A stretch of DNA of 64,000 nucleotides, taken from the NCBI GenBank assembly GCA_030603885.1, contig JAUVWW010000004.1, positions 2,236 to 66,235 on the forward strand. The letters run 5' to 3'. How positions within the stretch are numbered: the stretch's first letter is position 1; the number at the start of each line of letters is the position of its first letter. The translations under genes were made by a program, and so were the position numbers. The notes beneath the pieces were generated by a model. That model had not been told where the DNA came from. It did no database searches and worked only from the letters and a program-made list of their open reading frames with translations. This DNA comes from a bacterium. Lineage in GTDB: Bacteria; Patescibacteriota; JABMPQ01; JAUVWW01. This document shows positions 1 through 64,000 of this stretch, piece by piece.

Positions 1-198
1 CTAAGGTTACCTGCTCAGGTAGGATTCCCTCTTGAATTGCCTACATCATTAGAGAAAGTTGATGATCCTGCCTTTTCTACAGTGATAGGTCTTCTAATAT
101 GGGGAGCAACTCACGAAGAGAAGAGAAGAGTTTCGGGTTTACCCCTGGGTAAGGGTGTGAGGCAAGTGAAGAAGTGGTTCAAACATTTTCTACCATAA
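1..198 (+). CDS. ftsA: Cell division protein FtsA, C-terminal fragment (partial, runs off the window start)
   Basis: Frame 1 reads ...DDPAFSTVIGLLIWGATHEE...* and stops at 196-198. The amphipathic tail with a GLLxWG motif is typical of FtsA C-termini, and it lies directly upstream of ftsZ as in the conserved dcw order. Confidence 0.5.
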   Translation, partial: LRLPAQVGFPLELPTSLEKVDDPAFSTVIGLLIWGATHEEKRRVSGLPLGKGVRQVKKWFKHFLP

Positions 199-383
199 AC
201 AATTTCAATCTTCTACTTGACATAAATTAATTATCGTAATAACCTTATTAATGGAAGGTTGTTACGATTTTTTATTTACACCTTGATCCTTTGAACAAAA
301 TTATTGTTCAAAATGAACAAAAACTTGACACAGTTTTTTCAATGTTCTAGACTTTCATATAGAGAGTTTAATAATTTAATTTT

Positions 384-1493
384 ATGAGAAAGGATAAACG
401 TATGGAAATCAAACCACATTATGAAACCTATGCCAAAATTAGAGTAGTAGGTATAGGAGGAGCAGGAGGGGCAGCCGTAGATAGAATGATCGCCTCTAAA
501 ATGAAAGGAGTAGAATTTATTGCTATTAATACCGATGCTCAGGCTCTTCATTTTAACAAGGCTGACAAAAAAATTCACATTGGAAAGTCTTTAACTAAAG
601 GTTTGGGCACAGGCATGAATCCAGATTTAGGCAGACAAGCAATAGAAGAAGATCAAGAAGAAGTTCATGAAGTACTGAGAGAATCAGATATGATCTTCTT
701 AACTTATGGTCTTGGAGGAGGAACAGGAACAGGAGCAGGCCCAATTGTAGCCAATATAGCTAAAGATGTGGGAGCTCTTTGTGTAGGGGTAGTAACTAAA
801 CCTTTTTCTTTTGAAGGTGTGCAGCGAATGGAGATAGCTGACAAAGGCCACGGAGAGATCAAAGACAAAATTGATACTTTGATTACTATTCCCAATGATA
901 AAATTCTTCAAATTATCGACAAAGATACATCACTGCTTCAAGCTTTTTCTAAAGTAGATGATATTTTAAGGCAAGGAGTACAGGGTATATCTGATTTAGT
1001 GGTAGTGCCTGGAATCATTAATGTAGACTTTGCTGATGTCAAAGCTATTATGCAAGGCGCTGGCTCTGCCCTAATGGCTATTGGACGGGCTTCTGGGGAA
1101 AATAGAGCAGCTGAGGCTGCCAAGGCAGCTATCTCAAGTCCGCTTCTTGAGCTTTCTATTGATGGAGCTAAAGGAGTGCTATTTAATGTCTATGGGGGAA
1201 ATGATCTAGGCATGCATGAAATAGATGAAGCAGCCAAAATCATTACAGAATCTGTAGATAAAAATGCTAAAATTATTTTTGGAGCAGCTAAAGATGAGAG
1301 AATGAAAGATGAGATCAAAATTACAGTTATTGCTACTGGATTTGAAAATCGAGCAAAGGAAGAGGTTAAAGAAGAAGAGAAAAAAGAAGTAAGGAATTTT
1401 GGAATGCCTTTTAAAAAGCAAGAAGAGGAAGAAAAGAAAAAGGAAGAAAAAGAGCTAGAGATCCCAGCCTTTATTCGAAGGAAGATGAAGTAG
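384..1493 (+). CDS. ftsZ: Cell division GTPase FtsZ
   Basis: 369 aa. Tubulin/FtsZ signature GGGTGTG and an N-terminal IRVVGIGGAGGAAVDRM. K/E-rich C-terminal linker. An alternative start at 402 (MEIKPH) is preceded by AAGGA. Confidence 0.9.
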   Translation: MRKDKRMEIKPHYETYAKIRVVGIGGAGGAAVDRMIASKMKGVEFIAINTDAQALHFNKADKKIHIGKSLTKGLGTGMNPDLGRQAIEEDQEEVHEVLRESDMIFLTYGLGGGTGTGAGPIVANIAKDVGALCVGVVTKPFSFEGVQRMEIADKGHGEIKDKIDTLITIPNDKILQIIDKDTSLLQAFSKVDDILRQGVQGISDLVVVPGIINVDFADVKAIMQGAGSALMAIGRASGENRAAEAAKAAISSPLLELSIDGAKGVLFNVYGGNDLGMHEIDEAAKIITESVDKNAKIIFGAAKDERMKDEIKITVIATGFENRAKEEVKEEEKKEVRNFGMPFKKQEEEEKKKEEKELEIPAFIRRKMK

Positions 1494-1730
1494 GATTAGT
1501 GCATTTTTATTTTTAAGTTTTAATCTTTAATTTCATTTAAGTTATCCACAGTCTAATTTCTGTTTTTGGAGACAGGAATTAGGTTTTTTATTTTAGATAA
1601 AGGAAAAAATGATTGGGCATAGCCAGTGGATAGATTTTGACAAAAGAATATTAGACTGATAGACTAGTTATTGCTTGCATTAAACTAGTCACGAATCGAA
1701 TTTATAACCATGAAATCAATTTTCCTAAAT

Positions 1731-1784
1731 AAGAACCTCATCTCTGATGAGAACCTTGATTCTCACTTCGTTCGAATTAAAAAT
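1731..1784 (+). repeat. Copy A of the ~50-nt intergenic repeat family (TAAGAACCTC...GAGAACCTTGATTCTC.CTTCG.TCGAATTAAA)
   Basis: Aligns with copies at 16318-16367, 30221-30266 (reverse) and 63598-63651. It lies in the leader 55 nt upstream of the nrdJ ATG. Confidence 0.7.
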
Positions 1785-1839
1785 CCGCACTAAGCATACA
1801 TTAGTAAGGTGCGGTTTTATTTAGCAGGGATAATACTCT

Positions 1840-4035
1840 ATGTTTGCAGTACATAAACTTACCAAAATCAGAAAAAGAGATGGGAGGATAGTTGAGTTTG
1901 TTCAGAAGAAGATCGCTAATGCTATTTACAAAGCCATGGTGGAAGTAAAGAAGCCAAACCAGCGTCTGGCTCGGAGACTTTCTGATAAAGTAGTTACTTT
2001 ACTCGAAGAACGGCTAGCTAAAGATCAAATTCCAACTGTGGAAGAAGTCCAGGATATTGTAGAAGAAGCACTAATGAAGTCAGGACAGGTGGATGTGGCT
2101 CGAGCCTATATTGTTTATCGACAGAAGCATAAGGAAATCCGAGAGCTAAAAAAGAAAGTGCTCGAAGCAGAAAAGGAGTTTAAGCCAACCCCTGGAGCCT
2201 TAACTGTTCTTCAAAAAAGATATTTGAGGAAAGGAGTCAAGGGAGAAATTCTAGAGACTCCTACCCAGATGTTTAAGAGAGTAGCTCATAACATAGCTCA
2301 TGCTGATAATCTCTATAAGACCTTGTACCATCCAGAAATAGATGTGGAGAAAATCATCAAAGAATTTTATCGCATGATGGCTAATCTAGAGTTCCTTCCC
2401 AATTCTCCTACATTGATGAATGCGGGAAAAGAATTGCAGCAATTATCTGCTTGTTTTGTTCTCCCTGTTTCTGATTCTATTGAAGGAATTTTTGAAACTA
2501 TAAAAAATACAGCTATCATTCACCAATCAGGTGGTGGCACCGGATTTTCCTTTTCTCGACTCCGTCCCAAGGGAGATATTGTAAAATCAACAGGAGGAAT
2601 TGCCTCGGGACCAGTTTCTTTTATGAAAGTATTTAATGCGGCTACCGAGGCGATTAAACAGGGGGGCACGCGTCGGGGGGCCAATATGGCTATCCTACGT
2701 TGTGACCATCCAGACATTCTAGAGTTTATTACCTGCAAAGAAGAAGAAGGACAGCTAAATAATTTCAATATCTCTGTAGCTATGACTGATCGATTTATGC
2801 AAGCTTTGAAAAATGATACAGATTACGAATTGATCAGTCCCAGAACTAATGAAGCAGTGGGTAAGCTTTCTGCCAGAAAAGTATGGTCGCTAATATGCAT
2901 GATGACTTGGAAGAACGGAGATCCAGGAGCAGTATTTATAGATGTTATAAATAAAGATAACCCTACGCCGCATGTTGGAGAAATTGAGTCCACAAATCCA
3001 TGCGGCGAGCAACCTCTTTTACCCAACGAAAGTTGTAACCTTGGTTCTATCAATCTTTCCAAGATGGTAAAAACTAAAGGCAAAAAGGCAGAGATTGATT
3101 GGGATAGGCTGAAAAAGACCACATATACTGCTGTTCATTTTCTGGATAATGTTATTGATATGTGTAGATACCCTCTGTTAGAGATAGAGGAAATGGTGAC
3201 AGTCAATCGAAAGATCGGTCTGGGAGTAATGGGTTTTGCAGATATGTTAATCCAGCTTGGGATCCCCTATAGTTCAAAGAAAGCTTTAGCTTTAGGAGAG
3301 AAAGTGATGAAGTTTATTACAGAAGAGGGAAGAAAAGCATCAGTTGAGCTAGCAAAGATTAGAGGAGTCTTTCCTAATTTTGTAGATTCGGTTTGGGACA
3401 AGAAGGGGCTCAGAGTAAGGAATTCTACCATAACCACTATTGCTCCCACAGGTACTATTAGTATTATTGCAGGTTGTTCATCAGGTGTTGAGCCTCTATT
3501 TGCCATCTCGTTTATTAGACGCAATATTTTAGGAGGTGAGGCAGAAATTGTGGAAGTAAATCCTTTCTTTGAAAAGATAGCCCGTGAGCGAAAGTTTTAC
3601 TCAAAAGATTTAATGAGAGAGGTGGCAGAAAAAGGAAGTATTCAAAAAATAGAAAAGATTCCAGAGGATGTAAGAAAGCTATTTGTTACTGCTCTGGATA
3701 TTCCTTATGATATTCATGTCAAAATGCAAGCCGCCTGGCAGCGGTATACCGACAATGCCGTAAGCAAAACCATAAATATGCCTTATGAATCCACTGCCGA
3801 GGATGTAGAGAAAGCATATAAGTTAGCTTATGATTTAGGCTGTAAAGGGATAACCATTTATCGTTATGGATCACGCCAAGCCCAAGTCCTTTATTATGGA
3901 GGAAAAGAAAAAAGAAAATTGGAAAGAGGAGGACCTCAAAAATTAGAAAAATGTCCAGAATGTGGGGCTGATTTGACTTTTGAGGATGGATGCGCCGTGT
4001 GTAAGAATTGTGGCTATTCTTATTGTAAAGTCTAA
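1840..4035 (+). CDS. nrdJ: Class II adenosylcobalamin-dependent ribonucleotide reductase NrdJ, with an N-terminal ATP-cone and a C-terminal Cys4 zinc ribbon
   Basis: 731 aa. ATP-cone-like N-terminus ([21 protein letters not shown]). The RNR catalytic core carries the NPCGEQPL active-site Cys motif and a glycine-rich loop. C-terminus is CPECG...CKNCG. Confidence 0.85.
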
Positions 4036-4047
4036 CTTATTAAACAT

Positions 4048-4572
4048 ATGAAAAAATCTTTAGGTATGGTCGAGGTTTTGACTGGCAATGGTCCAGGCAA
4101 GACTACTGCTGCTTTAGGCCATGCTCTTCGAAGTATTGGACATGGGCTAACCGTGGCCATGGTTCAGTTTATGAAGATAGACTCAAGATACGGAGAGATT
4201 AAGGCAATTAAAGAATATTTGCCTCGATCTCGTGTTTTTCAATTTGGAAGGAAAAAATTTGTTAGGGAGCCAGCTAAAATAGATTTCAAGCTAGCAGAGA
4301 AGGGACTAGCTAAAGCTCAGGAGATAATTCAAAGTAGAAAATATGATTTAGTTATTTTAGATGAGATAAATGTGGCTTTGTGGTTTAAACTTTTAGATTT
4401 AGAAGAGGTGTGTGAGATGATTAAGTCTCGGCCAAAAAATGCAGAGCTAGTCTTAACTGGTCGTTATGCTCCAAAGAAAATAATTGATCTTGCAGACTCT
4501 GTATCAGAGATAAAAGAAGTTAAGCATTATTTTAGAAAAGGGGTGCGAGCCAGAAAGGGAATTGAGTATTAG
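4048..4572 (+). CDS. cobA: Cob(I)alamin/cob(I)yrinic acid a,c-diamide adenosyltransferase (CobA/BtuR family)
   Basis: P-loop TGNGPGKTTAALG and a C-terminal DLADSVSEIKEVKHYFRKGVRARKGIEY, both colinear with E. coli BtuR. Only 12 nt downstream of nrdJ, so likely co-transcribed. The true start may be 4066 (MVEVL). Confidence 0.85.
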   Translation: MKKSLGMVEVLTGNGPGKTTAALGHALRSIGHGLTVAMVQFMKIDSRYGEIKAIKEYLPRSRVFQFGRKKFVREPAKIDFKLAEKGLAKAQEIIQSRKYDLVILDEINVALWFKLLDLEEVCEMIKSRPKNAELVLTGRYAPKKIIDLADSVSEIKEVKHYFRKGVRARKGIEY

Positions 4573-4696
4573 ATTAGCTGTGGATAAGTTACTATTTACT
4601 TGGATTTGAATATTTGATATATTCTATATACACTCTTTTTGAAATTTAGTATAAGCATAGCCCCCGCACTTTTTAGAAAGTGCGGGAGAGAAGAGA

Positions 4697-4862
4697 TAGG
4701 GGAAGAGAGGTAACCTGCCTGCTCAGTAGGCAGGGATTCCTCCGCTGTCCCGCAGCCGTTAAAGCCGGACTACCTATCCTATGCTTTGAGTTTTGACTGC
4801 CTCGAGGAAGGTAGAAAATAGACTTGGTCGATCTATTTTCCTTCTTTGAGAAGGAATTTTTT
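4697..4862 (+). promoter_or_regulatory. Candidate cobalamin riboswitch, with an aptamer and an intrinsic-terminator expression platform
   Basis: A GC-rich island in AT-rich DNA. GGCAGGGAUUCCUCCGCUGUCCCGCAGCCGUUAAAGCCGG (4729-4768) aligns with the conserved cobalamin-riboswitch core CCGGUGAAAAUCCGGGGCUGCCCCCGCAACUGUAAGCGG. Downstream, GACUGCC...GGAAGG (4796-4811) resembles the B12-box region. A terminator hairpin ttccttc/gaaggaa followed by TTTTTT lies at 4838-4862, just before the lipoprotein ATG at 4881. Confidence 0.5.
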
Positions 4863-4880
4863 ATTAATTTAAGAAAAATC

Positions 4881-5324
4881 ATGAAAAAACTAAAGATCCT
4901 AGGCTTACTTATTGTAGCAGTTTTAGTACTTACTGGTGCTGGTTGTCAATGGTTTACCAAGCCAGAAGAAGAAGTCTCCGAAGTTACTACTCCTCAAGTA
5001 GCAGAAGAAAAAGTTGAAGAAAAAGCCACTCTGGTCATTGATGACGGAACTGGAAGCCCTCAGAGTTTTGATCTGACTGTAAAAGAAGGAACAACTGCCT
5101 TCGATTTACTAAAAGAAGCCACAGGACAAGCTGGTTTGAAATTAGATTACTCTGAATCTGATTTTGGAGTAATGATTGATGCTATGGGGGATAAGAAAGG
5201 TGGACAGGAAGATAAATATTGGCTATTCTATGTTAATGAAGAGATGGCACTGGTAGCTGCTGATAAGCAAGAAGTGAAAGTAGGGGATAAAGTGGAGTTT
5301 AAGTTTGAAGCATCAGCCTTTTAA
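4881..5324 (+). CDS. Secreted lipoprotein with a transcobalamin-like (DUF4430-type) domain; putative cobalamin-binding/capture protein
   Basis: Signal peptide plus lipobox (LVLTGAGC). The body, LTVKEGTTAFDLL...KYWLFYVNEEMALVAADKQEVKVGDKVEFKF, matches the DUF4430 pattern (TV.daL ... YWmyyVNg ... l.dGD.v.f.y). The ORF-track start at 4824 is an upstream extension that runs through the terminator and is rejected. Confidence 0.5.
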   Translation: MKKLKILGLLIVAVLVLTGAGCQWFTKPEEEVSEVTTPQVAEEKVEEKATLVIDDGTGSPQSFDLTVKEGTTAFDLLKEATGQAGLKLDYSESDFGVMIDAMGDKKGGQEDKYWLFYVNEEMALVAADKQEVKVGDKVEFKFEASAF

Positions 5325-5353
5325 GTTTAAAGTTAAAAATCCAAGGTCAAAAT

Positions 5354-5932
5354 ATGTCTAGAATAATTCTATCTAAAAAAGGTAGACAATTTGAGATATG
5401 GCTGACTTTTCTATTTGTAGCTGGAGCAGCAGCCCTAAGACTTCTTCCTCATCCGCCCAATTTTGCTCCTATTGCTGCCATAGCTTTGTTTGGAGGAGTC
5501 TACTTGAGCAGGAAGTTTGCTTTGGGAATTCCTATCCTAGCCATGTTGGTCAGTGATATTTTTATTGGGTTTTATAAACCAGTGGTAATGGCCTCTGTCT
5601 ATGGAAGTTTTGTTTTGTGTGGACTTATAGGTCTTTGGTTGAAAAAACATAAAAAAGCAGGTACAATAATAGGAAGTTCTCTTTTGTGTTCTGTTTTGTT
5701 CTTTATTATTACTAACTTTGCTGTTTGGGCTTTTACCCCCTGGTATACGAAAACTCTAGCCGGTCTAGTCCAGTGCTATGTGTTAGCCTTACCATTTTTC
5801 AGAAATACTTTATTGGGAGATATATTTTATGTCGGAGTTTTCTTTGGAGTTTATGAGTTGGTCAGAGTATGGATTAGTAAAAAATATCAACTAAAGGCAA
5901 TATCAGTAAGTAAAGGCGGATTAAATCGATAA
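5354..5932 (+). CDS. Small polytopic membrane protein (5-6 TM), possible ECF-type S-component / vitamin transporter
   Basis: 192 aa and strongly hydrophobic, with an LPHPPNFAPIAAIALFGG motif. The size and topology fit an ECF substrate-capture component. Its position after the B12 riboswitch and lipoprotein suggests cobalamin uptake, but this is inference. Confidence 0.4.
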   Translation: MSRIILSKKGRQFEIWLTFLFVAGAAALRLLPHPPNFAPIAAIALFGGVYLSRKFALGIPILAMLVSDIFIGFYKPVVMASVYGSFVLCGLIGLWLKKHKKAGTIIGSSLLCSVLFFIITNFAVWAFTPWYTKTLAGLVQCYVLALPFFRNTLLGDIFYVGVFFGVYELVRVWISKKYQLKAISVSKGGLNR

Positions 5933-5934
5933 CC

Positions 5935-6483
5935 ATGTTGATTGGTTTAACTGGGACAAATGGTGCTGGTAAGGGCGAGGTAGCTAAGTATTTAAGGGAA
6001 AAAGGATTCAATTACTTTTCTTTATCTGATATTCTAAGGGAGGAATTAAATAAGAAAAGTCTGGAGCTTTCTAGAAAAAATCTACAGAATATTGGTAACC
6101 AATTACGGAAGAAATTTGGACCTGGGATTTTAGCTGAAAGAACAATTAAGAAAATCAAAGACAAGAGTATTATTGACAGTATTAGAAATCCTGAGGAGAT
6201 AAGAAAGCTGAGAGAATTCGCCAAAAAGTCTGGAACTGTTTTCTTTCTCTTGTCAGTTGATGCACCGATCAAACTGAGATTTGAAAGACTTAAAGAGAGA
6301 AGGACGATTGAGTCAGCAGAAACACTAGAAGAATTTAAAAAAAGAGAGCAGTTTGAGATGGGCAAAGAAATCCATTGGCAACAAATTGACACCTGTATGA
6401 AGATGGCAGATTATACTATAATCAATGATGGAACGTTAGAAAAGTTATATAAAAAAATTAATAAGATTTTAAAAGAGATATGA
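5935..6483 (+). CDS. P-loop nucleoside/nucleotide kinase-like protein (dephospho-CoA-kinase / dNMP-kinase-like fold)
   Basis: Walker A GLTGTNGAGKG at the N-terminus, about 180 aa. Overlaps the dCMP deaminase start (ATGA). Confidence 0.45.
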   Translation: MLIGLTGTNGAGKGEVAKYLREKGFNYFSLSDILREELNKKSLELSRKNLQNIGNQLRKKFGPGILAERTIKKIKDKSIIDSIRNPEEIRKLREFAKKSGTVFFLLSVDAPIKLRFERLKERRTIESAETLEEFKKREQFEMGKEIHWQQIDTCMKMADYTIINDGTLEKLYKKINKILKEI

Positions 6484-7031
6484 AAAACAAACGTCCCTCG
6501 AAAGATCAATACTATTTAAATATTGCTAAGGAAATTGCTCGAAGATGTACTTGTTATAGGACCAATATAGGGGCTATTATTGTTCGGGATGATCAGATTA
6601 TTGCCACTGGCTACGTGGGAGCTCCTCGTAAGACAAAGGACTGTTTTGAGCATGGTTTTTGTCTGCGCACCAGATTGAAGATCCCTCATGGTCATAGGTA
6701 TGAACTTTGTCGAAGTATTCATTCGGAAATGAATGCTATTATCAATGCTGCTAGAGCTGGGGTGAGTCTTTTAGGTGGTAATATGTATATCTATGGAGAG
6801 CTGATGCCTAAAGGTAGAATCATGGACGCTACTCCTTGCTTTATCTGTAAGAAAATGATTATCAATGCTGGATTAAATCAAGTCATTGTATCAACTGCCA
6901 AAGGTAAAACGAAAAGACATAAAGTGTCTGATTGGATAAAAGATTGGAGAAAGAAAGACATTCTCGATGATAAACATCAGTATGGTGATGGCGTGAAGGT
7001 TTATTCTGAAAAAGCACTAAAAGAAAAATAA
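6480..7031 (+). CDS. dCMP deaminase (cytidine/deoxycytidylate deaminase zinc-binding family)
   Basis: HSEMNAI zinc-ligand motif plus PCFICKKMIINAG (PCxxC). Confidence 0.75.
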   Translation: MKNKRPSKDQYYLNIAKEIARRCTCYRTNIGAIIVRDDQIIATGYVGAPRKTKDCFEHGFCLRTRLKIPHGHRYELCRSIHSEMNAIINAARAGVSLLGGNMYIYGELMPKGRIMDATPCFICKKMIINAGLNQVIVSTAKGKTKRHKVSDWIKDWRKKDILDDKHQYGDGVKVYSEKALKEK

Positions 7032-7054
7032 GGTTAACATCTAGAGGAGGTAGG

Positions 7055-8563
7055 ATGTCTAAGTCTAAAATATTTTTCTGGATTTGTACCTCATTTGTTG
7101 TGGGTATTTTTTTATCCTCGTTTTTTGAAATTCCTGTATTATGTAAGTTAGTTTTCGCCTTTATTTGTACTGTCTTAGTCGTTGTCTTTTGGAGGAATTC
7201 AAAAGTAAAAGTTGTAGGACTTTGTGGTCTAGTTTTGCTTTTTGGAATTTGGTATTTTCAAAGAACCCAAACTTCCTCTAGCCCTTTGCAGGTTTATAAC
7301 GATAAAGAAAAAATTACTTTTCAAGGAATAGTGGTCAAGGAGCCAGATGTAAGAACAGATAAGACACAGCTGACTGTGGAAATTACTCAGGTACCTAGGG
7401 AATCAGGTGCTCGAGAATCTAGCAAAAAGCTAGGTAAGATATTAGTTGTCCTTCCTCGAGCTCTTCAATACCAATATGGAGACAAATTAGAAATGACTGG
7501 CAAACTCAAGACGCCAAAGGAGGACGAAGACTTTTCCTATAAAGATTATCTAGCTAGATATGGTATTTACTCAATTTGTTATTATCCTAAATCAAAGCTA
7601 ATCAGTCCAGGTCATGGCAATCCTGTTTTGAGAGTTCTTTTAACTGGCAAGAATAGATTAAAAGAAACTATCAATTCTATCTTACCCGAGCCTCAAGCAT
7701 CCTATCTTTCAGGTATGCTTCTAGGACAAAAGAAGGCCATGCCTCAGGAAGTGCGAGAGTGGTTTAATCGCTGTTCCACTACTCACATAACTGTCATTTC
7801 AGGAATGCATGTCTCCATTGTAGCTGCTCTTTTAATGAATCTAGCCTTGGCTATCTATCTATCTCGAAGACAAGCCTTTTGGTTTGCAATAGCTGGTATA
7901 ACTCTTTTTGTTATTTTAACTGGCGCTCAAGCTTCAGCAGTTAGGGCTGGTATTATGGGAGGACTAGTTCTTTTGGCTATGTATTCAGGCAGGCTATCCG
8001 ATATAAAAAATGCTATACTTTGTGCTGCGATGGGTATGTTGCTAATTAATCCCCAGGTTTTAAAGTTTGATGTTGGATTTCAGCTAAGCTTTTTGGCCAC
8101 CATTGGCATTGTTTATTTATCTCCTTACATTAAAAAAGGACTCAAACTTTTTCCCCAGACTTTTAAAATTAGAGACTCTGCTTCCATGACTTTGTCTGCT
8201 CAAGTGATGACCTTACCTCTTATTCTTTTTCATTTTGGAAGAATATCTTTGATTGCCCCTTTAGCCAATGTGCTCATTTTACCTTTTATTCCTTTAACCA
8301 TGATGTTAGGTTTTGTCTCTGGAATTTTAGGCTTGGCTTGGTTGTTTTTAGGCAAAGTAGCTGCTTGGTTTGCTTGGCTATTTTTGACCTATGAGATTTT
8401 AGTAGTTCGTGAGCTTTCCAAGATTCCTTTTGCCTCAATTGAGATTAAAAATATTTGGATAGGATTGCTTGTGGTGTATTATCTGGTATTGTTTGGCTGG
8501 CTTTGGTGGGTGAGGAGAAAAGAGATGGTTGTTAGTAGCAAAACTGCAAAAATTTTAAAATAA
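7055..8563 (+). CDS. comEC: ComEC/Rec2 competence channel protein, DUF4131 + competence domains only (no C-terminal MBL domain)
   Basis: 502 aa polytopic protein. Competence-domain motifs LSGMLLG and TTHITVISGMHVSIVAAL. It ends where full-length ComEC would begin its MBL domain. Confidence 0.7.
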   Translation: MSKSKIFFWICTSFVVGIFLSSFFEIPVLCKLVFAFICTVLVVVFWRNSKVKVVGLCGLVLLFGIWYFQRTQTSSSPLQVYNDKEKITFQGIVVKEPDVRTDKTQLTVEITQVPRESGARESSKKLGKILVVLPRALQYQYGDKLEMTGKLKTPKEDEDFSYKDYLARYGIYSICYYPKSKLISPGHGNPVLRVLLTGKNRLKETINSILPEPQASYLSGMLLGQKKAMPQEVREWFNRCSTTHITVISGMHVSIVAALLMNLALAIYLSRRQAFWFAIAGITLFVILTGAQASAVRAGIMGGLVLLAMYSGRLSDIKNAILCAAMGMLLINPQVLKFDVGFQLSFLATIGIVYLSPYIKKGLKLFPQTFKIRDSASMTLSAQVMTLPLILFHFGRISLIAPLANVLILPFIPLTMMLGFVSGILGLAWLFLGKVAAWFAWLFLTYEILVVRELSKIPFASIEIKNIWIGLLVVYYLVLFGWLWWVRRKEMVVSSKTAKILK

Positions 8564-8610
8564 GAGAGCCCTAGACTTAATTAGCCTAGAGCTCAACGTT
8601 TTCAAAAGAA

Positions 8611-9240
8611 CTATTCTTTTGTGGGGACGGGGAGAAACTCTCTCACAACCCATTCCCACAGAAGATGTTTTGCCATCTTTGGCAATTGCCTTGGATGAGC
8701 AACTACGTAGAGAATGGTCATGAGTATATCCAATATGTGACTATGCCAGTCACATAGGATCATAGCCCAATCTGAGTGCGATTTCGGAGGATACTTTCTG
8801 TGGAATGCCATGTGTGCTGATATGGCATAACAGATGTTCTCTGGCAATCCCAATTCCTTTGCCAGATTTACTGTTCTTTTGGTGTTTCCTCCGTTTGACC
8901 CTATGTCGTGGATGAGGGTTCCTTTGACAAAATCTTTCACATTAGTAATCCCGAAAGATTTTGCCAGGATCAGGGCGAATTCTCCTGCCAGGCGTAAATG
9001 AAGCCTGAGAGGAAAAGGCCCGTGATAAGGAGATTCATCTCGCCACCTCTCCGCCACCACTGGATTTTCTAGTAAAGATGAAACTATCTTTTTAAAAACT
9101 TTCTTTTCATCTCTACTCAAGACCTCCCCTACCAACAATCCCTTAATCAAGCGAGGGAAAGTGAAGGGGAGTAGTCTTAGAAACTCGATCAGAGCCGTCC
9201 CAAACAATCTAAAACTGAAACTTAACTTTATTCCATCCAT
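8611..9240 (-). CDS. HD-domain phosphohydrolase family protein
   Basis: LIHDIG HD motif with downstream His residues. Start set at MDGIKL (9240), which is preceded by GGAGG; the ORF track extends it to 9255. Confidence 0.5.
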   Translation of the reverse strand: MDGIKLSFSFRLFGTALIEFLRLLPFTFPRLIKGLLVGEVLSRDEKKVFKKIVSSLLENPVVAERWRDESPYHGPFPLRLHLRLAGEFALILAKSFGITNVKDFVKGTLIHDIGSNGGNTKRTVNLAKELGLPENICYAISAHMAFHRKYPPKSHSDWAMILCDWHSHILDILMTILYVVAHPRQLPKMAKHLLWEWVVREFLPVPTKE

Positions 9241-9608
9241 AATTTCCTCCATCATTTTTTTGGATGGCTTACCTAATCTTTAGATAACCCATCACAATTG
9301 ATTGATTTCAAAGAGCAGTTCCTAACAACGAAGATAATGTAAACGAGAAGGTGTAGAGTTTTAAAGGGCAAATGCAATTGCTATTTTATCCCCAAACTCT
9401 ATATTATAGCTAGTCTTAACAAAAACAGACTAGGGAAAGTCCACTAGTCTATTCTTTACTAGCTTTAGACTCTCTCCCCATTTACATTATTTTCATAATT
9501 AGCTTTGAAAGTACTCTCTATAGTTACTAAACAATAGCACAAATAAAAAATTTTGTCAATCCCTTTTAGCTGTATTTTGCAGTTTTTAAATCTCTCTATT
9601 AGATTTTG

Positions 9609-9737
9609 GGCTTATTTAAGCCAAAATAGAATTAAATTAGTTAGAACTTTTTGGCTTAAATAAAGGAAAAATTTAGTACTTTTTTAGAATAGATTGGCTT
9701 GGGTAAAGGAAAATTTTGAGTTTTTTTAGAAATTGCC
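9609..9737. repeat. AT-rich palindromic/tandem repeat cluster (GGCTTATTTAAGCC palindrome plus two tandem ~42-bp units TTGGCTTAAATAAAGGAAAAATTTAGTACTTTTTTAGAA / TGGCTTGGGTAAAGGAAAATTTTGAGTTTTTTTAGAA)
   Basis: Direct reading of the sequence. A related copy (TTTTTGGCTTAAATAAGCCAAATTTAGCATTTTTAGTTAGAAATT) lies at 28185-28240. Confidence 0.6.
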
Positions 9738-9792
9738 ATCCATTAATTTTGGTTGTGCTATGGATAATGAGAAGAGTAGAATTAAAAAATTA

Positions 9793-9822
9793 AGAAAAAA
9801 GAGGGAGTGGTAGATTCCCTCT
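9793..9822 (-). terminator. Rho-independent terminator for the minus-strand gene ending at 9837
   Basis: Stem agaggga/tccctct (9800-9806 / 9816-9822) followed by an A-run on the + strand, which is a U-run on the minus transcript. Confidence 0.5.
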
Positions 9823-9836
9823 TTAGAACTGGTTTT

Positions 9837-10502
9837 TTATTTGGGTAGACTGGCATCAATCATTTGGATAACGAAGTCAACTACTTGAGATTTTTTTCTT
9901 ATCTCCTCCGGAAATCTTTTACTGAGTAATTTCCGGACTTTTTCCATAGTTTTTGATGTCATCCCATCCAGAATTTTTTCTATTTCTTCTGGCTTATCGG
10001 GATCACTGGCCAGGATCTTTCTTAACAATTCAGTCATCGTCTCAGTTTTCTTTGGCTTCTTTTTTAACTTCTTTTTTTTCGCTGACTTTTCTTCGATTTC
10101 AACCTCAATTATTGCTTTTATCAGTTCATCATCATTAGGATCTGTCAACACTGTTCCTTCAGAAATCTCTTTTGCAAACAACCCCGATATAAGTTCTTTA
10201 CTCCAGCCCACTGATACATAGATCAGTTTTTCTTTGTCAACCATTTGGCCATATTTTTTCGCCTCATCAGTAGAACCTCCCATCTCTAATACTACCACGG
10301 TTGGTTTCAATTTTTTCATGGCTTTAGTAAGCTTGGCCTCGTTCACCCCAAAGAGTTTTTTGACCTTAAACCCTAATTTTTTAAGCCTCTCTTCGATTTC
10401 GTCGATTTCGGGAATCTCTTCCTCTTCCTCTCCCTCTTCTTTATGCCAGACCAATTCCTTTTCCTCTTCTTTAAACAGGACAAAAAGAACTGTTTTTTCC
10501 AT
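9837..10502 (-). CDS. Hypothetical acidic/lysine-rich protein
   Basis: Start set at MEKTVLF (10502), which has a perfect AAGGAGGT RBS 5 nt upstream. The ORF-track start at 10535 is less likely. No recognisable domain. Confidence 0.4.
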   Translation of the reverse strand: MEKTVLFVLFKEEEKELVWHKEEGEEEEEIPEIDEIEERLKKLGFKVKKLFGVNEAKLTKAMKKLKPTVVVLEMGGSTDEAKKYGQMVDKEKLIYVSVGWSKELISGLFAKEISEGTVLTDPNDDELIKAIIEVEIEEKSAKKKKLKKKPKKTETMTELLRKILASDPDKPEEIEKILDGMTSKTMEKVRKLLSKRFPEEIRKKSQVVDFVIQMIDASLPK

Positions 10503-10627
10503 TTTTACCTCCTTAAATAAATTTTCACGTTTCATAAAAGCATAATATATCTAGTTAAAAAAGTCAAGTATTTTATGGTTTTTAAGAAATTATGGTATTA
10601 TGTCTTTAGTAAAAGGCTTATAATAAG

Positions 10628-11485
10628 ATGAACTTTAAACTTAACAAAAAAATCTCTCAAGTTATTCTGGCCATTTTAGCTGTCTTAGCCATTCTTTCCT
10701 GGACAGCTGTTTTTGCTTCAGGTGATAATGAATTACATATCTATTTCTACGATGTTGGTCAAGGAGATGCTATTTATATTAGAACTCCGGCTGGACAAGA
10801 TATTCTTATTGATGGGGGACCAGATTCAACTATTTTAGCTAAATTAGGTCAGGATATGCCTTTTTATGATCGGAAAATTGAACTTGTTATTAATACTCAT
10901 CCTCATGCTGATCATATCACTGGACTGATTGAGGTTTTAAAAAGATATGAAGTGGATCAGATTTTATCTACTGGGGTAGAGCATAGCACAGCCACTTTTG
11001 GAAAATGGAAAGATACCATTCAAGAGAAAAATATTCTCGTCAAAATAGCTCAAGTAGGTCAGAAAATTAAACTAGGCCAGGCTAGTATGTATGTGCTTTA
11101 TCCTAGGGATAGACTGGCTGGCAAAGAAGTAAAAGATTTAAATAATACCTCTGTTGTCTCTCGGTTAATTTATGGCAGAAATTCTGCCTTATTTACTGGT
11201 GATGTAGAGATTGAAGTAGAGCAAGACTTGCTGAGTAGCTTAGTACATTTAAAATCAGACATTCTCAAAGTAGGACATCAGGGATCAAAGACTTCCACTT
11301 CAAAGACATTTTTAGAAGTAGTAGATCCTGGATATGCTATAATATCAGTAGGGGAGAATAAATATGGCCATCCCTCAGAAGAAATTTTGGAAAGGCTAAA
11401 AAATACAAAACTTTTTAGAACGGATTTGGATGGTGATGTGGAATGTGTATTAGATGGGAGAGGAATAAGTTGTCAAGGAAACTAA
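10628..11485 (+). CDS. Stand-alone ComEC-type metallo-β-lactamase-fold protein with an N-terminal membrane anchor
   Basis: HPHADHITG plus LKVGHQGSKTSTSKTFL...IISVGENKYGHPSEE, which are the motifs of the ComEC C-terminal MBL domain. N-terminal TM helix. Confidence 0.75.
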   Translation: MNFKLNKKISQVILAILAVLAILSWTAVFASGDNELHIYFYDVGQGDAIYIRTPAGQDILIDGGPDSTILAKLGQDMPFYDRKIELVINTHPHADHITGLIEVLKRYEVDQILSTGVEHSTATFGKWKDTIQEKNILVKIAQVGQKIKLGQASMYVLYPRDRLAGKEVKDLNNTSVVSRLIYGRNSALFTGDVEIEVEQDLLSSLVHLKSDILKVGHQGSKTSTSKTFLEVVDPGYAIISVGENKYGHPSEEILERLKNTKLFRTDLDGDVECVLDGRGISCQGN

Positions 11486-11501
11486 TACGAGACTATTCAA
11501 T

Positions 11502-12635
11502 ATGAATAAGAAAAAAATTTTAATCCTACCTATTTCTGTTGGAGCAGGACATTTTAGAGTAGCCCAGGCTCTAAAAAATGCTTTTTTAAAAAAATCTAGA
11601 TTTGAGGTACAGATTGAAGATGCCCTAGATCATGTTGCTTGGCCTTTGAGATTTTTGTATAAGAATGTTTACTCTTTTTTTATTAATCATCCTCCTCTCG
11701 ATCGTCTTTACGGCTATGCCTATAGAAGAGGTAGGGAAGTTACTGCTTATACTAGGGCTTGGCATTGGTTAGTGATATCCTGTTTTTTACTTTTAAGTCG
11801 TGGATTAGAAAAGTTTATTTTAGAATACAGGCCCGATTTAATTGTTTGTGTTCATCCCTTTCTTTTAGAGCTTATATCTTGTTGGAAAAAGAAAGGCAAA
11901 ATAAAAAGTCCTTTGGTTACTATTACCACTGACCTTATGCCTCACAGACTTTGGATATTTTCCATTGTTGATCAGTATTATGTAGGCACAAAAGAGATAG
12001 AAGAAGTCTTTTTAGAAAATGGCATCTTGCAAGATAAAATTAAAGTAACAGGGCTTCCCCTAGATCCTAAATTTTATAAAGAGTTAGATAAAGATAAAAT
12101 TGCAGACAAACTTGATTTATCTCAAGACAAGAAAACTGTTTTGATTTTGTGCCGAAGGCTGGGATTTAAAAATTTAAGAAAGGTACTTTTTGGTCTTGGA
12201 GATTTAAATATCCAGGCAATCATTGTTACAGAGAGGGATAAAAAATTACAAAGGAACCTTGAAAGAGAAAAGAAGAAATTTCCTTTTCCTATTATTATCT
12301 TTGAATATACAAAGATAATGGCTGAGCTTGAGACTGTGGCTGATATCTTAATTTCAAAGCCAGGTGGTATTATTCTTACTGAGACTTTTTGTAAGAGATT
12401 GCCCACAATAGTAATTAATCCTATTCCTGGACAAGAAGAAGATAATCTTAAGTTTCTGCTAACGAAAGAAGCAGCTCTTTATGCGAGAAATTCTCAAGAG
12501 ATTATTACACATACCAGAAAGCTTTTAACTTCCAAAGAAATAAGATCTAAGATTCAAGCAAACCTAGAAAAACTAGCAAAACCTAATGCTTCAGATGTGA
12601 TTGTAAAAGATATTATTGATAAATTTTTAAAATAA
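11502..12635 (+). CDS. GT28 glycosyltransferase, MGDG-synthase/UgtP-like (diacylglycerol glycosyltransferase)
   Basis: N-terminal KILILPISVGAGHFRVAQAL (MGDG_synth motif) and a C-terminal GT28 fold. Confidence 0.7.
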   Translation: MNKKKILILPISVGAGHFRVAQALKNAFLKKSRFEVQIEDALDHVAWPLRFLYKNVYSFFINHPPLDRLYGYAYRRGREVTAYTRAWHWLVISCFLLLSRGLEKFILEYRPDLIVCVHPFLLELISCWKKKGKIKSPLVTITTDLMPHRLWIFSIVDQYYVGTKEIEEVFLENGILQDKIKVTGLPLDPKFYKELDKDKIADKLDLSQDKKTVLILCRRLGFKNLRKVLFGLGDLNIQAIIVTERDKKLQRNLEREKKKFPFPIIIFEYTKIMAELETVADILISKPGGIILTETFCKRLPTIVINPIPGQEEDNLKFLLTKEAALYARNSQEIITHTRKLLTSKEIRSKIQANLEKLAKPNASDVIVKDIIDKFLK

Positions 12636-12677
12636 TGCTATTATGTTATCAAACTAAGTTGTTAAATCGTTAAATCC

Positions 12678-13268
12678 ATGGTTCATGCAAAAGAAGAAAA
12701 AACAATAGTCTTAGTTAAACCAGATGGGGTCAAAAGAGGTTTAACTGGGGAAATAGTTAGACGTATTGAACAAAGAGGCTTAAAAATTATTGCCTTAGAT
12801 ATGATCTGGGCTACAGAGAAACAGATGGATGCTCATTATCCTAAAGATGAGGCTTGGATAAAGAGGTTGGGGGAGAAAACAATGAACACCTATAAAAAGT
12901 ATGGCATTGATCCTAAAAAAGAGTTGGGTACCTCGGACAAGTTGAAAATTGGGAAAATGGTTAGGTCTTGGGTAGTTGATTATATGATCTCCGGCCCGAT
13001 TGTCAAAATGGTAGTCAAAGGTATTCATGCCATTGATATGTGCCGAAAGATAGCCGGCAATACCTTACCTTATCTAGCAGATATGGGTACAGTAAGAGGA
13101 GATTTTTCTGTTGATTCACCAGCTGCAGCAAATAAAGATAAAAGATCAGTACATAATGTTATGCACGCTTCAGAAAATAAAGAAGAAGCAGAACACGAAC
13201 TTAAAGAGTGGTTTGCTCCAGAAGAGATTCATGATTATAAAAAAGCTGAAGAGGATATTATGTTCTAA
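12678..13268 (+). CDS. ndk: Nucleoside diphosphate kinase (with an internal insertion)
   Basis: TIVLVKPDGVKRGL at the N-terminus, then the NVMHASE active-site His and a C-terminal EIxLWF-like region. Confidence 0.85.
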   Translation: MVHAKEEKTIVLVKPDGVKRGLTGEIVRRIEQRGLKIIALDMIWATEKQMDAHYPKDEAWIKRLGEKTMNTYKKYGIDPKKELGTSDKLKIGKMVRSWVVDYMISGPIVKMVVKGIHAIDMCRKIAGNTLPYLADMGTVRGDFSVDSPAAANKDKRSVHNVMHASENKEEAEHELKEWFAPEEIHDYKKAEEDIMF

Positions 13269-13272
13269 GAAT

Positions 13273-13347
13273 CGGGGCGTAGCTTAGTTGGCTTAAAGCA
13301 CAGGGCTGGGGGTCCTGGGATCGCTGGTTCGAATCCAGTCGCCCCGA
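13273..13347 (+). tRNA. tRNA-Pro (anticodon GGG), no encoded CCA
   Basis: Acceptor stem CGGGGCG/CGCCCCG with discriminator A. D-arm GCTT-AGTTGGCTTA-AAGC. Anticodon loop CTGGGGG. T-arm GGTTCGAATCC. Confidence 0.8.
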
Positions 13348-13356
13348 TATAAAAAT

Positions 13357-13378
13357 CGCCAAAGTTCCTGGCGTTTTT
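13357..13378. terminator. Bidirectional intrinsic terminator (after the tRNA on +; after rpmB on -)
   Basis: Stem CGCCA/TGGCG with loop aagttcc, then TTTTT. The minus-strand reading also ends in a U-run. Confidence 0.5.
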
Positions 13379-13405
13379 ATAATTACTGAATTACCAAGTT
13401 CTAAT

Positions 13406-13579
13406 TTACTTCTTCTTATACACCTTCTTCAAACATTTCATACAAACTCTCTTTTTCTTTCCTTTTATTTTTATAGTCCTTAAATTCAAAAGCTGCCTTG
13501 TCCTTATTGCTTTGTGGGCATGGGTTCGTTTGATAATGGTTTTTGGTCCTCGACCACAGATATCACATTTTCTTGCCAT
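13406..13579 (-). CDS. rpmB: 50S ribosomal protein L28 (zinc-binding C+ form); absent from the ORF track because it is under 60 aa
   Basis: Minus strand translates to MARKCDICGRGPKTIIKRTHAHKAIRTRQLLNLRTIKIKGKKKRVCMKCLKKVYKKK (57 aa). L28 signature MARxCxxCGK...sH and a CxxC...CxxC zinc ribbon. Confidence 0.8.
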   Translation of the reverse strand: MARKCDICGRGPKTIIKRTHAHKAIRTRQLLNLRTIKIKGKKKRVCMKCLKKVYKKK

Positions 13580-13638
13580 ATTGTTAAATTAATATAAATA
13601 GTGTATATTAAAGATAGCACTATTTTTTATTTATTGCA

Positions 13639-14283
13639 ATGATTATTACCTTACTTTTTCAACAACCTGTCTTATTTTTTGCTTGGGTGGCGGCTATAAT
13701 TATAGCTATTACTATTCATGAATTTTCCCATGCTGCTTGTGCTTATGCTTTGGGAGATCCTACGGCCAAGTACCAAGGAAGACTAACCTTAAATCCCTTG
13801 TCTCATCTTGATCCTTGGGGAACTTTACTTTTACTTTTTGTGGGGATTGGTTGGGGGAAGCCAGTTCCTTTTAATCCTTATAATTTAAAAAACCAAAGAT
13901 ATGGATCAGCACTTGTGGCTTTAGCTGGTCCCGGGTCTAACCTAGGTCTAGTAGTAATCTTTAGTTTGATTTTAAGATTTATATATCCTCTAACTGGCCT
14001 TGGAACAGAAAATGCTCTCTACACTTTTCTTTCTCTTCTTGTTCTTCTAAATGCCATGCTCATGATTTTCAATCTTATTCCCATTCCTCCCTTAGATGGC
14101 TCCAAGCTTTTGATGGCTATTTTGCCTCCTAGTCTAGATAATGTAAAGATATTTTTGCAAAGATATGGCTTTTTTATTCTTATTCTCCTTATCTTTTTAG
14201 GACGAGGTCTTTTGATGGGACTTTTTGGCCTAGTTATTTATGTGATCCAGGCTGTATTTGGAATACAATTACCTTTCTTCTAG
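13639..14283 (+). CDS. Site-2 protease family membrane metalloprotease
   Basis: HEFSHA (HExxH) in TM1, a LNPLSHLDPWG motif, polytopic. Confidence 0.65.
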   Translation: MIITLLFQQPVLFFAWVAAIIIAITIHEFSHAACAYALGDPTAKYQGRLTLNPLSHLDPWGTLLLLFVGIGWGKPVPFNPYNLKNQRYGSALVALAGPGSNLGLVVIFSLILRFIYPLTGLGTENALYTFLSLLVLLNAMLMIFNLIPIPPLDGSKLLMAILPPSLDNVKIFLQRYGFFILILLIFLGRGLLMGLFGLVIYVIQAVFGIQLPFF

Positions 14284-14355
14284 GTAGTAGTCCACCATAT
14301 TCTGATCAATGGTCGACATTTCTTATTTAATTAACAATTAATAATCAATAAAAAT

Positions 14356-15108
14356 ATGTTAGTAGATTTACTTTTTAGTTGGGTAGGGATAATTGTTGTG
14401 GCTTTAATTATTCTATCTCAGGCAGTAAGGATTACTAGAGAATATGAGAGAGGAGTGATTTTTCGTTTGGGAAGATTTGCTGGGATTAGGGGTCCAGGGT
14501 TATTTCTAATCATTCCTATTATTGATAAGATGGTCAAAATTGATCTCAGAGTGATTACCCTGGATGTGCCGGCTCAAGAGGTGATTACCAAAGATAACAT
14601 CCCTATAAAAGTTGATGCTGTTTTGTATTTTAAGATTTCTGATCCTCAAAAAGCAATCATTGAAGTGGAGAATTATATGATGGCTACTTCCCAAAATTCA
14701 CAGACCTCTTTGCGAGGAGTGGTTGGTGCTTCAAGTTTAGATGAACTCTTGGCTGAACGAGAAAAGATTAATCAGAAACTCCATGAAATCATTGATCGAG
14801 CTACTGATCCTTGGGGGATAAAAGTAACGGCCGTTGAGGTAAAACACGTAGAAATTCCCAAAACAATGCAAAGGGCTATTGCCAAGCAGGCGGAAGCTGA
14901 AAGAGTAAAAAGAGCTAAAATTATTTTGGCTGAAGGTGAGTATCTAGCTGCCCAAAAATTAAAAGAGGCCGGTGATATTCTAAATGCTGATCCAATTACC
15001 CTGAGATATCTTGAAACTTTGTCCGAGGCCGCCAAAGAACCCAATACCACAATTTTGTTTCCAGTTGAATTACTGGGAATGTTGAAAAAAATTAGAGGAG
15101 ACAAATAA
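14356..15108 (+). CDS. SPFH/band-7 (stomatin/slipin-like) membrane protein
   Basis: N-terminal TM helix, then an SPFH core ([13 protein letters not shown]...) and a coiled-coil [14 protein letters not shown] region. Confidence 0.8.
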
Positions 15109-15166
15109 ATCTGTTAGGAAATTTTCTAACGAGGCAAAAAGGCAAGAACTCATTTGCTTCTAAAAT

Positions 15167-15195
15167 TTGACATATATAATAAATCTGCTATTATA
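15167..15195 (+). promoter_or_regulatory. Candidate sigma-70-type promoter of the rpsL-rpsG-fusA operon
   Basis: TTGACA (15167-15172), a 17-nt spacer, then ATTATA/TATTAT about 60 nt upstream of rpsL. Confidence 0.4.
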
Positions 15196-15254
15196 GCACG
15201 AGAGAGTGGCAATATTGCTATTCTTTTATTTTAGTCTTATAATGGAGAAAAGAT

Positions 15255-15803
15255 ATGGTTACAATAAGACAATTAGTCCGCAAAGGACGAAAAAAATTTA
15301 AGAAAAAGTCTAAATCCCCAGCTTTATGGAGAGCTTTTAATGTTATTCAGGCAAGAACAAAAGAATATCCAAGTCCCTTTAAGAGAGGAGTCTGTATTAA
15401 AGTCACTACTACCACACCCAAAAAGCCAAATTCAGCCTTGCGTAAAATTGCCAAGGTAAGACTCTCTTCTGGCATGGAAGTTACAGCTTATATTCCCGGA
15501 GAAGGTCATAATTTACAGGAACACTCCATAGTCTTAATTCGAGGCGGAAGAGTAAAAGATCTTCCTGGAGTTAAGTATCATGTAGTCAGAGGAGTGCTGG
15601 ATACAGGAGGAGTGGTGGGAAGAAAGAAACAGCGTTCAAAATATGGAGCTAAAACAGAAGGTGCAGCTAAGAAAGAAGCTGCAGCAAAGGCAGAAGCTGC
15701 TCCAGAAGCAAAGGCCGGAGAAAAGCCTAAAGAAGAAACAGCTAAGGAGACCCCAACCAAGGAAGCTCCAGCTAAAGAAGCGCCTAAAGAAAAAAAGAAA
15801 TAG
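15255..15803 (+). CDS. rpsL: 30S ribosomal protein S12 with a ~45-aa A/K/E/P-rich C-terminal extension
   Basis: Canonical S12 core ([12 protein letters not shown]...GVKYHVVRG) followed by a low-complexity [16 protein letters not shown]...APKEKKK tail. Confidence 0.9.
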
Positions 15804-15847
15804 GCTGATTTAGCATTTCTACATTTTACACTCTAAATTTTACTTAA

Positions 15848-16318
15848 ATGACTAGAAAAAAACGAAAATTTAAGAAAAGAATCGAGCCAGATCCAAGATA
15901 CAGCAATGTTCTTGTGGCTAGATTTATTAATCAGATAATGAAGCGAGGAAAGAAAACTACGGCTCAAAGGGTAGTTTATGGCGCCTTTGATTTTATTAAA
16001 GAGAAGACTAAAAAGAATCCAATAGAGGTTTTTGATAAAGCTATAAAGAATGTTGGTCCACTTCTAGAAGTTAGAGGTAGAAGAATTGGAGGAGCTTCCT
16101 ATCAGATTCCTTATGAAGTGAGAGGAGAAAGACGCAATACTTTAGCTTTTAGATGGATTATCCAAGCAACTAAGGCTAGAAAAGGAAAACCCATGGCTCA
16201 AAAGCTAGCTTCAGAACTTCTAGATGCTTATCGAGGCGAAGGAGTAGCTGTTAAAAAGAAAGAAGATACTCATAGAATGGCAGAAGCTAATAAGGCATTT
16301 GCCCATTTTGCCATATAA
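15848..16318 (+). CDS. rpsG: 30S ribosomal protein S7
   Basis: S7 family similarity throughout ([20 protein letters not shown]...). Confidence 0.9.
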
Positions 16319-16367
16319 GAACCTGCTTTCTGAGAACCTTGATTCTTGCTTCGCTCGAATTAAACTA
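16318..16367 (+). repeat. Copy B of the ~50-nt intergenic repeat family
   Basis: TAAGAACCTGCTTTCTGAGAACCTTGATTCTTGCTTCGCTCGAATTAAACT. It starts on the rpsG stop codon and ends on the fusA ATG. Confidence 0.7.
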
Positions 16368-18469
16368 TGCCTAGAGAATATCCTATTAAAAAAGTGAGAA
16401 ACATTGGTATCATCGCTCACATTGACGCCGGTAAAACCACAGTCACTGAGCGTATTTTGTATTACACGGGAAAGACTTACAAAATTGGTGAGGTTCACAA
16501 AGGAGAGGCAGTCATGGATTGGATGGCCCAAGAAAAAGAAAGGGGTATTACTATTACCTCGGCAGCTACTACTTGTTTCTGGCCACCAGAAAAAAAAGAG
16601 AAAATTCATAGGATTAATATTATTGATACCCCGGGCCATATTGATTTTACAGCCGAAGTCCAAAGGTCATTACGTGTTCTAGACGGAGGAATAGTGGTTT
16701 TTGATGGAGTAGCTGGAGTTGAGCCTCAATCAGAGACAGTTTGGCATCAGGCAGATAAATTTAAAGTGCCCAGGCTTTGTTTTATTAACAAAATGGATAG
16801 AATTGGAGCTGATTTTTACAAAAGCTTTGATTCTATTCATAAGAGATTGACTCCCAATGCTCAAGCAGTACAACTTCCTATTGGCGCTGAAGATAAATTT
16901 GAAGGCGTCATTGATCTTATTAAACAAAAAGCTATTTATTTTGAAGGTGAAAAAGGAGAAAAAGTAGTAGAAAAAGATATTCCAGAAAATATGGAAGAAG
17001 AGACAAAAAAATGGAGAGAGAAGATGATCGAGGCTATTGTCGAACACGATGAGAAATTAATGGAGAAATATTTAGAAGGAAAAGAGGTAACAGAAGAAGA
17101 ACTAAAACAAACCTTAAGGAAAGCTGTCCTAGTATATAAATTAGTCCCTGTTTTTTGTGGATCAGCTTTGAAAAATAAAGGTGTACAGCCTTTGTTAGAT
17201 GCCGTGATAGATTATTTACCTTCTCCAGTTGATGTGTCTGCTGTGGAAGGAATAGAACCTACCAAAGAAGAAAAAACAATCACAAGAGAAGCCAAAGATG
17301 ATGCTCCATTTTCTGCTCTAGCTTTTAAAGTAGCTACTGATCCATTTGTGGGAAAACTAGTTTACTTTAGAGTTTATTCTGGAACTCTCAAAGCTGGTTC
17401 CTATATTCTTAATGCCACTACCAAAGATAAAGAAAGAGTAGGAAGGATCCTGCGTATGCATGCTGACAAAAGAGAAGAAGTAAAAGAGGTTTACGCTGGG
17501 GGTATTGAAGCTATTGTTGGTTTAAAAGAAACTACCACTGGTGATACTTTGTGTGATCCAGATCATCCAGTTATTTTGGAAAAAATTGTTTTTCCTGAAC
17601 CAGTAATTTCTCAGGCTATTGAGCCAAAAACAAAAGCAGATCAAGAAAAACTGGGTCTTGCTTTAAGAAAGCTAGCTGAGGAGGATCCTACTTTTAAAAT
17701 AAAAGCGGATGAAGAAACTGGACAAACCATTATCTCCGGCATGGGAGAGCTACATCTAAATATTCTGGTTGATAGAATGAAGCGAGAGTTTAAAGTTGAT
17801 GCCGGTGTTGGTAAGCCCCAGGTAGCTTACAAAGAAACTATTTTAGAAGAAGCCACAGCCGAAGGGAAATACATTAGACAGACAGGAGGTCGAGGACAAT
17901 ATGGCCATGTCTGGCTTAGAGTAGAGCCTCTTGAAAGAGGCAAAGGTTTTGAATTTGTCAATGAGATTAAAGGAGGAGTAATACCTCAAGAATTTATTCC
18001 TGCTGTAGGAAAAGGAGTAAAAGAGGCTATGGAAAATGGAGTATTGGCTGGCTATCCTTTTGTTGACTGTAAAGTGACTTTGTATGATGGGTCTTTCCAT
18101 GAGGTAGACTCATCTGAGGCAGCCTTTAAAATCGCGGGTTCAACTGCTTTTCAAGCGGCAGCCAAAAGAGGAAAGGCTATACTCCTTGAGCCAATTATGA
18201 AACTGGAAGTGATTGTTCCTGAGGAATTTATGGGAGATGTGATGGGGGATCTAAATGCCAAAAGAGCTCAAATTGAAGAGATGACTGATAGATTAAATAT
18301 GAAAGTCATTGATTGTAAAGTTCCTTTGGCAGAAATGTTTGGCTATGCTACCTCTTTGCGATCCATGACCCAAGGTCGAGGTACTTTTACTATGGAATTT
18401 GATCATTATGCTCAAGTACCAAAAAATGTGGCAGAGGAGATAATTGGGGGTGGGGAAAAGAGTGGATAA
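16367..18469 (+). CDS. fusA: Elongation factor G
   Basis: GTP-binding AHIDAGKTT and DTPGHIDF, plus EF-G domains II-V. Confidence 0.9.
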
Positions 18470-18534
18470 CTTAATTGACAGGAAATTTTGATCTAGTAAG
18501 ATATAAAATAGAAATTAACAATTAACCAAAAAAC

Positions 18535-20796
18535 ATGACCAGCAAAGCGTATATCTTGTTAATTGTGCTCCTTGTGGTATTAATTATTGGAGGAGGGGCC
18601 TATGGTTACCTGAAGATTAGTCAAAAATCTATAGAGGAGATAGTTAAGCCAGTCAAAGAAAAAATAGAGGAGGTATCTAAACCAGCTGAAGTTTTGGCTC
18701 AGAAATTTGCTACTTATGAAGAGACACCAGTAAAAATTAGTCCTCAAGTTGAATCTTATACAGTAGAAAAAGATCTAGCCAATATTACCAATAAAGATCA
18801 GTTCACATTTTCCGATTCGGCAAAGAATTTACTGGTTCAAAATGCCTTTGTAGTAGTGCCATCAAGTAATCAAGAGTATTTCTCAATCTACGAAGATAAT
18901 CGATATGGCTATGTCCCAAGTTTTATTACCACAGATTCAATGCTGCATAATTATCATTTATTCTTTGATTATCTTTTGAGAACTTTAGAAAAAGATAAAC
19001 TTATCCCTGAACTAAAGACATTGAATGCCAACATGCTCAAGATTTCCCAAGAGCAATATCAAAAATTATCTGGGACTGCTTGGGAAAACGCTGCCAAAAG
19101 AAATGTTGCTTTCTTTACTGTAGCTTCAGGATTGCTTGAGTTTGGAACTCCTATTCCAGAGGCAGTCAAGAAAGAGGTAGAAAAAGAACTTGAGTTAATC
19201 GAAAAACATGAAGGAATGACATTTTCTCATGTAATGAACATGGGGCAAGATCTTGAAGCTGTACCAGAGCTTCCTGCGGCTACTGAGGAAGTCTTAAAAC
19301 TTTATAAAGAAGATTATACCCAATATGTTCCCAGGGGCCATTACACTAGATCAGAAGATCTAAAGAAATATTTCAAAACCATGATGTGGTATGGCCGGAT
19401 GACTTTTCGTCTAAAAGAAGAAGACGAGACCAAATCAGCAGTGTTGGCTACTTTGGCTCTAAAACAGTCAAAGGATAGCTATGACTCTTGGGAGAAGATA
19501 TATCAACCAACCGTTTTCTTTGTGGGCAAAGCTGATGATATTTCCTTTTTTGATTATTATGAGGTGGCAAAAACAGTCTATGGTGAAGATGTTGATTTAG
19601 AAGCGGTTACCCAAGAAGATAAATTTTCAACTTTTATTGATGAAGCAAAGAAGTTGCCTTCACCGAGCATAAACTCTATGCCTATTTTTGATATGAGATT
19701 TCAGCCAGATCGAGAAAAAGAAATTAAAGGATTTAGATTTATGGGTCAGAGGTTCACTATTGACGCCTCTGTGTTTCAAAGATTAGTTTATCGAGAAGTA
19801 GGGGATAAGGAACATACCTGTCAAGATGATCCCAAAACTTGGATTCCTGAAGAATCTCGAAGATTTCCCAAAGGCCTAGATATTCCAGCCTCATTTAGTT
19901 CAGATGAGGCTTATAGTATTATTGATGGCTATAAAGATACAGATTATGCCTGCTACAGAGAAAATATGTCTAAAATGAAAGATCATATTGCAGGACTGGG
20001 CACTGATATCTGGACCCAAAATCTTTATTGGGGCTGGCTTTATTCTTTGGTGCCTCTGACAGGGGAAAAAGGAGAGGGCTATCCTTCATTTATGCAAAAC
20101 CAAGCTTACATCAGAAAAGAACTAAATACTTTTTTAGGAAGTTGGACAGAGCTCAAGCGCGATACTATTTTATATGCCAAACAAGTTTATGCAGAGTTGG
20201 GTGGCCTTATGCCAGAAGAGAAGGATGACCGAGGCTATGTAGAGCCTAATCCCTATGTTTATGCAAGATTAGCCTCTTTGATTAAAGTGACTAAAGAAGG
20301 ATTAAAGATTCGAGGATTACTTAAAGATGAAATAGCAGGAAGTTTAGATAAGCTAGAAACTTTAGCCCGTCGTCTAAAGGAGATTTCAGAAAAAGAGCTA
20401 AATGGAGAGTCTCTAACTGACGAAGATTATGATCTGATTAGAACTTATGGAGGAAGTCTTGAGCACTTTTGGTTAGAGACTTTTAAAGATTTAGGCATTA
20501 CCTCCACCAGTCAGCTATCAGAAGAGCCAGCTCCCATTATAGCTGATGTAGCCACTGATCCTGGAACCTTGCAAGTGCTTGAGGAAGGCACTGGAAATGT
20601 TTTCGAAATCTATGCTGTGGTTCCTGTGGAGGGTAAGTTAAGAATTGCTAAAGGTGGAGTATATTCCTATTATGAATTTACTTGGCCCATGGATCAGCGT
20701 CTCACCGATGAAGCTTGGCGAGAAATACTCGATAAGGGAGAAGAGCCAGATTTGCCAGATTGGACTACATCTTTTATAAGTGATTCACTCTATTAA
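18535..20796 (+). CDS. Large membrane-anchored extracellular hypothetical protein (possibly DUF3160-like; contains a YVPRGHY motif)
   Basis: 753 aa with an N-terminal TM helix. No enzyme motif recognised. Translationally coupled (ATGA) to the next gene. Confidence 0.45.
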   Translation: MTSKAYILLIVLLVVLIIGGGAYGYLKISQKSIEEIVKPVKEKIEEVSKPAEVLAQKFATYEETPVKISPQVESYTVEKDLANITNKDQFTFSDSAKNLLVQNAFVVVPSSNQEYFSIYEDNRYGYVPSFITTDSMLHNYHLFFDYLLRTLEKDKLIPELKTLNANMLKISQEQYQKLSGTAWENAAKRNVAFFTVASGLLEFGTPIPEAVKKEVEKELELIEKHEGMTFSHVMNMGQDLEAVPELPAATEEVLKLYKEDYTQYVPRGHYTRSEDLKKYFKTMMWYGRMTFRLKEEDETKSAVLATLALKQSKDSYDSWEKIYQPTVFFVGKADDISFFDYYEVAKTVYGEDVDLEAVTQEDKFSTFIDEAKKLPSPSINSMPIFDMRFQPDREKEIKGFRFMGQRFTIDASVFQRLVYREVGDKEHTCQDDPKTWIPEESRRFPKGLDIPASFSSDEAYSIIDGYKDTDYACYRENMSKMKDHIAGLGTDIWTQNLYWGWLYSLVPLTGEKGEGYPSFMQNQAYIRKELNTFLGSWTELKRDTILYAKQVYAELGGLMPEEKDDRGYVEPNPYVYARLASLIKVTKEGLKIRGLLKDEIAGSLDKLETLARRLKEISEKELNGESLTDEDYDLIRTYGGSLEHFWLETFKDLGITSTSQLSEEPAPIIADVATDPGTLQVLEEGTGNVFEIYAVVPVEGKLRIAKGGVYSYYEFTWPMDQRLTDEAWREILDKGEEPDLPDWTTSFISDSLY

Positions 20797-21599
20797 TGCG
20801 AAAATCTTTTCTAATTTTATTATCTTGTTGCCTGATAGGTATTGGTATTTTCGTTGTTTGGGATAGAATAGAATTATTTCAGAAAATCAAAATTTATTCT
20901 TCAAGCTTAGTTGGAAAGTTGAATTTTAACCCAAATAGAACAGAGTATTCTGAACAGGGATACTCTGTTTTCTATTGGGATGGCCAAAACTATAAGGAAG
21001 AAGAAAAAGATATTAGTTCATTAACTGAAGTAATTACTAAGCCTAAACAAGAAATAGATTTTGATTATGATGGCGAGAATGAAAAAGTGGTGCTAGATAA
21101 TGGAGTAGTATCTATCTATAGAAAAGGAGAGGTGTGGTGGCAAAGTGATCCAGACTGGCAGGTAGAAAATGTATTATTAGCTGATTTGAATTGGGACGGA
21201 AAAATCGAGCTTAATATGTCTCTTTGGAAACAAGGGAGCTATGGAGATGATCTACCTTTTTGGATAGAGGAAAATGATTCCGATTTTGGTAATCATTTTT
21301 TTATTTATGGTTTTAAAGAAGGAGAAATAAGACCAATCTGGTGTTCTTCTACTATTGATTATCCCATTCACAAGATGGCTGCTTCAGATATTAATGGCGA
21401 TGGAAAAGATGAGCTGGTTGTCCTTGAAGGCACCTATGACCAGCCTCAAGACTCTTTAACAAAATACGTTGGCATTTGGTCCTGGAATGACTGGGGTTTT
21501 TCAAATGATTTTAGGAGTGAGGAGGATCAGTTCTGTGATCTTAAAATAAGGAAAGATTTAGATAATAAAAATTGTGTTCTAGTAAAAAACAAACCCTAG
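20796..21599 (+). CDS. Membrane-anchored FG-GAP/integrin-alpha-like repeat protein
   Basis: N-terminal TM helix, and DLNWDGKIEL and DINGDGKDELVV FG-GAP-type Ca-binding repeats. Confidence 0.5.
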   Translation: MRKSFLILLSCCLIGIGIFVVWDRIELFQKIKIYSSSLVGKLNFNPNRTEYSEQGYSVFYWDGQNYKEEEKDISSLTEVITKPKQEIDFDYDGENEKVVLDNGVVSIYRKGEVWWQSDPDWQVENVLLADLNWDGKIELNMSLWKQGSYGDDLPFWIEENDSDFGNHFFIYGFKEGEIRPIWCSSTIDYPIHKMAASDINGDGKDELVVLEGTYDQPQDSLTKYVGIWSWNDWGFSNDFRSEEDQFCDLKIRKDLDNKNCVLVKNKP

Positions 21600-21625
21600 A
21601 CCATTTCAGTAATTAGAGTAAATGA

Positions 21626-21656
21626 AAAAGCACCGGTTTTCTTTTGGTGCTTTTTG
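21626..21656. terminator. Bidirectional intrinsic terminator between convergent genes
   Basis: aaaaaGCACCggttttcttttGGTGCttttt. Confidence 0.55.
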
Positions 21657-21666
21657 TATATGCGAT

Positions 21667-22233
21667 TTACCAATGGGGGAACGGAATTAAAACTTTTTCT
21701 TTAGGATGAGATAATACTTTTTCTATAAAACCATCATTCCCACTCAAGTAGAGAACATCCCCTTTGATTTTTATCAGCTTTCCCTGAGGATTCTTATACA
21801 GAAACCGTTCAATTAAAGTTTTTGCGATTTTAAATCCACATTTCTGGTAAAAGGGGCTATTTTTTCGACCGCAGAATCCGACACCTGTTTGTTTTCTATA
21901 GCTAAGATAGTTATATATTGCACGCATAAGTATCTTGCCATAACCTCTTCTCTTAATTACCGAAACAATATCAGCGATTCCTTGGATGTTATAAAACTTA
22001 CCAAGGAACCTTATTTTAATGGGTCGTAATCTTCCAACAGAAAGAATCTTCTTTTTAGGACTGCGAACAATAAAAAACTTATCATTAGTAAAAGGTTTTC
22101 GATTTTTTGGTTCTAGTGGTTTATTTTCTGGAAAAACTTTTTGCCAAATTTCATTAATCCATCTGATAGTTTGAATTGGAAGATCCTTCCCTTTCTGTAC
22201 ATCTATATAAGTTCTTTTCATAACATAAACCAT
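21667..22233 (-). CDS. GNAT-family N-acetyltransferase-like protein
   Basis: Acetyl-CoA-binding-like segment RRGYGKILMRAIYNYL and GNAT topology. Confidence 0.5.
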   Translation of the reverse strand: MVYVMKRTYIDVQKGKDLPIQTIRWINEIWQKVFPENKPLEPKNRKPFTNDKFFIVRSPKKKILSVGRLRPIKIRFLGKFYNIQGIADIVSVIKRRGYGKILMRAIYNYLSYRKQTGVGFCGRKNSPFYQKCGFKIAKTLIERFLYKNPQGKLIKIKGDVLYLSGNDGFIEKVLSHPKEKVLIPFPHW

Positions 22234-22279
22234 AATTAAAAAGATTTATAAACTTTCTTAGCGGGCCCACTGATTGCAA

Positions 22280-22468
22280 CTAACATACGCGGTTTAACGA
22301 GATTTCAGTGAGGCTGAAATTTGGAGTGACTTCTCTTATTCTACCTGCACTGCCTGAGCCCAAAAGTAGATAACCATTTGCAGAATTTACTACTACATCT
22401 ACTTGTTGATCTATAGCAAAACCTTCAATATTTTTAATCTGGATCTTAACTATACTGTCCTGTAACAT
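22280..22468 (-). pseudogene. Macro-domain-like N-terminal fragment (possible gene remnant)
   Basis: VDVVVNSANGYLLLGSGSAGRI resembles the start of a macro domain (VDAIVNAAN..LLGGGGV). Only 62 aa, with no room for the rest of the domain before the next gene. Confidence 0.2.
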
Positions 22469-22477
22469 TCGTTATTC

Positions 22478-23002
22478 TTAGATATTTTTAATTATCTCAT
22501 CTATAAGTTTAAGTGAATCGGGATTTTGCTCTATATCAGTTGAGTTTAATGCTTGAAAACAGTAAGAGCCGACTAAATCTAAATTATGACAATCAGCAAA
22601 ATAAGTTAGTGCTTGGTCTGTGACTCGTTTAGAATTGACTATATCTCCACCACCTACTACAATAGTGATTATTTTTTTTCCTTTTAATATGTCTGTTTCA
22701 TGAAAAGGATTAGTTCTATCAATGAAATCTTTTAGTAGGCCAGTTACATTATCAAAATAATTTGGAGAACCGATGATAAAAACATCAGCCTCAATCATCT
22801 TTTTATAAATTTCATCCATGTCGTCTTGAATTGAACATTTATTTGATTTATCACAGCTTAAACATCCAGAACAATGCTTGATATTTTTATCTCTAAGAAA
22901 TATCAATTCTTTTTCTCCATTTATTGATTCAAAAATTCTTTTCAGAATAAAGTCGATATTTCCTTCTCTAGGACTCCCTGAAATTAATAAAAATTTAGTC
23001 AT
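22478..23002 (-). CDS. Flavodoxin-like / NADPH-dependent FMN reductase family protein with a Cys cluster (iron-sulfur flavoprotein-like)
   Basis: LLISGSPREGN at the N-terminus, CSGCLSCDKSNKC, and a flavodoxin-like fold. Confidence 0.55.
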   Translation of the reverse strand: MTKFLLISGSPREGNIDFILKRIFESINGEKELIFLRDKNIKHCSGCLSCDKSNKCSIQDDMDEIYKKMIEADVFIIGSPNYFDNVTGLLKDFIDRTNPFHETDILKGKKIITIVVGGGDIVNSKRVTDQALTYFADCHNLDLVGSYCFQALNSTDIEQNPDSLKLIDEIIKNI

Positions 23003-23011
23003 AATAAATAA

Positions 23012-23500
23012 TTAAACAAATAATTTTATCCATTGTTTCATTGTATTTAAAAACAAATCAGGCTCTGATTTAATTTTTTCTAGTAGCTCCTCCTTTGAGA
23101 ACCATTTTATTTCTTCAACTTCTTCTTGAATTTTAAAATCTTTAATATCTTTGGCAATTTCCAAAGTGAACCATTGGCAAAAGTAGTTATATTTTTCAGA
23201 AACTTTTCTTTTGGGTCCTTTGCGTAGCTTAATATTTTTCAATCCAAGTTCTTCCCCGACTTCTTTAATAATATTCTCCTTGTAATTTTCTCCCTCCTCA
23301 ATAGTTCCTGCAACTGCAGGTCCCCACTTTCCAGGATCATGTTTTTTCTTTAAAGATCTTCTGGCAAGTAAAATTTCTCCTTTAGGATTGGTAATCCATA
23401 GAGCAGACACTCTATAAATATCCTTGAGAGCTAGAGTACCTATTTCTTTATAACCAATTATATTATCTTTTTCGTTTACAATAACCATTCTTGGTTTCAT
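23012..23500 (-). CDS. NUDIX hydrolase
   Basis: Nudix box GTIEEGENYKENIIKEVGEELGL. Confidence 0.75.
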   Translation of the reverse strand: MKPRMVIVNEKDNIIGYKEIGTLALKDIYRVSALWITNPKGEILLARRSLKKKHDPGKWGPAVAGTIEEGENYKENIIKEVGEELGLKNIKLRKGPKRKVSEKYNYFCQWFTLEIAKDIKDFKIQEEVEEIKWFSKEELLEKIKSEPDLFLNTMKQWIKLFV

Positions 23501-23599
23501 AGATTAAATAATTTGATTGACATTTTAATTTGACTGTTGTGAGAGTGTGATAGCACCGAAGCGAATGGAGTGAATAGAGAGTCCACAGAGCCCGCTTAA

Positions 23600-24127
23600 C
23601 TAAAATTTTAATTCTTTAAATGAATGTACGTCAATTCCATATTTAGAAAAAATATCTTTTACAGGAGGATTGCCAATATCTTTGTCTTCAAGTCCAAGTA
23701 GCCTCAACCCTTGTTTTACCTTTTCTTCACTTGATGATTCAATTTCTAGATAAGGCGGAATCTTTGGCCACGAGTCTATTGCAAATTCTATGTCATCAAA
23801 AGTATATAAAATTCTTTTATTTTCTTGATAATACTTACCCTTAAATTGAAGTTTCGAGAGAATTTTTGCTGCTTTTTTAAAATTAGCTACTTCTACCTCA
23901 ATTTCTTCAGTTTCAGAAATACCAGTGCCTGATTTATATCTATAAGAGATTATTATTTTCTTTCCTTCATCTCTTAATCTTATCCATTCATCTTTTGATG
24001 GATCAATATCAAAAACCCATCTTTTCATTAAAATTTCGGGTTCTTTTTTCGCACCAAGTTTCTTAAGTTTTTTCTCTATCTCGTTTACATCAATATCTAA
24101 TACCTTTGTTTCAAATTCTTTTGGCAT
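23600..24127 (-). CDS. CYTH-domain protein (class IV adenylyl cyclase / triphosphate-tunnel metalloenzyme-like)
   Basis: EFETKVLDIDVNEI at the N-terminus, and the C-terminal pattern ...YTFDDIEFAIDSWPKIPPYLEIE typical of CyaB/ThTPase CYTH. Confidence 0.6.
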   Translation of the reverse strand: MPKEFETKVLDIDVNEIEKKLKKLGAKKEPEILMKRWVFDIDPSKDEWIRLRDEGKKIIISYRYKSGTGISETEEIEVEVANFKKAAKILSKLQFKGKYYQENKRILYTFDDIEFAIDSWPKIPPYLEIESSSEEKVKQGLRLLGLEDKDIGNPPVKDIFSKYGIDVHSFKELKF

Positions 24128-24142
24128 AATCCTTTATTAATA

Positions 24143-25105
24143 TTAAAGCCTGATCTCTTTTTCTAACCAAGGTATTGACTTTTCTTTGTGTCTCCAAAAT
24201 AAATCTTCAAACAAAAGAGAGGAAGCAAAAATTGACCACTTACCATATCTTCTTTTTAATTCTTTTAAGATTTTATTTGGAGAGACCAATTTTTTATTGA
24301 GTAGCAATCTTGAATATATTTTCTGTTCCCAGGGCGGAATAGTTATGATTAGTTGGTGTTTGCCTAAAATTCCTAATAAATTATCCAAGGATGCCGGACC
24401 AATTCCATACAATTTTAACAATTCTTTTTTGACTTCTTCTGAAGGCTTTTTTCTTAACCTATACTCATTTATCTCTCCTTTTGCAAATTGTTTTGAAATT
24501 CTGATAAACATCTTTGCTCTATAACCAACTTTTAAATTCCTTAGTTCTTGCTCGCCTGCTTTAACTAACTTTTGAGGCTTCCAAATCAAATACATTTCTT
24601 GATTATCAAATTTTATTTTCTGCCCACACTTATTTAGAAGAGCATTCATCATTTGAACAGTTCTTCTCACGGTTGCATTTTGTAAAACAATTGAAATCAT
24701 TATTATTTCATAGAGTGATTCGAACTTTCGACCATGAGCACCTCTCATTCTTGTGCCAAGCACTGAATCTGATTTAAATTTTTCATAGAATTCCGAGAGA
24801 TCTTCATTAAGCCCGTATCTGAAGTTTAAATCTTCAATTAGATCTTGGATAAATTTTTTAGACAGTTTTGAAGTTGAAAAAATTGTTAGTTTTATTTTTG
24901 GTTTATTAATTGTCCCAGTACTTTCAAGTTTTGTTCCCAGAATCTTATTTTTGAAACGCATGGTTTTCCAGAATTTCCCAGGCTCCCAGACCTCTATCGG
25001 AGTTGGAAAATGACCAGGGTTGCAAACTGTTTTATTAAAATTATATGGTGCTTTGGGGATTATTTCTGTGGAATATTTCTTTTTCAAGGTTATCGTTTTT
25101 GCCAT
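24143..25105 (-). CDS. HhH-GPD superfamily DNA glycosylase-like protein (AlkA/Ogg-like)
   Basis: Helix-hairpin-helix LLKLYGIGPASLDNLLG, an upstream helical segment resembling the HhH-GPD core, 320 aa. Confidence 0.45.
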   Translation of the reverse strand: MAKTITLKKKYSTEIIPKAPYNFNKTVCNPGHFPTPIEVWEPGKFWKTMRFKNKILGTKLESTGTINKPKIKLTIFSTSKLSKKFIQDLIEDLNFRYGLNEDLSEFYEKFKSDSVLGTRMRGAHGRKFESLYEIIMISIVLQNATVRRTVQMMNALLNKCGQKIKFDNQEMYLIWKPQKLVKAGEQELRNLKVGYRAKMFIRISKQFAKGEINEYRLRKKPSEEVKKELLKLYGIGPASLDNLLGILGKHQLIITIPPWEQKIYSRLLLNKKLVSPNKILKELKRRYGKWSIFASSLLFEDLFWRHKEKSIPWLEKEIRL

Positions 25106-25215
25106 AGCAACTTACTAATTAGGATATCCAGTTGTTAAATTTGCGTCCCGAGGCGGATTGGATATAACATAGCGGAGCCCTTTAATCTGTGTTAGGCCAA
25201 GCTTTTTTGAATATT

Positions 25216-26697
25216 TTACAAACAATCTTTAAAAACCTTTCGAAAATGGAATCCGTAAATTGAGAAAGTAATTGCCAATGGGAAAAGTCGTGGATGTCTA
25301 AATAAAGACCAGAAGAAGAGCTTCCAGTAATAACCCCTTCCTTTCTCTTTTATACCCAAAAACAAAATGGATTTAAAAAAGGCTCCAAGGTAGCTGAAAC
25401 GGAAGTGAAGTGCCTTTTTTTGCATTGGCTTATATTCTTTTAAAAATCTCATAACTCGTTCATAGTAGTGTTTGGGAGAGTAAATTCTGCTGATAATTCT
25501 TTTATAGCCCTTAATGAGTATTTTGTAATCCATTTTAGGAATAAAATTGATTGAAAAATCTGTATTGTCACCCGAGAAGTCCTTCGATAACCTACCCTCT
25601 TTTATAAGACGCTGGTAGAGTCTGGAGCCACGAGGAGCATTTAATAACCCGACCATGGCAGTGACAATTCCACTTTCCTGAATAAATGCAATAAGCCTTT
25701 CGAAAATTGAAGGAGGATCATTATCAAAGCCTACGATGAATCCCCCTTGTACCTCTAAACCAAATTTCTGAATCTTTTTTATACAAGCTACTAAATCACG
25801 ATTCTTGTTCTGAAACTTATCGCATTCGGCTAGACTTTCCTCGTTTGGTGTCTCAACGCCAACAAATACTGAGGTAAACCCCGCCTTAACTATTAATTGC
25901 ATAAGTTCCTCATCATCGGAAAGATTTATAGATGCTTCTGTACCAAAAGAGAAAGGATATCTTTTTCTTTCCATCCATTCAAATATAGCGGGCAAAATTT
26001 CTTTTTTTAACTTTCTCTTATTTCCTATAAAGTTATCATCAACAAAGAATACATAACCTCTCCAGCCTTGGGAGCGCAGTCTTTCTAATTCGGCTAATAT
26101 TTGGTTTTTACTCTTTGTTCGCACTTTATGCCCATAAAGCACTGTGATATCGCAGAATTCACAATTAAAAGGACAGCCTCGGGAATATTGAATATTCATA
26201 GATGAATATTTTCTCATATTGATAAGTTTCCAGAGCGGAGCAGGCGTCTTTTCTATATCTGGGAATTGGTTAGAGGTATAGATATGTTTAGCACGCCCCT
26301 CTCTCAAATCTTCTAAAAAGGATGGGAGAGTGATTTCAGCCTCATTAAGTACGAAATGGTCTACATCATCAAAATCTTCATATTCAGCAGTAAAAAGGGG
26401 ACCACCAGCAACAATCTTAGTTCCTAGTCTTTTGCATTTAGCGATTACTCTTTTTGCAGATTTCTTTTGAACAGACATAGCACTAATAAACACATAATCA
26501 GCCCATCTAATATCTCTATCACTTAAAGTTGTTACATTCATATCTACAAGTTTTTTCTCCCATTTTTTAGGAAGCATTGCAGCTACAGTCAGCAGTCCCA
26601 AAGGCGGGTAACCTGCCTTTTTAGAAATAAATTTCAAGGCATACTTAAAACTCCAGAAAGTGTCTGGATACTCTGGATAAACTAAGAGGATTTTCAT
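25216..26697 (-). CDS. B12-binding-domain radical SAM protein (with a DUF4070-like C-terminus)
   Basis: N-terminal cobalamin-binding Rossmann-like region (MKILLVYPEY...GLLTVAAML). Radical SAM motif SRGCPFNCEFCD. Confidence 0.8.
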   Translation of the reverse strand: MKILLVYPEYPDTFWSFKYALKFISKKAGYPPLGLLTVAAMLPKKWEKKLVDMNVTTLSDRDIRWADYVFISAMSVQKKSAKRVIAKCKRLGTKIVAGGPLFTAEYEDFDDVDHFVLNEAEITLPSFLEDLREGRAKHIYTSNQFPDIEKTPAPLWKLINMRKYSSMNIQYSRGCPFNCEFCDITVLYGHKVRTKSKNQILAELERLRSQGWRGYVFFVDDNFIGNKRKLKKEILPAIFEWMERKRYPFSFGTEASINLSDDEELMQLIVKAGFTSVFVGVETPNEESLAECDKFQNKNRDLVACIKKIQKFGLEVQGGFIVGFDNDPPSIFERLIAFIQESGIVTAMVGLLNAPRGSRLYQRLIKEGRLSKDFSGDNTDFSINFIPKMDYKILIKGYKRIISRIYSPKHYYERVMRFLKEYKPMQKKALHFRFSYLGAFFKSILFLGIKEKGRGYYWKLFFWSLFRHPRLFPLAITFSIYGFHFRKVFKDCL

Positions 26698-26754
26698 ATT
26701 TATACCTTATTAAAATAGAAGTTTTGTAAATTTACAAACGCATCTGAAAAAGTA

Positions 26755-27246
26755 TTACTTAATATTACAATGTTTTCTTAATAAAAACAACAGTTCTGGA
26801 TGGAATTTTTCACCTTTATTTATCATCTCTTGAATTTTATTTAAGCTAAAGAATTCTAGTCTTTCTACTTCTTTAGGATTTATTTTGAATGGACCATTAA
26901 ATACAGTTCTGAAAGTTGCTAAGAATTTTTTGAGACCTCTTTCATTCTCGTAGAGATCTTTATATTCAAAAGTTATTTCTGTTTGTATTCCAAGTTCTTC
27001 TTTAAATTCTCTTAAAGCTGCTTTTTTATAACTTTCTCCGGATAACACATGACCACCAACAGGGGTACTCCAATGGTGTGGGCAAAATGACTTATATTTA
27101 CTTCGTAATTGTAAGGCTATTTCACCCTTGTTATTGAAAATAAGAATATGGACTATTCTATGAGAGAGAAGTTTTTCATAAACTTCTTTTTGAGAAGCTT
27201 TGTCTATAACTTCATTGTGTTCATTTACTACATCTAAAAATTCCAT
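26755..27246 (-). CDS. NUDIX hydrolase (IPP-isomerase-like subfamily possible)
   Basis: Nudix box GGHVLSGESYKKAALREFKEELGI. Confidence 0.7.
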   Translation of the reverse strand: MEFLDVVNEHNEVIDKASQKEVYEKLLSHRIVHILIFNNKGEIALQLRSKYKSFCPHHWSTPVGGHVLSGESYKKAALREFKEELGIQTEITFEYKDLYENERGLKKFLATFRTVFNGPFKINPKEVERLEFFSLNKIQEMINKGEKFHPELLFLLRKHCNIK

Positions 27247-27356
27247 ACTAAAAATTATAAATCTTTAGCTTTTAAGATACCCTTGACAAGTCTATAAAAA
27301 TTTGTTAATATTTGGTATCACAGTGGGAATATAAAAAATTTGGAAAGGAGGGCAGA

Positions 27357-27641
27357 ATGATAGAAGCTAAGGACTTAAAAGGTAAAAAAATCTTGGGGGT
27401 TTTTATAGAGACAGAGCCCAATGATGACGAAACGACATTTCTTATAGTTGATACCTGTGGAGAATTTGGGCACTCTGAGAGAAAAGTGGCTGTCGATAAT
27501 GAAATAATCGAAAGAATAATCGTTAGTCTCGACCCAGGAGACCTTTTGCTAATTGTATTTGATGAAGTAGAGTCTTTGAGTTGGCCGAAAGCAAAAAAAA
27601 TATTCAAGTATGGTAGTCCTGAAGAAATTTACGGTGAGTGA
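27357..27641 (+). CDS. Hypothetical protein
   Basis: Start at MIEAKDL with a GGAGGG RBS. The composition is acidic/K-rich like a real protein, unlike the Ser-rich antisense ORF. No domain recognised. Confidence 0.35.
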   Translation: MIEAKDLKGKKILGVFIETEPNDDETTFLIVDTCGEFGHSERKVAVDNEIIERIIVSLDPGDLLLIVFDEVESLSWPKAKKIFKYGSPEEIYGE

Positions 27642-27794
27642 ACTTAAAAAGCTTACCTAGGGGTCGTCGGCTAAGTTGATGGCCTCTTTTTTAAAATGAG
27701 TTTGGAATTGCGCTTACAAGTATTATATACATTTGTTGTATTCAACCTTTATTTATACTATAATTTTAGCATAGACTTGAATTATAACAAAGTT

Positions 27795-28130
27795 ATGAAC
27801 CAAAGCAGTTTTTCTCAAATTTTAAGGTTATTAAAAAGAACTGGAGGAAAATATGTTATCGTTGAAAATGGTAAACCTGTTTTTGTGATTCAGACTTGGG
27901 AAGATTATCAAAGGCAATCTTATAAAGTCAAAGAAACATCCGAACTTTCTGAAGAAGAGATAATTGATAAGATTAATCGAGAAATTGCTTTGTGGAAAGA
28001 GGGCCAAGACAAAAAGAGAATTTTAGATGAGTTTGGAAATGCTCCAGATATCCCTCCCGAGGAAGATTTTGGCTATCTTGAGGATAAAAATCTATCCACA
28101 GATGTGGACATTGAGGAAATACCGTTTTAA
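27795..28130 (+). CDS. Hypothetical protein with a Phd/YefM-antitoxin-like N-terminal segment and an acidic C-terminus
   Basis: LLKRTGGKYVIVENGKPVFVIQTWEDYQRQ resembles the Phd/YefM fold. The start is uncertain (the ORF track gives 27696). Confidence 0.3.
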   Translation: MNQSSFSQILRLLKRTGGKYVIVENGKPVFVIQTWEDYQRQSYKVKETSELSEEEIIDKINREIALWKEGQDKKRILDEFGNAPDIPPEEDFGYLEDKNLSTDVDIEEIPF

Positions 28131-28184
28131 CTTGTACTTCCTTTTATTTAGGCAATTTTAAGAGTTGAATCTCTAAAATTAGAC

Positions 28185-28240
28185 CATTTTTGGCTTAAAT
28201 AAGCCAAATTTAGCATTTTTAGTTAGAAATTTCCTAAAAC
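28185..28240. repeat. Second locus of the GGCTTAAATAAGCC palindromic repeat family
   Basis: TTTTTGGCTTAAATAAGCCAAATTTAGCATTTTTAGTTAGAAATT, compare 9609-9737. Confidence 0.55.
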
Positions 28241-28409
28241 CCTTGCCAGGGATCAAAAATACTGCTATAATTCAAGATACAAAGTTGACACGTAATTTAG
28301 ATAAGATTATAATAAATTTACTAATTAGTTACTAATTTTACACTAATTTTACGAATCTATTTGCGAGAATTCGTGGTAAATTCGTGAAGATTAGTGAGAA
28401 GCAAAAATC

Positions 28410-29615
28410 ATGGCAGAAAAAGAGAAATTTGAGAGAGCAAAACCACACATTAATGTGGGAACCATTGGTCATGTTGACCATGGAAAAACCATGCTAACTG
28501 CTGCTATTCTAAAGTGCATGAAGTCTCTTGGGCACAAATCCCAAGTGAAGACAGTAGACCAAATTGATAATGCTCCTGAGGAAAAAGAGCGAGGTATTAC
28601 TATTGCCACAGCTCATGTAGAATATGAAGGAGACAAATATCATTATGCTCACATTGACTGTCCTGGTCATGCTGACTATATCAAGAACATGGTTACTGGA
28701 GCAGCTCAAATGGATGGAGCTATTTTGGTAGTGGCCGCTACAGATGGTCCTATGCCACAGACAAGAGAGCACATTCTTCTAGCTCGTCAGGTAGGAGTGC
28801 CTAACATAGTAGTCTTCTTGAACAAAATAGACCAAGTAGAAGATAAAGAGCTGATTGATTTAGTGGAGACAGAGATAAAAGAACTTTTAACAAAATATGA
28901 ATATCCAGGAGACAAGATCCCTGTTATTAGAGGATCAGCTCTAAATGCTTATGAATGTGGTTGTTCTAAGGAAAGTTGTTCAAATTGTCGGCCTATTATA
29001 GAGCTAGTAAAGGCTATGGATGCTTTTCCTGAACCAAAAAGAGATGTAGACAAGCCTTTTATGATGCCTATCGAAGATATCTTCTCTATTGAAGGAAGAG
29101 GAACCGTAGTTACTGGTAGAATTGAAAGAGGTATTGTCAAACTAAATGATGAAGTAGAGCTGGTAGGGCTTAAGCCTACTAAGAAAACTGTAGTTACTGG
29201 AATTGAGATGTTTAATAAAGCATTGGAAGAAGGGCGAGCTGGAGATAATGCAGGAATTTTACTTAGAGGTACTAAAAAAGAAGATGTTGAGAGAGGACAA
29301 GTTCTAGCCAAACCAAGGTCTATTACTCCTCATACTGAATTTACAGCTTCAGTCTATGTACTGACTAAAGAAGAAGGAGGTCGACATACCCCATTCTTTA
29401 AAGGTTACAAGCCTCAATTTTTCGTTAGAACTACAGATGTTACTGGTGAAGTTACCTCCCTTCCTAAAGATGTAGAGATGGTTATGCCTGGTGACACAGT
29501 CAAATTAGACATAAAATTAATTGGTCCAGTAGCTATGGAGAAAGAGATGAGATTTGCTATCAGAGAAGGTGGAAAGACAGTAGGAGCAGGGGTTGTGACT
29601 GAGATTAAAAAATAA
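28410..29615 (+). CDS. tuf: Elongation factor Tu
   Basis: [16 protein letters not shown] and NKID motifs. Carries a small Cys-containing insertion ([15 protein letters not shown]). Confidence 0.95.
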
Positions 29616-29687
29616 AGAGTGGAAAGGACTATTTAGTTGATTCATAATTATTAATTCTGAATTCTAAATTCAGAATGTACTTTTTCA

Positions 29688-30095
29688 ATGCCAAAGAAAC
29701 AGGTTAAAACTGTCCAAAAGGGCAAGCCCCAAACCAAGGCGGTTCGGGACAAGTCTAAAGATGTAAAAAAAGAAGAGGCTAAGAAGGAACAAATACAGCG
29801 AATTAGAATTAAAATTAAAGCCTACGACCATAAAGTTATTGATCAATCAGCAGCTCAGATAGTAGAGACAGCTAAGCGCACAGGAGCTCAAGTTTCAGGA
29901 CCTGTTCCTTTACCTACAGAAATACACAGAGAAACAGTGATTCGTTCTCCTTTTGTTCATAAAGATTCACGAGAGCAATACGAGATGAGAATTCATAAGA
30001 GGTTAATTGATATTCTGAAGCCTGCTTCAAAGACTATAGACTCTCTTATGAATCTGGACCTGCCCGCCGGAGTAGATGTGGAAATAAAAATGTAA
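29688..30095 (+). CDS. rpsJ: 30S ribosomal protein S10 with a K-rich N-terminal extension
   Basis: [39 protein letters not shown] core, and a ~35-aa lysine-rich N-terminus. Confidence 0.85.
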
Positions 30096-30220
30096 TTTTC
30101 ACCTAAATTCTTGTTTTAAAATTTAATGTTTTTAATTAATAACCCAATCTAATAATATCTAAAATTAGATAGCCAGACAGGATTTTAGTGGCTCATGAAT
30201 GTCTGCTGCTAAAATCTTTT

Positions 30221-30266
30221 TATTTCGAGCGAAGCGAGAATCAAGGTTCTCGCGAGAGAGGTTCTT
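30221..30266 (-). repeat. Copy C of the ~50-nt intergenic repeat family (reverse orientation)
   Basis: Reverse complement is AAGAACCTCTCTCGCGAGAACCTTGATTCTCGCTTCGCTCGAAATA. It ends 6 nt before the rplC ATG. Confidence 0.7.
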
Positions 30267-30272
30267 ATTTAT

Positions 30273-30884
30273 ATGAAATTCATCCTTGGCAAGAAAATTG
30301 GAATGACCCAGACTTTTAAAAAAGGTAAAGTAATACCTGTAACAATATTAGAGGCTGGATTATGTGTGGTTACTCAGCTTAAAACAAAAGAGAAGGATGG
30401 ATATGATGCAGTTCAAGTAGGATTCGGCAAGACAGAACCTAGAAAACTAACCAAGCCCGAAAGAGAGCGTCTCAAAGCTTTAGGATATTTTAGATATCTT
30501 TGTGAATTTAGGATAGACAAGCCAGAAGAGTATAAAAAAGGACAGACTATTGATGTTTCTGTATTTAAAGAAGGAGATAAAGTAAAAGTATCTGGGATAT
30601 CAAAAGGTAAAGGATTTGCCGGGGTGGTGAAGAAATTTGGATTTAAAGGTTCTCCAGCTACCCATGGTACAAAACATACCTTAAGAGCTGGAGGATCAAT
30701 TGGAGCTGGTTTTCCAGAGCACGTATTTAAAGGAATGAAAATGCCAGGGAGAATGGGAGGAAAAAGGAGAACTGTTAGGGGTTTAGAAGTGATTAGTGTA
30801 GATAAGGAAAAGAATATACTGGCGGTTAAAGGAGCTGTACCTGGACCTCGAAGAGGCTTGGTTGAAGTGAGGAGTGAGAAATAA
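30273..30884 (+). CDS. rplC: 50S ribosomal protein L3
   Basis: L3 family similarity (KGKGFAGVVKKFGFKG...). Confidence 0.9.
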   Translation: MKFILGKKIGMTQTFKKGKVIPVTILEAGLCVVTQLKTKEKDGYDAVQVGFGKTEPRKLTKPERERLKALGYFRYLCEFRIDKPEEYKKGQTIDVSVFKEGDKVKVSGISKGKGFAGVVKKFGFKGSPATHGTKHTLRAGGSIGAGFPEHVFKGMKMPGRMGGKRRTVRGLEVISVDKEKNILAVKGAVPGPRRGLVEVRSEK

Positions 30885-30931
30885 TCATTGCGGCTCACCT
30901 TCGCTAAACAGAGCTTGAAATTATTAAAGAT

Positions 30932-31564
30932 ATGGCAAAAGTAAAAGTTTACAATATGCAAGGGAAGAAAGCCGGGGAGAAAACACTCAATCCGGATATT
31001 TTTGAAGTGAAGATTAAACCGTATGTAGTTCATCGAGCTATGGTAGCCCAACTTTCCAAAGCTAGACGGCCCATCGCCAAAGTTTTGGGGAGAGGCGAAG
31101 TAAGAGGTGGAGGAATTAAACCTTGGAGACAGAAAGGCACAGGTCGAGCTCGAGCTGGTAGTATCAGATCTCCTCTTTGGCGTGGTGGAGGAATTACTTT
31201 TGGTCCAACGCCCAAGCGAGTATTTACTAAGAAAATAACTAAGAAAGAAAAAAGAAAGGCACTTTTTATGAGTCTGACAGATAAAGTAGAGAAGAAATGT
31301 TTGGTTTTGCTAGATAAACTAAAGTTGGCCGAGATTAAGACTAAGAAAATAGTAGAAATTTTGAATAAATTACCTACAAAAGAAAAGAGTACTTTGATTG
31401 TTTTGCCAAAGCCGGATAAAGTTATCCAAAAATCAGCAGCTAACCTACCCCATGTTAAAGCTTTGTTAGCTGATTCGTTGAATGTGGTAGATGTCCTAAA
31501 ACATGATTATCTCTTGGTGCCTACTGATTCATTAGGAATAATTGAGAAGACTTATCTGAAATAA
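30932..31564 (+). CDS. rplD: 50S ribosomal protein L4
   Basis: L4 family similarity (RGGGIKPWRQKGTGRAR). Confidence 0.9.
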   Translation: MAKVKVYNMQGKKAGEKTLNPDIFEVKIKPYVVHRAMVAQLSKARRPIAKVLGRGEVRGGGIKPWRQKGTGRARAGSIRSPLWRGGGITFGPTPKRVFTKKITKKEKRKALFMSLTDKVEKKCLVLLDKLKLAEIKTKKIVEILNKLPTKEKSTLIVLPKPDKVIQKSAANLPHVKALLADSLNVVDVLKHDYLLVPTDSLGIIEKTYLK

Positions 31565-31579
31565 TTTTCAATTTTTATT

Positions 31580-31984
31580 ATGCCTATATTAGATGTATTT
31601 AAAAAAAGGAAAAAGCCTGCCAAACCTAAGAAGAAGGTACTTAAAGCTAGACCTAAGATTGCAAAGAAAGAGGCAAAGTTAAAGAAAAAAGGAAAGGTAG
31701 GTAAGGGTTGGAAGGTGTTAGTTAAGCCTTTAATTACAGAGAAGGCTACTGATTTATCTGCTCAAGGAAAATATGTTTTTAAAGTAGCTCAAGAAGCCAC
31801 AAAACAAGAAATAAGAGAAGCCATTGAAGAGGTATATGGGATCAGACCTCAAGCAGTACATATTATTAAAGTTCTTGGTAAGCAAAGAAGATACGGCAGA
31901 ACTAGAGGGAGAACTCCTGATTGGAAGAAAGCAATTGTGACCCTTGCGCCTGGGGAGAAGATAGAAATTGTAGAGGGCGTGTAA
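31580..31984 (+). CDS. rplW: 50S ribosomal protein L23 with a K-rich N-terminal extension
   Basis: L23 core VLVKPLITEKATDL...; about 45 aa of lysine-rich N-terminal extension. Confidence 0.85.
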   Translation: MPILDVFKKRKKPAKPKKKVLKARPKIAKKEAKLKKKGKVGKGWKVLVKPLITEKATDLSAQGKYVFKVAQEATKQEIREAIEEVYGIRPQAVHIIKVLGKQRRYGRTRGRTPDWKKAIVTLAPGEKIEIVEGV

Positions 31985-32024
31985 AACAATTAACAGGTAA
32001 CAAACGAATTGCTAATTAAATTTT

Positions 32025-32873
32025 ATGGCCAAAGTTAAGACCTACAAACCAACTACTCCATCAAGAAGGCACATGACTGTACTCAGTTTTGATATTCTGA
32101 CCAAAAAGGAACCAGAGAAGGCATTGATTGTAGCTCTTAAGAAAAAGGCCGGACGAGCCAAGGGAAGGATTACAGTAAGACACCGAGGAGGAGGAGCAAA
32201 AAGACTTTATCGGATTATTGACTTTAAAAGATTGAAGTTTGATATGAAAGCCAAAGTAGAAGCCATCGAATACGATCCTTCAAGAACTGCTTTTATTGCT
32301 CTGATTAAGTATGAAGATGGTGAAAAAAGCTATGTTTTAGCTCCAACAGATGTAAAAGTTGGAGACCAAGTTATATCTTCTCAGAAGAAAATAGAGGCCA
32401 AGCCAGGTAACCGAATGCCTTTGAAATACATTCTAATAGGTATACTAGTTTATAATATAGAACTTGAGCCAAGAGGGGGAGGACGGATAGTTAGATCAGC
32501 TGGTGCTAATGCTTTAATTTTGGCTTACGAAGATAAATATGTACATGTTAAGTTACCCTCGGGAGAGATTAGAAAGGTGCTTGGCGTATGTCTTGCCACT
32601 GTGGGACAGGTAAGCAATCCCGAAAATGTTAATGTTGTCTTAGGAAAAGCAGGACGTATCAGATGGAGAGGAAGAAGGCCCAAGGTTAGAGGAAAAGCTA
32701 TGGTTCCAAAAGCTCATCCTCACGGTGGAGGAGAGGGTATGTCACCAGTAGGACTAGTACATCCGAAGACTCCTTGGGGAAAACCAGCGTTAGGAGTCAA
32801 GACAAGAAAGAAGAAAAAACCATCCGAAAGATTAATAGTTAAACATAGACCCAAGAAGAAAAAGAAAAAATAA
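32025..32873 (+). CDS. rplB: 50S ribosomal protein L2
   Basis: L2 signatures (GRNxxGRITxRHRGGG...) and a [10 protein letters not shown] tail. Confidence 0.95.
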
Positions 32874-32874
32874 T

Positions 32875-33300
32875 ATGCCGAGATCATTAAAGAAGGGGCC
32901 TTGGTGTGATCTAAAGCTCCTGGAAAAAATTAAAAAGTTAAAACCGGGTACAAAAGAAGTTATAAAAACCTGGTCTCGTGCCTCGACCATTTTTCCAGAG
33001 ATGGTTGGTTTTACCATTGGTGTTCATGACGGAAGAAAACATATTACAGTATTTATTACTGAAGATATGGTAGGACACAAATTGGGTGAGTTTGCTCCTA
33101 CCAGGAGATTTGTAGTTCATGGAGGAAGAAAGGCTCGAGAGGAAGAAGCAGCTGCCCTAGAGGCAGAAAAAGCTAAAAAAGCCGCTGCAGCTGAGAAAGC
33201 TGAAGAAGCCAAGCCAGGTGCCCCAAAAGAAGCCCCCATAGAAGCTCCAAAAGAAGCCCCAAAGCCTACTAAGACAGTTAAACCAGAGGCAAAGAAGTAA
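32875..33300 (+). CDS. rpsS: 30S ribosomal protein S19 with an A/K/E-rich C-terminal extension
   Basis: S19 core ([10 protein letters not shown]...[13 protein letters not shown]) plus an [30 protein letters not shown] tail. Confidence 0.9.
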
Positions 33301-33330
33301 TATTCGCATATAATTCGAATCATAATTTGT

Positions 33331-33876
33331 ATGGAAGTTACCGCTAAAGCAAAATATATCCATATTGCACCTAGAAAAGTGCGTTTAGTTGTAGATGCTA
33401 TTTCTGGAATGGATGTAGTTGAGGCAGAAAATCAACTTGAGCACATTACCAAAAGAGCCAAAACCCCTGTATTAAAGCTTTTAAAGTCGGCAGTGGCCAA
33501 TGCTGAACATAATTTTGATATGGTAAAAGATAATTTATATATAGCGAAGATTCAAGTTACAGAAGGACCAACTCTTATGCGCTTTAGAGCCAGAGCCTTT
33601 GGAAGAAGCGCTCCTATTAGAAAAAGAACTAGCCATATAACCATAGTCTTAAATGAGAAAGTCAAAGGTCTAAAGAGAAAAAAGAAACCTAAAGAAGAAA
33701 AGAAAAAAGTAGAGATTCCTAAGAAAGAAAAGATAGAAGTTAAGAAGGAAGCAAAAGAAAAGGTCAAACCAACTACTGGTTATTGGCAAAGAAAGAGAGA
33801 AGAAAAGAAGAAAGGGTTTTTTGGAAGATTAACTGGCGCGGGCAGGAGAGTCTTTAGAAGGAAAACCGGCGCCTAA
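33331..33876 (+). CDS. rplV: 50S ribosomal protein L22 with a K/E-rich C-terminal extension
   Basis: L22 core (AKYIHIAPRKVRLVVD...) plus a ~70-aa basic tail. Confidence 0.85.
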   Translation: MEVTAKAKYIHIAPRKVRLVVDAISGMDVVEAENQLEHITKRAKTPVLKLLKSAVANAEHNFDMVKDNLYIAKIQVTEGPTLMRFRARAFGRSAPIRKRTSHITIVLNEKVKGLKRKKKPKEEKKKVEIPKKEKIEVKKEAKEKVKPTTGYWQRKREEKKKGFFGRLTGAGRRVFRRKTGA

Positions 33877-33887
33877 CTTAATAAATC

Positions 33888-34565
33888 ATGGCAAGAAAAG
33901 TTACTCCAATTAGTTTCAGAATAGGCATAACAAAACCTTGGAAATCCAAGTGGTTTTTAATGCCGACCAAAGGTTACAGAGAGTTTCTTATTCAAGACAT
34001 AAAGATAAGAGATTTTATATTTAAGAAATTAAGACACGCAGCTATTGAAAAGGTAGAGATAGGACGATCGCCAGAGGCGATTACGATAGATATCTATACC
34101 TCAAGGCCAGGAATTATTATTGGAAGAGGCGGAGGTGGGGTGGAAGAGCTAAAGCGCGAGATAGAGAAAATGCTTCCTCCAAAAATCAAAGTTAACATAA
34201 ACATTCAAGAGGTAAAAACCCCAGAAGCATCAGCAAAATTAGTAGCCTTTTTTATGGCCGAGCAATTAGAAAAGAGAATTTCTTACAGAAGAGTGATGAA
34301 GCAAGCTATAGATAGAACTATGCAAGCTGCTGAAGTAAAAGGAATTAAAGTGATGCTTTCTGGGAGACTGGATGGAGCTGAGATAGCAAGGAAAGAGTGG
34401 CTATCAAAAGATAAACTCCCCCTGCATACTTTAAGGGCCGAGATCGATTTTGCTCGGGAAGAAGCTCATACCACCTATGGAGTAGTTGGAATAAAAGTTT
34501 GGATATATAAAGGCGAAGTCTTTGAAAAACCCAAAAAAGAACTTGAAAAGCCCGAGACAAAGTAA
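33888..34565 (+). CDS. rpsC: 30S ribosomal protein S3
   Basis: S3 KH domain and C-terminal domain similarity. Confidence 0.9.
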   Translation: MARKVTPISFRIGITKPWKSKWFLMPTKGYREFLIQDIKIRDFIFKKLRHAAIEKVEIGRSPEAITIDIYTSRPGIIIGRGGGGVEELKREIEKMLPPKIKVNINIQEVKTPEASAKLVAFFMAEQLEKRISYRRVMKQAIDRTMQAAEVKGIKVMLSGRLDGAEIARKEWLSKDKLPLHTLRAEIDFAREEAHTTYGVVGIKVWIYKGEVFEKPKKELEKPETK

Positions 34566-34588
34566 TTTGTTAATTCGTAATTCTAAAT

Positions 34589-35002
34589 ATGGTACTAGTA
34601 CCGCGAAAAGTAAAACATCGAAAATGGCAAAAAGGAAGAAGAAGAGCTAAAGGACGAGCTCTAAGAGGAGATAGGCTAAGTTTTGGTAGTTTTGGACTAA
34701 AAGCCCTCGAGACAAAATGGATTACAGCCAGACAAATAGAAGCAGCAAGAAGAGCTATGACTCGTTTCATTCAAAAACAGGGCAAAATTTGGATTCGTAT
34801 ATTTCCAGATAAACCAGTGACCAAGAAAGGAGCTGAAGTTCCCATGGGAAAAGGAAAGGGAGCAGTAGATCATTTTGTAGCAGCGGTTAAGCCAGGAAGG
34901 ATTTTATTTGAGATGGATGGGATACCAGAAGAGGTAGCCCAGGAAGCTATAAGATTAGCAGCTCATAAGCTACCCATTAAGACTAAGTTTGTTAAAAAAT
35001 GA
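34589..35002 (+). CDS. rplP: 50S ribosomal protein L16
   Basis: L16 family similarity. Overlaps the rpmC start (ATGA). Confidence 0.9.
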
Positions 35003-35208
35003 AGATCAAAGAAGTTAGACAAAAATCAGATAAAGAGCTACAAAAATTATTAGCAACCTTAAGGGATAAGTTGCGTGATTTGAGATTTAAAACAGCCTCA
35101 AAGCAGATAAAGAATTATAAAGAGATGGAGCAGATTAAAAAGGACGTGGCTAGGATTTCAACAGTGATGAAGGAAAGAAAATTAGCTAAAGAGATTAAGA
35201 CAAAGTAA
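34999..35208 (+). CDS. rpmC: 50S ribosomal protein L29
   Basis: Small helical protein in the canonical position, with an LRxxxxELR-like N-terminus. Confidence 0.8.
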
Positions 35209-35228
35209 TTTGGCAATATATTATAAAT

Positions 35229-35486
35229 ATGGAGACACCAAAGTCTAAAAAAATTATTCGAACTTTAAAGGGAACTGTGGTTTCTGATAAAATGGAGAAG
35301 ACGGTAGTTGTTGAAGTAATGCGCCTTAGAGTTCATCCTAAATACAAGAAAAGATATAAAGTTTCCAAGAGATACAAAGCTCATGACGAGAAAAATGAGT
35401 ATAAAACAGGAGATAAAGTGATTATTCAAGAAACAAGTCCACGCTCTAAAGAAAAAAGATGGACAGTAGTTAAGAAAATAACTTAA
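35229..35486 (+). CDS. rpsQ: 30S ribosomal protein S17
   Basis: S17 core ([18 protein letters not shown]...HPKYKK). Confidence 0.85.
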
Positions 35487-35499
35487 TTGTTATATTATT

Positions 35500-35865
35500 A
35501 TGATTCAGGTAGGAACAAGGCTAAAAGTAGCTGACAATACAGGAGCAAAAATTGTTGAATGTATTAAGGTCTTAGGTGGAACAAAGAGACGCTTCGCTAG
35601 AATTGGAGATATAATAACAGCTTCAGTAAAAATAGCTGAGCCTAGAGGCTTAGTTAAAAAGAAAGACATAGTTAGATGTGTGATTGTTAGACAAAGAAAG
35701 GAATTTCGTCGCAAAGATGGATCATATATTAAATTTGATGATAATGCAGCCGTAATTTTAGAAGGTGTAGAGCCAAAAGGAACTCGAATTTTTGGACCAG
35801 TAGCTAGAGAACTAAAAGAAAGAGGATTTACCAAGATTGTTTCTTTAGCTCCTGAAGCGCTTTAA
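35500..35865 (+). CDS. rplN: 50S ribosomal protein L14
   Basis: [17 protein letters not shown]... L14 signature. Confidence 0.9.
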
Positions 35866-35895
35866 TGTCTCAGCATACCCTTCGACTTAAAAATT

Positions 35896-36204
35896 ATGAA
35901 AATTAAAAAAGGCGATACAGTACAAGTTATTTCAGGAAAAGATAGAGGAAAAAAGGGCAAAGTCATTCTGACTCTTTCTAAAAAAGATAGGCTTCAAGTT
36001 GAAGGCATAAATAAGGTCATAAGGCATACCAAGCCAAAAAAGGAAGGGGAAAAAGGACAAAGAGTAGAAATTTTTGCTCCCATCCATATCTCTTGTGTAA
36101 TGCTAGTTTGTCCTAAATGCGGAAAACCAACAAGAGTAGGATATAAAGTTTTGGGCAAAGGAAAGAAGAAAAGAGTTTGTAAGAAATGTGGAGAGACATT
36201 TTAG
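35896..36204 (+). CDS. rplX: 50S ribosomal protein L24, Cys4 zinc-ribbon variant
   Basis: KOW motif MKIKKGDTVQVISGKDRGKKG. The C-terminus CPKCGKPTRVGYKVLGKGKKKRVCKKCGE has four Cys where most L24 proteins have D/T/S/S. Confidence 0.85.
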   Translation: MKIKKGDTVQVISGKDRGKKGKVILTLSKKDRLQVEGINKVIRHTKPKKEGEKGQRVEIFAPIHISCVMLVCPKCGKPTRVGYKVLGKGKKKRVCKKCGETF

Positions 36205-36227
36205 AAATACTCCATTAGCAACTACAT

Positions 36228-36767
36228 ATGACTAGATTACAAGAATTGTATAGAAAAGAAGTTATTCCTCAAATGAAGGAAAAATTTGGATATAAAAATG
36301 ATTTAGCTGTACCCAAAGTAAAGAAGGTAGTAATAAATGTAGGAACTGGTCCGGCCTTGAAGGATGCTAAGCTACTTGATACTATGATAGAAAATCTGAA
36401 GAAAATTGCAGGACAGATACCCATAAAAAGACAAGCTAAAAAGGCTATTTCAGGTTTTGGTATTAGAGAAGGAATGGTAGTAGGACTCAAGACTACATTA
36501 AGGGCTAAGAGAATGTATAATTTCTTAGATAAATTAGCTAATGTAGTTTTGCCAAGGGTGAGAGATTTTAAAGGAATTGATCCAAAAGGATTTGATGGGC
36601 ATGGGAATCTAAGCATAGGAGTAAAAGAACAGACTGTTTTTCCAGAGATTAAAGCTGAGGATGTAGAAAAAATTCATGGACTAGAGATAGCTATTATTAC
36701 TTCCGCTAAAACTGATAAGGAGGGAAAAGAATTACTTAAATTGCTAGGTTTTCCGTTTAAAAAATAA
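36228..36767 (+). CDS. rplE: 50S ribosomal protein L5
   Basis: L5 family similarity. Confidence 0.9.
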
Positions 36768-36774
36768 CACCATT

Positions 36775-36960
36775 ATGGCAAAGAAAGCTTGGATAGAAAA
36801 AGCTAAAAAGAAACCTAAATATAAAACGCGCATTATTAGGCGTTGTGCTATTTGTGGTCGAAGAAGAGGATATATGCGCAAGTTTGGAATTTGTAGAATT
36901 TGTTTTAGAGAGCTGGCATCTAAAGGTGAGATACCGGGGATAAAAAAAGCCTCATGGTAG
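36775..36960 (+). CDS. rpsN: 30S ribosomal protein S14 type Z (zinc-binding, 61 aa)
   Basis: [23 protein letters not shown]. Confidence 0.85.
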
Positions 36961-36993
36961 TTATAATTTTTATTTTTTATTTTTAATTTTTCT

Positions 36994-37386
36994 ATGGCTG
37001 ATCCAATCTCAGACATGCTAACCAGAATCAGAAATGCTCAGGCTACAAAAAAGCCCGAAGTTTCGATACCAGCATCCAAAATTAAACTAGAGATAGCTAA
37101 AGTTCTAAAGAAGGAAGGTTTTGTTGGAGAGATTAAAGAAGAGGAAGTTGACTCAAGGAAATCGATTAAGATTAATCTAAAGTATCTTAAGGCAGGAGAA
37201 CCAGTTATTCGAGGAATCCAGAGAATCTCAAAGCCAGGTTGTAGAATTTATGCAAAAAGAGATAAACTACCTAGGGTTTTGAGAGGTCTAGGTATTACTA
37301 TTATTTCTACCTCACGAGGTCTTGTGACGGATAAAGAGGCCAGGAGAAGAAAGTTGGGCGGAGAAATATTATGTAAAGTTTGGTAG
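36994..37386 (+). CDS. rpsH: 30S ribosomal protein S8
   Basis: DPISDMLTRIRNA at the N-terminus. Confidence 0.9.
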   Translation: MADPISDMLTRIRNAQATKKPEVSIPASKIKLEIAKVLKKEGFVGEIKEEEVDSRKSIKINLKYLKAGEPVIRGIQRISKPGCRIYAKRDKLPRVLRGLGITIISTSRGLVTDKEARRRKLGGEILCKVW

Positions 37387-37406
37387 ATTAACATTAGCCT
37401 AATTTT

Positions 37407-37964
37407 ATGTCTAAAATAGGAAGACAACCAGTTCCCATTCCAGAAGGAGTTGAGGTTAAAATTGAAAATCATGGTATTACGGTAAAAGGTCCCAAAGGAG
37501 AGCTTAGTTTTGATTTTAATCCTTCCGTCAGGGTCGAAAAAACAGATAAAGAAATAAAAGTTTCCCTCATTCAAGAAGAAGCCAAAGCTTTGTGGGGAAC
37601 AACACGAGCTTTGATTGTTAATATGATAAAAGGGATAACTGAGGGTTTTGAAAAAAAATTAGAGATCCAAGGTGTGGGATATAGAGCCGAAATTAAGGAT
37701 AAAAAATTAGTTCTTGTAGTTGGATTTACTCATTCAGTGGAAATTGAGGCTCCAGAAGGAATAGAATTTAAAATAGAAAAAAATGTCATTACAGTAGCTG
37801 GTATAGATAAGCAATTAGTAGGCCAGACAGCAGCCAGAATCCGAGCCGTGCGACCCCCTGAACCCTACAAAGGTAAAGGGATTAGATATTTAGGAGAGCA
37901 TGTTAGAATTAAGCCAGGTAAGAAAGCAGTGGCAGAGGAAGGAGAGGGAGTAGGAGCAGGCTAA
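37407..37964 (+). CDS. rplF: 50S ribosomal protein L6
   Basis: SKIGRQPVPIPEGVEV... L6 duplicated-domain architecture. Confidence 0.9.
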   Translation: MSKIGRQPVPIPEGVEVKIENHGITVKGPKGELSFDFNPSVRVEKTDKEIKVSLIQEEAKALWGTTRALIVNMIKGITEGFEKKLEIQGVGYRAEIKDKKLVLVVGFTHSVEIEAPEGIEFKIEKNVITVAGIDKQLVGQTAARIRAVRPPEPYKGKGIRYLGEHVRIKPGKKAVAEEGEGVGAG

Positions 37965-37991
37965 TAAGGCTATATAAATCTAAACTAGAAA

Positions 37992-38348
37992 ATGAAAGAT
38001 CTAGCTAAATTAAAACAGAAGAAGCGTAAAAGACGTCACTTACGAGTGCGAGCTAAAATTTTTGGAACAAAAACCCGGCCCAGACTTTGTGTATTTCGAA
38101 GCCTAAAGCATATTTATGCTCAGTTAATTGATGATGAAAAAGGGCAAACTTTAGTAGCAACCAGTGATTTAGAATTAAAGAAAAAAGCTAAAAATAAAGA
38201 GGTAGCAAAAGAAGTAGGGAAATTATTGGCTAAGAAAGCTTTGGCTAAAAAAATTAAGCAAGCAGTTTTTGATAGAGGAGGATATAAATACCATGGCAGA
38301 TTAAAGGCTTTGGCAGAAGGAGCTAGGGAGGGAGGACTTAAGTTTTAA
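37992..38348 (+). CDS. rplR: 50S ribosomal protein L18
   Basis: L18 core ([20 protein letters not shown]...). Confidence 0.85.
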
Positions 38349-38351
38349 AAT

Positions 38352-38972
38352 ATGCCTAGAGAAAAACCGGAATTCGAACAAAAATTAGTAGATGTAGCTC
38401 GGGTAGTCCGAGTAGTAGCTGGAGGTCGTCGATTTCGATTTCGAACCTGTGTTGTTATTGGAAATAAAAAAGGAAAAGTAGGGATGGGCATAGCTAAAGG
38501 GGCTGATGTTACCGGAGCAGTGGAAAAGGCAGTAGCAAGAGCTAAGAAAAAATTAGTTCAGGTTCCAATTGTGGATGGTACCATCCCTCATCAAATTCAA
38601 GTAAAATATAAATCTGCTAATGTCCTTTTGAAACCAGCAAGGCAAGGTGCTGGTATTATTGCTGGAGGTCCAGTAAGGGCGGTAATGGAGCTTGCAGGGA
38701 TCAGAGATATCACTTCCAAAATGTTAGGCTCTGCTAATAAAGTTTCGAATGTGCAGGCTTGTATTTTAGCTTTTAAAAAACTGAGGAAACCTGAAGAGGT
38801 TGCTGAGGCAAGAGGAAAGAAAGTGGAAGAGTTAGTTCCACATAAAAAAGTAACAAAAGTGACAGAGGTGCCAGAGATAAAAGAGCCTAAGGCAAAACCT
38901 AAGAAGAAGGTTGAGACAAAAGAGATTAAAGAAAAGTCTAAGAAGAAGGCTAAGACTACTGAAGACAAGTAA
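38352..38972 (+). CDS. rpsE: 30S ribosomal protein S5 with a K/E-rich C-terminal extension
   Basis: S5 dsRBD and C-terminal domains, plus a ~45-aa basic tail. Confidence 0.9.
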   Translation: MPREKPEFEQKLVDVARVVRVVAGGRRFRFRTCVVIGNKKGKVGMGIAKGADVTGAVEKAVARAKKKLVQVPIVDGTIPHQIQVKYKSANVLLKPARQGAGIIAGGPVRAVMELAGIRDITSKMLGSANKVSNVQACILAFKKLRKPEEVAEARGKKVEELVPHKKVTKVTEVPEIKEPKAKPKKKVETKEIKEKSKKKAKTTEDK

Positions 38973-38996
38973 AGAGTTTAAATAATTTGTAAGCCT

Positions 38997-39644
38997 ATGA
39001 CTAAGAGAACCCTAAGTCTATTAATTCTAATTCTCTTACCTCTGGTATTCAGTGGAATTACCTGCGGTAAGAGAGTAGAAGAACCTACCATGCCTAAAGA
39101 AGAGCCAAAAGCCGAAGAGGCCAAAAAAGTGGTTATGATTGTAGCTTACAGAGATTATCAGGATATTGAGTATCGGGACACCAGAGAAGCTTTTGATAAA
39201 GCAGGCTATGAAGTAAAGATAGCTTCCTCAAGTTTGGGGACAGCTTCTGGAAAGTTGGGTGGATCTTTAGAAGTGGATGTTACTCTTTCTAATCTAGATG
39301 TAGCTGATTTTGATGCCATGGTATTTGTAGGTGGTCCTGGAGCAACAGAATATGTAGATGATGAAACTGCTCACAAAGTAGCTCAAGACGCTGTAGCTCA
39401 AGACAAAGTTTTGGCAGCTATCTGCATTGCCCCTGAGATTCTAGCTAAAGCTAAAGTTTTGGAAGGAAAGAAAGCTACTGTCTGGTCATCCGTGGTGGAT
39501 AGAGGTCCGATTAAAGTGCTAGAAGATGGGGGAGTAGAATATGTAGATCAGAATGTAGTTCAAGATGGAAAGATGATCACTGCCAATGGCCCAGCAGCCG
39601 CTAAGGAATTTGGAAAGACTATTGTGGAAGTTTTGAGTAAATAA
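38997..39644 (+). CDS. DJ-1/PfpI-family (class I glutamine amidotransferase-like) lipoprotein
   Basis: Signal peptide with a lipobox-like LVFSGITCGK. Core FDAMVFVGGPGA...LAAICIAPEILAKA, which reads as the DJ-1/PfpI nucleophile-elbow region. Sits where L30 would be in the spc operon. Confidence 0.55.
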   Translation: MTKRTLSLLILILLPLVFSGITCGKRVEEPTMPKEEPKAEEAKKVVMIVAYRDYQDIEYRDTREAFDKAGYEVKIASSSLGTASGKLGGSLEVDVTLSNLDVADFDAMVFVGGPGATEYVDDETAHKVAQDAVAQDKVLAAICIAPEILAKAKVLEGKKATVWSSVVDRGPIKVLEDGGVEYVDQNVVQDGKMITANGPAAAKEFGKTIVEVLSK

Positions 39645-39784
39645 AGCTCGCCATCCTGCCTCACTGCTCAGGAAGGAATCCCCCCACCTTCGGTGGGTCC
39701 CCCCTTATTCGCGCTCGGCAGGAATGGCTCGCTAATCAAATATATTCGCGAAAATTCGAGATTAAATTCGCGAAAATTAGTCAT

Positions 39785-40363
39785 ATGATAAAACTATACG
39801 AATTAAAACCAAGAATTCCTAAAAAGAAAAGAAGACGCGTTGGTCGGGGAGGAAAACGCGGAACTTTTAGTGGTCGAGGAATGAAAGGACAGAAGTCTAG
39901 AGCTGGGATAAGGATATCTCCACATGTTAAACTTCCTTTGCTGAAACGTCTTCCTAAAAAAAGAGGCTTTGTCAGTCTAAAAATAAGGCCAGCTGTTTTA
40001 AATGTGGGAGATTTGCAAAAGAGATTTAAAACTGGAGAGAAGATCACTATTAAAAAGCTATACGAGGTAGGTTTGCTTAAGCGTCCAAAACTTAGAATAA
40101 AAATCCTAGGAAATGGAGAACTATCCAAGAAATTTACCATAGAAGCCCACGCCTTTTCTAGTCAAGCTAAAGAAAAGATAGAGAAGGCGGGTGGAAAAGT
40201 GGTAGAGATTAAAAAGATTGAAAGGGTTAAAGAAGTTAAAAAAGTCGAAGAGGTTGAGAAAGTTAAAAAGGTACCAAAAGAAGAAGAGAAAAAGCCAGTC
40301 AAAAAGTTAGTTAAGAAGTCAGCAAAGAAGACTAAAGTTCTTAAGAAAAAGTCTAGTAGCTAG
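39785..40363 (+). CDS. rplO: 50S ribosomal protein L15 with a K/E/V-rich C-terminal extension
   Basis: L15 core (GRGGKRGTFSGRGMKGQKSRAG...) plus a long EVKKVEEVEKVKKVPKEEEKK tail. Confidence 0.85.
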   Translation: MIKLYELKPRIPKKKRRRVGRGGKRGTFSGRGMKGQKSRAGIRISPHVKLPLLKRLPKKRGFVSLKIRPAVLNVGDLQKRFKTGEKITIKKLYEVGLLKRPKLRIKILGNGELSKKFTIEAHAFSSQAKEKIEKAGGKVVEIKKIERVKEVKKVEEVEKVKKVPKEEEKKPVKKLVKKSAKKTKVLKKKSSS

Positions 40364-40475
40364 AAAATCTAAGCTTTTAGAGTTTTGATGAAAAGGATAA
40401 ATGTCAAGGCTTTTTAGGGTAGATTAAATAAATAAAAAGTGGTAAAATAAAAGAGACTAAAAGTAATAAAAAACT

Positions 40476-41153
40476 ATGCCTGATAAAACACAAATTCAAC
40501 GCGATTGGCTGGTGATCCAACTTACTTTGGCTGATTTAGAAACAAACTATATAAAATCTTTAAAAGAAAAGGAAAAGATTACCGATGTCTTTATTTTAGG
40601 CCAAACTTTAGAGAATCAGCTTGAATATTTTAAAAGAATCCGAGCCAAAAAAGCTTTTCCCATGAAAGAGTTGCCTTTTATTACCGAAAAATCATTTAAA
40701 GAGTTTAATGATCGGAGAAAAGAAATCTATCAAAAATTTTATGATGAAGTTTTATCTAAGCTAAGGACAGAGGAAATTGAGAAGATGATTAAAAAACGGC
40801 TGGAAGAAATAGCCATGAGATATTCAAAGCACATTGATAATCTGGCTGTTTTGGATCATGATGGAATAGTAGAGATGCTTGGTTATAGAGATAAGATAAA
40901 GATTTTATCTGACGAGCTTGGATATTGGTTAAATCTCTGGGATAAAAAAGAAGCCACCTCCCCAGCTGAAGAAATAAAATGGCACAAGGAATATTTGGAA
41001 AAAGTCAAAGAAATGGATAGCCAATACAGAGAATTCGCTATTGTAGAAAAACCAGAATTTTGCAAACCCATATTAACTGAAGAAGCCCAGAAGCACCTTA
41101 TTCTAAAACCAGACGGCACTCCTAGGTTTGATTTTTGGTGGTGGCATTTATAA
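40476..41153 (+). CDS. Hypothetical protein inserted between rplO and secY
   Basis: 225 aa, soluble, no recognisable domain. Ends ...RFDFWWWHL. Confidence 0.45.
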   Translation: MPDKTQIQRDWLVIQLTLADLETNYIKSLKEKEKITDVFILGQTLENQLEYFKRIRAKKAFPMKELPFITEKSFKEFNDRRKEIYQKFYDEVLSKLRTEEIEKMIKKRLEEIAMRYSKHIDNLAVLDHDGIVEMLGYRDKIKILSDELGYWLNLWDKKEATSPAEEIKWHKEYLEKVKEMDSQYREFAIVEKPEFCKPILTEEAQKHLILKPDGTPRFDFWWWHL

Positions 41154-41171
41154 ATTTAGAATTAAGAGATC

Positions 41172-42455
41172 ATGTTTGAGAAATTAATCCAAATTTTCAA
41201 AGTCAAAGATCTACGCAAGAAGATTTTCTATACTCTTATTCTTTTGGTAATTTTTAGATTGGCAGCTCAGATTCCTGTTCCTGGAGTAAATCTAGAAAAT
41301 CTAAAAAAATTTTTTGAAACCAATCAACTCTTTGGACTTTTGAATGTATTTACTGGTGGAGCTATGGCTAATATGTCTGTGGTCATGCTTGGTGTTGGAC
41401 CTTATATTACAGCTACTATTATTATGCAGCTTTTGTCCATGATTGTTCCTAGAATCCAACGAATGATGAAAGAAGAAGGGGAGGCAGGAAGAAATAAGTT
41501 TAATCAATGGTCCAGGCTTCTAACAATACCTTTAGCAGTTATGCAGTCTTATGCAATGATTAATATGTTATCTCGATCTTCTCAGCCAGTAATCGGCGAG
41601 TTAACTCCTTTTAATTTAGTTACTATTATTGTTTCTATTACCGCAGGCAGTGTATTTTTAATGTGGCTTGGAGAATTGATCACAGAAAATGGAATTGGAA
41701 ATGGGATAAGCTTGATCATTTTTGCTGGAATTGTCTCTAGGATGCCCCAGAGTATCTATCAGACAGCAGCTACTTTTGATCCTTCCCAAATAATCAATTT
41801 AATTATATTCTTTGTCATTGCTGTAGTAGTTATTGCCGGGGTGGTATTTATTACCGAAGCCAGGCGTAATGTTCCTGTTTCTTATGCCAGAAGAATGAGA
41901 GGTATGAAAATGTATGGAGGAGCACAAACTTATTTACCCCTGAGAGTTAATACGGCTGGAGTAATTCCTATTATTTTTGCTATGTCTGTGATGCTTTTTC
42001 CAGGCATGGTGGCTAATTTCTTTGTTAATTCTCCTAATGAATTTTTAGCTAAGTCTGCCCAAAATATTGCCGGTTTGTTCCAAAATCAGTTATTTTATGG
42101 CATTTTGTATTTTGTTTTAGTAGTTGCCTTTACCTATTTTTACACTTCGGTTATTTTTGAGCCTAAATCTGTAGCTGAACATCTTCAAAGGCAAGGGGGA
42201 TTTATTCCGGGGATCAGACCAGGTCCACCTACAGCTGATTATCTCCATATAACTGTAAATAGAATCACTTTAGCTGGAGCAATGTTTTTAGGAATCGTAG
42301 CTGTACTACCTTTTGTTGTCCAAGCAGGCACAGGAGTAACTACTTTTAATTACATGATTGGTGGAACTTCGATTTTGATTATGGTTTCTGTAGTTCTTGA
42401 GACAATAAAGCAAGTTGAGTCCCAGATGATCATGAGGGACTATGAGGGATTTTAA
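41172..42455 (+). CDS. secY: Preprotein translocase subunit SecY
   Basis: 10-TM SecY family similarity throughout. Confidence 0.9.
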   Translation: MFEKLIQIFKVKDLRKKIFYTLILLVIFRLAAQIPVPGVNLENLKKFFETNQLFGLLNVFTGGAMANMSVVMLGVGPYITATIIMQLLSMIVPRIQRMMKEEGEAGRNKFNQWSRLLTIPLAVMQSYAMINMLSRSSQPVIGELTPFNLVTIIVSITAGSVFLMWLGELITENGIGNGISLIIFAGIVSRMPQSIYQTAATFDPSQIINLIIFFVIAVVVIAGVVFITEARRNVPVSYARRMRGMKMYGGAQTYLPLRVNTAGVIPIIFAMSVMLFPGMVANFFVNSPNEFLAKSAQNIAGLFQNQLFYGILYFVLVVAFTYFYTSVIFEPKSVAEHLQRQGGFIPGIRPGPPTADYLHITVNRITLAGAMFLGIVAVLPFVVQAGTGVTTFNYMIGGTSILIMVSVVLETIKQVESQMIMRDYEGF

Positions 42456-43098
42456 TCAAAAATTATTTATGTTAAATCTTATCATCTTTGGTCCCCAGGG
42501 AGCAGGCAAAGGAACCCAGGCTCAGCTTTTGGCTAAAGAGTTTAATTTGGAGTGGATTGAAACAGGGAGATTACTTAGAGAAAAAGCCGGGGATAGAACT
42601 AAGTTGGGAGAGAAAATTGGAAGACTTCAAAATCAAGGGGTTTTGGTTCCAGATGAAATAGTTGCTCAAATAATCGAAGAGAAAATAAAAAAAGTGCCTA
42701 AAAATAAAGGAATTATATTGGATGGTTATCCACGGAACATAAGGCAACTTGAAAGTTTAGAGAAAATCCTAAGAGAGACAAATAGAGCCAAATACAAGGC
42801 TATTTTTGTTAATGTAAGTAAAGAAGTAACCTTGGAAAGACTTTCCGGAAGAAAGACTTGCTCAAAGTGTGGAAAAATTTTTTCAAAAACAGATCTTGAG
42901 GTGTGTGATGCCTGTGGAGGGAAATTGATTGTAAGAGAAGATGACAGGCCGGAGGCGATTGAAAAGAGACTAGAGGTGTATCATAAAGAGACTGAACCTA
43001 TGTTACGATTCTATAGAAAAAAAGGTGTTTTAGTTGAAGTAAATGGAGAAGGACCAGTTGAAGAGGTGTATCGAGATATAATTAAAAATTTAAAATAG
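42442..43098 (+). CDS. adk: Adenylate kinase (zinc-lid form)
   Basis: P-loop GPQGAGKGTQA and lid CSKCGKIF...CDACGG. Confidence 0.9.
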   Translation: MRDFNQKLFMLNLIIFGPQGAGKGTQAQLLAKEFNLEWIETGRLLREKAGDRTKLGEKIGRLQNQGVLVPDEIVAQIIEEKIKKVPKNKGIILDGYPRNIRQLESLEKILRETNRAKYKAIFVNVSKEVTLERLSGRKTCSKCGKIFSKTDLEVCDACGGKLIVREDDRPEAIEKRLEVYHKETEPMLRFYRKKGVLVEVNGEGPVEEVYRDIIKNLK

Positions 43099-43100
43099 AA

Positions 43101-43841
43101 ATGGTTATCGTAAAAACACCTAAGGAGATTCAGATCATGCGCGAGGGAGGGAAGATTTTGGCTAAAATTATTAAAGAGTTAGCAAAGAGTACAAAGGCCG
43201 GTGTTAAAACAGAAGAATTAGATAAACTAGCCGAGAAGTTAGCCAGAAAATACAAGGCCCAGCCTTCCTTTAAAGGCTATAAAGGCTATTCTAAGAACAT
43301 TTGTATCAGTATTAATGAAGAGTTAGTTCATTGTCTTCCTTCGAAAAGAGAGATAAAAGAAGGGGATATTGTCAGTTCAGATTTTGGAATTAGATATAAG
43401 GGTCTGTGTACAGATACAGCAACAACTTTAGGCATTGGCAAAATAGATCCTAAAGCAAAAAAGCTAATCAATGTAACTAAAAAAGCTCTTTATATTGGAA
43501 TCAAACAGGTTAAATCTGGCGCGTCGGTAGGAGACATTGGCTCAGCTATTCAAAAATATGTAGAGAGACAAGGATTTTCTGTAGTTAGAGATTTATCTGG
43601 CCATGGAGTAGGAAAAGAAGTCCATGAGCCCCCTCAAATATTACACTATGGAAAGCCGGGTAGAGGAAAGAAGCTAGAAGAAGGTATGACCATATGTATT
43701 GAGCCTATGGCTTGTACAGGAAGCTATAAGATAAAACAACGTAAAGATAAAAGTTTTGTAACTTTAGATGGATCTTTGTCGGCTCACTTTGAACATACAG
43801 TGTTAGTGACAAAACGAGGGTATCAGATATTGACTTGTTAA
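43101..43841 (+). CDS. map: Methionine aminopeptidase type I
   Basis: Pita-bread fold with metal ligands (D..D..H..E..E pattern; HGVGKEVHE). Confidence 0.9.
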   Translation: MVIVKTPKEIQIMREGGKILAKIIKELAKSTKAGVKTEELDKLAEKLARKYKAQPSFKGYKGYSKNICISINEELVHCLPSKREIKEGDIVSSDFGIRYKGLCTDTATTLGIGKIDPKAKKLINVTKKALYIGIKQVKSGASVGDIGSAIQKYVERQGFSVVRDLSGHGVGKEVHEPPQILHYGKPGRGKKLEEGMTICIEPMACTGSYKIKQRKDKSFVTLDGSLSAHFEHTVLVTKRGYQILTC

Positions 43842-43857
43842 GTTGTTAAATTTTTAC

Positions 43858-44265
43858 ATGGCTAGGATACTTAGTCTAGACTACGGCGAAAAACATATCG
43901 GCATAGCTATCTCAGACGCGTTGGGTATTTTAGCTTCCAGTCTAAAAACTTTAGAAAATAAAGGTAAGGATTTTGTTAGTAAAGAGATTAAGAGAATTTG
44001 TAAAGAAAAAGATATCTCCAAGATAGTGATTGGGCTGCCAGTTAGCCTTAGTGGTAAAGAGGAGATTCAGGCTAAGAAGGTTAAAGAATTTGCTGAATTT
44101 TTGAAAAAAGAAATTAACATTCCCATTGTTTTTGAGGATGAACGTTTGACTTCAGTTATGGCTGATAAATTTTTAAAAGAGGCAAAAACTAAAAAGCGAA
44201 AAGTAAAAGAGCATGAATTAGCTGCTCAGATAATATTACAAGATTATTTAGATAAAAACGTTTAA
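43858..44265 (+). CDS. ruvX: Holliday-junction resolvase-like RuvX/YqgF
   Basis: MARILSLDYGEKHIGIAISD N-terminal signature. The start is trimmed from the ORF-track 43843. Confidence 0.75.
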   Translation: MARILSLDYGEKHIGIAISDALGILASSLKTLENKGKDFVSKEIKRICKEKDISKIVIGLPVSLSGKEEIQAKKVKEFAEFLKKEINIPIVFEDERLTSVMADKFLKEAKTKKRKVKEHELAAQIILQDYLDKNV

Positions 44266-44272
44266 AAAACTT

Positions 44273-45040
44273 ATGAATCAACGTCCAAAATTATCTGTAG
44301 TCATTCCAGCTTATAACGAAGAAGATCGTATTGTCCCTACTTTGAAATCAATAGATGCTCATCTAGAAAAACAACCATACCATTATGAAATTATTGTTGT
44401 TTCTGATGGTTCGACAGATAAGACTGTAGAGGTGGTTCAAAATTTTGCCAAAACCACAGTCGAAAATCTAAAGCTCAATGCCAATCCTATCAATCATGGA
44501 AAGGGTTTTGCTGTCAAAGATGGGGTGGGGATGGCCGAGGGAGAGTATATTATGTTTATGGATGCAGATAATGCTACTAAAATTAATGAAATAGAAAAGT
44601 TTTGGCCTTGGTTTGATAAAGGTTATGATGTAGTTATTGGCTCAAGACATTTAAGAGGAGATAAGGTGAAAGTTAAGCGCTCACTTTTAAGAGGATTGTT
44701 TGCTAAAGGTTCTAGCTTTTTAATTCAAATGGTTTTAGTTCCTGGGATAAAAGATACTCAATGTGGTTTTAAAGCCTTTACTCACGATGCTGCCAAAAGA
44801 CTTTTTGCCGCCCAAACACTTATGCGTTGGGGGTTTGATTTTGAAATTTTAGCTGTTGCCCGGCACTGGGGATTAAAAATAAAAGAGGTTCCTGTTAATT
44901 GGGTTCATGTTGGCGCCTCCCGACTTCGTTTTGTACAAGCTGCACTAAGAACTTTAAGAGAGTTATTTATCATCAAGTGGAATTTAATGACAGGAAAGTA
45001 TAGAAAGTACGAGTTTGAAAAGTATAGAAAATCAGGCTAA
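44273..45040 (+). CDS. GT2-family glycosyltransferase (polyprenyl-phosphate sugar transferase-like)
   Basis: LSVVIPAYNEEDRI at the N-terminus, and DxD FMDADN. Confidence 0.75.
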   Translation: MNQRPKLSVVIPAYNEEDRIVPTLKSIDAHLEKQPYHYEIIVVSDGSTDKTVEVVQNFAKTTVENLKLNANPINHGKGFAVKDGVGMAEGEYIMFMDADNATKINEIEKFWPWFDKGYDVVIGSRHLRGDKVKVKRSLLRGLFAKGSSFLIQMVLVPGIKDTQCGFKAFTHDAAKRLFAAQTLMRWGFDFEILAVARHWGLKIKEVPVNWVHVGASRLRFVQAALRTLRELFIIKWNLMTGKYRKYEFEKYRKSG

Positions 45041-45074
45041 TAAAAAATCGGGCACAAGCGCAGGGCTGTGCCCG
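45041..45074 (-). terminator. Intrinsic terminator for the minus-strand gene ending at 45082
   Basis: Stem CGGGCACA/TGTGCCCG, followed on the minus strand by a U-run. Confidence 0.5.
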
Positions 45075-45081
45075 AAGAGTA

Positions 45082-45585
45082 TTAACTACTTTCGGATTTT
45101 CCAGGACGGATTTTCGAATTGATGAATTTCGAAGTTTCGGAACCAAAGAATATTACAAGGACCTTTAAACTTATCCCCATCATCTCAGAGGGAAGTTCGT
45201 ACGTTGGAAACAGAAATTGGACTGAAAATATTACTAAAAGTAGCGACCACCACAAGTAGACAAATACTTCTCCCATTCTATCTGTTTTGGGTGTTTTTGT
45301 CCATCTTCCTACTTCCTTACTTGCTGCGTATGCTCCTAAAAGAGCAAGATATGCATTTGCCATAGGAGAGGTCAATCCTAAAGTATGTCCCTGAAATTTC
45401 CATTTAAGAAATTCCACCACAGTCATTAATAGGAGAATAATTGTCCAACAGAAACAGAACTTATATAAGCAAATGATTGATTTTTTCAATGCCTCTTTTG
45501 CTTTATCCGTGCTATTCCTAATCTTTTCTTTTAAAGTTGCCATTTTTCCCTCCTTTCGGCATCTGCCGAAATAAATTTTGTCCAA
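45082..45585 (-). CDS. Hypothetical membrane protein
   Basis: Three or four predicted TM helices. No domain recognised. Confidence 0.4.
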   Translation of the reverse strand: MDKIYFGRCRKEGKMATLKEKIRNSTDKAKEALKKSIICLYKFCFCWTIILLLMTVVEFLKWKFQGHTLGLTSPMANAYLALLGAYAASKEVGRWTKTPKTDRMGEVFVYLWWSLLLVIFSVQFLFPTYELPSEMMGISLKVLVIFFGSETSKFINSKIRPGKSESS

Positions 45586-45628
45586 ACAGCTATCTCAAAT
45601 CAATAAACCTTAGCATACTCTTAATTCC

Positions 45629-46660
45629 ATGTCAAGCCCAAAGCAAAAAAAACAAGAAATTTTCCCTCAACTTCGCCAAGATCCTATTTCCAAGACTTGG
45701 GTAGTCATTACTCCCAAAAGAAGGGCCAGGCCAGAGGAGTTTGATCAGTCCCGGATTGTCAAGCGGAAAATAGTAGCTAAAAAAGAAGATTGTCCTTTTT
45801 GTGAAGGAAATGAGGCTAAGTTTGGAAATCCTACCAGTCTTCTTGAATATCCCAGAAAAGGAGGAAAGTGGTCAGTGAGAGTAATTCCTAATAAATATCC
45901 AGCCTTTTTAAAGAATCAAAAGTCAAAAGTCAAAAGTCAAAAATTATACATTAGCCAGCCTGCAATTGGATCTCACGAAGTCATCATTACCTACCATCAT
46001 GAAGATCATACTCCAAAACAACCTTTGTGGTTGGTAGATAAGATGTTAAGAGCCTATCAAGAAAGAATTCTAAACTTAAAAAAAGATCAGAAAATAAAAT
46101 ACGTACATATTTTTGTTAACGAAGGAGACGAAGCTGGAGCTTCTATTGGTCATCCTCATTCTCAACTGGTAGCCCTAACCCTTATTCCCGAAATGATCCA
46201 GAAAGAGCTAGATGGAGTTGAACAGTATTATAAACGCTTTAAAAAATGTATTTTCTGTGATATAATAAAAAGAGAGCAAGATCAAAAGGAGAGAGTTATT
46301 CTAGAAAACAAAAATTTCATTACCATTGCTCCTTATTTTTCTAGATTTCCCTTTGAGATGTGGATTTTACCCAAAGAGCATCAAACATCTTATGAGGAGA
46401 TGGATGAAACTAGACGCAGAAGTTTAGCCGAGATTTTAAAGTATAGTCTTTTAAAACTCGACAAAGGCCTGGGTGAGCCAGCTTATAACCATTTTATTCA
46501 TACGAGCCCAGTAAACGTTAAAAGTCAACAATACCATTGGCATGTTGAGATTTTTCCTCGTATAGATATCTGGGCTGGGGTGGAGTTGGGTATTGGAGTT
46601 GTTTTCAATACCATGGTTCCTAAGGTAGCAGCAGAGTTTTTAAGAAAAGTAAAAATTTAA
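45629..46660 (+). CDS. galT: Galactose-1-phosphate uridylyltransferase (class I GalT, HIT superfamily)
   Basis: Zinc site CPFCEGNE, and the active-site motif HPHSQ. Confidence 0.75.
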   Translation: MSSPKQKKQEIFPQLRQDPISKTWVVITPKRRARPEEFDQSRIVKRKIVAKKEDCPFCEGNEAKFGNPTSLLEYPRKGGKWSVRVIPNKYPAFLKNQKSKVKSQKLYISQPAIGSHEVIITYHHEDHTPKQPLWLVDKMLRAYQERILNLKKDQKIKYVHIFVNEGDEAGASIGHPHSQLVALTLIPEMIQKELDGVEQYYKRFKKCIFCDIIKREQDQKERVILENKNFITIAPYFSRFPFEMWILPKEHQTSYEEMDETRRRSLAEILKYSLLKLDKGLGEPAYNHFIHTSPVNVKSQQYHWHVEIFPRIDIWAGVELGIGVVFNTMVPKVAAEFLRKVKI

Positions 46661-47125
46661 ATGTTTGATATTCCCCAATTAACCGTGATTTTTACAGCTA
46701 TGCTTCCTATCTCGGAGCTTAGGGGAGCCATACCGCTGGCTTTAGGAGTTTATAAGATGTCAGTACCTCAAGCTTATCTCTTTGCGGTTTTAGGGAACAT
46801 TATTCCAGTCATCTTTCTTCTTTGGTTTCTTGAGCCTGTGTCTAAGTTTTTAATGAAGCGTTCCACTATATTTAATAAGTTTTTTACTTGGCTTTTTGAA
46901 AGAACAAGAAGAAAACACAAAAAAGCAATTCAAAAATGGGGACCAGTGGCTTTAATTCTCTTTGTAGCTATTCCCCTTCCTATAACTGGGGGATGGACTG
47001 GTTCTGTGGCTGCCTTTGTTTTTGGAATTCCATTTAAAAAAGCTTTGCCTTTGATTTTTTTAGGAATATTAATTGCTGGAGTTATTGTTACTTTGGCTAG
47101 TTTAGGAGTAATCAAATTCTTTTAA
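46661..47125 (+). CDS. Small membrane protein of the putative small-multidrug-export family (PF06695-like)
   Basis: MLPISELRGAIPLALG...AVLGNIIPV matches that family's N-terminal consensus. Four TM helices. Confidence 0.5.
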   Translation: MFDIPQLTVIFTAMLPISELRGAIPLALGVYKMSVPQAYLFAVLGNIIPVIFLLWFLEPVSKFLMKRSTIFNKFFTWLFERTRRKHKKAIQKWGPVALILFVAIPLPITGGWTGSVAAFVFGIPFKKALPLIFLGILIAGVIVTLASLGVIKFF

Positions 47126-47141
47126 CTTATAACTTATCACC

Positions 47142-47903
47142 ATGCGTAAACCAATTATTATTGGCAACTGGAAAATGAATCTAAATTTAGAAGATGCTCG
47201 AAGGCTTATTGTTGAGCTTAGACAGGGATTTATCGATGTCGATGAGAGAAAAATTGATATAGTAGTTTGTCCTGCCTTTGTCCATCTTCAAGGAGTAAAT
47301 TTTCAGTTACCTGTAAATATTAAATTGGGAGCTCAAGATGTATTTTGGAAAGAAAGAGGAGCTTACACCGGCGAAGTTTCTCCACTTATGCTTAAAGATA
47401 TTGGTGTGAGATATGTGATAGTAGGACATTCAGAAAGAAGGAAAAATGTTCAAGAAACTGATGAAATGATAAATAAAAAAATAGAGGCTGCATTATCCCA
47501 AAAACTTTTTCCTGTCCTTTGTGTAGGCGAGACTAAAGAAGAAAGAGAAAAGAATTTAACAGATTCGATAATTACAGAACAAGTAACTAAAGACCTAGAA
47601 GGAATTAAAGCTTCTTCCTTAGAAAAGATCATCATTGCCTATGAACCAGTATGGGCTATTGGCTCAGGAAAAACTCCTCGCGGAGAGGATGCTAATAAAG
47701 TAGCCAAATTAATTAGAAAAGTAATAGAAGAAAGATATTCTAAAGATCAAGCAGACAAAGTCAGAATTCTTTATGGAGGGAGTGTTGATCAAAGGAATAT
47801 AAAAGAGTTTATAGATCAGCCCCAAATAGACGGGGCTTTGGTAGGGGAGGCTTCACTTAGTGCTAATAAGTTTATAAAGATAGTGGAGCAGGTAATTAAA
47901 TAA
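47142..47903 (+). CDS. tpiA: Triosephosphate isomerase
   Basis: IIGNWKMN at the N-terminus, and AYEPVWAIGSGKT. Confidence 0.9.
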   Translation: MRKPIIIGNWKMNLNLEDARRLIVELRQGFIDVDERKIDIVVCPAFVHLQGVNFQLPVNIKLGAQDVFWKERGAYTGEVSPLMLKDIGVRYVIVGHSERRKNVQETDEMINKKIEAALSQKLFPVLCVGETKEEREKNLTDSIITEQVTKDLEGIKASSLEKIIIAYEPVWAIGSGKTPRGEDANKVAKLIRKVIEERYSKDQADKVRILYGGSVDQRNIKEFIDQPQIDGALVGEASLSANKFIKIVEQVIK

Positions 47904-47905
47904 TA

Positions 47906-48754
47906 ATGCTGGCTTCTTCAAAAGAATTATTAGAAAAAGCACAAAGACAAGGTTATAGTCTGGGTGCTTTTAATACCTCAGCTATTCCTATTACTAAGGC
48001 AATTTTTTCTGCGGCAGAGAAATTAAAATCACCTGTAATTATTCAAACCTCAGAAGGAGAATCAAAGTTTGGCAAGATTGGCTGTATTTTAGCTTTTCTT
48101 TTACAATGTGCTAAAGAAGCCTCTGTTCCTTGTCTGATTCACCAGGATCATTGTAGAAACTTTGAAATGGCTAAAAAATGTATTGAAAGTGGTTATCAGT
48201 CTATTCTAGCTGATGGTTCAGCTTTGCCTTACGATGAAAATGTAGCCTATACCAAGAAGGTAGCTGACCTAGCTCATGCCAAGGGTATCTTTGTAGAGGG
48301 AGAGTTAGGAGCGGTTGGACGGGGATCTACTTTTCATAAAGGAGAGATTCCTAAAACAGAAATGACTGATCCAGATCAAGCAGTTGATTTTGTTAAAAAA
48401 ACGGGGGTAGATAGTCTGGCTATTTCTTTTGGTAATATTCATGGAGTTTACGAAAAACCACCCCAGCTAGATTTTGAAAAACTCAAAGCTATTAGAGCCA
48501 AGCTTGATATTCCTTTGGTTTTGCACGGCTCATCGGGCATCAAAGATGAAGATATTAAAAAAGCCATCTCCTTAGGCATCTCCAAAATAAATGTTAATAC
48601 CAATCTTCGCATGGCTTTTGCTAATGCTTTAAGAAAATCATTAGCCGATCCAGAAGCTATTGTTCCATATAAATACATGGCTCCTGCAGAGGAAGCAGTG
48701 CAGGAAGTAGTGGAGAAGAAGATAGAGTTGTTTGGGAGTGCTGGCAAGATGTAA
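47906..48754 (+). CDS. fba: Class II fructose/tagatose-bisphosphate aldolase
   Basis: N-terminal LLEKAQRQGYSLGAFN, and metal-ligand regions HQDHC and LHGSSG. Confidence 0.8.
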   Translation: MLASSKELLEKAQRQGYSLGAFNTSAIPITKAIFSAAEKLKSPVIIQTSEGESKFGKIGCILAFLLQCAKEASVPCLIHQDHCRNFEMAKKCIESGYQSILADGSALPYDENVAYTKKVADLAHAKGIFVEGELGAVGRGSTFHKGEIPKTEMTDPDQAVDFVKKTGVDSLAISFGNIHGVYEKPPQLDFEKLKAIRAKLDIPLVLHGSSGIKDEDIKKAISLGISKINVNTNLRMAFANALRKSLADPEAIVPYKYMAPAEEAVQEVVEKKIELFGSAGKM

Positions 48755-48905
48755 TTTAAAATCTCTTCTAAAATGAAAAACGTCTGAAAAGGGCGATTTT
48801 TATTTAGGCTTGTAATTTTGTTTAAAATAAGGTAAAATAATATAAGAGGTGTCTAAATCAGTTTTTATAAATATAAAGATAAAATAACAAATTAAGGAGA
48901 AAAAT

Positions 48906-49916
48906 ATGCCTAAAAAAATCGCTATCAATGGTTTTGGACGGATTGGCCAGCAAACCTTTCAGGTGGCCTTTGAGCGACCTGATTTAGAGATCGTGGCTAT
49001 TAACGATTTAACAGACAATCAGATTTTAGCCTATCTTTTGAAGCATGATTCAGTTTACGGCACTTATGAAAAAGATGTCAAAGCTACTGAAGACAGCTTA
49101 ATTGTAGAGGGCAAGAAAATTCAAGCTTCAGCTCAGCCTGATCCAGAAAAATTACCTTGGAAAGATTTGGGAATTGATATTGTTTTAGAATGCACAGGAT
49201 TTTTTACAGAGAAGGAAGGAGCAGAAAAACATCTCAAAGCTGGAGCAAAAAAAGTGATTATCTCTGCACCCTCTAAATCAGAGGATGTGCCCCATTTTGT
49301 AATGGGATGCAACCAAGAAAAATTCGATTCTAAGAAAGACACCATTATTTCTAATTGTTCTTGTACTACCAATGCTATAGCTCCAGTAGTTAAAGTATTA
49401 AATGACCAGTTTGAAATTGTTAAAGGATTGTTTACTACTATCCATAGCTATACTTCGACACAAAATATAGTGGATGGACCATCAAAAAAAGATCCCCGTC
49501 GAGGCAGAGCTGCTGCTCTAAATTTGGTTTTGACAAGCACGGGAGCTGCTAAAGCTGTGGTAAAAGTTATACCTGAGCTAGAAGGAAGATTAGACGGGGT
49601 AGCAGTGCGTGTGCCGACTCCTACAGTTTCCTTAGTAGATCTCACCGCTCATGTTACCAAGCCTACTTCAAAAGAAGAAGTTAATGATCTATTTAAAAAG
49701 GTAGCTAAGGAATCCATGAAAGGTGTTATTGGTGTTTGTGACGAGCCTTTGGTTTCTGTTGATTTTCGTAAAGATCCTCGCTCAGCTATAATTGATTTAC
49801 CTTCTACTATGGTGGAGGGAGAAAACTTGGTTAAAGTGCTAGCTTGGTATGATAATGAATGGGGCTATGCTGTGGGGCTGGTGAATATGACAGAATATGT
49901 GGCAAAGAAAATGTAA
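48906..49916 (+). CDS. gap: Glyceraldehyde-3-phosphate dehydrogenase
   Basis: INGFGRIG Rossmann motif and the active-site SNCSCTTN. Confidence 0.9.
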   Translation: MPKKIAINGFGRIGQQTFQVAFERPDLEIVAINDLTDNQILAYLLKHDSVYGTYEKDVKATEDSLIVEGKKIQASAQPDPEKLPWKDLGIDIVLECTGFFTEKEGAEKHLKAGAKKVIISAPSKSEDVPHFVMGCNQEKFDSKKDTIISNCSCTTNAIAPVVKVLNDQFEIVKGLFTTIHSYTSTQNIVDGPSKKDPRRGRAAALNLVLTSTGAAKAVVKVIPELEGRLDGVAVRVPTPTVSLVDLTAHVTKPTSKEEVNDLFKKVAKESMKGVIGVCDEPLVSVDFRKDPRSAIIDLPSTMVEGENLVKVLAWYDNEWGYAVGLVNMTEYVAKKM

Positions 49917-49930
49917 AATAAAATATAAAA

Positions 49931-51142
49931 ATGAATAAGAAAACAGTTAAAGATATTGACGTAAAAGGAAAGACAGTTCTTGTTCGGGTCGATTTTAATG
50001 TTCCTTTGAGAGAAGTAAAAAGAGCCAAGATTGCTCCAGCCAAGGTTTTTGAGGTGGCTGATGATACAAGGATAATTAAGACTTTGCCTACCATAGATTA
50101 TTTATTAGACCAGGAAGCTAAAGTAGTAATGATATCTCATCTTGGAAGGCCAAAAGGAAGAGATCCAAATCTGAGCCTTCTTGCTGTAGCTGATCACCTT
50201 GGAGCCTTGCTTAAAAAGCCAGTTAAATTTGTTTCCGATTGTATTGGAAAGGAAGTAGAAGAAGCAGTGAAAGCAATGAAAGCCGGTGATATTATTCTTT
50301 TAGAGAATACTCGTTTTTACCCTCAAGAGGAAAAGAACGATCCAGACTTTGCTCAAAAACTAGCTTCTCTAGCAGATATTTTTGTTAATGATGCCTTTGC
50401 CACGGCTCACCGGTCTCATGCCTCGACAGTTGGAGTGACAAAATATTTGCCTTCGGTAGTTGGACTTTTGATGGAGAAAGAAGTGATTGAGTTGACTGAA
50501 GTAATAGAAAGTCCTGAACATCCCTTTGTAGGAATTATTGGCGGAGCCAAAATCTCTTCTAAGATGGGAGTGATTGAGAATCTGTTAAAAAAAGTAGATA
50601 CACTTTTGCTTGGTGGGGCTCTAGCTAATACCGTACTAAAAGCCAAAGGTTTTGAAGTAGGTAAATCATTGATTGAAAAAGAGATGGTAGATAAAGCAAA
50701 AGAAAGCTCAAGAGATGAAAAGCTTAAAATTTTAGTTGATGCAGTTGTAGCTTCAGAGCCCAAAGAGGAAGCCCAAGCCTCTATGGTTGGTATAGACAGA
50801 GTACCAAAAGATCAGTGGATTTTGGATATTGGACCAAAGACTGTTGAATTTTATAAAAATATTATTCAAGAAGCTCAAACCATTATTTGGAATGGACCTA
50901 TGGGCATGTTTGAGATAGAAACTTTTGCTCAAGGAACCAATGGAATAGCCAAAGCTATCGTAGAAAGTGGAGCTTCTAAAATAGTTATAGGTGGTGGGGA
51001 GACATTACAAGCCATTATTAAATATTATAAGCCTTTAGCTTTAGCCAACAGAAGAATTCATGTTTCCACTGGCGGAGGAGCTATGCTTGAGTTTTTGGAA
51101 GGAAAGAAATTACCAGCCATTGAGGCTTTACAAGATAAATAA
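49931..51142 (+). CDS. pgk: Phosphoglycerate kinase
   Basis: RVDFNVP, and a C-terminal GGGA...E nucleotide site. Confidence 0.9.
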   Translation: MNKKTVKDIDVKGKTVLVRVDFNVPLREVKRAKIAPAKVFEVADDTRIIKTLPTIDYLLDQEAKVVMISHLGRPKGRDPNLSLLAVADHLGALLKKPVKFVSDCIGKEVEEAVKAMKAGDIILLENTRFYPQEEKNDPDFAQKLASLADIFVNDAFATAHRSHASTVGVTKYLPSVVGLLMEKEVIELTEVIESPEHPFVGIIGGAKISSKMGVIENLLKKVDTLLLGGALANTVLKAKGFEVGKSLIEKEMVDKAKESSRDEKLKILVDAVVASEPKEEAQASMVGIDRVPKDQWILDIGPKTVEFYKNIIQEAQTIIWNGPMGMFEIETFAQGTNGIAKAIVESGASKIVIGGGETLQAIIKYYKPLALANRRIHVSTGGGAMLEFLEGKKLPAIEALQDK

Positions 51143-51149
51143 ATAAATT

Positions 51150-52406
51150 ATGCCTAAAATAAAAACCATCCATGCTCGAGAAATTTTGGATTCTCGTGGA
51201 AATCCTACTTTAGAAGTTGAAGTTACTTTAGATGATGGCACAAAGGGAGTGGCTGCTGTACCCTCTGGAGCCTCAACAGGAAAATTAGAGGCTTTAGAAT
51301 TAAGAGATGGTGATCCCAAGCGATATGATGGGAAAGGTGTACTTAAAGCAGTTGACAATGTCAATTCTTTTTTGCGCACAAAACTAGAAGGATTTGAGAT
51401 AACAGAACAGAGAAAAATAGACCAGACCATGATAGAAGCAGATGGAACAGAAAACAAATCAAAATTAGGAGCCAATGCTATTTTGGGTATTTCTTTGGCT
51501 TGTGCTCACGCAGCTGCTAAAGTTCAAAAATTAGAGTTATACGAGTACATTGCCAAATTATTTAAACTTCGAAGTTCAAACTTTCTACTTCCCACCCCCA
51601 TGATGAATATCTTCAACGGAGGCAAGCACGCTGATACAAATTTAGATTTTCAAGAGTTTATGGTTGTTCCCCTTAGTCCTAGCTCTTTCAAAGAAAAAGT
51701 TAGAGTAGGGGCAGAGATTTTTCATAAGCTAGCCGAAGTTTTATCAAGCGAAGGATTAGACACAGATGTTGGTAATGAGGGAGGATATGCACCTGATATT
51801 GAATCAACTAATCAAGCTATAGAGATGATCTTGAAGGCCATAGAAAAAGCAGGCTACAAACCTGGCCAAGATGTTTCCTTGGCTGTTGATGCCGGAGCAT
51901 CAACCCTTTATAAAAAAGATGAAGACCGATATGTCTTGAGTTTAGAAAAAACTTCTTTAACCTCAGAACAGTTAATCGCTCTATATAATGAATGGATTCG
52001 AAAATATCCCTTTATTATAATGGAGGATCCGCTCGATGAGGAGGATTGGGAGGGCTGGAAAAAAATAACAGAAAAGTTCGGAGACAGAGTAAAAATAGTA
52101 GGTGATGACTTATTAGTAACCAATGTTAAGCGCCTTGAGCGAGCTGTTAAAGAAAAGGCTTGTAATTCTATTCTTATTAAGCTTAATCAAATAGGAACTC
52201 TAACCGAGACTTTAGATTGTATAAAAAAGGCTAAAAAAGCTAATTTTGAAACTATTATTTCTCACCGTTCTGGTGAGACTATAGATACTACCATTGCCGA
52301 TTTAGCAGTAGGGACAAAGGCTGGATGGATTAAAACAGGAGCGCCGTCGAGAGGAGAAAGGGTGTGTAAGTATAATAGATTGATGGAGATAGAAGAAAAG
52401 ATTTAG
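51150..52406 (+). CDS. eno: Enolase
   Basis: N-terminal ILDSRGNPT and the C-terminal IKxNQIGTLTET / SHRSGET signature. Confidence 0.95.
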   Translation: MPKIKTIHAREILDSRGNPTLEVEVTLDDGTKGVAAVPSGASTGKLEALELRDGDPKRYDGKGVLKAVDNVNSFLRTKLEGFEITEQRKIDQTMIEADGTENKSKLGANAILGISLACAHAAAKVQKLELYEYIAKLFKLRSSNFLLPTPMMNIFNGGKHADTNLDFQEFMVVPLSPSSFKEKVRVGAEIFHKLAEVLSSEGLDTDVGNEGGYAPDIESTNQAIEMILKAIEKAGYKPGQDVSLAVDAGASTLYKKDEDRYVLSLEKTSLTSEQLIALYNEWIRKYPFIIMEDPLDEEDWEGWKKITEKFGDRVKIVGDDLLVTNVKRLERAVKEKACNSILIKLNQIGTLTETLDCIKKAKKANFETIISHRSGETIDTTIADLAVGTKAGWIKTGAPSRGERVCKYNRLMEIEEKI

Positions 52407-52421
52407 AGCTAAGATATCTCT

Positions 52422-53990
52422 ATGAAAAAATACAAACCAGTCGTTTTAGTAATCTTAGATGGTTGGGGTATTGGCCCTCCTTCCGAAGGAAATGCTATTA
52501 GCTTAGCCAATACTCCTAATTTTGATGATTTAGTCCGGCATTATCCTCATTCGGTTATTACCGCTTCCGGTGAAGCAGTAGGACTTTCTTGGCAGGAAGT
52601 AGGAAATTCCGAAGTGGGGCATATGAATATTGGATCAGGTAGGGTGGTTTATCAACATCTGCCTCGTATTTCTAGATCCATTACCGATGGTTCGTTTTTT
52701 AAAAATGAAGCTTTCTTGCATGCCACAGAGCATGTAAAAAAGAATAATTCTAAGCTACATCTTTTGGGGATGGTCAGTGTGGGAGGGGTGCACAGCCACT
52801 TGGAACATTTATATGCTCTGCTTGAGCTTGCTAGAAGACAGGGTATAAAGAAGGTCTATGTTCATGCTATAACTGATGGCCGAGATGTGCCCAGAGATTC
52901 AGGCGTTAACTTTATTTCTGAACTAGAAGGGAGAATAAAAGATATTGGAGTAGGTAAAATTGCCACTGTTTGTGGAAGATATTGGTCTATGGACAGGGCA
53001 GAACATTGGGATCGGACCAAAAAAGGCTATGATTTAATGGTGGAAGGAAAAGGAGAAGAGTTCACTTCGGCTAAAGAAGCTTTAGAAGACTCTTATAAGA
53101 AAGAAGTCTTTGATGAGGAGTTAGAGCCGAAAATTATAGATAAAGAAGGTTTGGTGCGTGATAACGATGCTATTATATACTTTAACTTTCGTGCTGATAG
53201 AACAAAACAGCTAACCAAAGCTTTTATTTTACCTAGCTTTGGGAGGTTTAAAAGAAAGAAACTTGAGAGTCTCTTTTTTGTGACTATGACAGAATATGAG
53301 AGGGAGTTACCAGTTGAGGTTGCCTTTTCTGAGATAGAAATGAAAAATACTTTACCTGAGATAATATCTAAAGCTGGACTAAAGCAACTTCATATAGCTG
53401 AAACAGAAAAATATGCTCATGTTACTTTCTTTTTTGCTTGTGGAAGGCTTAAAACTTATTCTGGGGAAGACAGAGAGATAATTTCTTCTCCTGAAGTAGC
53501 CTCATACGATCAGCAGCCTGAGATGTCTGCTTTTGAGGTGACTGAAAAACTAGTAAAGTTAATCAATACTGCAAAGTACGATTTTGTAGTGATAAATTAT
53601 GCTAATTGCGATATGGTAGGCCATACTGGAAATATTCCTGCAGCTAGAGAAGCAGCAGAAGCTGTGGATGATTATCTAGGTAGAGTAGTCAAAGCTGTCC
53701 TAGATTTAGAAGGAGCTTTAGTGGTTATTTCCGATCATGGAAATGCAGAGATAATGAGAGATCCGATAACAGGAAAGATGAATAAAGAACATTCCACTAA
53801 TCCAGTTCCCTTTTTAGTAATATCAAATAATAGAAGAAAAGAGATTGAGCCAGGCGAAGTAGTCTCCACTGATTTATCTATTTTAGCTCCTATTGGAGTG
53901 CTGGCTGATGTAGCTCCTACTATTTTAGATTTAATGGATCTGAAAAAACCGAAGGAGATAACGGGGATAAGTTTGTTGCCTATGGTATAA
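52422..53990 (+). CDS. gpmI: 2,3-bisphosphoglycerate-independent phosphoglycerate mutase
   Basis: iPGM family: LVILDGWG, the phosphoserine region, and C-terminal metal-binding DHGN. Confidence 0.9.
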   Translation: MKKYKPVVLVILDGWGIGPPSEGNAISLANTPNFDDLVRHYPHSVITASGEAVGLSWQEVGNSEVGHMNIGSGRVVYQHLPRISRSITDGSFFKNEAFLHATEHVKKNNSKLHLLGMVSVGGVHSHLEHLYALLELARRQGIKKVYVHAITDGRDVPRDSGVNFISELEGRIKDIGVGKIATVCGRYWSMDRAEHWDRTKKGYDLMVEGKGEEFTSAKEALEDSYKKEVFDEELEPKIIDKEGLVRDNDAIIYFNFRADRTKQLTKAFILPSFGRFKRKKLESLFFVTMTEYERELPVEVAFSEIEMKNTLPEIISKAGLKQLHIAETEKYAHVTFFFACGRLKTYSGEDREIISSPEVASYDQQPEMSAFEVTEKLVKLINTAKYDFVVINYANCDMVGHTGNIPAAREAAEAVDDYLGRVVKAVLDLEGALVVISDHGNAEIMRDPITGKMNKEHSTNPVPFLVISNNRRKEIEPGEVVSTDLSILAPIGVLADVAPTILDLMDLKKPKEITGISLLPMV

Positions 53991-54115
53991 AGGCCTCGGG
54001 TATGTCTCAAAAAGACGCAGTCTCGCTGACGCTCGCCGCTCAGGTCTCGGCCTCACTTCGTTCGGCCTCCGACATGCTTTTTTCGGCACACCTCTCGGCC
54101 CTAAATTCAAAATTT

Positions 54116-55117
54116 ATGTATGATGCAATCACAATTGGTGGTGCCACTTTTGACATCTTTATGAAAAGTGAGAAATTTAGAGTGGTGCCAGGAGAAGATA
54201 TTGCTGTCTCTGATGTTCCCATGCTCTGCCTGATTCATGGAACAAAGCTTGTGATAGAGGAAGCCTATTTTGAGATTGGTGGCGGAGGTACTAATGTAGC
54301 TTGCGGTTTAGCTAATTTAGGGCTGAAGGTAGCTTTTGAAGGAGTGGTGGGTAAGGATTTGGAAGGAAAAAGAGTATTAGAATTGCTTAGGAAAAGAAAA
54401 GTGGACACTCAGATGGTTTCTTCATCAGACAAACAGAAAACTGCTTTATCAGTTATTTTATATAGAGAAAGAGAACGTACTATTTTAACCTACAGAGGAA
54501 TAAGTGATTATTTAACCAAGGATCTAGTCGATTGGAAAAAGCTAGCTAAAACAAAATGGCTTTTTGTTTCCCATTTGTCTGGTAAATCGCATAATCTTCT
54601 TAAGGAAATAATTAAATTAAAGGTTAAAAATCCCCAAATAAAAATTGCTTGGAATCCAGGATCAACTCAACTAGAAAAAGGAATTAAAGAACTTTCTAAG
54701 TTTTTAGCATGCACTGATGTCTTGATTGTAAATAAAGAAGAGGCAGAAAGATTAACCAAGATTAAGATTGAGAATCCCAAAGGACTAAAGATGAAAAGTT
54801 TTAGACCTTTATTTGAAAAATTAACTGTCTTGGGTCCCAAAATTATTGTTATAACCAGTGGCAGGCGAGGAGCCCAAGCTTATGATCAGGGCAAAATTTA
54901 TTCCTATCCTGCTTTGCCAGTAAAAATTATAGCTAATATTGGTGCTGGAGATGCTTTTTGTTCTGGATTTCTAGCCGCTGTCATTTTAGGAAAAAGCGTT
55001 GAAGAAGCTTTGCGCTGGGGAATAGCCAATGGAGCATTGTGCATTACAAAGTATGGGACACAAGTTGGACTACTTAATAAAAAAGAGATAAAAAAATGGG
55101 CAAAAAAACTAATATGA
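54116..55117 (+). CDS. PfkB-family carbohydrate kinase (ribokinase/phosphofructokinase-like)
   Basis: N-terminal MYDAITIGGATFD (the PfkB GG motif) and C-terminal GAGDAF. Start moved to 54116. The 38-codon upstream extension in the ORF track is GC-rich and atypical in codon usage. Confidence 0.65.
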   Translation: MYDAITIGGATFDIFMKSEKFRVVPGEDIAVSDVPMLCLIHGTKLVIEEAYFEIGGGGTNVACGLANLGLKVAFEGVVGKDLEGKRVLELLRKRKVDTQMVSSSDKQKTALSVILYRERERTILTYRGISDYLTKDLVDWKKLAKTKWLFVSHLSGKSHNLLKEIIKLKVKNPQIKIAWNPGSTQLEKGIKELSKFLACTDVLIVNKEEAERLTKIKIENPKGLKMKSFRPLFEKLTVLGPKIIVITSGRRGAQAYDQGKIYSYPALPVKIIANIGAGDAFCSGFLAAVILGKSVEEALRWGIANGALCITKYGTQVGLLNKKEIKKWAKKLI

Positions 55118-55683
55118 AAATACCAATTGAAATCTCAGCCAGACATATTCACATTTGCCAAGAAGACCTTGAGAGACTTTTTGGAAAAGGGTATAAATTA
55201 AAATTCTTAAAGAAACTTTCCCAAGCTGATGAGTTTGCTGCTCAAGAGACCTTAACTATAGTTGGCCCGAAAGGAAAATTTGAAAATGTCCGGATAGTAG
55301 GTCCTTTTAAAGATCAAACTCAAGTTGAAATCTCTCGGACAGATGGATATAAGCTAGGAGATATTCCTCCTCTTAGGGTCTCAGGCGATGTCACTGGCTC
55401 AGCTCCCATTACCTTAATTGGCCCAAAAGGAAAAGTAGACCTTAAAGAAGGCCTGATTTGTGCTAAAAGACATATTCATATGAGCCTAGACGAAGCAAAG
55501 AAATTTGGAGTAAAACATAGACAGCTTGTTTCTGTAAAAATTTTTGGCAAAAGGACTTTAACTTTTCATGATGTAGTGATAAGAGTTGAACCAGGTTTTA
55601 AGATCGCTCTTCATCTAGATACTGACGAAGCCAATGCTGCTTGGGTGGAGACAGGGGATGAGGGGGAGCTGATTCAACCATAA
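55096..55683 (+). CDS. pduL: Phosphate acyltransferase PduL (PduL-type phosphotransacetylase)
   Basis: Two PduL repeats, each carrying the ARHIH motif (ISARHIHI ... AKRHIHMS). Confidence 0.7.
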   Translation: MGKKTNMKIPIEISARHIHICQEDLERLFGKGYKLKFLKKLSQADEFAAQETLTIVGPKGKFENVRIVGPFKDQTQVEISRTDGYKLGDIPPLRVSGDVTGSAPITLIGPKGKVDLKEGLICAKRHIHMSLDEAKKFGVKHRQLVSVKIFGKRTLTFHDVVIRVEPGFKIALHLDTDEANAAWVETGDEGELIQP

Positions 55684-55697
55684 CTGTGAATAAAAGA

Positions 55698-55723
55698 GCG
55701 GTTTTAAAAGAGACCGCCTTTTT
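55698..55723 (+). terminator. Intrinsic terminator after pduL
   Basis: GCGGT...ACCGC hairpin followed by CTTTTTG. Confidence 0.45.
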
Positions 55724-55815
55724 GTTCTTATTTATAATTTTGTCTCAACCACATCAAAACAAAAAAATAATTGCAAATTTAAAGAGCCATAATCTAAATC
55801 TATGTATAGTCTAGG

Positions 55816-56388
55816 TTATGACTCTTTGTTACTAAGAAAACTGTGTTTTAGAACCTCAAAACCCACAATCTTATCACCTTCTACGTAAAATTCTATACCC
55901 TCGCATGGTTTAAGTCTGCCTCCGATTTCCCCAAGATCAAAATTTTTCTTGAGTATCTTAATAGCTGGGATAAGAGCTCCACCGTGAGAGACAACTAAAA
56001 CCCTTTCGCCATCGGAAATTGTATTTGCTACTCTTTTTATAGTTCGAATTACGCGAAGACCAGTATTTTTTATCATCCTTTGCAGTCTAGGATCAACAAT
56101 CTCGAGAAATGCCCCAAACTCACCATATTTATGTTCCAGTTTCTTAGCCTGTGGTTTCCAAAGATCCTTTTCATCTGGAAGAGTATTAAATCCTTCATCA
56201 ATTTCATACTTTGGAAAACCAAAATATTCCATGGTCTTAAAACAGCGAGGGGGCTCAGCACAAATGTGAGCTGCATATTTATTCTGTTTCAAAATTCTGC
56301 GTATCTGCTTAGCCAATTTAATTCCCTTTGGGGGTATATTGCCTTTTTTGTCTTTTATAGTGTGTATTCTGACTTCTATTATTTTCAT
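55816..56388 (-). CDS. Histidine phosphatase (phosphoglycerate-mutase-like) family protein
   Basis: VVSHGGAL motif and overall size. The N-terminal RHG motif is degenerate (RIHT). Confidence 0.55.
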   Translation of the reverse strand: MKIIEVRIHTIKDKKGNIPPKGIKLAKQIRRILKQNKYAAHICAEPPRCFKTMEYFGFPKYEIDEGFNTLPDEKDLWKPQAKKLEHKYGEFGAFLEIVDPRLQRMIKNTGLRVIRTIKRVANTISDGERVLVVSHGGALIPAIKILKKNFDLGEIGGRLKPCEGIEFYVEGDKIVGFEVLKHSFLSNKES

Positions 56389-56457
56389 ATTTCCTCCTTT
56401 GAAATTAGATAAAAAAATGCTATAATATTGTTATCAGTTTAGCCGAAAAATAAAGTT

Positions 56458-57519
56458 ATGTCAAATTCTATTTTAGTCATCAATTCAGGATCAACCTCAT
56501 TAAAGTATAAGCTTTTTAATGCTAAGAATTTCCGAGAGCTTAAGTCTGGGTATATTCAGGATATTGGAACTAGCAAAGTTAAGAATCACGAGCAAGCCCT
56601 GAAGATAGCCTTAAAAGAAATTGATGATTTAGAAAATATTAAGGCCGTAGGTCATCGGATAGTTCATGGTGGAGAAGAGTTTGTTCAGCCTACTTTGATT
56701 ACTAAATCCGTTTTAAGAAGACTGGCAAAATATAATAAACTAGCACCTTTGCATAACCCTGCCAATTTAATGGGTATAAAGGCTTGTCTTAAGCTTTTGC
56801 CTAAGATTCCTAATCTAACTGTTTTTGATACTTCTTTTCATCAGACTATTCCCAAGAAAGCCTATCTTTATGCTTTGCCTTTAAAATATTACAAAAAATA
56901 CAGAATTAGGCGTTATGGATTTCATGGAATCTCCCACCAGTATGTAGCAGAAGAAGCAGCTAAAAAGCTAAAAAAACCTTTAGATAAGCTAAAAATCATT
57001 ACTTGTCATCTTGGCGGAGGATGTTCAATTACTGCTATCGATAAGGGAAAATCAGTTGATACTTCCATGGGATTTACTCCAGCCGAAGGCCTGGTAATGA
57101 TGACTAGATCTGGGGATATTGATCCAGCTATTATTTTATTTTTACAGAGGGAACTTAGACTTGATCCAGATCAGATAGATAAGATTATTAATTTTCAAAG
57201 TGGAATGTTAGGACTTTGTGGAGAAGAGAACATGCTTAAAGTACTCGATAAAATTAAGCGAGGAAATAAATTAGCTAAGCTTGCTTTTGATATTTTTGTT
57301 TATCGGATTCAAAAATATATCGGAGCATATTATGCTGCCTTGGGTGGCCTAGATGCTCTGGTTTTTACTGGAGCCATTGGAGCAGGAAAACCCAAGACTA
57401 GAAATGCCATATCTCAAGGAATAAAACATATTCTTAGAAGAGTCAAAGTCTTGGCTATTTCTACGGACGAAGAGTTAATGATTGCTAGAGAAACTCTCAA
57501 AGTAATTCAAAATCTATAA
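56458..57519 (+). CDS. ackA: Acetate kinase
   Basis: ILVINSGSTSLKYKLF N-terminal signature. The ASKHA-fold motifs run throughout. Confidence 0.9.
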   Translation: MSNSILVINSGSTSLKYKLFNAKNFRELKSGYIQDIGTSKVKNHEQALKIALKEIDDLENIKAVGHRIVHGGEEFVQPTLITKSVLRRLAKYNKLAPLHNPANLMGIKACLKLLPKIPNLTVFDTSFHQTIPKKAYLYALPLKYYKKYRIRRYGFHGISHQYVAEEAAKKLKKPLDKLKIITCHLGGGCSITAIDKGKSVDTSMGFTPAEGLVMMTRSGDIDPAIILFLQRELRLDPDQIDKIINFQSGMLGLCGEENMLKVLDKIKRGNKLAKLAFDIFVYRIQKYIGAYYAALGGLDALVFTGAIGAGKPKTRNAISQGIKHILRRVKVLAISTDEELMIARETLKVIQNL

Positions 57520-57523
57520 AAAT

Positions 57524-58426
57524 ATGATAGATCAAATTATCGGCGTTGACCTCGGTGCCACAAAAATTGCCACAGGATTAGTTAACCAAAAAGGTAAAGT
57601 GGTAAAGAAAGTAAAAATTGCTACAGAGGCAGAAAAGGGAATTGATAAAGTGGTAGAAAATGTAGTTTTTTCCATTGAGCAAGTTGCGCCTGAGAAAGTT
57701 AGTAAAATTGGTTTAGCTTGCGCTGGACAAATAGATATTAAAAAGGGAGTTATAGTTTATTCTCCCAATTTAAAATGGAAAAGAATTCCTTTGGTTAGAT
57801 TAGTCTCTCAAAAGATTGAAAAAGAGCTAGCCTGGGAAGATTTTAAAATCTTTATTGATAATGATGCTAATTGTTTTGCTTTAGCTGAAGCCATATACGG
57901 AGTAGCTAGAGGGAAAAAATATGTAGTAGGGCTGACTTTGGGAACTGGTATTGGCTCTGGCATTGTCATAAATAAAAAAATCTATCATGGTCAGACCTTT
58001 GCCTCAGAAGCTGGACACATGATTGTTGAGCCAGAAGGAAGAGAATGTGCCTGTGGAAGAAAAGGACACCTTGAAGCTTATGCTTCAGGAGGAGCTATAG
58101 AAAGAAAATACAAAGAACTAACTGGCCGAAAAAAGATCGCTACTGATATAGAGATTGAAGCTTTGCAAAACAAGGAATCAGAAGCCTTTCAAATCTATCA
58201 AGAAGCAGGAAAATATTTAGGAATAGGCCTGGCTAATATAGCTAGTATCTTAGATCCAGAGATAATCGTTTTAGGCGGGGGATTAGCCAGATCAGATTTA
58301 CTTATTGATAAAGCTAAAGTTGAGTTTGAAAAAGAGATATTTTTTAGAGACAAAGCTACAAAAATAATAAAAACAAAACTAGGAGATGATGCTGGAATTA
58401 TCGGAGCAGCCTGTATTGCGAAGTAA
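57524..58426 (+). CDS. ROK-family glucokinase
   Basis: IGVDLGATKIATGLV, and a zinc motif CACGRKGHLEAY. Confidence 0.8.
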   Translation: MIDQIIGVDLGATKIATGLVNQKGKVVKKVKIATEAEKGIDKVVENVVFSIEQVAPEKVSKIGLACAGQIDIKKGVIVYSPNLKWKRIPLVRLVSQKIEKELAWEDFKIFIDNDANCFALAEAIYGVARGKKYVVGLTLGTGIGSGIVINKKIYHGQTFASEAGHMIVEPEGRECACGRKGHLEAYASGGAIERKYKELTGRKKIATDIEIEALQNKESEAFQIYQEAGKYLGIGLANIASILDPEIIVLGGGLARSDLLIDKAKVEFEKEIFFRDKATKIIKTKLGDDAGIIGAACIAK

Positions 58427-58491
58427 GAATTGTATTTTGCTTAAAAATTTGAAACATAGTAAAATAAAGGCATAATTAGCCTTTATTTTTT

Positions 58492-60189
58492 ATGACTAAA
58501 CGTTGGGAGATTGCCAAATCAGCGTCCAAAGATTTCATCAAAAAATTTCCAGAATTTTCTCCTTTGGTTTTGCAACTTTTGTATAATCGTGGACTGACTA
58601 CTCAAACTCAAATCGATGAGTTTTTTAATCCAGACTATGAAAGTGATCTTCATGATCCTTTTTTGTTTTCAGACATGGAAGAAGCAGTTGTTCGTATCTT
58701 AAAAGCGGCTAAAAATAAGGAAAAAGTGGCTGTTTATGGAGATTATGATGCTGATGGAGTCACAGCTACAGTACTTCTGGTTGAACTTTTAAAAAAGCTG
58801 GGTATCTCAGGACAAGTTTATATTCCAGATCGAAGAAAAGAAGGATATGGACTAAATAAAAAATCCATTGAGTGGTTATCTTTAAAAAAAGTAAGTTTGA
58901 TTGTCACTTGTGATTGTGGAGTAAGCAATTATAAAGAAGTAGAATATGCCAAAGCTAAAGGAATAGATACGGTTATTTGTGATCATCATCACATAGCCCA
59001 TAAGTTACCCAAAGCCTACGCAGTTATTTGTGCTAAGAAAAAAGAGGATAAATATCCATATAAAGAATTAACCGGAGTAGGAGTAGCCTTTAAATTAGCC
59101 CAAGCTATTCAATCGAAGCCAGAGGCCGGATTAGAATCTGGATTTGAAAAATGGTTTTTGGATCTGGTCTGCTTGGGAACCATAGCTGATATTGCTCCTC
59201 TTTTAGGAGAAAATAGAACTTTAGTAAAATATGGACTTTCCATCTTAGAAAAAACTCAACGCCTGGGTCTTGTAGCTTTAATAAAGATGGCTGGCATAAA
59301 TTCAGAGAAACTAAATACTCATTCAGTTGGATATTTGTTAGTGCCTAAGCTAAATGCGGCGGGAAGAATGAATCATGCTAATAATGCTTATAAGTTAATT
59401 GTGGCAGGGACAGAAGCTGAAGCTAAAAAATATGCTAGACAACTTGAGAAAGCAAATAGAGAGAGACAAAAGATTCAAGGAAAAATCTTTGAAGAAGTTA
59501 AAGATAGAGTAAAAGATGTTAAAGAAAAAGGAATTATTTTTGAAGCAGACGCTAGTTGGCCAGCTGGGATAGTAGGTATTGTAGCTTCAAAATTAGTTGA
59601 GGAATACTCACGGCCTATACTGCTTATGGAGAAGGATAAAGAAGAAAGTACTGGCTCTGCGAGAAGTATTTCGGGTTTCAATATCATTGAAGCCATAACT
59701 CAGTGTTCTGATATTCTTTTAGAATATGGAGGCCACTCTATGGCAGCTGGATTTACTTTGGAAAATAAAAATTTAGAGGAGTTTAAAAAACGACTTGAAG
59801 ATTTGGCTAAAAAAAAGCTAAAAGATGAGGACTTAATACCCAGTGTCAGAATAGATGTTGAGATTACACCAAAAGAGATTAATTGGGAATTATATGAACA
59901 AATAGAAAAATTTGCTCCTTTTGGTGGAGGAAATGAAGAGCCAGTATTTTCCTTGAAAGAAATGAAAATTGTTGATGTGCTTGGGGTAGGGTTTCAGCAA
60001 AAGCATCTTAAACTAAAATTGGCTGACACAGAAAATAGAGTTTGGCAAGCTATTGGCTTTAATTTTGGTGAATGGAAAGATAAGCTTAAAATAGGAGATT
60101 TAGTAGATATAGCTTTTGAGCTAGAGGAGCATGAGTGGAATGGAAAAAGGGAATTAGAGTTGAAACTTGTTGATCTAAAATTAGGCTAG
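58492..60189 (+). CDS. recJ: Single-stranded-DNA-specific exonuclease RecJ
   Basis: DHH motifs (VAVYGDYDADGVTAT ... DHH), then DHHA1 and OB-fold regions. Confidence 0.85.
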   Translation: MTKRWEIAKSASKDFIKKFPEFSPLVLQLLYNRGLTTQTQIDEFFNPDYESDLHDPFLFSDMEEAVVRILKAAKNKEKVAVYGDYDADGVTATVLLVELLKKLGISGQVYIPDRRKEGYGLNKKSIEWLSLKKVSLIVTCDCGVSNYKEVEYAKAKGIDTVICDHHHIAHKLPKAYAVICAKKKEDKYPYKELTGVGVAFKLAQAIQSKPEAGLESGFEKWFLDLVCLGTIADIAPLLGENRTLVKYGLSILEKTQRLGLVALIKMAGINSEKLNTHSVGYLLVPKLNAAGRMNHANNAYKLIVAGTEAEAKKYARQLEKANRERQKIQGKIFEEVKDRVKDVKEKGIIFEADASWPAGIVGIVASKLVEEYSRPILLMEKDKEESTGSARSISGFNIIEAITQCSDILLEYGGHSMAAGFTLENKNLEEFKKRLEDLAKKKLKDEDLIPSVRIDVEITPKEINWELYEQIEKFAPFGGGNEEPVFSLKEMKIVDVLGVGFQQKHLKLKLADTENRVWQAIGFNFGEWKDKLKIGDLVDIAFELEEHEWNGKRELELKLVDLKLG

Positions 60190-60626
60190 TGCTACGCAAA
60201 TCCATGAAATACAATAAACTTACAATTTATACCGATGGTGGAGCAAGAGGTAATCCTGGTCCAGCTGGGATGGCAGTGGTTATCTACGATGAGAATGGCA
60301 AATTAATAGGCCAACACTCAAAGTTCATTGGCAGAGCCACCAATAACCAAGCAGAATACAAAGCTTTAATTTTTGGTTTAGAAAAAGCTAAAAATTTAAG
60401 GGCTAAAGAAGCAAGATGTTTTTTAGATTCAGAGCTTATAGCTAGACAGCTTACTGGACAATATCGAGTAAAGGATAAGGATTTAAAGCCTCTTTTTGCA
60501 AAAATATTACAATTGACAAATAATTTTGATTCTGTAACCTTTAGACATATTTCGAGAGAGGAGAATAAATTGGCAGACAAATTGGTAAATTTGGCTATAA
60601 ATAAAGGAATAATCGATAAAGGTTGA
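60189..60626 (+). CDS. rnhA: Ribonuclease HI
   Basis: IYTDGGARGNPGPAG and NNQAEY...; the DEDD catalytic pattern. Confidence 0.85.
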   Translation: MLRKSMKYNKLTIYTDGGARGNPGPAGMAVVIYDENGKLIGQHSKFIGRATNNQAEYKALIFGLEKAKNLRAKEARCFLDSELIARQLTGQYRVKDKDLKPLFAKILQLTNNFDSVTFRHISREENKLADKLVNLAINKGIIDKG

Positions 60627-60654
60627 CTTTTTTTCTAGTTTTGTTATACTTGAA

Positions 60655-61037
60655 TGAGCCCAAGTGGACTAGATGATCGCCCCCGCGTAATGGGGGGAGG
60701 AAAGTCCGAACACCCTTTGTTCTTCATGGCAAACCATTAGCGAACAAAGAAGTGGGTGCTGGGTAATTCCCAGCGGTCCTGCAGTAATGTAGGGTTAGGG
60801 AAAGTGCCACAGAGACTATACTAGCTTATAGCTCGTAGCTTTAGGCAAAAGGTGAAAAGTATGAGGATGTATCTCGAGATGCTACCTCGTTTCCTCCCGG
60901 GTGACTGGGATGGATGGCAAACCCCACCTGGTGCAAGACCAAACAATGGTTGGTTGCTTGACCCCTCAAGTAATCGAGGGGCTAGATAGATGATCATCTG
61001 AAAAAACAGAATTCGGCTTATGGTCCACTTGGGCCCT
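60655..61037 (+). ncRNA. rnpB: RNase P RNA (bacterial type), not in the ORF track
   Basis: P1 pairing gcccaagtggac (60658-60669) with gtccacttgggc (61023-61034). Conserved GGAAAGTCCG (60698-60707), AGGGAAAGTGCCACAGAG (~60798-60815), and ACAGAATTCGGCTTATGGTC near the 3' end, which matches E. coli ACAGAACCCGGCUUAUCGGUC. The region is a GC-rich island. Confidence 0.8.
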
Positions 61038-61051
61038 AAATAAATTAATAC

Positions 61052-62437
61052 ATGAAAAGATCGGAATTAATCTTTACTGCCCTTCTTGTACCTTTGGACT
61101 TTTTTATGGTACTGCTATCTAGTGTCCTTGCCTACTGGATTCGTTTTCATCCAAGAATTCAAGCTATTCGTCCTATAATATTTAAGCTTCCTTTTCAAGA
61201 ATATATAGTTTTTGTTTTAGCCATTGTCCCTTTTTGGCTTTTGATTTTTGCTATATCTGGTCTTTACAATATTAAAAGAAGAAAGAGATTTATAGATGAA
61301 TTTACTCGAGTTTTCGTTGCTGCCTCTGCTTCCATGTCAGCTGTTATCATCTTTGCTTTCTTTATCAGACAGCTTTTCGAATCCAGATTTATAGTTCTTG
61401 TAGTTTGGTTTTTTAGTATTATTTTGGTAACATTAGGAAGATTTAGTATAGATTCTGTCCGAAGATGGCTCTTTAGATATGGATATGGAATACACCGGTT
61501 AGTGGTAGTAGGTGATACTTTAGAAGCTCGGCGGCTTGTGCATGCTATTAAGACTAATCCAAGAGTTGGCTATCAAGTGGTAGGGAAAATACCAGGTATT
61601 AATGGTGAGGCATGGGAGGAGTTAGAAAAGATAAATCAAAAACCAGGCATAGACGAGATCATGCAGTGTGATCCAACTTTGTCTAAAGAGAAGGTCCTAG
61701 ATTTAATAGATTTTTGTCACGAAAGAAAACTTGACTTTATGTATGCTCCAGATCTTTTTGGATGTGAAGCCACTAATATAGATGTAAGAACCTTAGCTGG
61801 TGTTCCCTTAGTTGAGTTAAGACGAACTCCTCTGGAGGGATGGGGGAGGATAATAAAAAGAACTGTCGATGTAATAGGAGCAATTTTAGGTCTTATTTTA
61901 CTTTTTCCTTTATTTTTAATAGTAGCTTTAGTTATAAAGATTGACTCAGAAGGTCCTATATTTGTAAAACTAACTAGAGTAGGCTATACTGGAGAATTCC
62001 CTCTTTTGAAGTTTCGATCTATGGTCAAAAATGCTCATGCTTTAAAGAAGAAGTTGTTGAAACTTTCAGAAAGGAAAGGTCCTTTATTTAAGATGAAGTC
62101 TGATCCTAGAATTACAAGATCTGGAAGATGGCTTAGAAAGACTCGAATTGATGAACTTCCACAGCTTTTCAATGTTCTTGTAGGCCAAATGTCGCTGGTA
62201 GGCCCAAGGCCCCATGAGCCAGAGGAAGTAGCCCAATATAAAAAGCATCATAAGAAAGTTTTAGCTATCAATCCAGGAATGACAGGCATGGCTCAAGTTT
62301 CAGGTGCTGCTGGTCTAGATTTCGAAGACGAAGTAAAACTAGATACCTATTATATTGAGAATTGGTCCTTGAAGTTAGATTTTACCATTTTACTTAGAAC
62401 CTTAGGGGTGGTACTAATTGGCAGAGGAGCCATATAA
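61052..62437 (+). CDS. Polyprenyl-phosphate glycosyl-1-phosphate transferase (bacterial sugar transferase, WbaP/EpsL-like priming enzyme)
   Basis: N-terminal TM helices, and a C-terminal catalytic domain with LLKFRSM and GPRPHEPEE motifs. Confidence 0.8.
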   Translation: MKRSELIFTALLVPLDFFMVLLSSVLAYWIRFHPRIQAIRPIIFKLPFQEYIVFVLAIVPFWLLIFAISGLYNIKRRKRFIDEFTRVFVAASASMSAVIIFAFFIRQLFESRFIVLVVWFFSIILVTLGRFSIDSVRRWLFRYGYGIHRLVVVGDTLEARRLVHAIKTNPRVGYQVVGKIPGINGEAWEELEKINQKPGIDEIMQCDPTLSKEKVLDLIDFCHERKLDFMYAPDLFGCEATNIDVRTLAGVPLVELRRTPLEGWGRIIKRTVDVIGAILGLILLFPLFLIVALVIKIDSEGPIFVKLTRVGYTGEFPLLKFRSMVKNAHALKKKLLKLSERKGPLFKMKSDPRITRSGRWLRKTRIDELPQLFNVLVGQMSLVGPRPHEPEEVAQYKKHHKKVLAINPGMTGMAQVSGAAGLDFEDEVKLDTYYIENWSLKLDFTILLRTLGVVLIGRGAI

Positions 62438-62482
62438 CTAACTCGTTAAGCCTTTTAAGCTTGAACAGCTTAATTAGTTAAC

Positions 62483-63598
62483 ATGAAGGTAGCATTAGTT
62501 CACGATTTTCTAAATCAGGTGGGAGGGGCAGAAAAAGTGCTTCAAGTTTTTCATGAAATTTTTCCTAAAGCACCTGTTTTTACAGTTGTTTATGATCCGG
62601 AAGAAACAAGGGGTGAATTTGACGATTTAGATATTCGTACTACATTTATTCAAGGAATACCTTTTGGAGTAAAAAGATACAAGTGGTTTTTATCTTGGAT
62701 GCCGGCAGCTATAGAACGTTTTGATTTTTCAAAATATGATTTAGTTTTATCTGACAGTACAGCCTTTGCTAAAGGAATTATCACTAGACCAGAAACTTTA
62801 CATATTTCTTATTGTCATACCCCCACTCGTTATTTATGGAGTGATACCTACTCTTATACAGCGGAACTAAAGCAGCCTAAGATTATAAAAAGTTTTTTAC
62901 CTTTTGTTCTAAATAGAATTAGACTATGGGATAGACTAGCAGCAGATAGAGTAGATAAATTTATTGCTAATAGCCATTTCGTTCGTGAGCGAATTAAGAA
63001 ATATTATGGACGGGAAAGTACAGTCATATACCCCCCAGTAGAAGCCAGAAAGATCCCTTTTTCTAATCCTCAAAAGGTAGAGAATTATTATCTAATAGTA
63101 TCGAGACTCCGACCTTATAAAAGAGTTGATCTGGCTATTGATGCTTTTAATGCTTTAGGTATACCATTGAAAGTAGTAGGCATAGGGGAAGAATATCTAA
63201 AATTAAAGAATATAGCCAAGAAAAATATCGAATTTTTAGGCTCTGTCTCAGATAAAGAAAGAAATAAACTACTTAGCTCATGTATTGCCTTTATTCACCC
63301 TCAGGAGGAAGATTTTGGAATTTCAGCAGTAGAAGCTATGGCTGCAGGTCGGCCTGTTATTGCTTACAAAAGTGGAGGAGCACTAGAGACTGTCAAGAAA
63401 GGGGAAACCGGAGAATTTTTTGAAGATCAAACGCCTTGGTGTTTAGTAGACGCAGTCAGAGAATTCATGCCAGAAAAGTACGACCCCAAGGTTATTAGGA
63501 AACAAGCTTTACAATTTGACACCTCTATCTTTAAAAGGGAAATTAAAGATTTTATAGAGAAAGCCTATAAAGAACATAAAAACAATTTAACAATATAA
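62483..63598 (+). CDS. GT4-family glycosyltransferase
   Basis: MKVALVHDFLNQVGGAEKV at the N-terminus, and the C-terminal E-x7-E region (EDFGISAVEAMAAGRPVIA). Confidence 0.8.
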   Translation: MKVALVHDFLNQVGGAEKVLQVFHEIFPKAPVFTVVYDPEETRGEFDDLDIRTTFIQGIPFGVKRYKWFLSWMPAAIERFDFSKYDLVLSDSTAFAKGIITRPETLHISYCHTPTRYLWSDTYSYTAELKQPKIIKSFLPFVLNRIRLWDRLAADRVDKFIANSHFVRERIKKYYGRESTVIYPPVEARKIPFSNPQKVENYYLIVSRLRPYKRVDLAIDAFNALGIPLKVVGIGEEYLKLKNIAKKNIEFLGSVSDKERNKLLSSCIAFIHPQEEDFGISAVEAMAAGRPVIAYKSGGALETVKKGETGEFFEDQTPWCLVDAVREFMPEKYDPKVIRKQALQFDTSIFKREIKDFIEKAYKEHKNNLTI

Positions 63599-63651
63599 GA
63601 ACCTCTCGCTTCGCTCAAGAACCTTGTTATTCACTTCGTTCATAATAACAA
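63598..63651 (+). repeat. Copy D of the ~50-nt intergenic repeat family (more diverged)
   Basis: TAAGAACCTCTCGCTTCGCTCAAGAACCTTGTTATTCACTTCGTTCATAATAACA. It starts on the GT4 stop codon and lies just upstream of the next gene. Confidence 0.6.
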
Positions 63652-63659
63652 ATAAAGCC

Positions 63660-64000
63660 ATGTCTCCAAAAAACTATCTAAAAGTAATATCAGATCATAA
63701 AGTAGTCGTCATAGTCTGTGTGATATTAGTTGGTCTTCTTGCTTTTATTTTTGCCATGCTTGTACCTAAAAGCTATGATGCCATTCTTACTTTATCAGTT
63801 CATAGAATAAATAGAGAGGAAACAGAAGATTTTCAATACGATAATTATTATGCTATTCAGGCAGCAGAACTTCTGACAGACACCATGGTAAATTGGCTAG
63901 CTACTCCGGATGTAGCCGTAGTCATCTATAATAAGGCAGGGATAACACCTGATGTTGAAGATCTTACCAAGCTATCTAAAAAATTTAGAGCTAGACAACT
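63660..64000 (+). CDS. Wzz/polysaccharide-chain-length-determinant-like protein, N-terminal part (runs off the window end)
   Basis: Short cytoplasmic N-terminus, a TM helix (VVVIVCVILVGLLAFIFAML), then a periplasmic region typical of PCP/Wzz proteins. Its position in a glycan cluster fits. Confidence 0.5.
   Translation, partial: MSPKNYLKVISDHKVVVIVCVILVGLLAFIFAMLVPKSYDAILTLSVHRINREETEDFQYDNYYAIQAAELLTDTMVNWLATPDVAVVIYNKAGITPDVEDLTKLSKKFRARQ

Follow-up and report, generated by a model that had tools for sequence, protein, structure and literature searches.

Between a corrinoid adenosyltransferase gene (cobA/btuR) and an operon for a DUF4430 lipoprotein and a DUF6580 membrane protein, just downstream of nrdJ, the 64,000-nt stretch of DNA analysed here (the window) carries a leader which raises the question of whether it is a cobalamin riboswitch and, if so, of which kind. 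A preliminary description had proposed such a riboswitch at 4697–4862, with an intrinsic terminator as expression platform and a GGAAGG/CCUUC antiterminator; covariation and folding support this core claim. Positions 4653–4862 (+ strand) very probably form a cobalamin riboswitch with a terminator platform, which most likely represses the DUF4430/DUF6580 operon, a probable B12 uptake operon. This assignment is based on (i) sequence and structure homology, (ii) covariation of helices and of a kissing loop and (iii) a thermodynamic two-state platform; ligand binding, the identity of the corrinoid and real termination at the window element are inferred. The 3′ end of the proposed element was retained but its 5′ start was displaced, the aptamer beginning with P1 at 4653. 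The leader had also been seen as a GC-rich island, and G+C is indeed 0.53–0.55 across 4650–4799 versus 0.27–0.40 in the flanks. The fold of 4655–4885 (z = −4.5) was better than those of 200 out of 200 dinucleotide shuffles, and none of 200 such shuffles was better than the fold of 4648–4792 (z = −4.4).

Genomic context

The genes and signals that surround the leader are the following:

1840–4035, upstream of the leader: NrdJ, AdoCbl-dependent ribonucleotide reductase, 731 aa
4048–4572, upstream of the leader: CobA/BtuR corrinoid adenosyltransferase
4579–4590, + strand: motif TGTGGATAAGTT right after the cobA stop codon, the same in the window, L081, L208, L209 and L210
4595–4623, + strand: promoter-like site, TTTACT, 17-nt spacer, TG-TATATT (extended −10); consensus scan, region conserved in orthologues
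4881–5324, + strand: first gene of the putatively regulated operon, DUF4430 lipoprotein with a transcobalamin-C-terminal-like domain (Pfam PF14478, E = 5e-14)
5354–5932, + strand: second gene of this operon, DUF6580 membrane protein with an ECF S-component fold (Pfam PF20221, E = 1.7e-54)

The promoter-like site, called purely by its match to the consensus, would start the leader transcript ~25–30 nt before P1 and suggests that the leader has a start of its own. The 12-nt motif TGTGGATAAGTT is kept while the spacer around it diverges (the L084 version, TGTGGATAAATT, has one substitution); it could be an operator or an UP-like element of the leader promoter.

Transcobalamins have DUF4430 as their C-terminal domain (PMC4350170), and the DUF4430 gene of L. 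rhamnosus neighbours rtpR, the gene of a B12-dependent reductase (PMC9963975). A phmmer search with the DUF4430 protein against PDB sequences gave no match. The DUF6580 profile weakly matches CbrT (6FNP_A), the B12-specific S-component of ECF-CbrT (E = 0.002), and with the AlphaFold model of DUF6580 (pLDDT 82.7) Foldseek found RibU, FolT, ThiT, PanT and CbrT (TM 0.5–0.6; probability ~1 for the top matches and 0.35 for CbrT). The close relatives of DUF6580 number ~4,500 (E ≤ 1e-10), those whose source is named being Patescibacteria; a literature search on DUF6580 found no papers. DUF4430 and DUF6580, two uncharacterised families, are probably a B12 capture/uptake system of Patescibacteria, and the riboswitch linkage ties both to B12 uptake.

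Several other features of this region were noticed. DUF6580 is followed by genes for a kinase-like AAA_17/18 protein and a dCMP deaminase (5935–7031), with 2-nt spacing or 4-nt overlap, and the AAA_17/18-dCMP deaminase order is conserved in L081, L084 and L086; these genes of deoxynucleotide metabolism may be co-transcribed under the B12 riboswitch. The nrdJ orthologue in L208 (L208:1-1629, 1124 aa) contains an intein with LAGLIDADG homing-endonuclease domains that is absent from the window nrdJ. Between DUF4430 and DUF6580, L086 has a 257-nt GC-rich near-palindromic insert (L086:636-892; MFE −107 kcal/mol, z = −7.0), which matched no Rfam family and may be a miniature inverted-repeat element; the window equivalent is a 29-nt spacer alone (5325–5353). 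In L209 (L209:279-354) and L211 (L211:1-96), the riboswitch terminator is separated from the DUF4430 start codon by an extra segment of ~80 nt that has a hairpin of its own, GGUCGAGCAAGCUCGAC; this segment is absent from the window.

Detection by Rfam models

When the whole window was searched at gathering thresholds, Rfam returned no cobalamin match, the sole matches being an RNase P RNA and one tRNA. The former (60661–61035) is a bacterial RNase P RNA class A of 166 bits with long insertions versus the consensus; the tRNA, also a gathering-level match, is at 13273–13347. In a permissive local search, AdoCbl-II (RF01689) was the best family (4683–4783, 28.7 bits, E = 9e-5; gathering 36.5), and its match to the window was full length, with a 26-nt insertion in the P4 hairpin. 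The other two Rfam families of the cobalamin clan (CL00101) score the window lower. Since it is thus below gathering in all three cobalamin models, the window riboswitch is missed by standard annotation.

The outcome of these searches follows the presence of a hairpin insertion in L4: all four clade members that have it stay below threshold (window 28.7, L081 28.7, L084 30.7 and L210 27.7 bits), and the 3 of 3 without it pass, L208 with RF00174 (42.2 bits versus 31.5) and L209 and L086 with RF01689 (40.1 and 39.8 bits versus 36.5). L4 insertions and mixed peripheral elements go along with the false negatives seen in candidate-phyla genomes. According to the preliminary description, the proposal would fall if a cmsearch score below threshold were combined with a lack of covariation in homologous leaders. 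The score is indeed too low (28.7 versus 36.5 bits), but covariation was found, and with the window sub-threshold in Rfam it is this comparative evidence that is decisive.

Relatives and covariation

The sample for related leaders consisted of 80 genome loci encoding DUF6580, some of which bear Rfam-significant cobalamin riboswitches upstream. In the close syntenic loci L081, L084 and L085 the leader is 95% identical to that of the window, and diverged orthologues of it are found in L086, L208, L209 and L210. An nhmmer search of the 80 loci with the window leader matched L019 and L045 weakly and no others, which indicates that a sequence-only search is too insensitive. Our own covariance model (R1), covering P3–P6 and P13, matched 48 times upstream of DUF6580 operons, each time on the coding strand, with exactly one match in the window. 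A metagenome scan for the window-type L5/P6 core, in which L13 was left free, yielded 120 further loci, of which 45 match R1. Some loci have two same-strand cobalamin matches within 1–2 kb (L048:3839-3941 and 4487-4580; L065:3469-3567 and 5180-5278; L148:3507-3616 and 5625-5716), possibly tandem riboswitches or separate control of adjacent transcription units.

In the alignment of 43 sequences, 94.6% of cells were paired, versus 70.8% in shuffled controls and at most 51% when partners were slid; both sides change in 17 out of 24 pairs, among them all of P3 and P13. Covariation backs P3, P4, P5, P6, P13 and the L5–L13 kissing loop. Alignments derived from a covariance model are biased towards the modelled structure, and the kissing loop lies outside the model. 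At the positions equivalent to C4749 (L5) and G4807 (L13), a G-C pair was found in 28 sequences and a C-G pair in 15, and none of the 43 was unpaired. A tally over all hits, made without selection, agrees: L5 = G is accompanied by L13 = C in 26 of 29 cases, and where L5 is C, the L13 base is G in all 8 genome loci and in 23 out of 31 from metagenomes, most of the remainder being mis-picked loops. The proposed kissing pairs are C4749-G4807, C4750-G4806, C4751-G4804 (with A4805 bulged) and G4752-C4803, and they join the aptamer to the platform, as is characteristic of clan CL00101. L5 of the window, UCCCG, equals the reported consensus, and the CCCG/CG(A)GG pairing with a bulged A resembles the bulged kissing loops of env8 and others (PMC10327014).

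The clade alignment comprises six sequences, three of them near-identical. In it, MAFFT put P2, P3 and P4 out of structural register, most of which was mended by a realignment based on the covariance model; P2 of L210 was still one column off, and every P2 was therefore also folded individually. Altogether, the search for covariation in homologous leaders that had been called for yielded compensatory changes in P2, P3, P4, P6, P13 and the kissing loop.

Architecture of the aptamer

The predicted elements of the aptamer, all on the + strand, are:

4653–4660, +: P1 5′ strand AAGCAUAG, pairs with 4779–4786 (MFE and centroid fold; all 6 clade members; RF00174 in L208)
4663–4686, +: P2 arm, perfect 10-bp hairpin CCCGCACUUU/AAAGUGCGGG with loop UUAG (−16.7 kcal/mol)
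4687–4694, +: purine-rich strand AGAGAAGA joining P2 and P3, in L2B / J2-3 position (unpaired in the folds; A/G-rich in all clade members)
4695–4700, +: P3 5′ strand GAUAGG, pairs with 4773–4778 (covariance-model alignment; 5 of 5 counted P3 pairs change on both sides in alignment A8)
4701–4706, +: J3/4 core GGAAGA, family consensus GGGAA (Rfam alignment; conserved in A8)
4707–4742, +: P4 with inserted hairpin; P4a GAGG/CCUC (4707–4710/4739–4742), internal loop UAA...GAUU (covariation)
4714–4722 with 4726–4734, +: P4b CCUGCCUGC/GUAGGCAGG (pairing kept in L210 and L019)
4745–4755, +: P5 and L5 (UCCCG, 4748–4752), kissing-loop donor (L5 consensus; C4749/G4807 covary)
4756–4768, +: P6 (CCG/CGG) with 7-nt L6 UUAAAGC, P7–P11 extension absent (Rfam alignment; survey of L6 length)
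4769–4778, +: J6/3 (ACUA) and P3 3′ strand CCUAUC, with 4762–4768 the B12-box region (Rfam alignment; covariation)
4779–4786, +: P1 3′ strand CUAUGCUU, pairs with 4653–4660 (folds and RF00174 alignment of L208)

The segment GGCAGGGAUUCCUCCGCUGUCCCGCAGCCGUUAAAGCCGG, singled out earlier as resembling the T. tengcongensis core, is found at 4729–4768, where it makes up the 3′ side of P4 as well as P5/L5 and P6/L6. The RF01689 alignment and covariation reveal a four-way junction P3-P4-P5-P6 with a conserved core, which is what unites clan CL00101. The middle pair of P6 covaries (UA 21, GC 12, CG 9), and every clade member has a 7-nt L6, UUAAAGC. The B12-box/J6-3 region proper is at ~4762–4778. The tract GACUGCC...GGAAGG, previously taken for the B12 box, is instead P13/L13 and the antiterminator strand, and the B12-box reading was dropped.

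Both the MFE and the centroid fold of 4648–4792 hold P1, P2, P3 and an extended P4, and each of the six clade members, when folded unconstrained, has P1 enclosing P2. The RF00174 alignment of L208 has the same P1 and P2, with ~70 model positions of the P6 extension (P7–P11) deleted. Within the clade, 5 out of the 10 pairs of P2 change on both sides. P1 is invariant at 7 of 8 pairs in the six sequences and for this reason covariation speaks neither for nor against this helix. The perfect 10-bp hairpin at 4663–4686 is present as described, although not in the role of cobA terminator or P1-like stem then suggested: it is the P2 arm inside the true P1. The terminator reading was dropped because a U-run after the hairpin is absent on both strands, a conserved promoter-like site lies upstream and P1 encloses the hairpin in all orthologues. 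A P1 according to Rfam RF01689 (CGGGAG/CCUAUG) was also rejected, as it has 2 mismatches in 6 and a 5′ strand lying within the P2 3′ arm.

When set against the known classes, the element takes features from two of them. It has the P2 loop-stem-loop module that Cbl-I riboswitches carry between P1 and P3 (the position of P2 fits the L2A-P2-L2B module of Cbl-I/yvrC; PMC7367189) but not their long P6 extension (P7–P11); it has the short P6 ending in a loop of Cbl-IIa but not the bulged J1/3 without P2, a 10-bp hairpin and an 8-nt purine strand intervening there. The combination of a Cbl-I-like P2 arm, a Cbl-II-like 7-nt L6 and an L4 hairpin makes this a hybrid architecture. P1 enclosing P2 together with a short L6 was seen in the window clade alone among all relatives surveyed, and the R2 search of 100 metagenome loci with window-type L5 did not find close relatives of the hybrid outside the clade; weak full-length R2 matches occur in metagenome loci such as L126 and L174 (31–33 bits).

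L4 forms a T-loop that is docked by L6 in solved structures (PMC7367189), and the 21-nt hairpin of the window interrupts L4 at the exact place of this docking. Both helices of the interrupted arm covary: P4a is GAGG/CCUC, CCGG/CCGG or CUGG/CCAG, and P4b is CCUGCCUGC/GUAGGCAGG in the window, UCCGC/GCGGA in L210 and CCUGCC/GGCGGG in L019. The 3 + 4-nt L4 flanks (UGA/UAA...AAUU/GAUU) are conserved across independent lineages, and those of the window (UAA...GAUU) equal in number the canonical 7-nt loop (UGUAAAU in L086 and L208). About one quarter of the related riboswitches have L4 insertions. Hairpins of 17–49 nt were observed in this place upstream of DUF6580 operons (L019:1007-1032, L010, L006, L005, L021, L016, L043 and L045), in riboswitches both with and without P6 extensions, and in the 3 lineages examined closely (window/L084, L210, L019) the insertion falls between the third and fourth L4 nucleotides. 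AGGCAG in the P4b 3′ arm could also pair with CUGCCU in the P13 5′ arm as an extra switch, but this was rejected as a coincidence, the pairing being lost in L081 (CUACCU) and in L210 (different P4b).

Expression platform

The platform comprises the following predicted elements:

4797–4814, +: P13 (CUGCCU/AGGUAG), L13 CGAGGA at 4803–4808 (6 of 6 P13 pairs change on both sides)
4801–4850, +: antiterminator CUCGAGGAAGG (4801–4811) / CCUUCUUUGAG (4840–4850), 11 bp around the spacer hairpin (unconstrained MFE)
4815–4839, +: spacer hairpin AAAAUAGA/UCUAUUUU, which brings the antiterminator strands together (in L086, L019, L008, L208 and L210)
4838–4862, +: intrinsic terminator UUCCUUC-UUUGA-GAAGGAA and U6 (consensus scan; forms if L13 is blocked; conserved in orthologues)

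The terminator recognized at the outset, a UUCCUUC/GAAGGAA stem (4838–4856) followed by U6, was recovered independently by the consensus scan; the start codon is at 4881, 18 nt past the U-run. In ViennaRNA folding, the antiterminator is the platform MFE in the window, L084, L086, L019 and L008, and blocking L13 leads to P13, the spacer hairpin and the terminator. For the window, the nearest-neighbour prediction gives −22.1 kcal/mol for the antiterminator and −19.5 kcal/mol for P13 with the terminator, a small gap of 2.6 kcal/mol. The two-state platform is found in 5 orthologues from 3 lineages despite their differing sequences, and the spacer hairpin likewise varies in sequence and loop size among L086, L019, L008, L208 and L210.

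In the mechanism that we propose, binding of a corrinoid would let L5 (UCCCG) kiss L13 (CGAGGA) and so lock P13; the downstream strand would then be free to form the UUCCUUC/GAAGGAA terminator, which would end transcription 18 nt short of the start codon. In the ligand-free state, L13 and the P13 3′ side, CUCGAGGAAGG, would pair with the terminator 5′ arm and loop, CCUUCUUUGAG, and the resulting 11-bp antiterminator across the spacer hairpin would allow the operon to be transcribed. P13 and the terminator are mutually compatible, and ligand binding should therefore repress. For uptake genes, repression is expected when B12 is plentiful.

Alternative explanations

The leader could contain a real cobalamin aptamer that acts chiefly on translation or in a dual manner, E. 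coli btuB and env8 being precedents, with little role for the U-run hairpin as a terminator. Such an arrangement is suggested by L019 and L008, where the AGGAGA of the terminator 3′ arm also serves as a Shine-Dalgarno sequence, ~10 nt away from the AUG, and by the many relatives in which L13/P13 overlap an AGGA tract beside the start codon. We consider it unlikely for the window, where the AUG follows the terminator 3′ arm at a distance of 24 nt and nothing SD-like is sequestered; moreover, the stem and U6 are kept in every clade member and folding reproduces the antiterminator/terminator alternation. The sense of the switch could also be reversed, with P13 itself acting as the antiterminator of an activating (ON) riboswitch like A. 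halodurans cobT. Though activating corrinoid riboswitches exist (PMC10327014), this reading is extremely improbable here: P13 and the terminator share no nucleotides and can coexist, and the terminator 5′ arm has L13 and the P13 3′ side as its pairing partners, so that a locked P13 favours termination. An ON switch would also run against the logic expected of uptake genes, namely their repression at plentiful B12.

It is very unlikely, and less probable than translational control, that the element is a degenerate, ligand-blind relic, in which sensing ended when L4 gained its insertion and the P6 extension was lost, so that a constitutive attenuator or a structured leader was left. The window does score below the Rfam gathering thresholds and its L4 is broken exactly where L6 docks in solved structures (PMC7367189), but core, kissing loop and platform are conserved with compensatory changes in a clade that differs at many other positions, P4b covaries and the 3 + 4-nt L4 flanks are conserved in independent lineages. 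L4 insertions are also present in relatives that pass Rfam, e.g. L019 (41.6 bits). A repressing cobalamin riboswitch acting through the terminator is thus retained as the preferred reading.

Implications

The features described above might define a distinct cobalamin riboswitch subclass of Patescibacteria, with a P2 buttress, an L4 helix, AdoCbl as ligand and a two-part uptake system; this joint reading is tentative and, taken as a whole, rather doubtful. According to it, (i) the P2 arm and not a P6 extension may buttress the ligand pocket, by analogy with B. subtilis yvrC, (ii) L4 may tolerate or exploit an inserted helix, (iii) in spite of the class-II-like core, the ligand may be AdoCbl, which the neighbouring CobA would make for the neighbouring NrdJ (with cobA and nrdJ next to the leader, AdoCbl is the natural candidate) and (iv) the DUF4430 surface lipoprotein may hand the corrinoid to DUF6580 as an S-component-like permease. 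If this is true, the DUF4430/DUF6580 system may be the main route of B12 entry in auxotrophic ultra-small bacteria. The window riboswitch adds a second natural Cbl-I/Cbl-II hybrid (P2 arm without P6 extension), which bears on how peripheral elements set the selectivity for adenosyl- versus methyl-/hydroxo-cobalamin. It is also relevant to cofactor acquisition by B12-auxotrophic Patescibacteria that depend on NrdJ.

Comparison with known systems

In gene content, the locus resembles the nrdJ-cbrS-cbrT-pduO cluster of L. delbrueckii (ECF-CbrT, PDB 6FNP; PMC5997447), which likewise combines an AdoCbl-dependent ribonucleotide reductase, a corrinoid adenosyltransferase and an S-component-type membrane protein. 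The window adenosyltransferase is, however, of the CobA/BtuR type and not of the PduO type, DUF6580 is a separate Pfam family and an ECF module was not identified.

Among riboswitches, the best-scoring family for the window, RF01689 (AdoCbl-II; env8HyCbl, PDB 4FRN), shares with it the P3–P6 junction, the GGGAA J3/4, a short P6 capped by 7 nt and an L5-L13 kissing loop in which one L13 base is bulged. Unlike in this family, P1 and P3 of the window element are separated by a P2 arm and not by a bulged J1/3, L4 bears an additional hairpin, and the platform is a terminator in place of RBS sequestration. RF00174 (Cbl-I; T. tengcongensis, PDB 4GMA) shares P1 around a P2 module, the core junction and the kissing loop, but the window is without the P7–P11 extension of P6, which supports the adenosyl pocket of Cbl-I riboswitches (PMC7367189). 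B. subtilis yvrC (btuF; Chan et al. 2020, PMC7367189) has, like the window, a P2 arm and no long P6 extension, and its P2 arm can stand in for the P6 extension in the adenosyl pocket. The window conforms to this hybrid type, defined by a P2 arm and only a small P6 extension; compared by description, yvrC has a small P6 hairpin where the window, without any P6 hairpin, has a bare loop, and the L4 hairpin belongs to the window only.

For the platform, the counterpart is that of P. megaterium metE, a repressing riboswitch whose P13/antiterminator/terminator switch was demonstrated by compensatory mutagenesis (PMC10327014). The sequences differ, and in the window L13 (CGAG) joins the antiterminator and a conserved spacer hairpin lies inside it. 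The logic of the predicted window platform is nevertheless that of metE: the kissing loop stabilizes P13, the 3′ side of P13 has the terminator 5′ side as its alternative partner, and the antiterminator is the more stable of the two states.

Follow-up and report, generated by a model that had tools for sequence, protein, structure and literature searches.

A family of approximately 50-nt hairpin repeats in Patescibacteria and Clostridia, probably a mobile selfish element that inserts 3' of TAA

Introduction

In the stretch of DNA analysed here (64,000 nt of contig JAUVWW010000004.1, assembly GCA_030603885.1, positions 2,236 to 66,235; hereafter the window), four copies of a repeat of about 50 nt are found between genes of unrelated function, and this raises the question of why the same short sequence stands at these particular places. 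The preliminary description of the window left the choice between a regulatory RNA structure, a direct-repeat operator that coordinates unrelated operons, and a REP/MITE-like selfish repeat with an insertion preference for TAAG at gene ends. The host belongs to the Patescibacteria, the relatives of its EF-G and of its GT4 glycosyltransferase being named Patescibacteria or Parcubacteria. Genomes of the Patescibacteria have a size of about 1 Mb, are streamlined and are considered to contain little mobile DNA. Our analyses suggest that the four repeats probably represent one family of non-autonomous selfish elements of 42–57 nt with two hairpins, P1 and P2, here called M, which would be moved as a folded single strand.

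Four copies of the repeat in the window

A covariance model built from copies in other genomes and run with filters off finds exactly four copies of M in the window (cmsearch: 52.5–73.9 bits, E = 1e-16 to 4e-11; next match at E = 1.5), and nhmmer with a profile of the four copies gives E-values of 6.5e-16 to 2.2e-12, the next match having E = 2.6. Moreover, the 28-nt core has three matches in the window versus 0.00 expected in shuffles. This confirms all four members of the family claimed in the preliminary description, each placed to within 3 nt, and its shared consensus with the repeated AGAACC was also correct.

Copy A (1729–1780, plus strand, left ATAA included; 61.9 bits, E = 1.6e-13 in cmsearch, also found by nhmmer) is located between ftsZ (384–1493) and a class II-like ribonucleotide reductase (RNR) gene (1840–4035; both by Pfam), and reading the sequence 3' of it reveals a hairpin CCGCAC...GTGCGG with TTTTATTT at about 1787–1827. 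Copy B (16315–16363, plus strand; 52.5 bits, E = 4.1e-11 in cmsearch) lies between rpsG and fusA and consists of ATAA at 16315–16318 and the inserted 45 nt at 16319–16363. The plus-strand TAA at 16316–16318 is at once the stop codon of rpsG (ORF 15848–16318, Ribosomal_S7), the left junction of the copy and the target triplet. It is followed on the same strand by the invariant linker AGAACCTTG (16333–16341), of which AACCUUG is kept at 99–100% in the family, by hairpin P2, ATTC-TTGCTTCGCTC-GAAT (16342–16360 in the model alignment), the pairs of which covary in the family, and by a terminal TAA (16361–16363), which repeats the target TAA as judged from the comparison of filled and empty sites. 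The corresponding U-A-A of the family is conserved to 94, 93 and 76% by column. Copy C (30220–30268, minus strand; 59.9 bits in cmsearch) is inverted between rpsJ (29688–30095) and rplC (30273–30884), and on the plus strand its degenerate P1 has the sequence GAGAGAGG, 12 nt 5' of the rplC ATG. Copy D (63595–63648, plus strand, inserted 50 nt at 63599–63648; 73.9 bits in cmsearch) is located between the gene of a GT4 glycosyltransferase (62483–63598) and a Wzz-like gene. By the ORF list and Pfam, the plus-strand TAA stop of the former (63596–63598) again serves as left junction and target triplet, so the claim that copies B and D begin on the stop codon of the upstream gene was right.

The copies had also been described as standing directly before start codons. 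This holds for copy B, 3 nt from the fusA ATG at 16367, for the inverted copy C, 4 nt from the rplC ATG at 30273, and for copy D, 11 nt from the Wzz-like ATG, which is at 63660 and not at 63651; it fails for copy A, which is separated from the RNR gene by 59 nt with the hairpin and T-run in between. The start codons after copies B and D have no Shine-Dalgarno sequence. The proposed GAGAA...TTCTC hairpin is not a conserved structure, the covariation in the family supporting P1 and P2 instead. P1 is degenerate in copies B, C and D, that of copy D resembling P2 (CUCGCUUCGCUCA), and folding of the window copies is no better than that of shuffled sequences (z = −1.5 to +0.5). A hammerhead-like CUGAUGA in copy A was dismissed, being missing in copies B, C and D and in the family.

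Structure and distribution of the family

A 24-nt pattern matches M in at least 115 genome stretches of Patescibacteria and Oscillospirales Clostridia, and the covariance model yields 126 matches. By a hand estimate, only about two chance matches to the pattern are expected in a collection of the size searched. Members have the form AUAAGAAC-[variable hairpin P1]-AACCUUG-[P2: NNNN-UC-RC-UUC-GY-UC-NNNN]-UAA. In the 5' part GAAC is followed by P1, which lies between both GAAC motifs, is closed by CU...AG, varies in sequence and length and is expandable to more than 100 nt. P2 consists of four covarying pairs, a UC/UC internal loop, an R-Y and a C-G pair and a UUC loop, and is followed by UAA. 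A P1 that resembles P2 is restricted to a subset comprising window copy D, L022, L033, L045 and L111.

Both hairpins are supported by the alignment, 95.0% of the cells being paired versus 75.7% in shuffles and 28–51% in slid controls, with compensatory changes in 11 of the 13 pairs of P1 and P2 and 217 versus 59 double-change cells. Unpaired positions are conserved at 93–100%. Watson-Crick pairs number 1132, whereas wobble pairs are limited to 15 in the forward and 23 in the reverse sense, and the latter two numbers are uninformative on the strand.

The statement that the repeat is not recognised as a described element stands. Against Rfam 15, only RNase P and tRNA pass the gathering threshold over the whole window, positions 16290–16390 give zero matches at E ≤ 10, and a 4-unit array of M in L057 gives matches at chance level only. 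Sequence and keyword searches of the literature likewise turned up no earlier account of M. Carriage on phages or plasmids was considered and dropped, with zero copies of M in the viral contigs, phages and plasmids of IMG/VR, INPHARED and PLSDB.

Presence and absence among close relatives

The sites of copies B, C and D have clean empty versions in relatives that are 85–97% identical. L196 (EF-G 92% identical in amino acids) has no insertion at the site of copy B, which reads GCA ATT TGA ACC ATG there, and both sequences become colinear again once 45 nt of copy B are removed. The site of copy C is empty in L198, L199 and L205 (93–95% nucleotide identity) and also in L200, and compared to these relatives an 18-nt deletion bounded by ATTTAT repeats adjoins copy C. 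For copy D, L201 shows 97.2% nucleotide identity over 7.5 kb with a sole gap of 50 nt, and its TAA aligns with both flanks of the insertion in blastn. This site is also empty in the outgroups L202 and L203 and filled in L204 (92.3%). The polarity at this site is ambiguous: it could be an ancestral gain with a clean loss in L201, or an exchange of alleles by recombination. Conversely, L198 and L205 carry two tandem copies at a site that is unoccupied in the window, and L202 has a copy that the window lacks. Genomes with 92–97% identity differ by gains and clean losses of M, and the empty orthologous sites together with the copies at other sites in close relatives bear out the reading as a selfish repeat.

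M is placed directly 3' of an (A/T)TAA that was already there; in all four pairs of filled and empty sites the insertion point follows ATAA, TTAA or TTGA. As M itself ends in TAA, TAA is found on either side of the insertion, which may represent either a duplication of 3 nt or sequence that belongs to M. The suggested preference for TAAG at gene ends is borne out by insertion 3' of a TAA-type site, the stops of rpsG and of the GT4 gene being targets. Insertion 3' of TAA, a terminal TAA and compact operons explain why copies start on a stop codon and end before a start codon, and since its own end recreates the target, M stacks head-to-tail. Target motifs of the IS91 type (GTTC/CTTG) do not apply: both tetranucleotides are inside M, and empty sites are devoid of them.

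Genomic settings and possible functions

The neighbours of M are unrelated housekeeping genes. Copies are found in either orientation, in intergenic regions of all kinds and also inside coding sequences. Copies inside coding sequences had been named beforehand as a sign of a selfish repeat, and six were found in frame, each 45–57 nt long, divisible by three and in a stop-free frame, which implies that they are translated and not removed or spliced. The GT4 protein of L202 has a 17-aa insert from M that is missing from two orthologues, the acetyl-CoA synthetase of L090 contains 35 inserted aa when compared with PDB 9g79_B, and the other in-gene copies are found in L029, L077, L050 and L111. The encoded peptides are of the type YKNL..QNLVTRFARNK or YFERSENQGS..GSY.

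Most copies of M are single. Tandem arrays contain up to four units, some with different P1 and some with identical units, and the array of L057 is flanked by a YjeF-like gene and a short-chain dehydrogenase-like gene. Two array-forming systems were compared and rejected. A ToxI-like type III toxin-antitoxin array, expected right in front of a ToxN-type toxin gene, does not match arrays located between housekeeping genes, as in L057, nor the predominance of single copies; a CRISPR array, in which unique non-palindromic spacers of about 30–40 nt separate constant repeats, does not match a variable part, P1, that is itself a hairpin of 6–20 nt and in several arrays does not differ from unit to unit.

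Part of these data would also suit a cis-acting RNA, i.e., a processing or stability signal, or an element that couples termination at UAA to re-initiation, with position being functional. In Patescibacteria 17 arrays have the same orientation as both neighbouring genes and four are opposite to both, in at least 11 arrays the TAA serves as stop codon of the upstream gene, the distances from the ends of copies B and D to starts devoid of a Shine-Dalgarno sequence are 3 and 11 nt, and the stems covary. However, the same gene junctions lack M in relatives that are 85–97% identical, with spacers of 3 nt and 11 nt, and none of the rpsG loci of 80 more distant S7 relatives (53–68% S7 identity) contains M. 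Five further copies in the Patescibacteria group are antisense inside ORFs and in-gene copies are translated, an orientation rule was not seen for clostridial copies, wobble pairs are nearly absent and the window copies fold weakly, so that we consider a cis-acting RNA very unlikely. Still less credit, to the point of being hardly tenable, is given to a double-stranded DNA operator AGAACC-N-AGAACC, through which a regulator would coordinate unrelated operons. The two direct half-sites are near-invariant, but their spacing ranges from about 8 to more than 100 nt, and what is conserved between them is complementarity and not sequence. Moreover, copies lie inside genes, downstream of genes and in arrays of up to four, and their presence differs between near-identical genomes. 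As general explanations both the regulatory RNA and the operator are contradicted by the 80 rpsG loci without M and by the unrelated flanking genes. Two further candidates were examined in this context and put aside. A sigma-70 promoter TTGATT-16-TAAANN would have its −10 element overlapping the fusA ATG in copy B, and its spacing is unconserved in the family; an rRNA-type boxA (GGUUCUU) on the reverse strand would be on the wrong strand for most copies of Patescibacteria.

With M being selfish in origin, it is doubtful, though conceivable, that individual copies were later co-opted. For rplC, a purine-rich stretch for ribosome binding may come secondarily from copy C: the rplC leader of relatives contains AGAGAAAGAAA, which is deleted in the window, and the degenerate P1 of copy C, GAGAGAGG, is at a similar distance from the ATG. 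Copy A might belong to a small transcript or leader ending at the terminator that precedes the RNR gene; a promoter-like TTGACA-17-TAGACT (1637–1665) is located upstream of this copy, and the hairpin and T-run just after it. By analogy to REP elements, copies adjoining stop codons might modulate the stability of the upstream mRNA, as effects of REP/SMAG on upstream transcript stability are documented (PMC3184786). Against this, the promoter scan found fewer sites than in shuffles, and the case of copy C is based on one comparison.

tRNA loci and the Gut-1 motif in Clostridia

In Clostridia, M is found in fragments of tRNA genes (tRNA-Arg, tRNA-Pro and tRNA-Gln), flanked by duplications of 16–81 nt; in L076 the arrangement is X(81)-M-X(81) with GGATTC microhomology, and for each of the three fragments an intact gene copy is retained. 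A tRNA intron was considered and rejected: when M was deleted computationally, a tRNA was restored over the junction in only one case among the arrays read, other tRNAs lay beside the arrays, and native loci have an intact adjoining tRNA.

Some clostridial copies neighbour the Gut-1 RNA motif (RF01706; Weinberg et al., 2010, PMC2864571), which is classed as an sRNA gene. Like M, Gut-1 has tandem small hairpins, UUCG-like loops and conserved A/U-rich linkers, and it stems from gut metagenomes. L038 contains the series Gut-1(+) at 6574–6656, M at 6650–6701 and Gut-1(−) at 6725–6799, and L073 is arranged alike. With a threshold of 50 bits, the Gut-1 units beside M score 61.0 and 52.6 bits in L038 and 47 and 40 bits in L073. 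The third Gut-1 hairpin of L038 contains the P2 core of M. The linkers differ, being (G)UGAUAU/UGAAAU before each of the three hairpins of Gut-1 versus AAGAAC/AACCUUG in M, and a search with RF01706 does not pick up the window copies even at E = 10. M is a neighbour or relative of Gut-1 and not a member, and this Gut-1 neighbourhood points to the nature of a repeat element rather than to an sRNA gene.

How the element might move

We infer that M moves as a folded single strand, since a duplex of 50 bp is too short and too stiff for end-to-end handling, terminal inverted repeats are absent, and the stems are kept by compensatory changes with wobble nearly absent. A trans-acting enzyme recognising sequence and hairpin would mobilise M. 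Our best guess is an HUH-type single-strand transposase similar to IS200/IS605 TnpA or to the REP-associated transposase, which would recognise AACCUUG and P2 as a module, with TAA being both cut and targeted. Insertions persist only where they are harmless, i.e., after stop codons in tight operons and in spacers by terminators or tRNA genes, and within genes only if the length is a multiple of three and the frame is stop-free. On the reading as a selfish element the window copies are passengers, with the rpsG and GT4 stops being the target TAAs.

No transposase-like domain was found in ten small or unassigned ORFs of the window, and tblastn with query sequences of IS608/IS200 TnpA over about 1.1 Mb of M-bearing loci returned nothing. 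An autonomous parent was looked for and dropped as a candidate: a Y1 transposase was found neither by tblastn of the M-bearing loci nor in the ten ORFs, zero genes are flanked by M halves, and inverted M pairs flank ordinary genes (a transporter gene and a PRPP-synthetase-like gene in L002 and L071). A link of orientation to local GC skew was also tried and gave no signal, the counts being 16:16 in Patescibacteria and 16:30 in Clostridia, with the 8-kb skew being a poor proxy for replication direction.

Several features fit the HUH mechanism badly. P1 as a left-end hairpin is unconserved in sequence, unlike the ends of IS200/IS605, which counts against it, and the flank duplications of 16–81 nt in Clostridia are not predicted by HUH peel-and-paste. 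It is unexpected for the substrate of a transposase that the unpaired bases are near-identical in Patescibacteria from groundwater and in Clostridia from the gut, the viral contigs, phages and plasmids without copies of M giving no hint of a vector, and the weak folding energy of the window copies is unexplained by the single-strand model. An alternative that we judge unlikely is that M is mobile but arrives by copying, in a nick-primed or template-switching step of DNA polymerase or reverse transcriptase, and not by transposase cut-and-paste. A 3' end ...TAA would anneal to the TAA beside a donor copy, M would be copied, and microhomology would guide the return to the target, an exact return giving a clean insertion, an upstream one a flank duplication and a downstream one an adjacent deletion. 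This would accommodate TAA or ATAA at both junctions in all four filled and empty pairs, the varying outcomes (clean at B, D and in L202, but with an 18-nt deletion by copy C), duplications that stop exactly at M, the microhomology in L076, the tRNA fragments that each have an intact gene copy and the enrichment of G-A-A downstream of M, similar to the start of M itself. However, microhomology alone cannot give about 30 unpaired bases that are more than 93% identical across phyla, and thus something must recognise sequence. Moreover, the independent duplication events are few (about four to five), because many duplicated tRNA-Arg loci are orthologous, and in a non-systematic look no reverse transcriptase gene was seen beside copies.

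More speculatively, and with rather less probability, a new mechanism might be at work, in which a conserved enzyme, possibly host-encoded, recognises a two-hairpin single strand of about 50 nt and copies it into TAA sites in a nick-primed (target-primed-like) reaction. If so, "duplications" of 3 nt, of 16–81 nt or of negative length would all be possible, M would be the smallest known active mobile element, and the near-identity between Patescibacteria and Clostridia would be accounted for, the Gut-1 "sRNA" being part of the same repeat system.

Comparison with known elements

Elements of the IS200/IS605 family have no terminal inverted repeats, carry subterminal hairpins, insert 3' of a fixed tetranucleotide and show precise presence or absence with no classical staggered-cut duplication. 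M resembles their derivatives (PATEs) in its uninverted ends GAACCU... and ...UAA, in the covariation-supported hairpins P1 and P2 and in the precise insertion after ATAA, TTAA or TTGA. PATEs, however, are hundreds of bp long with two similar end hairpins, whereas P1 of M is free to vary; TnpA or TnpB was not seen with M, nor was an orientation bias with the 8-kb GC skew, and some loci have long flank duplications. No full-length IS partner is present in the M-bearing DNA examined. Classical MITEs (Correia/NEMIS, ERIC, RUP, BOX) are non-autonomous, multi-copy and mostly intergenic like M, and can occur in operons and occasionally in genes. They have terminal inverted repeats, fixed target-site duplications and a usual length of 100–400 bp; M has no inverted termini (GAACCU... 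and ...NNNNUAA), its flanking TAAs may represent a 3-nt duplication or part of M, and the duplications at tRNA loci have 16–81 nt.

In its behaviour M is similar to the Rickettsia palindromic elements (RPE), short palindromic selfish repeats that are found intergenically and in frame inside unrelated housekeeping genes, add a conserved peptide and have no adjoining transposase (PMC10969869, PMC3184786). The resemblance is behavioural only: RPE have about 105–150 bp and are restricted to Rickettsia, whereas M has 42–57 nt and another sequence, occurs in two distant lineages, and shows a defined TAA junction and head-to-tail arrays. REP/BIME/SMAG elements share with M a length of tens of nt, a G+C-rich hairpin after a short conserved single-stranded tag, clustering, a frequent position just 3' of stop codons and presumed single-strand HUH handling by RAYT (PMC3184786). 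Their GTAG/GGAG tag, which stands before a single imperfect palindrome, is missing in M, the consensus of which has AUAAGAAC and AACCUUG (AAGAAC in place of the tag). M furthermore has two unlike hairpins, forms direct arrays and not inverted doublets, and is not strictly extragenic, as the six in-frame copies illustrate; REP elements are confined to their species, but copies of M from different phyla are nearly identical. A RAYT was not found in the vicinity of any copy of M.

Concluding remarks

As a conclusion, genomes of Patescibacteria are being actively invaded by an element of about 50 nt, which enters junctions such as rpsG/fusA and rpsJ/rplC and, in frame, the interior of enzymes. M thereby offers a ready-made strain marker and is a source of annotation errors such as false small ORFs, shifted stops and unexplained inserts of 15–19 aa. 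Its near-invariance in two distant lineages with no attached plasmid, phage or transposase raises the question of which enzyme recognises it. Finally, the arrangement in Clostridia suggests that Gut-1, an orphan sRNA of Rfam for 15 years, is part of a modular system of hairpin repeats and not an RNA gene on its own.

Four copies of the repeat and their setting

Direct reading and alignment of the four copies showed that they share the arrangement ATAAGAACC - short variable segment - AGAACCTTG - N4-TYRCTTCGYTC-N4 - TAA. In the 64-kb window, nhmmer with a profile built from them recovered only these four (E = 6.5e-16 to 2.2e-12; next match E = 2.6), and a 28-nt core occurs three times versus 0.00 expected from shuffles. 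A covariance model, R1, which was trained solely on copies from other genomes and run on the window with filters off, returned the same four copies with 52.5-73.9 bits (next match E = 1.5). The four-copy repeat family of the preliminary description, here termed M, is confirmed, and its flanking genes are those named there.

According to R1, copy A (1729-1780, +) lies between the upstream ftsZ and the ribonucleotide reductase gene, copy B (16315-16363, +) between rpsG and fusA, the inverted copy C (30220-30268, -) between rpsJ and rplC, and copy D (63595-63648, +) between a GT4 glycosyltransferase gene and a Wzz-like gene. As had been proposed, the TAA that opens B and D serves as stop codon for the respective upstream gene. 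The position directly before a start codon, claimed for all four, applies to B, C and D (distances of 3, 4 and 11 nt) and not to A, which is 59 nt away and is followed by a hairpin and a T-run. A promoter-like TTGACA-17-TAGACT (1637-1665) precedes copy A by ~60 nt, and the region 1637-1827 could, judged from its sequence, give rise to a small transcript, or else act as a leader of the ribonucleotide reductase gene in the manner of an attenuator. Copy A is also read through by a 26-codon ORF (ATG 1710 to TAA ~1790).

The sole Rfam and ARAGORN matches in the window are a bacterial class A RNase P RNA (60661-61035; Rfam, 166 bits) and a tRNA-Pro(GGG) (13272-13348). The ORFs for S12 (15255-15803, 182 aa) and S10 (29688-30095, 135 aa) are long and their Pfam matches begin at residue 40; either they carry N-terminal extensions of ~35-40 aa or their true start codons lie further downstream than called. 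S10 has the same length in the called genes of the related stretches L198 and L199.

Hosts, anatomy and covariation

The pattern AGAACCTTGNTNNTYRCTTCGYTC matched at least 115 stretches among 185,579 species genomes; by our arithmetic only ~2 chance matches are estimated for such a collection. The matches in L013, L034 and L079 seem to be fortuitous, as the remainder of the motif is missing there. The other listed matches belong to Patescibacteria (Saccharibacteria, Nealson-, Parcu-, Pacei- and Shapirobacteria, single-cell genomes) and from gut/rumen Clostridia (Acutalibacteraceae, Ruminococcaceae, Oscillospiraceae), and no copies were found in 2.9 million viral contigs, 50,697 phage records and 72,556 plasmids. 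In these matches the first hairpin, P1, lies between two GAAC and is free in sequence and length, in places reaching more than 100 nt with nested hairpins. The four outer pairs of the second hairpin, P2, co-change (e.g., TTAT/ATAA, TTAC/GTAA, ATTC/GAAT, TTGT/ACAA). One subfamily (AAGAACUU...CAAAACC) has the P1-closing C-G changed to U-A, extending P1 into the 'direct repeat'.

In the alignment of R1 matches (n = 126 in 100 loci), 95.0% of the cells are paired, compared with 75.7% in column shuffles and 28-51% with the partners slid. Compensatory changes occur in 11 of 13 pairs, with 217 double-change cells versus 59 in shuffles, and the unpaired positions are conserved to 93-100%. On both strands wobble pairs are very few (15 and 23 versus 1132 Watson-Crick pairs), the loops are mainly UNC, i.e., GNA on the opposite strand, and 98 of the 104 distinct copies fold better as the reverse complement.

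Gain and loss between relatives

In 80 rpsG-region loci from metagenomes, whose S7 is 53-68% identical to that of the window, zero copies of M were present. Closer relatives were found via protein searches. The S7 C-terminus reads ...AHFAI in the window lineage and in the relative L196, and ...AHFAW or ...AHYRW in more distant relatives (L116-L149). In L196 (EF-G 92% identical in amino acids, ~85% in nucleotides) the copy B site is empty with a 3-nt rpsG-fusA gap (GCA ATT TGA ACC ATG), compared with GCC ATA TAA [45 nt] ACT ATG in the window.

For copy D, the comparison with L201 covers window 56470-64000 at 97.2% identity, and its sole gap, 63599-63645, coincides with the copy: the empty site ACAATTTAA|CAAATAAAGCCATG corresponds to the filled ACAATATAA[GAACC...CATAATAA]CAAATAAAGCCATG, and the TAA of L201 aligns on both sides of the insertion. 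The site is also empty in the outgroups L202 and L203 (~80% identity), and the copy is present with one substitution in L204 (92.3% identical). Therefore, either copy D predates the split of the window and L204 lineages and L201 has lost it cleanly, or recombination has swapped alleles. Both filled sites, B and D, read ATA TAA, versus ATT TGA (B, L196) and ATT TAA (D, L201) when empty, with T in place of A 4 nt ahead of the point of insertion. Window 55766-56469 (~700 nt) differs from L201 182-3081 (2.9 kb; CbiQ, ABC ATPase, ECF transporter component, riboflavin-kinase-type regulator) by another indel at strain level, to which M bears no relation.

Copy C is absent from L198, L199 and L205 (93-95% nucleotide identity) and from L200, the empty site reading ...ATAAATAA|AAAGATT in the orientation of the element, and a separate 18-nt indel with ATTTAT at its bounds lies beside it. 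The relatives carry a purine-rich AGAGAAAGAAA before the rplC start (in the region of L198 4195-4213), which falls in the 18 nt deleted in the window between the ATTTAT repeats. In the corresponding window region (30252-30272), the degenerate P1 of the inverted copy C reads GAGAGAGG ~12 nt before the rplC ATG and may be a replacement ribosome-binding site.

Conversely, L202 has one copy of M without counterpart in the window, and L198 and L205 have two tandem copies by a radical-SAM gene where the window has none. In these two stretches, 93-95% identical to the window, 167 nt with two tandem copies (L198 1558-1724) replace window 26705-27758 (~1 kb; a NUDIX gene at 26755-27246, -, and ORFs without assignment), placing M at the junction of this indel.

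M is no conserved leader, since its presence at a site varies among relatives. Of the three readings in the preliminary description, the selfish, REP/MITE-like one holds; those as a regulatory RNA structure and as a direct-repeat operator found no support.

Insertion site and orientation

In four of four filled/empty pairs M is inserted immediately 3' of (A/T)TAA (TTGA in the distant relative of the copy B site) and itself ends in TAA. The tendency to start on a stop codon and to end before a start follows from this target: among the TAA sites of a compact AT-rich genome, those where an insertion does no harm are mostly stop codons, with a few bases and then the next start behind them. As its end recreates TAA, M can also form head-to-tail arrays, which are of two sorts: units with different P1 would stem from independent insertions, identical units from local duplication. 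In the Patescibacteria group, 17 arrays are oriented like both neighbours, four are opposite and five lie antisense inside ORFs. Clostridia follow no orientation rule, and orientation does not track local GC skew. The genes next to M have ordinary housekeeping roles.

Copies inside genes

The copy in L202 sits in a GT4 glycosyltransferase gene, with 51 extra nucleotides relative to the empty orthologous site in L201 (TTAAAATATAA|GAATG), and adds KNLMLSHQNLVTRSARN to the protein, which two orthologues lack. A search for ORFs spanning M yielded further cases in L029 (a NifS/IscS-like enzyme), L077, L050, L090 and L111 (three tandem units). L090 encodes an acetyl-CoA synthetase, which aligns with PDB 9g79_B over residues 25-444 and 480-617, and two inverted units account for the 35-aa insert between these blocks. 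All six in-gene units examined are 45-57 nt long, divisible by three (~1 in 700 by chance, (1/3)^6, by our arithmetic) and use a stop-free frame; intergenic units measure 42, 44, 45, 46, 48, 50, 52 nt etc. The length and frame of the in-gene units indicate that these copies are translated and filtered by selection and are not spliced out.

Copies in clostridial tRNA genes and possible movement

Several clostridial copies lie in truncated tRNA-gene copies (tRNA-Arg(CCU) D-arm, tRNA-Pro position 9, tRNA-Gln T-arm), namely in L112 1660-1895, L005 5563-5790, L065 3641-3870, L043 6480-6654 and L076 1447-1720 and, on the minus strand, in L059 434-760, L064 1-330 and L072 3420-3790. A flank duplication of 16-81 nt leaves an intact tRNA gene alongside; L076 is an exact X(81)-M-X(81). 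None of the models tested explains these duplications.

The data show M to be a non-autonomous insertion: its junctions are defined, it was gained and lost recently, and compensatory changes maintain its stems. It would move as a single strand, helped by a sequence-specific enzyme, because it has no inverted termini and because 45-57 bp of duplex do not leave room for a synaptic complex at both ends. In DNA, stable mini-hairpins feature GNA/UNC triloops together with a tandem G.A or U.C loop, and the scarcity of wobble pairs and the triloop and internal-loop features of M fit such structures. Moreover, IS200/IS605 elements insert 3' of a fixed tetranucleotide with precise presence or absence, which the insertion of M resembles. 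On these structural and junction grounds an HUH-type enzyme acting in trans is the favoured, if rather doubtful, mobilising agent. The lack of conservation in P1 counts against an HUH step, and no HUH-type gene was found among the window ORFs tested or in 1.1 Mb of loci searched with approximate queries, nor was a gene flanked by M halves. Some observations are better fitted if M is copied in by a nick-primed or template-switch step: the differing outcomes at the junctions, the deletion of 18 nt alongside copy C and the clostridial tRNA sites with their duplicated flanks and preserved tRNA. However, such a step alone cannot account for the conservation of unpaired bases across phyla.

Likeness to known systems and to Gut-1 RNA

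In its behaviour M is nearest to the Rickettsia palindromic elements, which insert in frame (PMC10969869). In size class and hairpin-plus-tag design it is similar to REP/SMAG sequences, which are associated with RAYT transposases (PMC3184786), and in junction logic to IS200/IS605, but it lacks defining features of each. No Rfam 15 family matches M, neither at gathering thresholds nor at E = 10, and the literature searched holds no description, in line with the initial failure to recognise it; M appears to be undescribed so far.

In gut/rumen Clostridia, M is embedded in arrays of small hairpins and conserved linkers that score as Rfam Gut-1 (RF01706), e.g., in L038 6574-6799, L073 1478-1936, L010 4700-4900 and L017 6200-6460. 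Two layouts occur: inverted arms around M, or a ~460-nt multi-copy unit closed by AAAAGCCACAAC...GTTGTGGCTTTTTT. The former is seen in L038, with the order Gut-1(+), M, Gut-1(-), terminator and tRNA gene, an arrangement resembling, in its entirety, an inverted-repeat unit with CAATGATAT...ATATCATTG at its borders; the latter, with near-threshold Gut-1 matches, in L073 and five further loci. The P2 core of M is present in one Gut-1 hairpin. The sequences suggest a modular system of hairpin repeats that includes Gut-1, which may belong to a repeat element rather than being a stand-alone sRNA.
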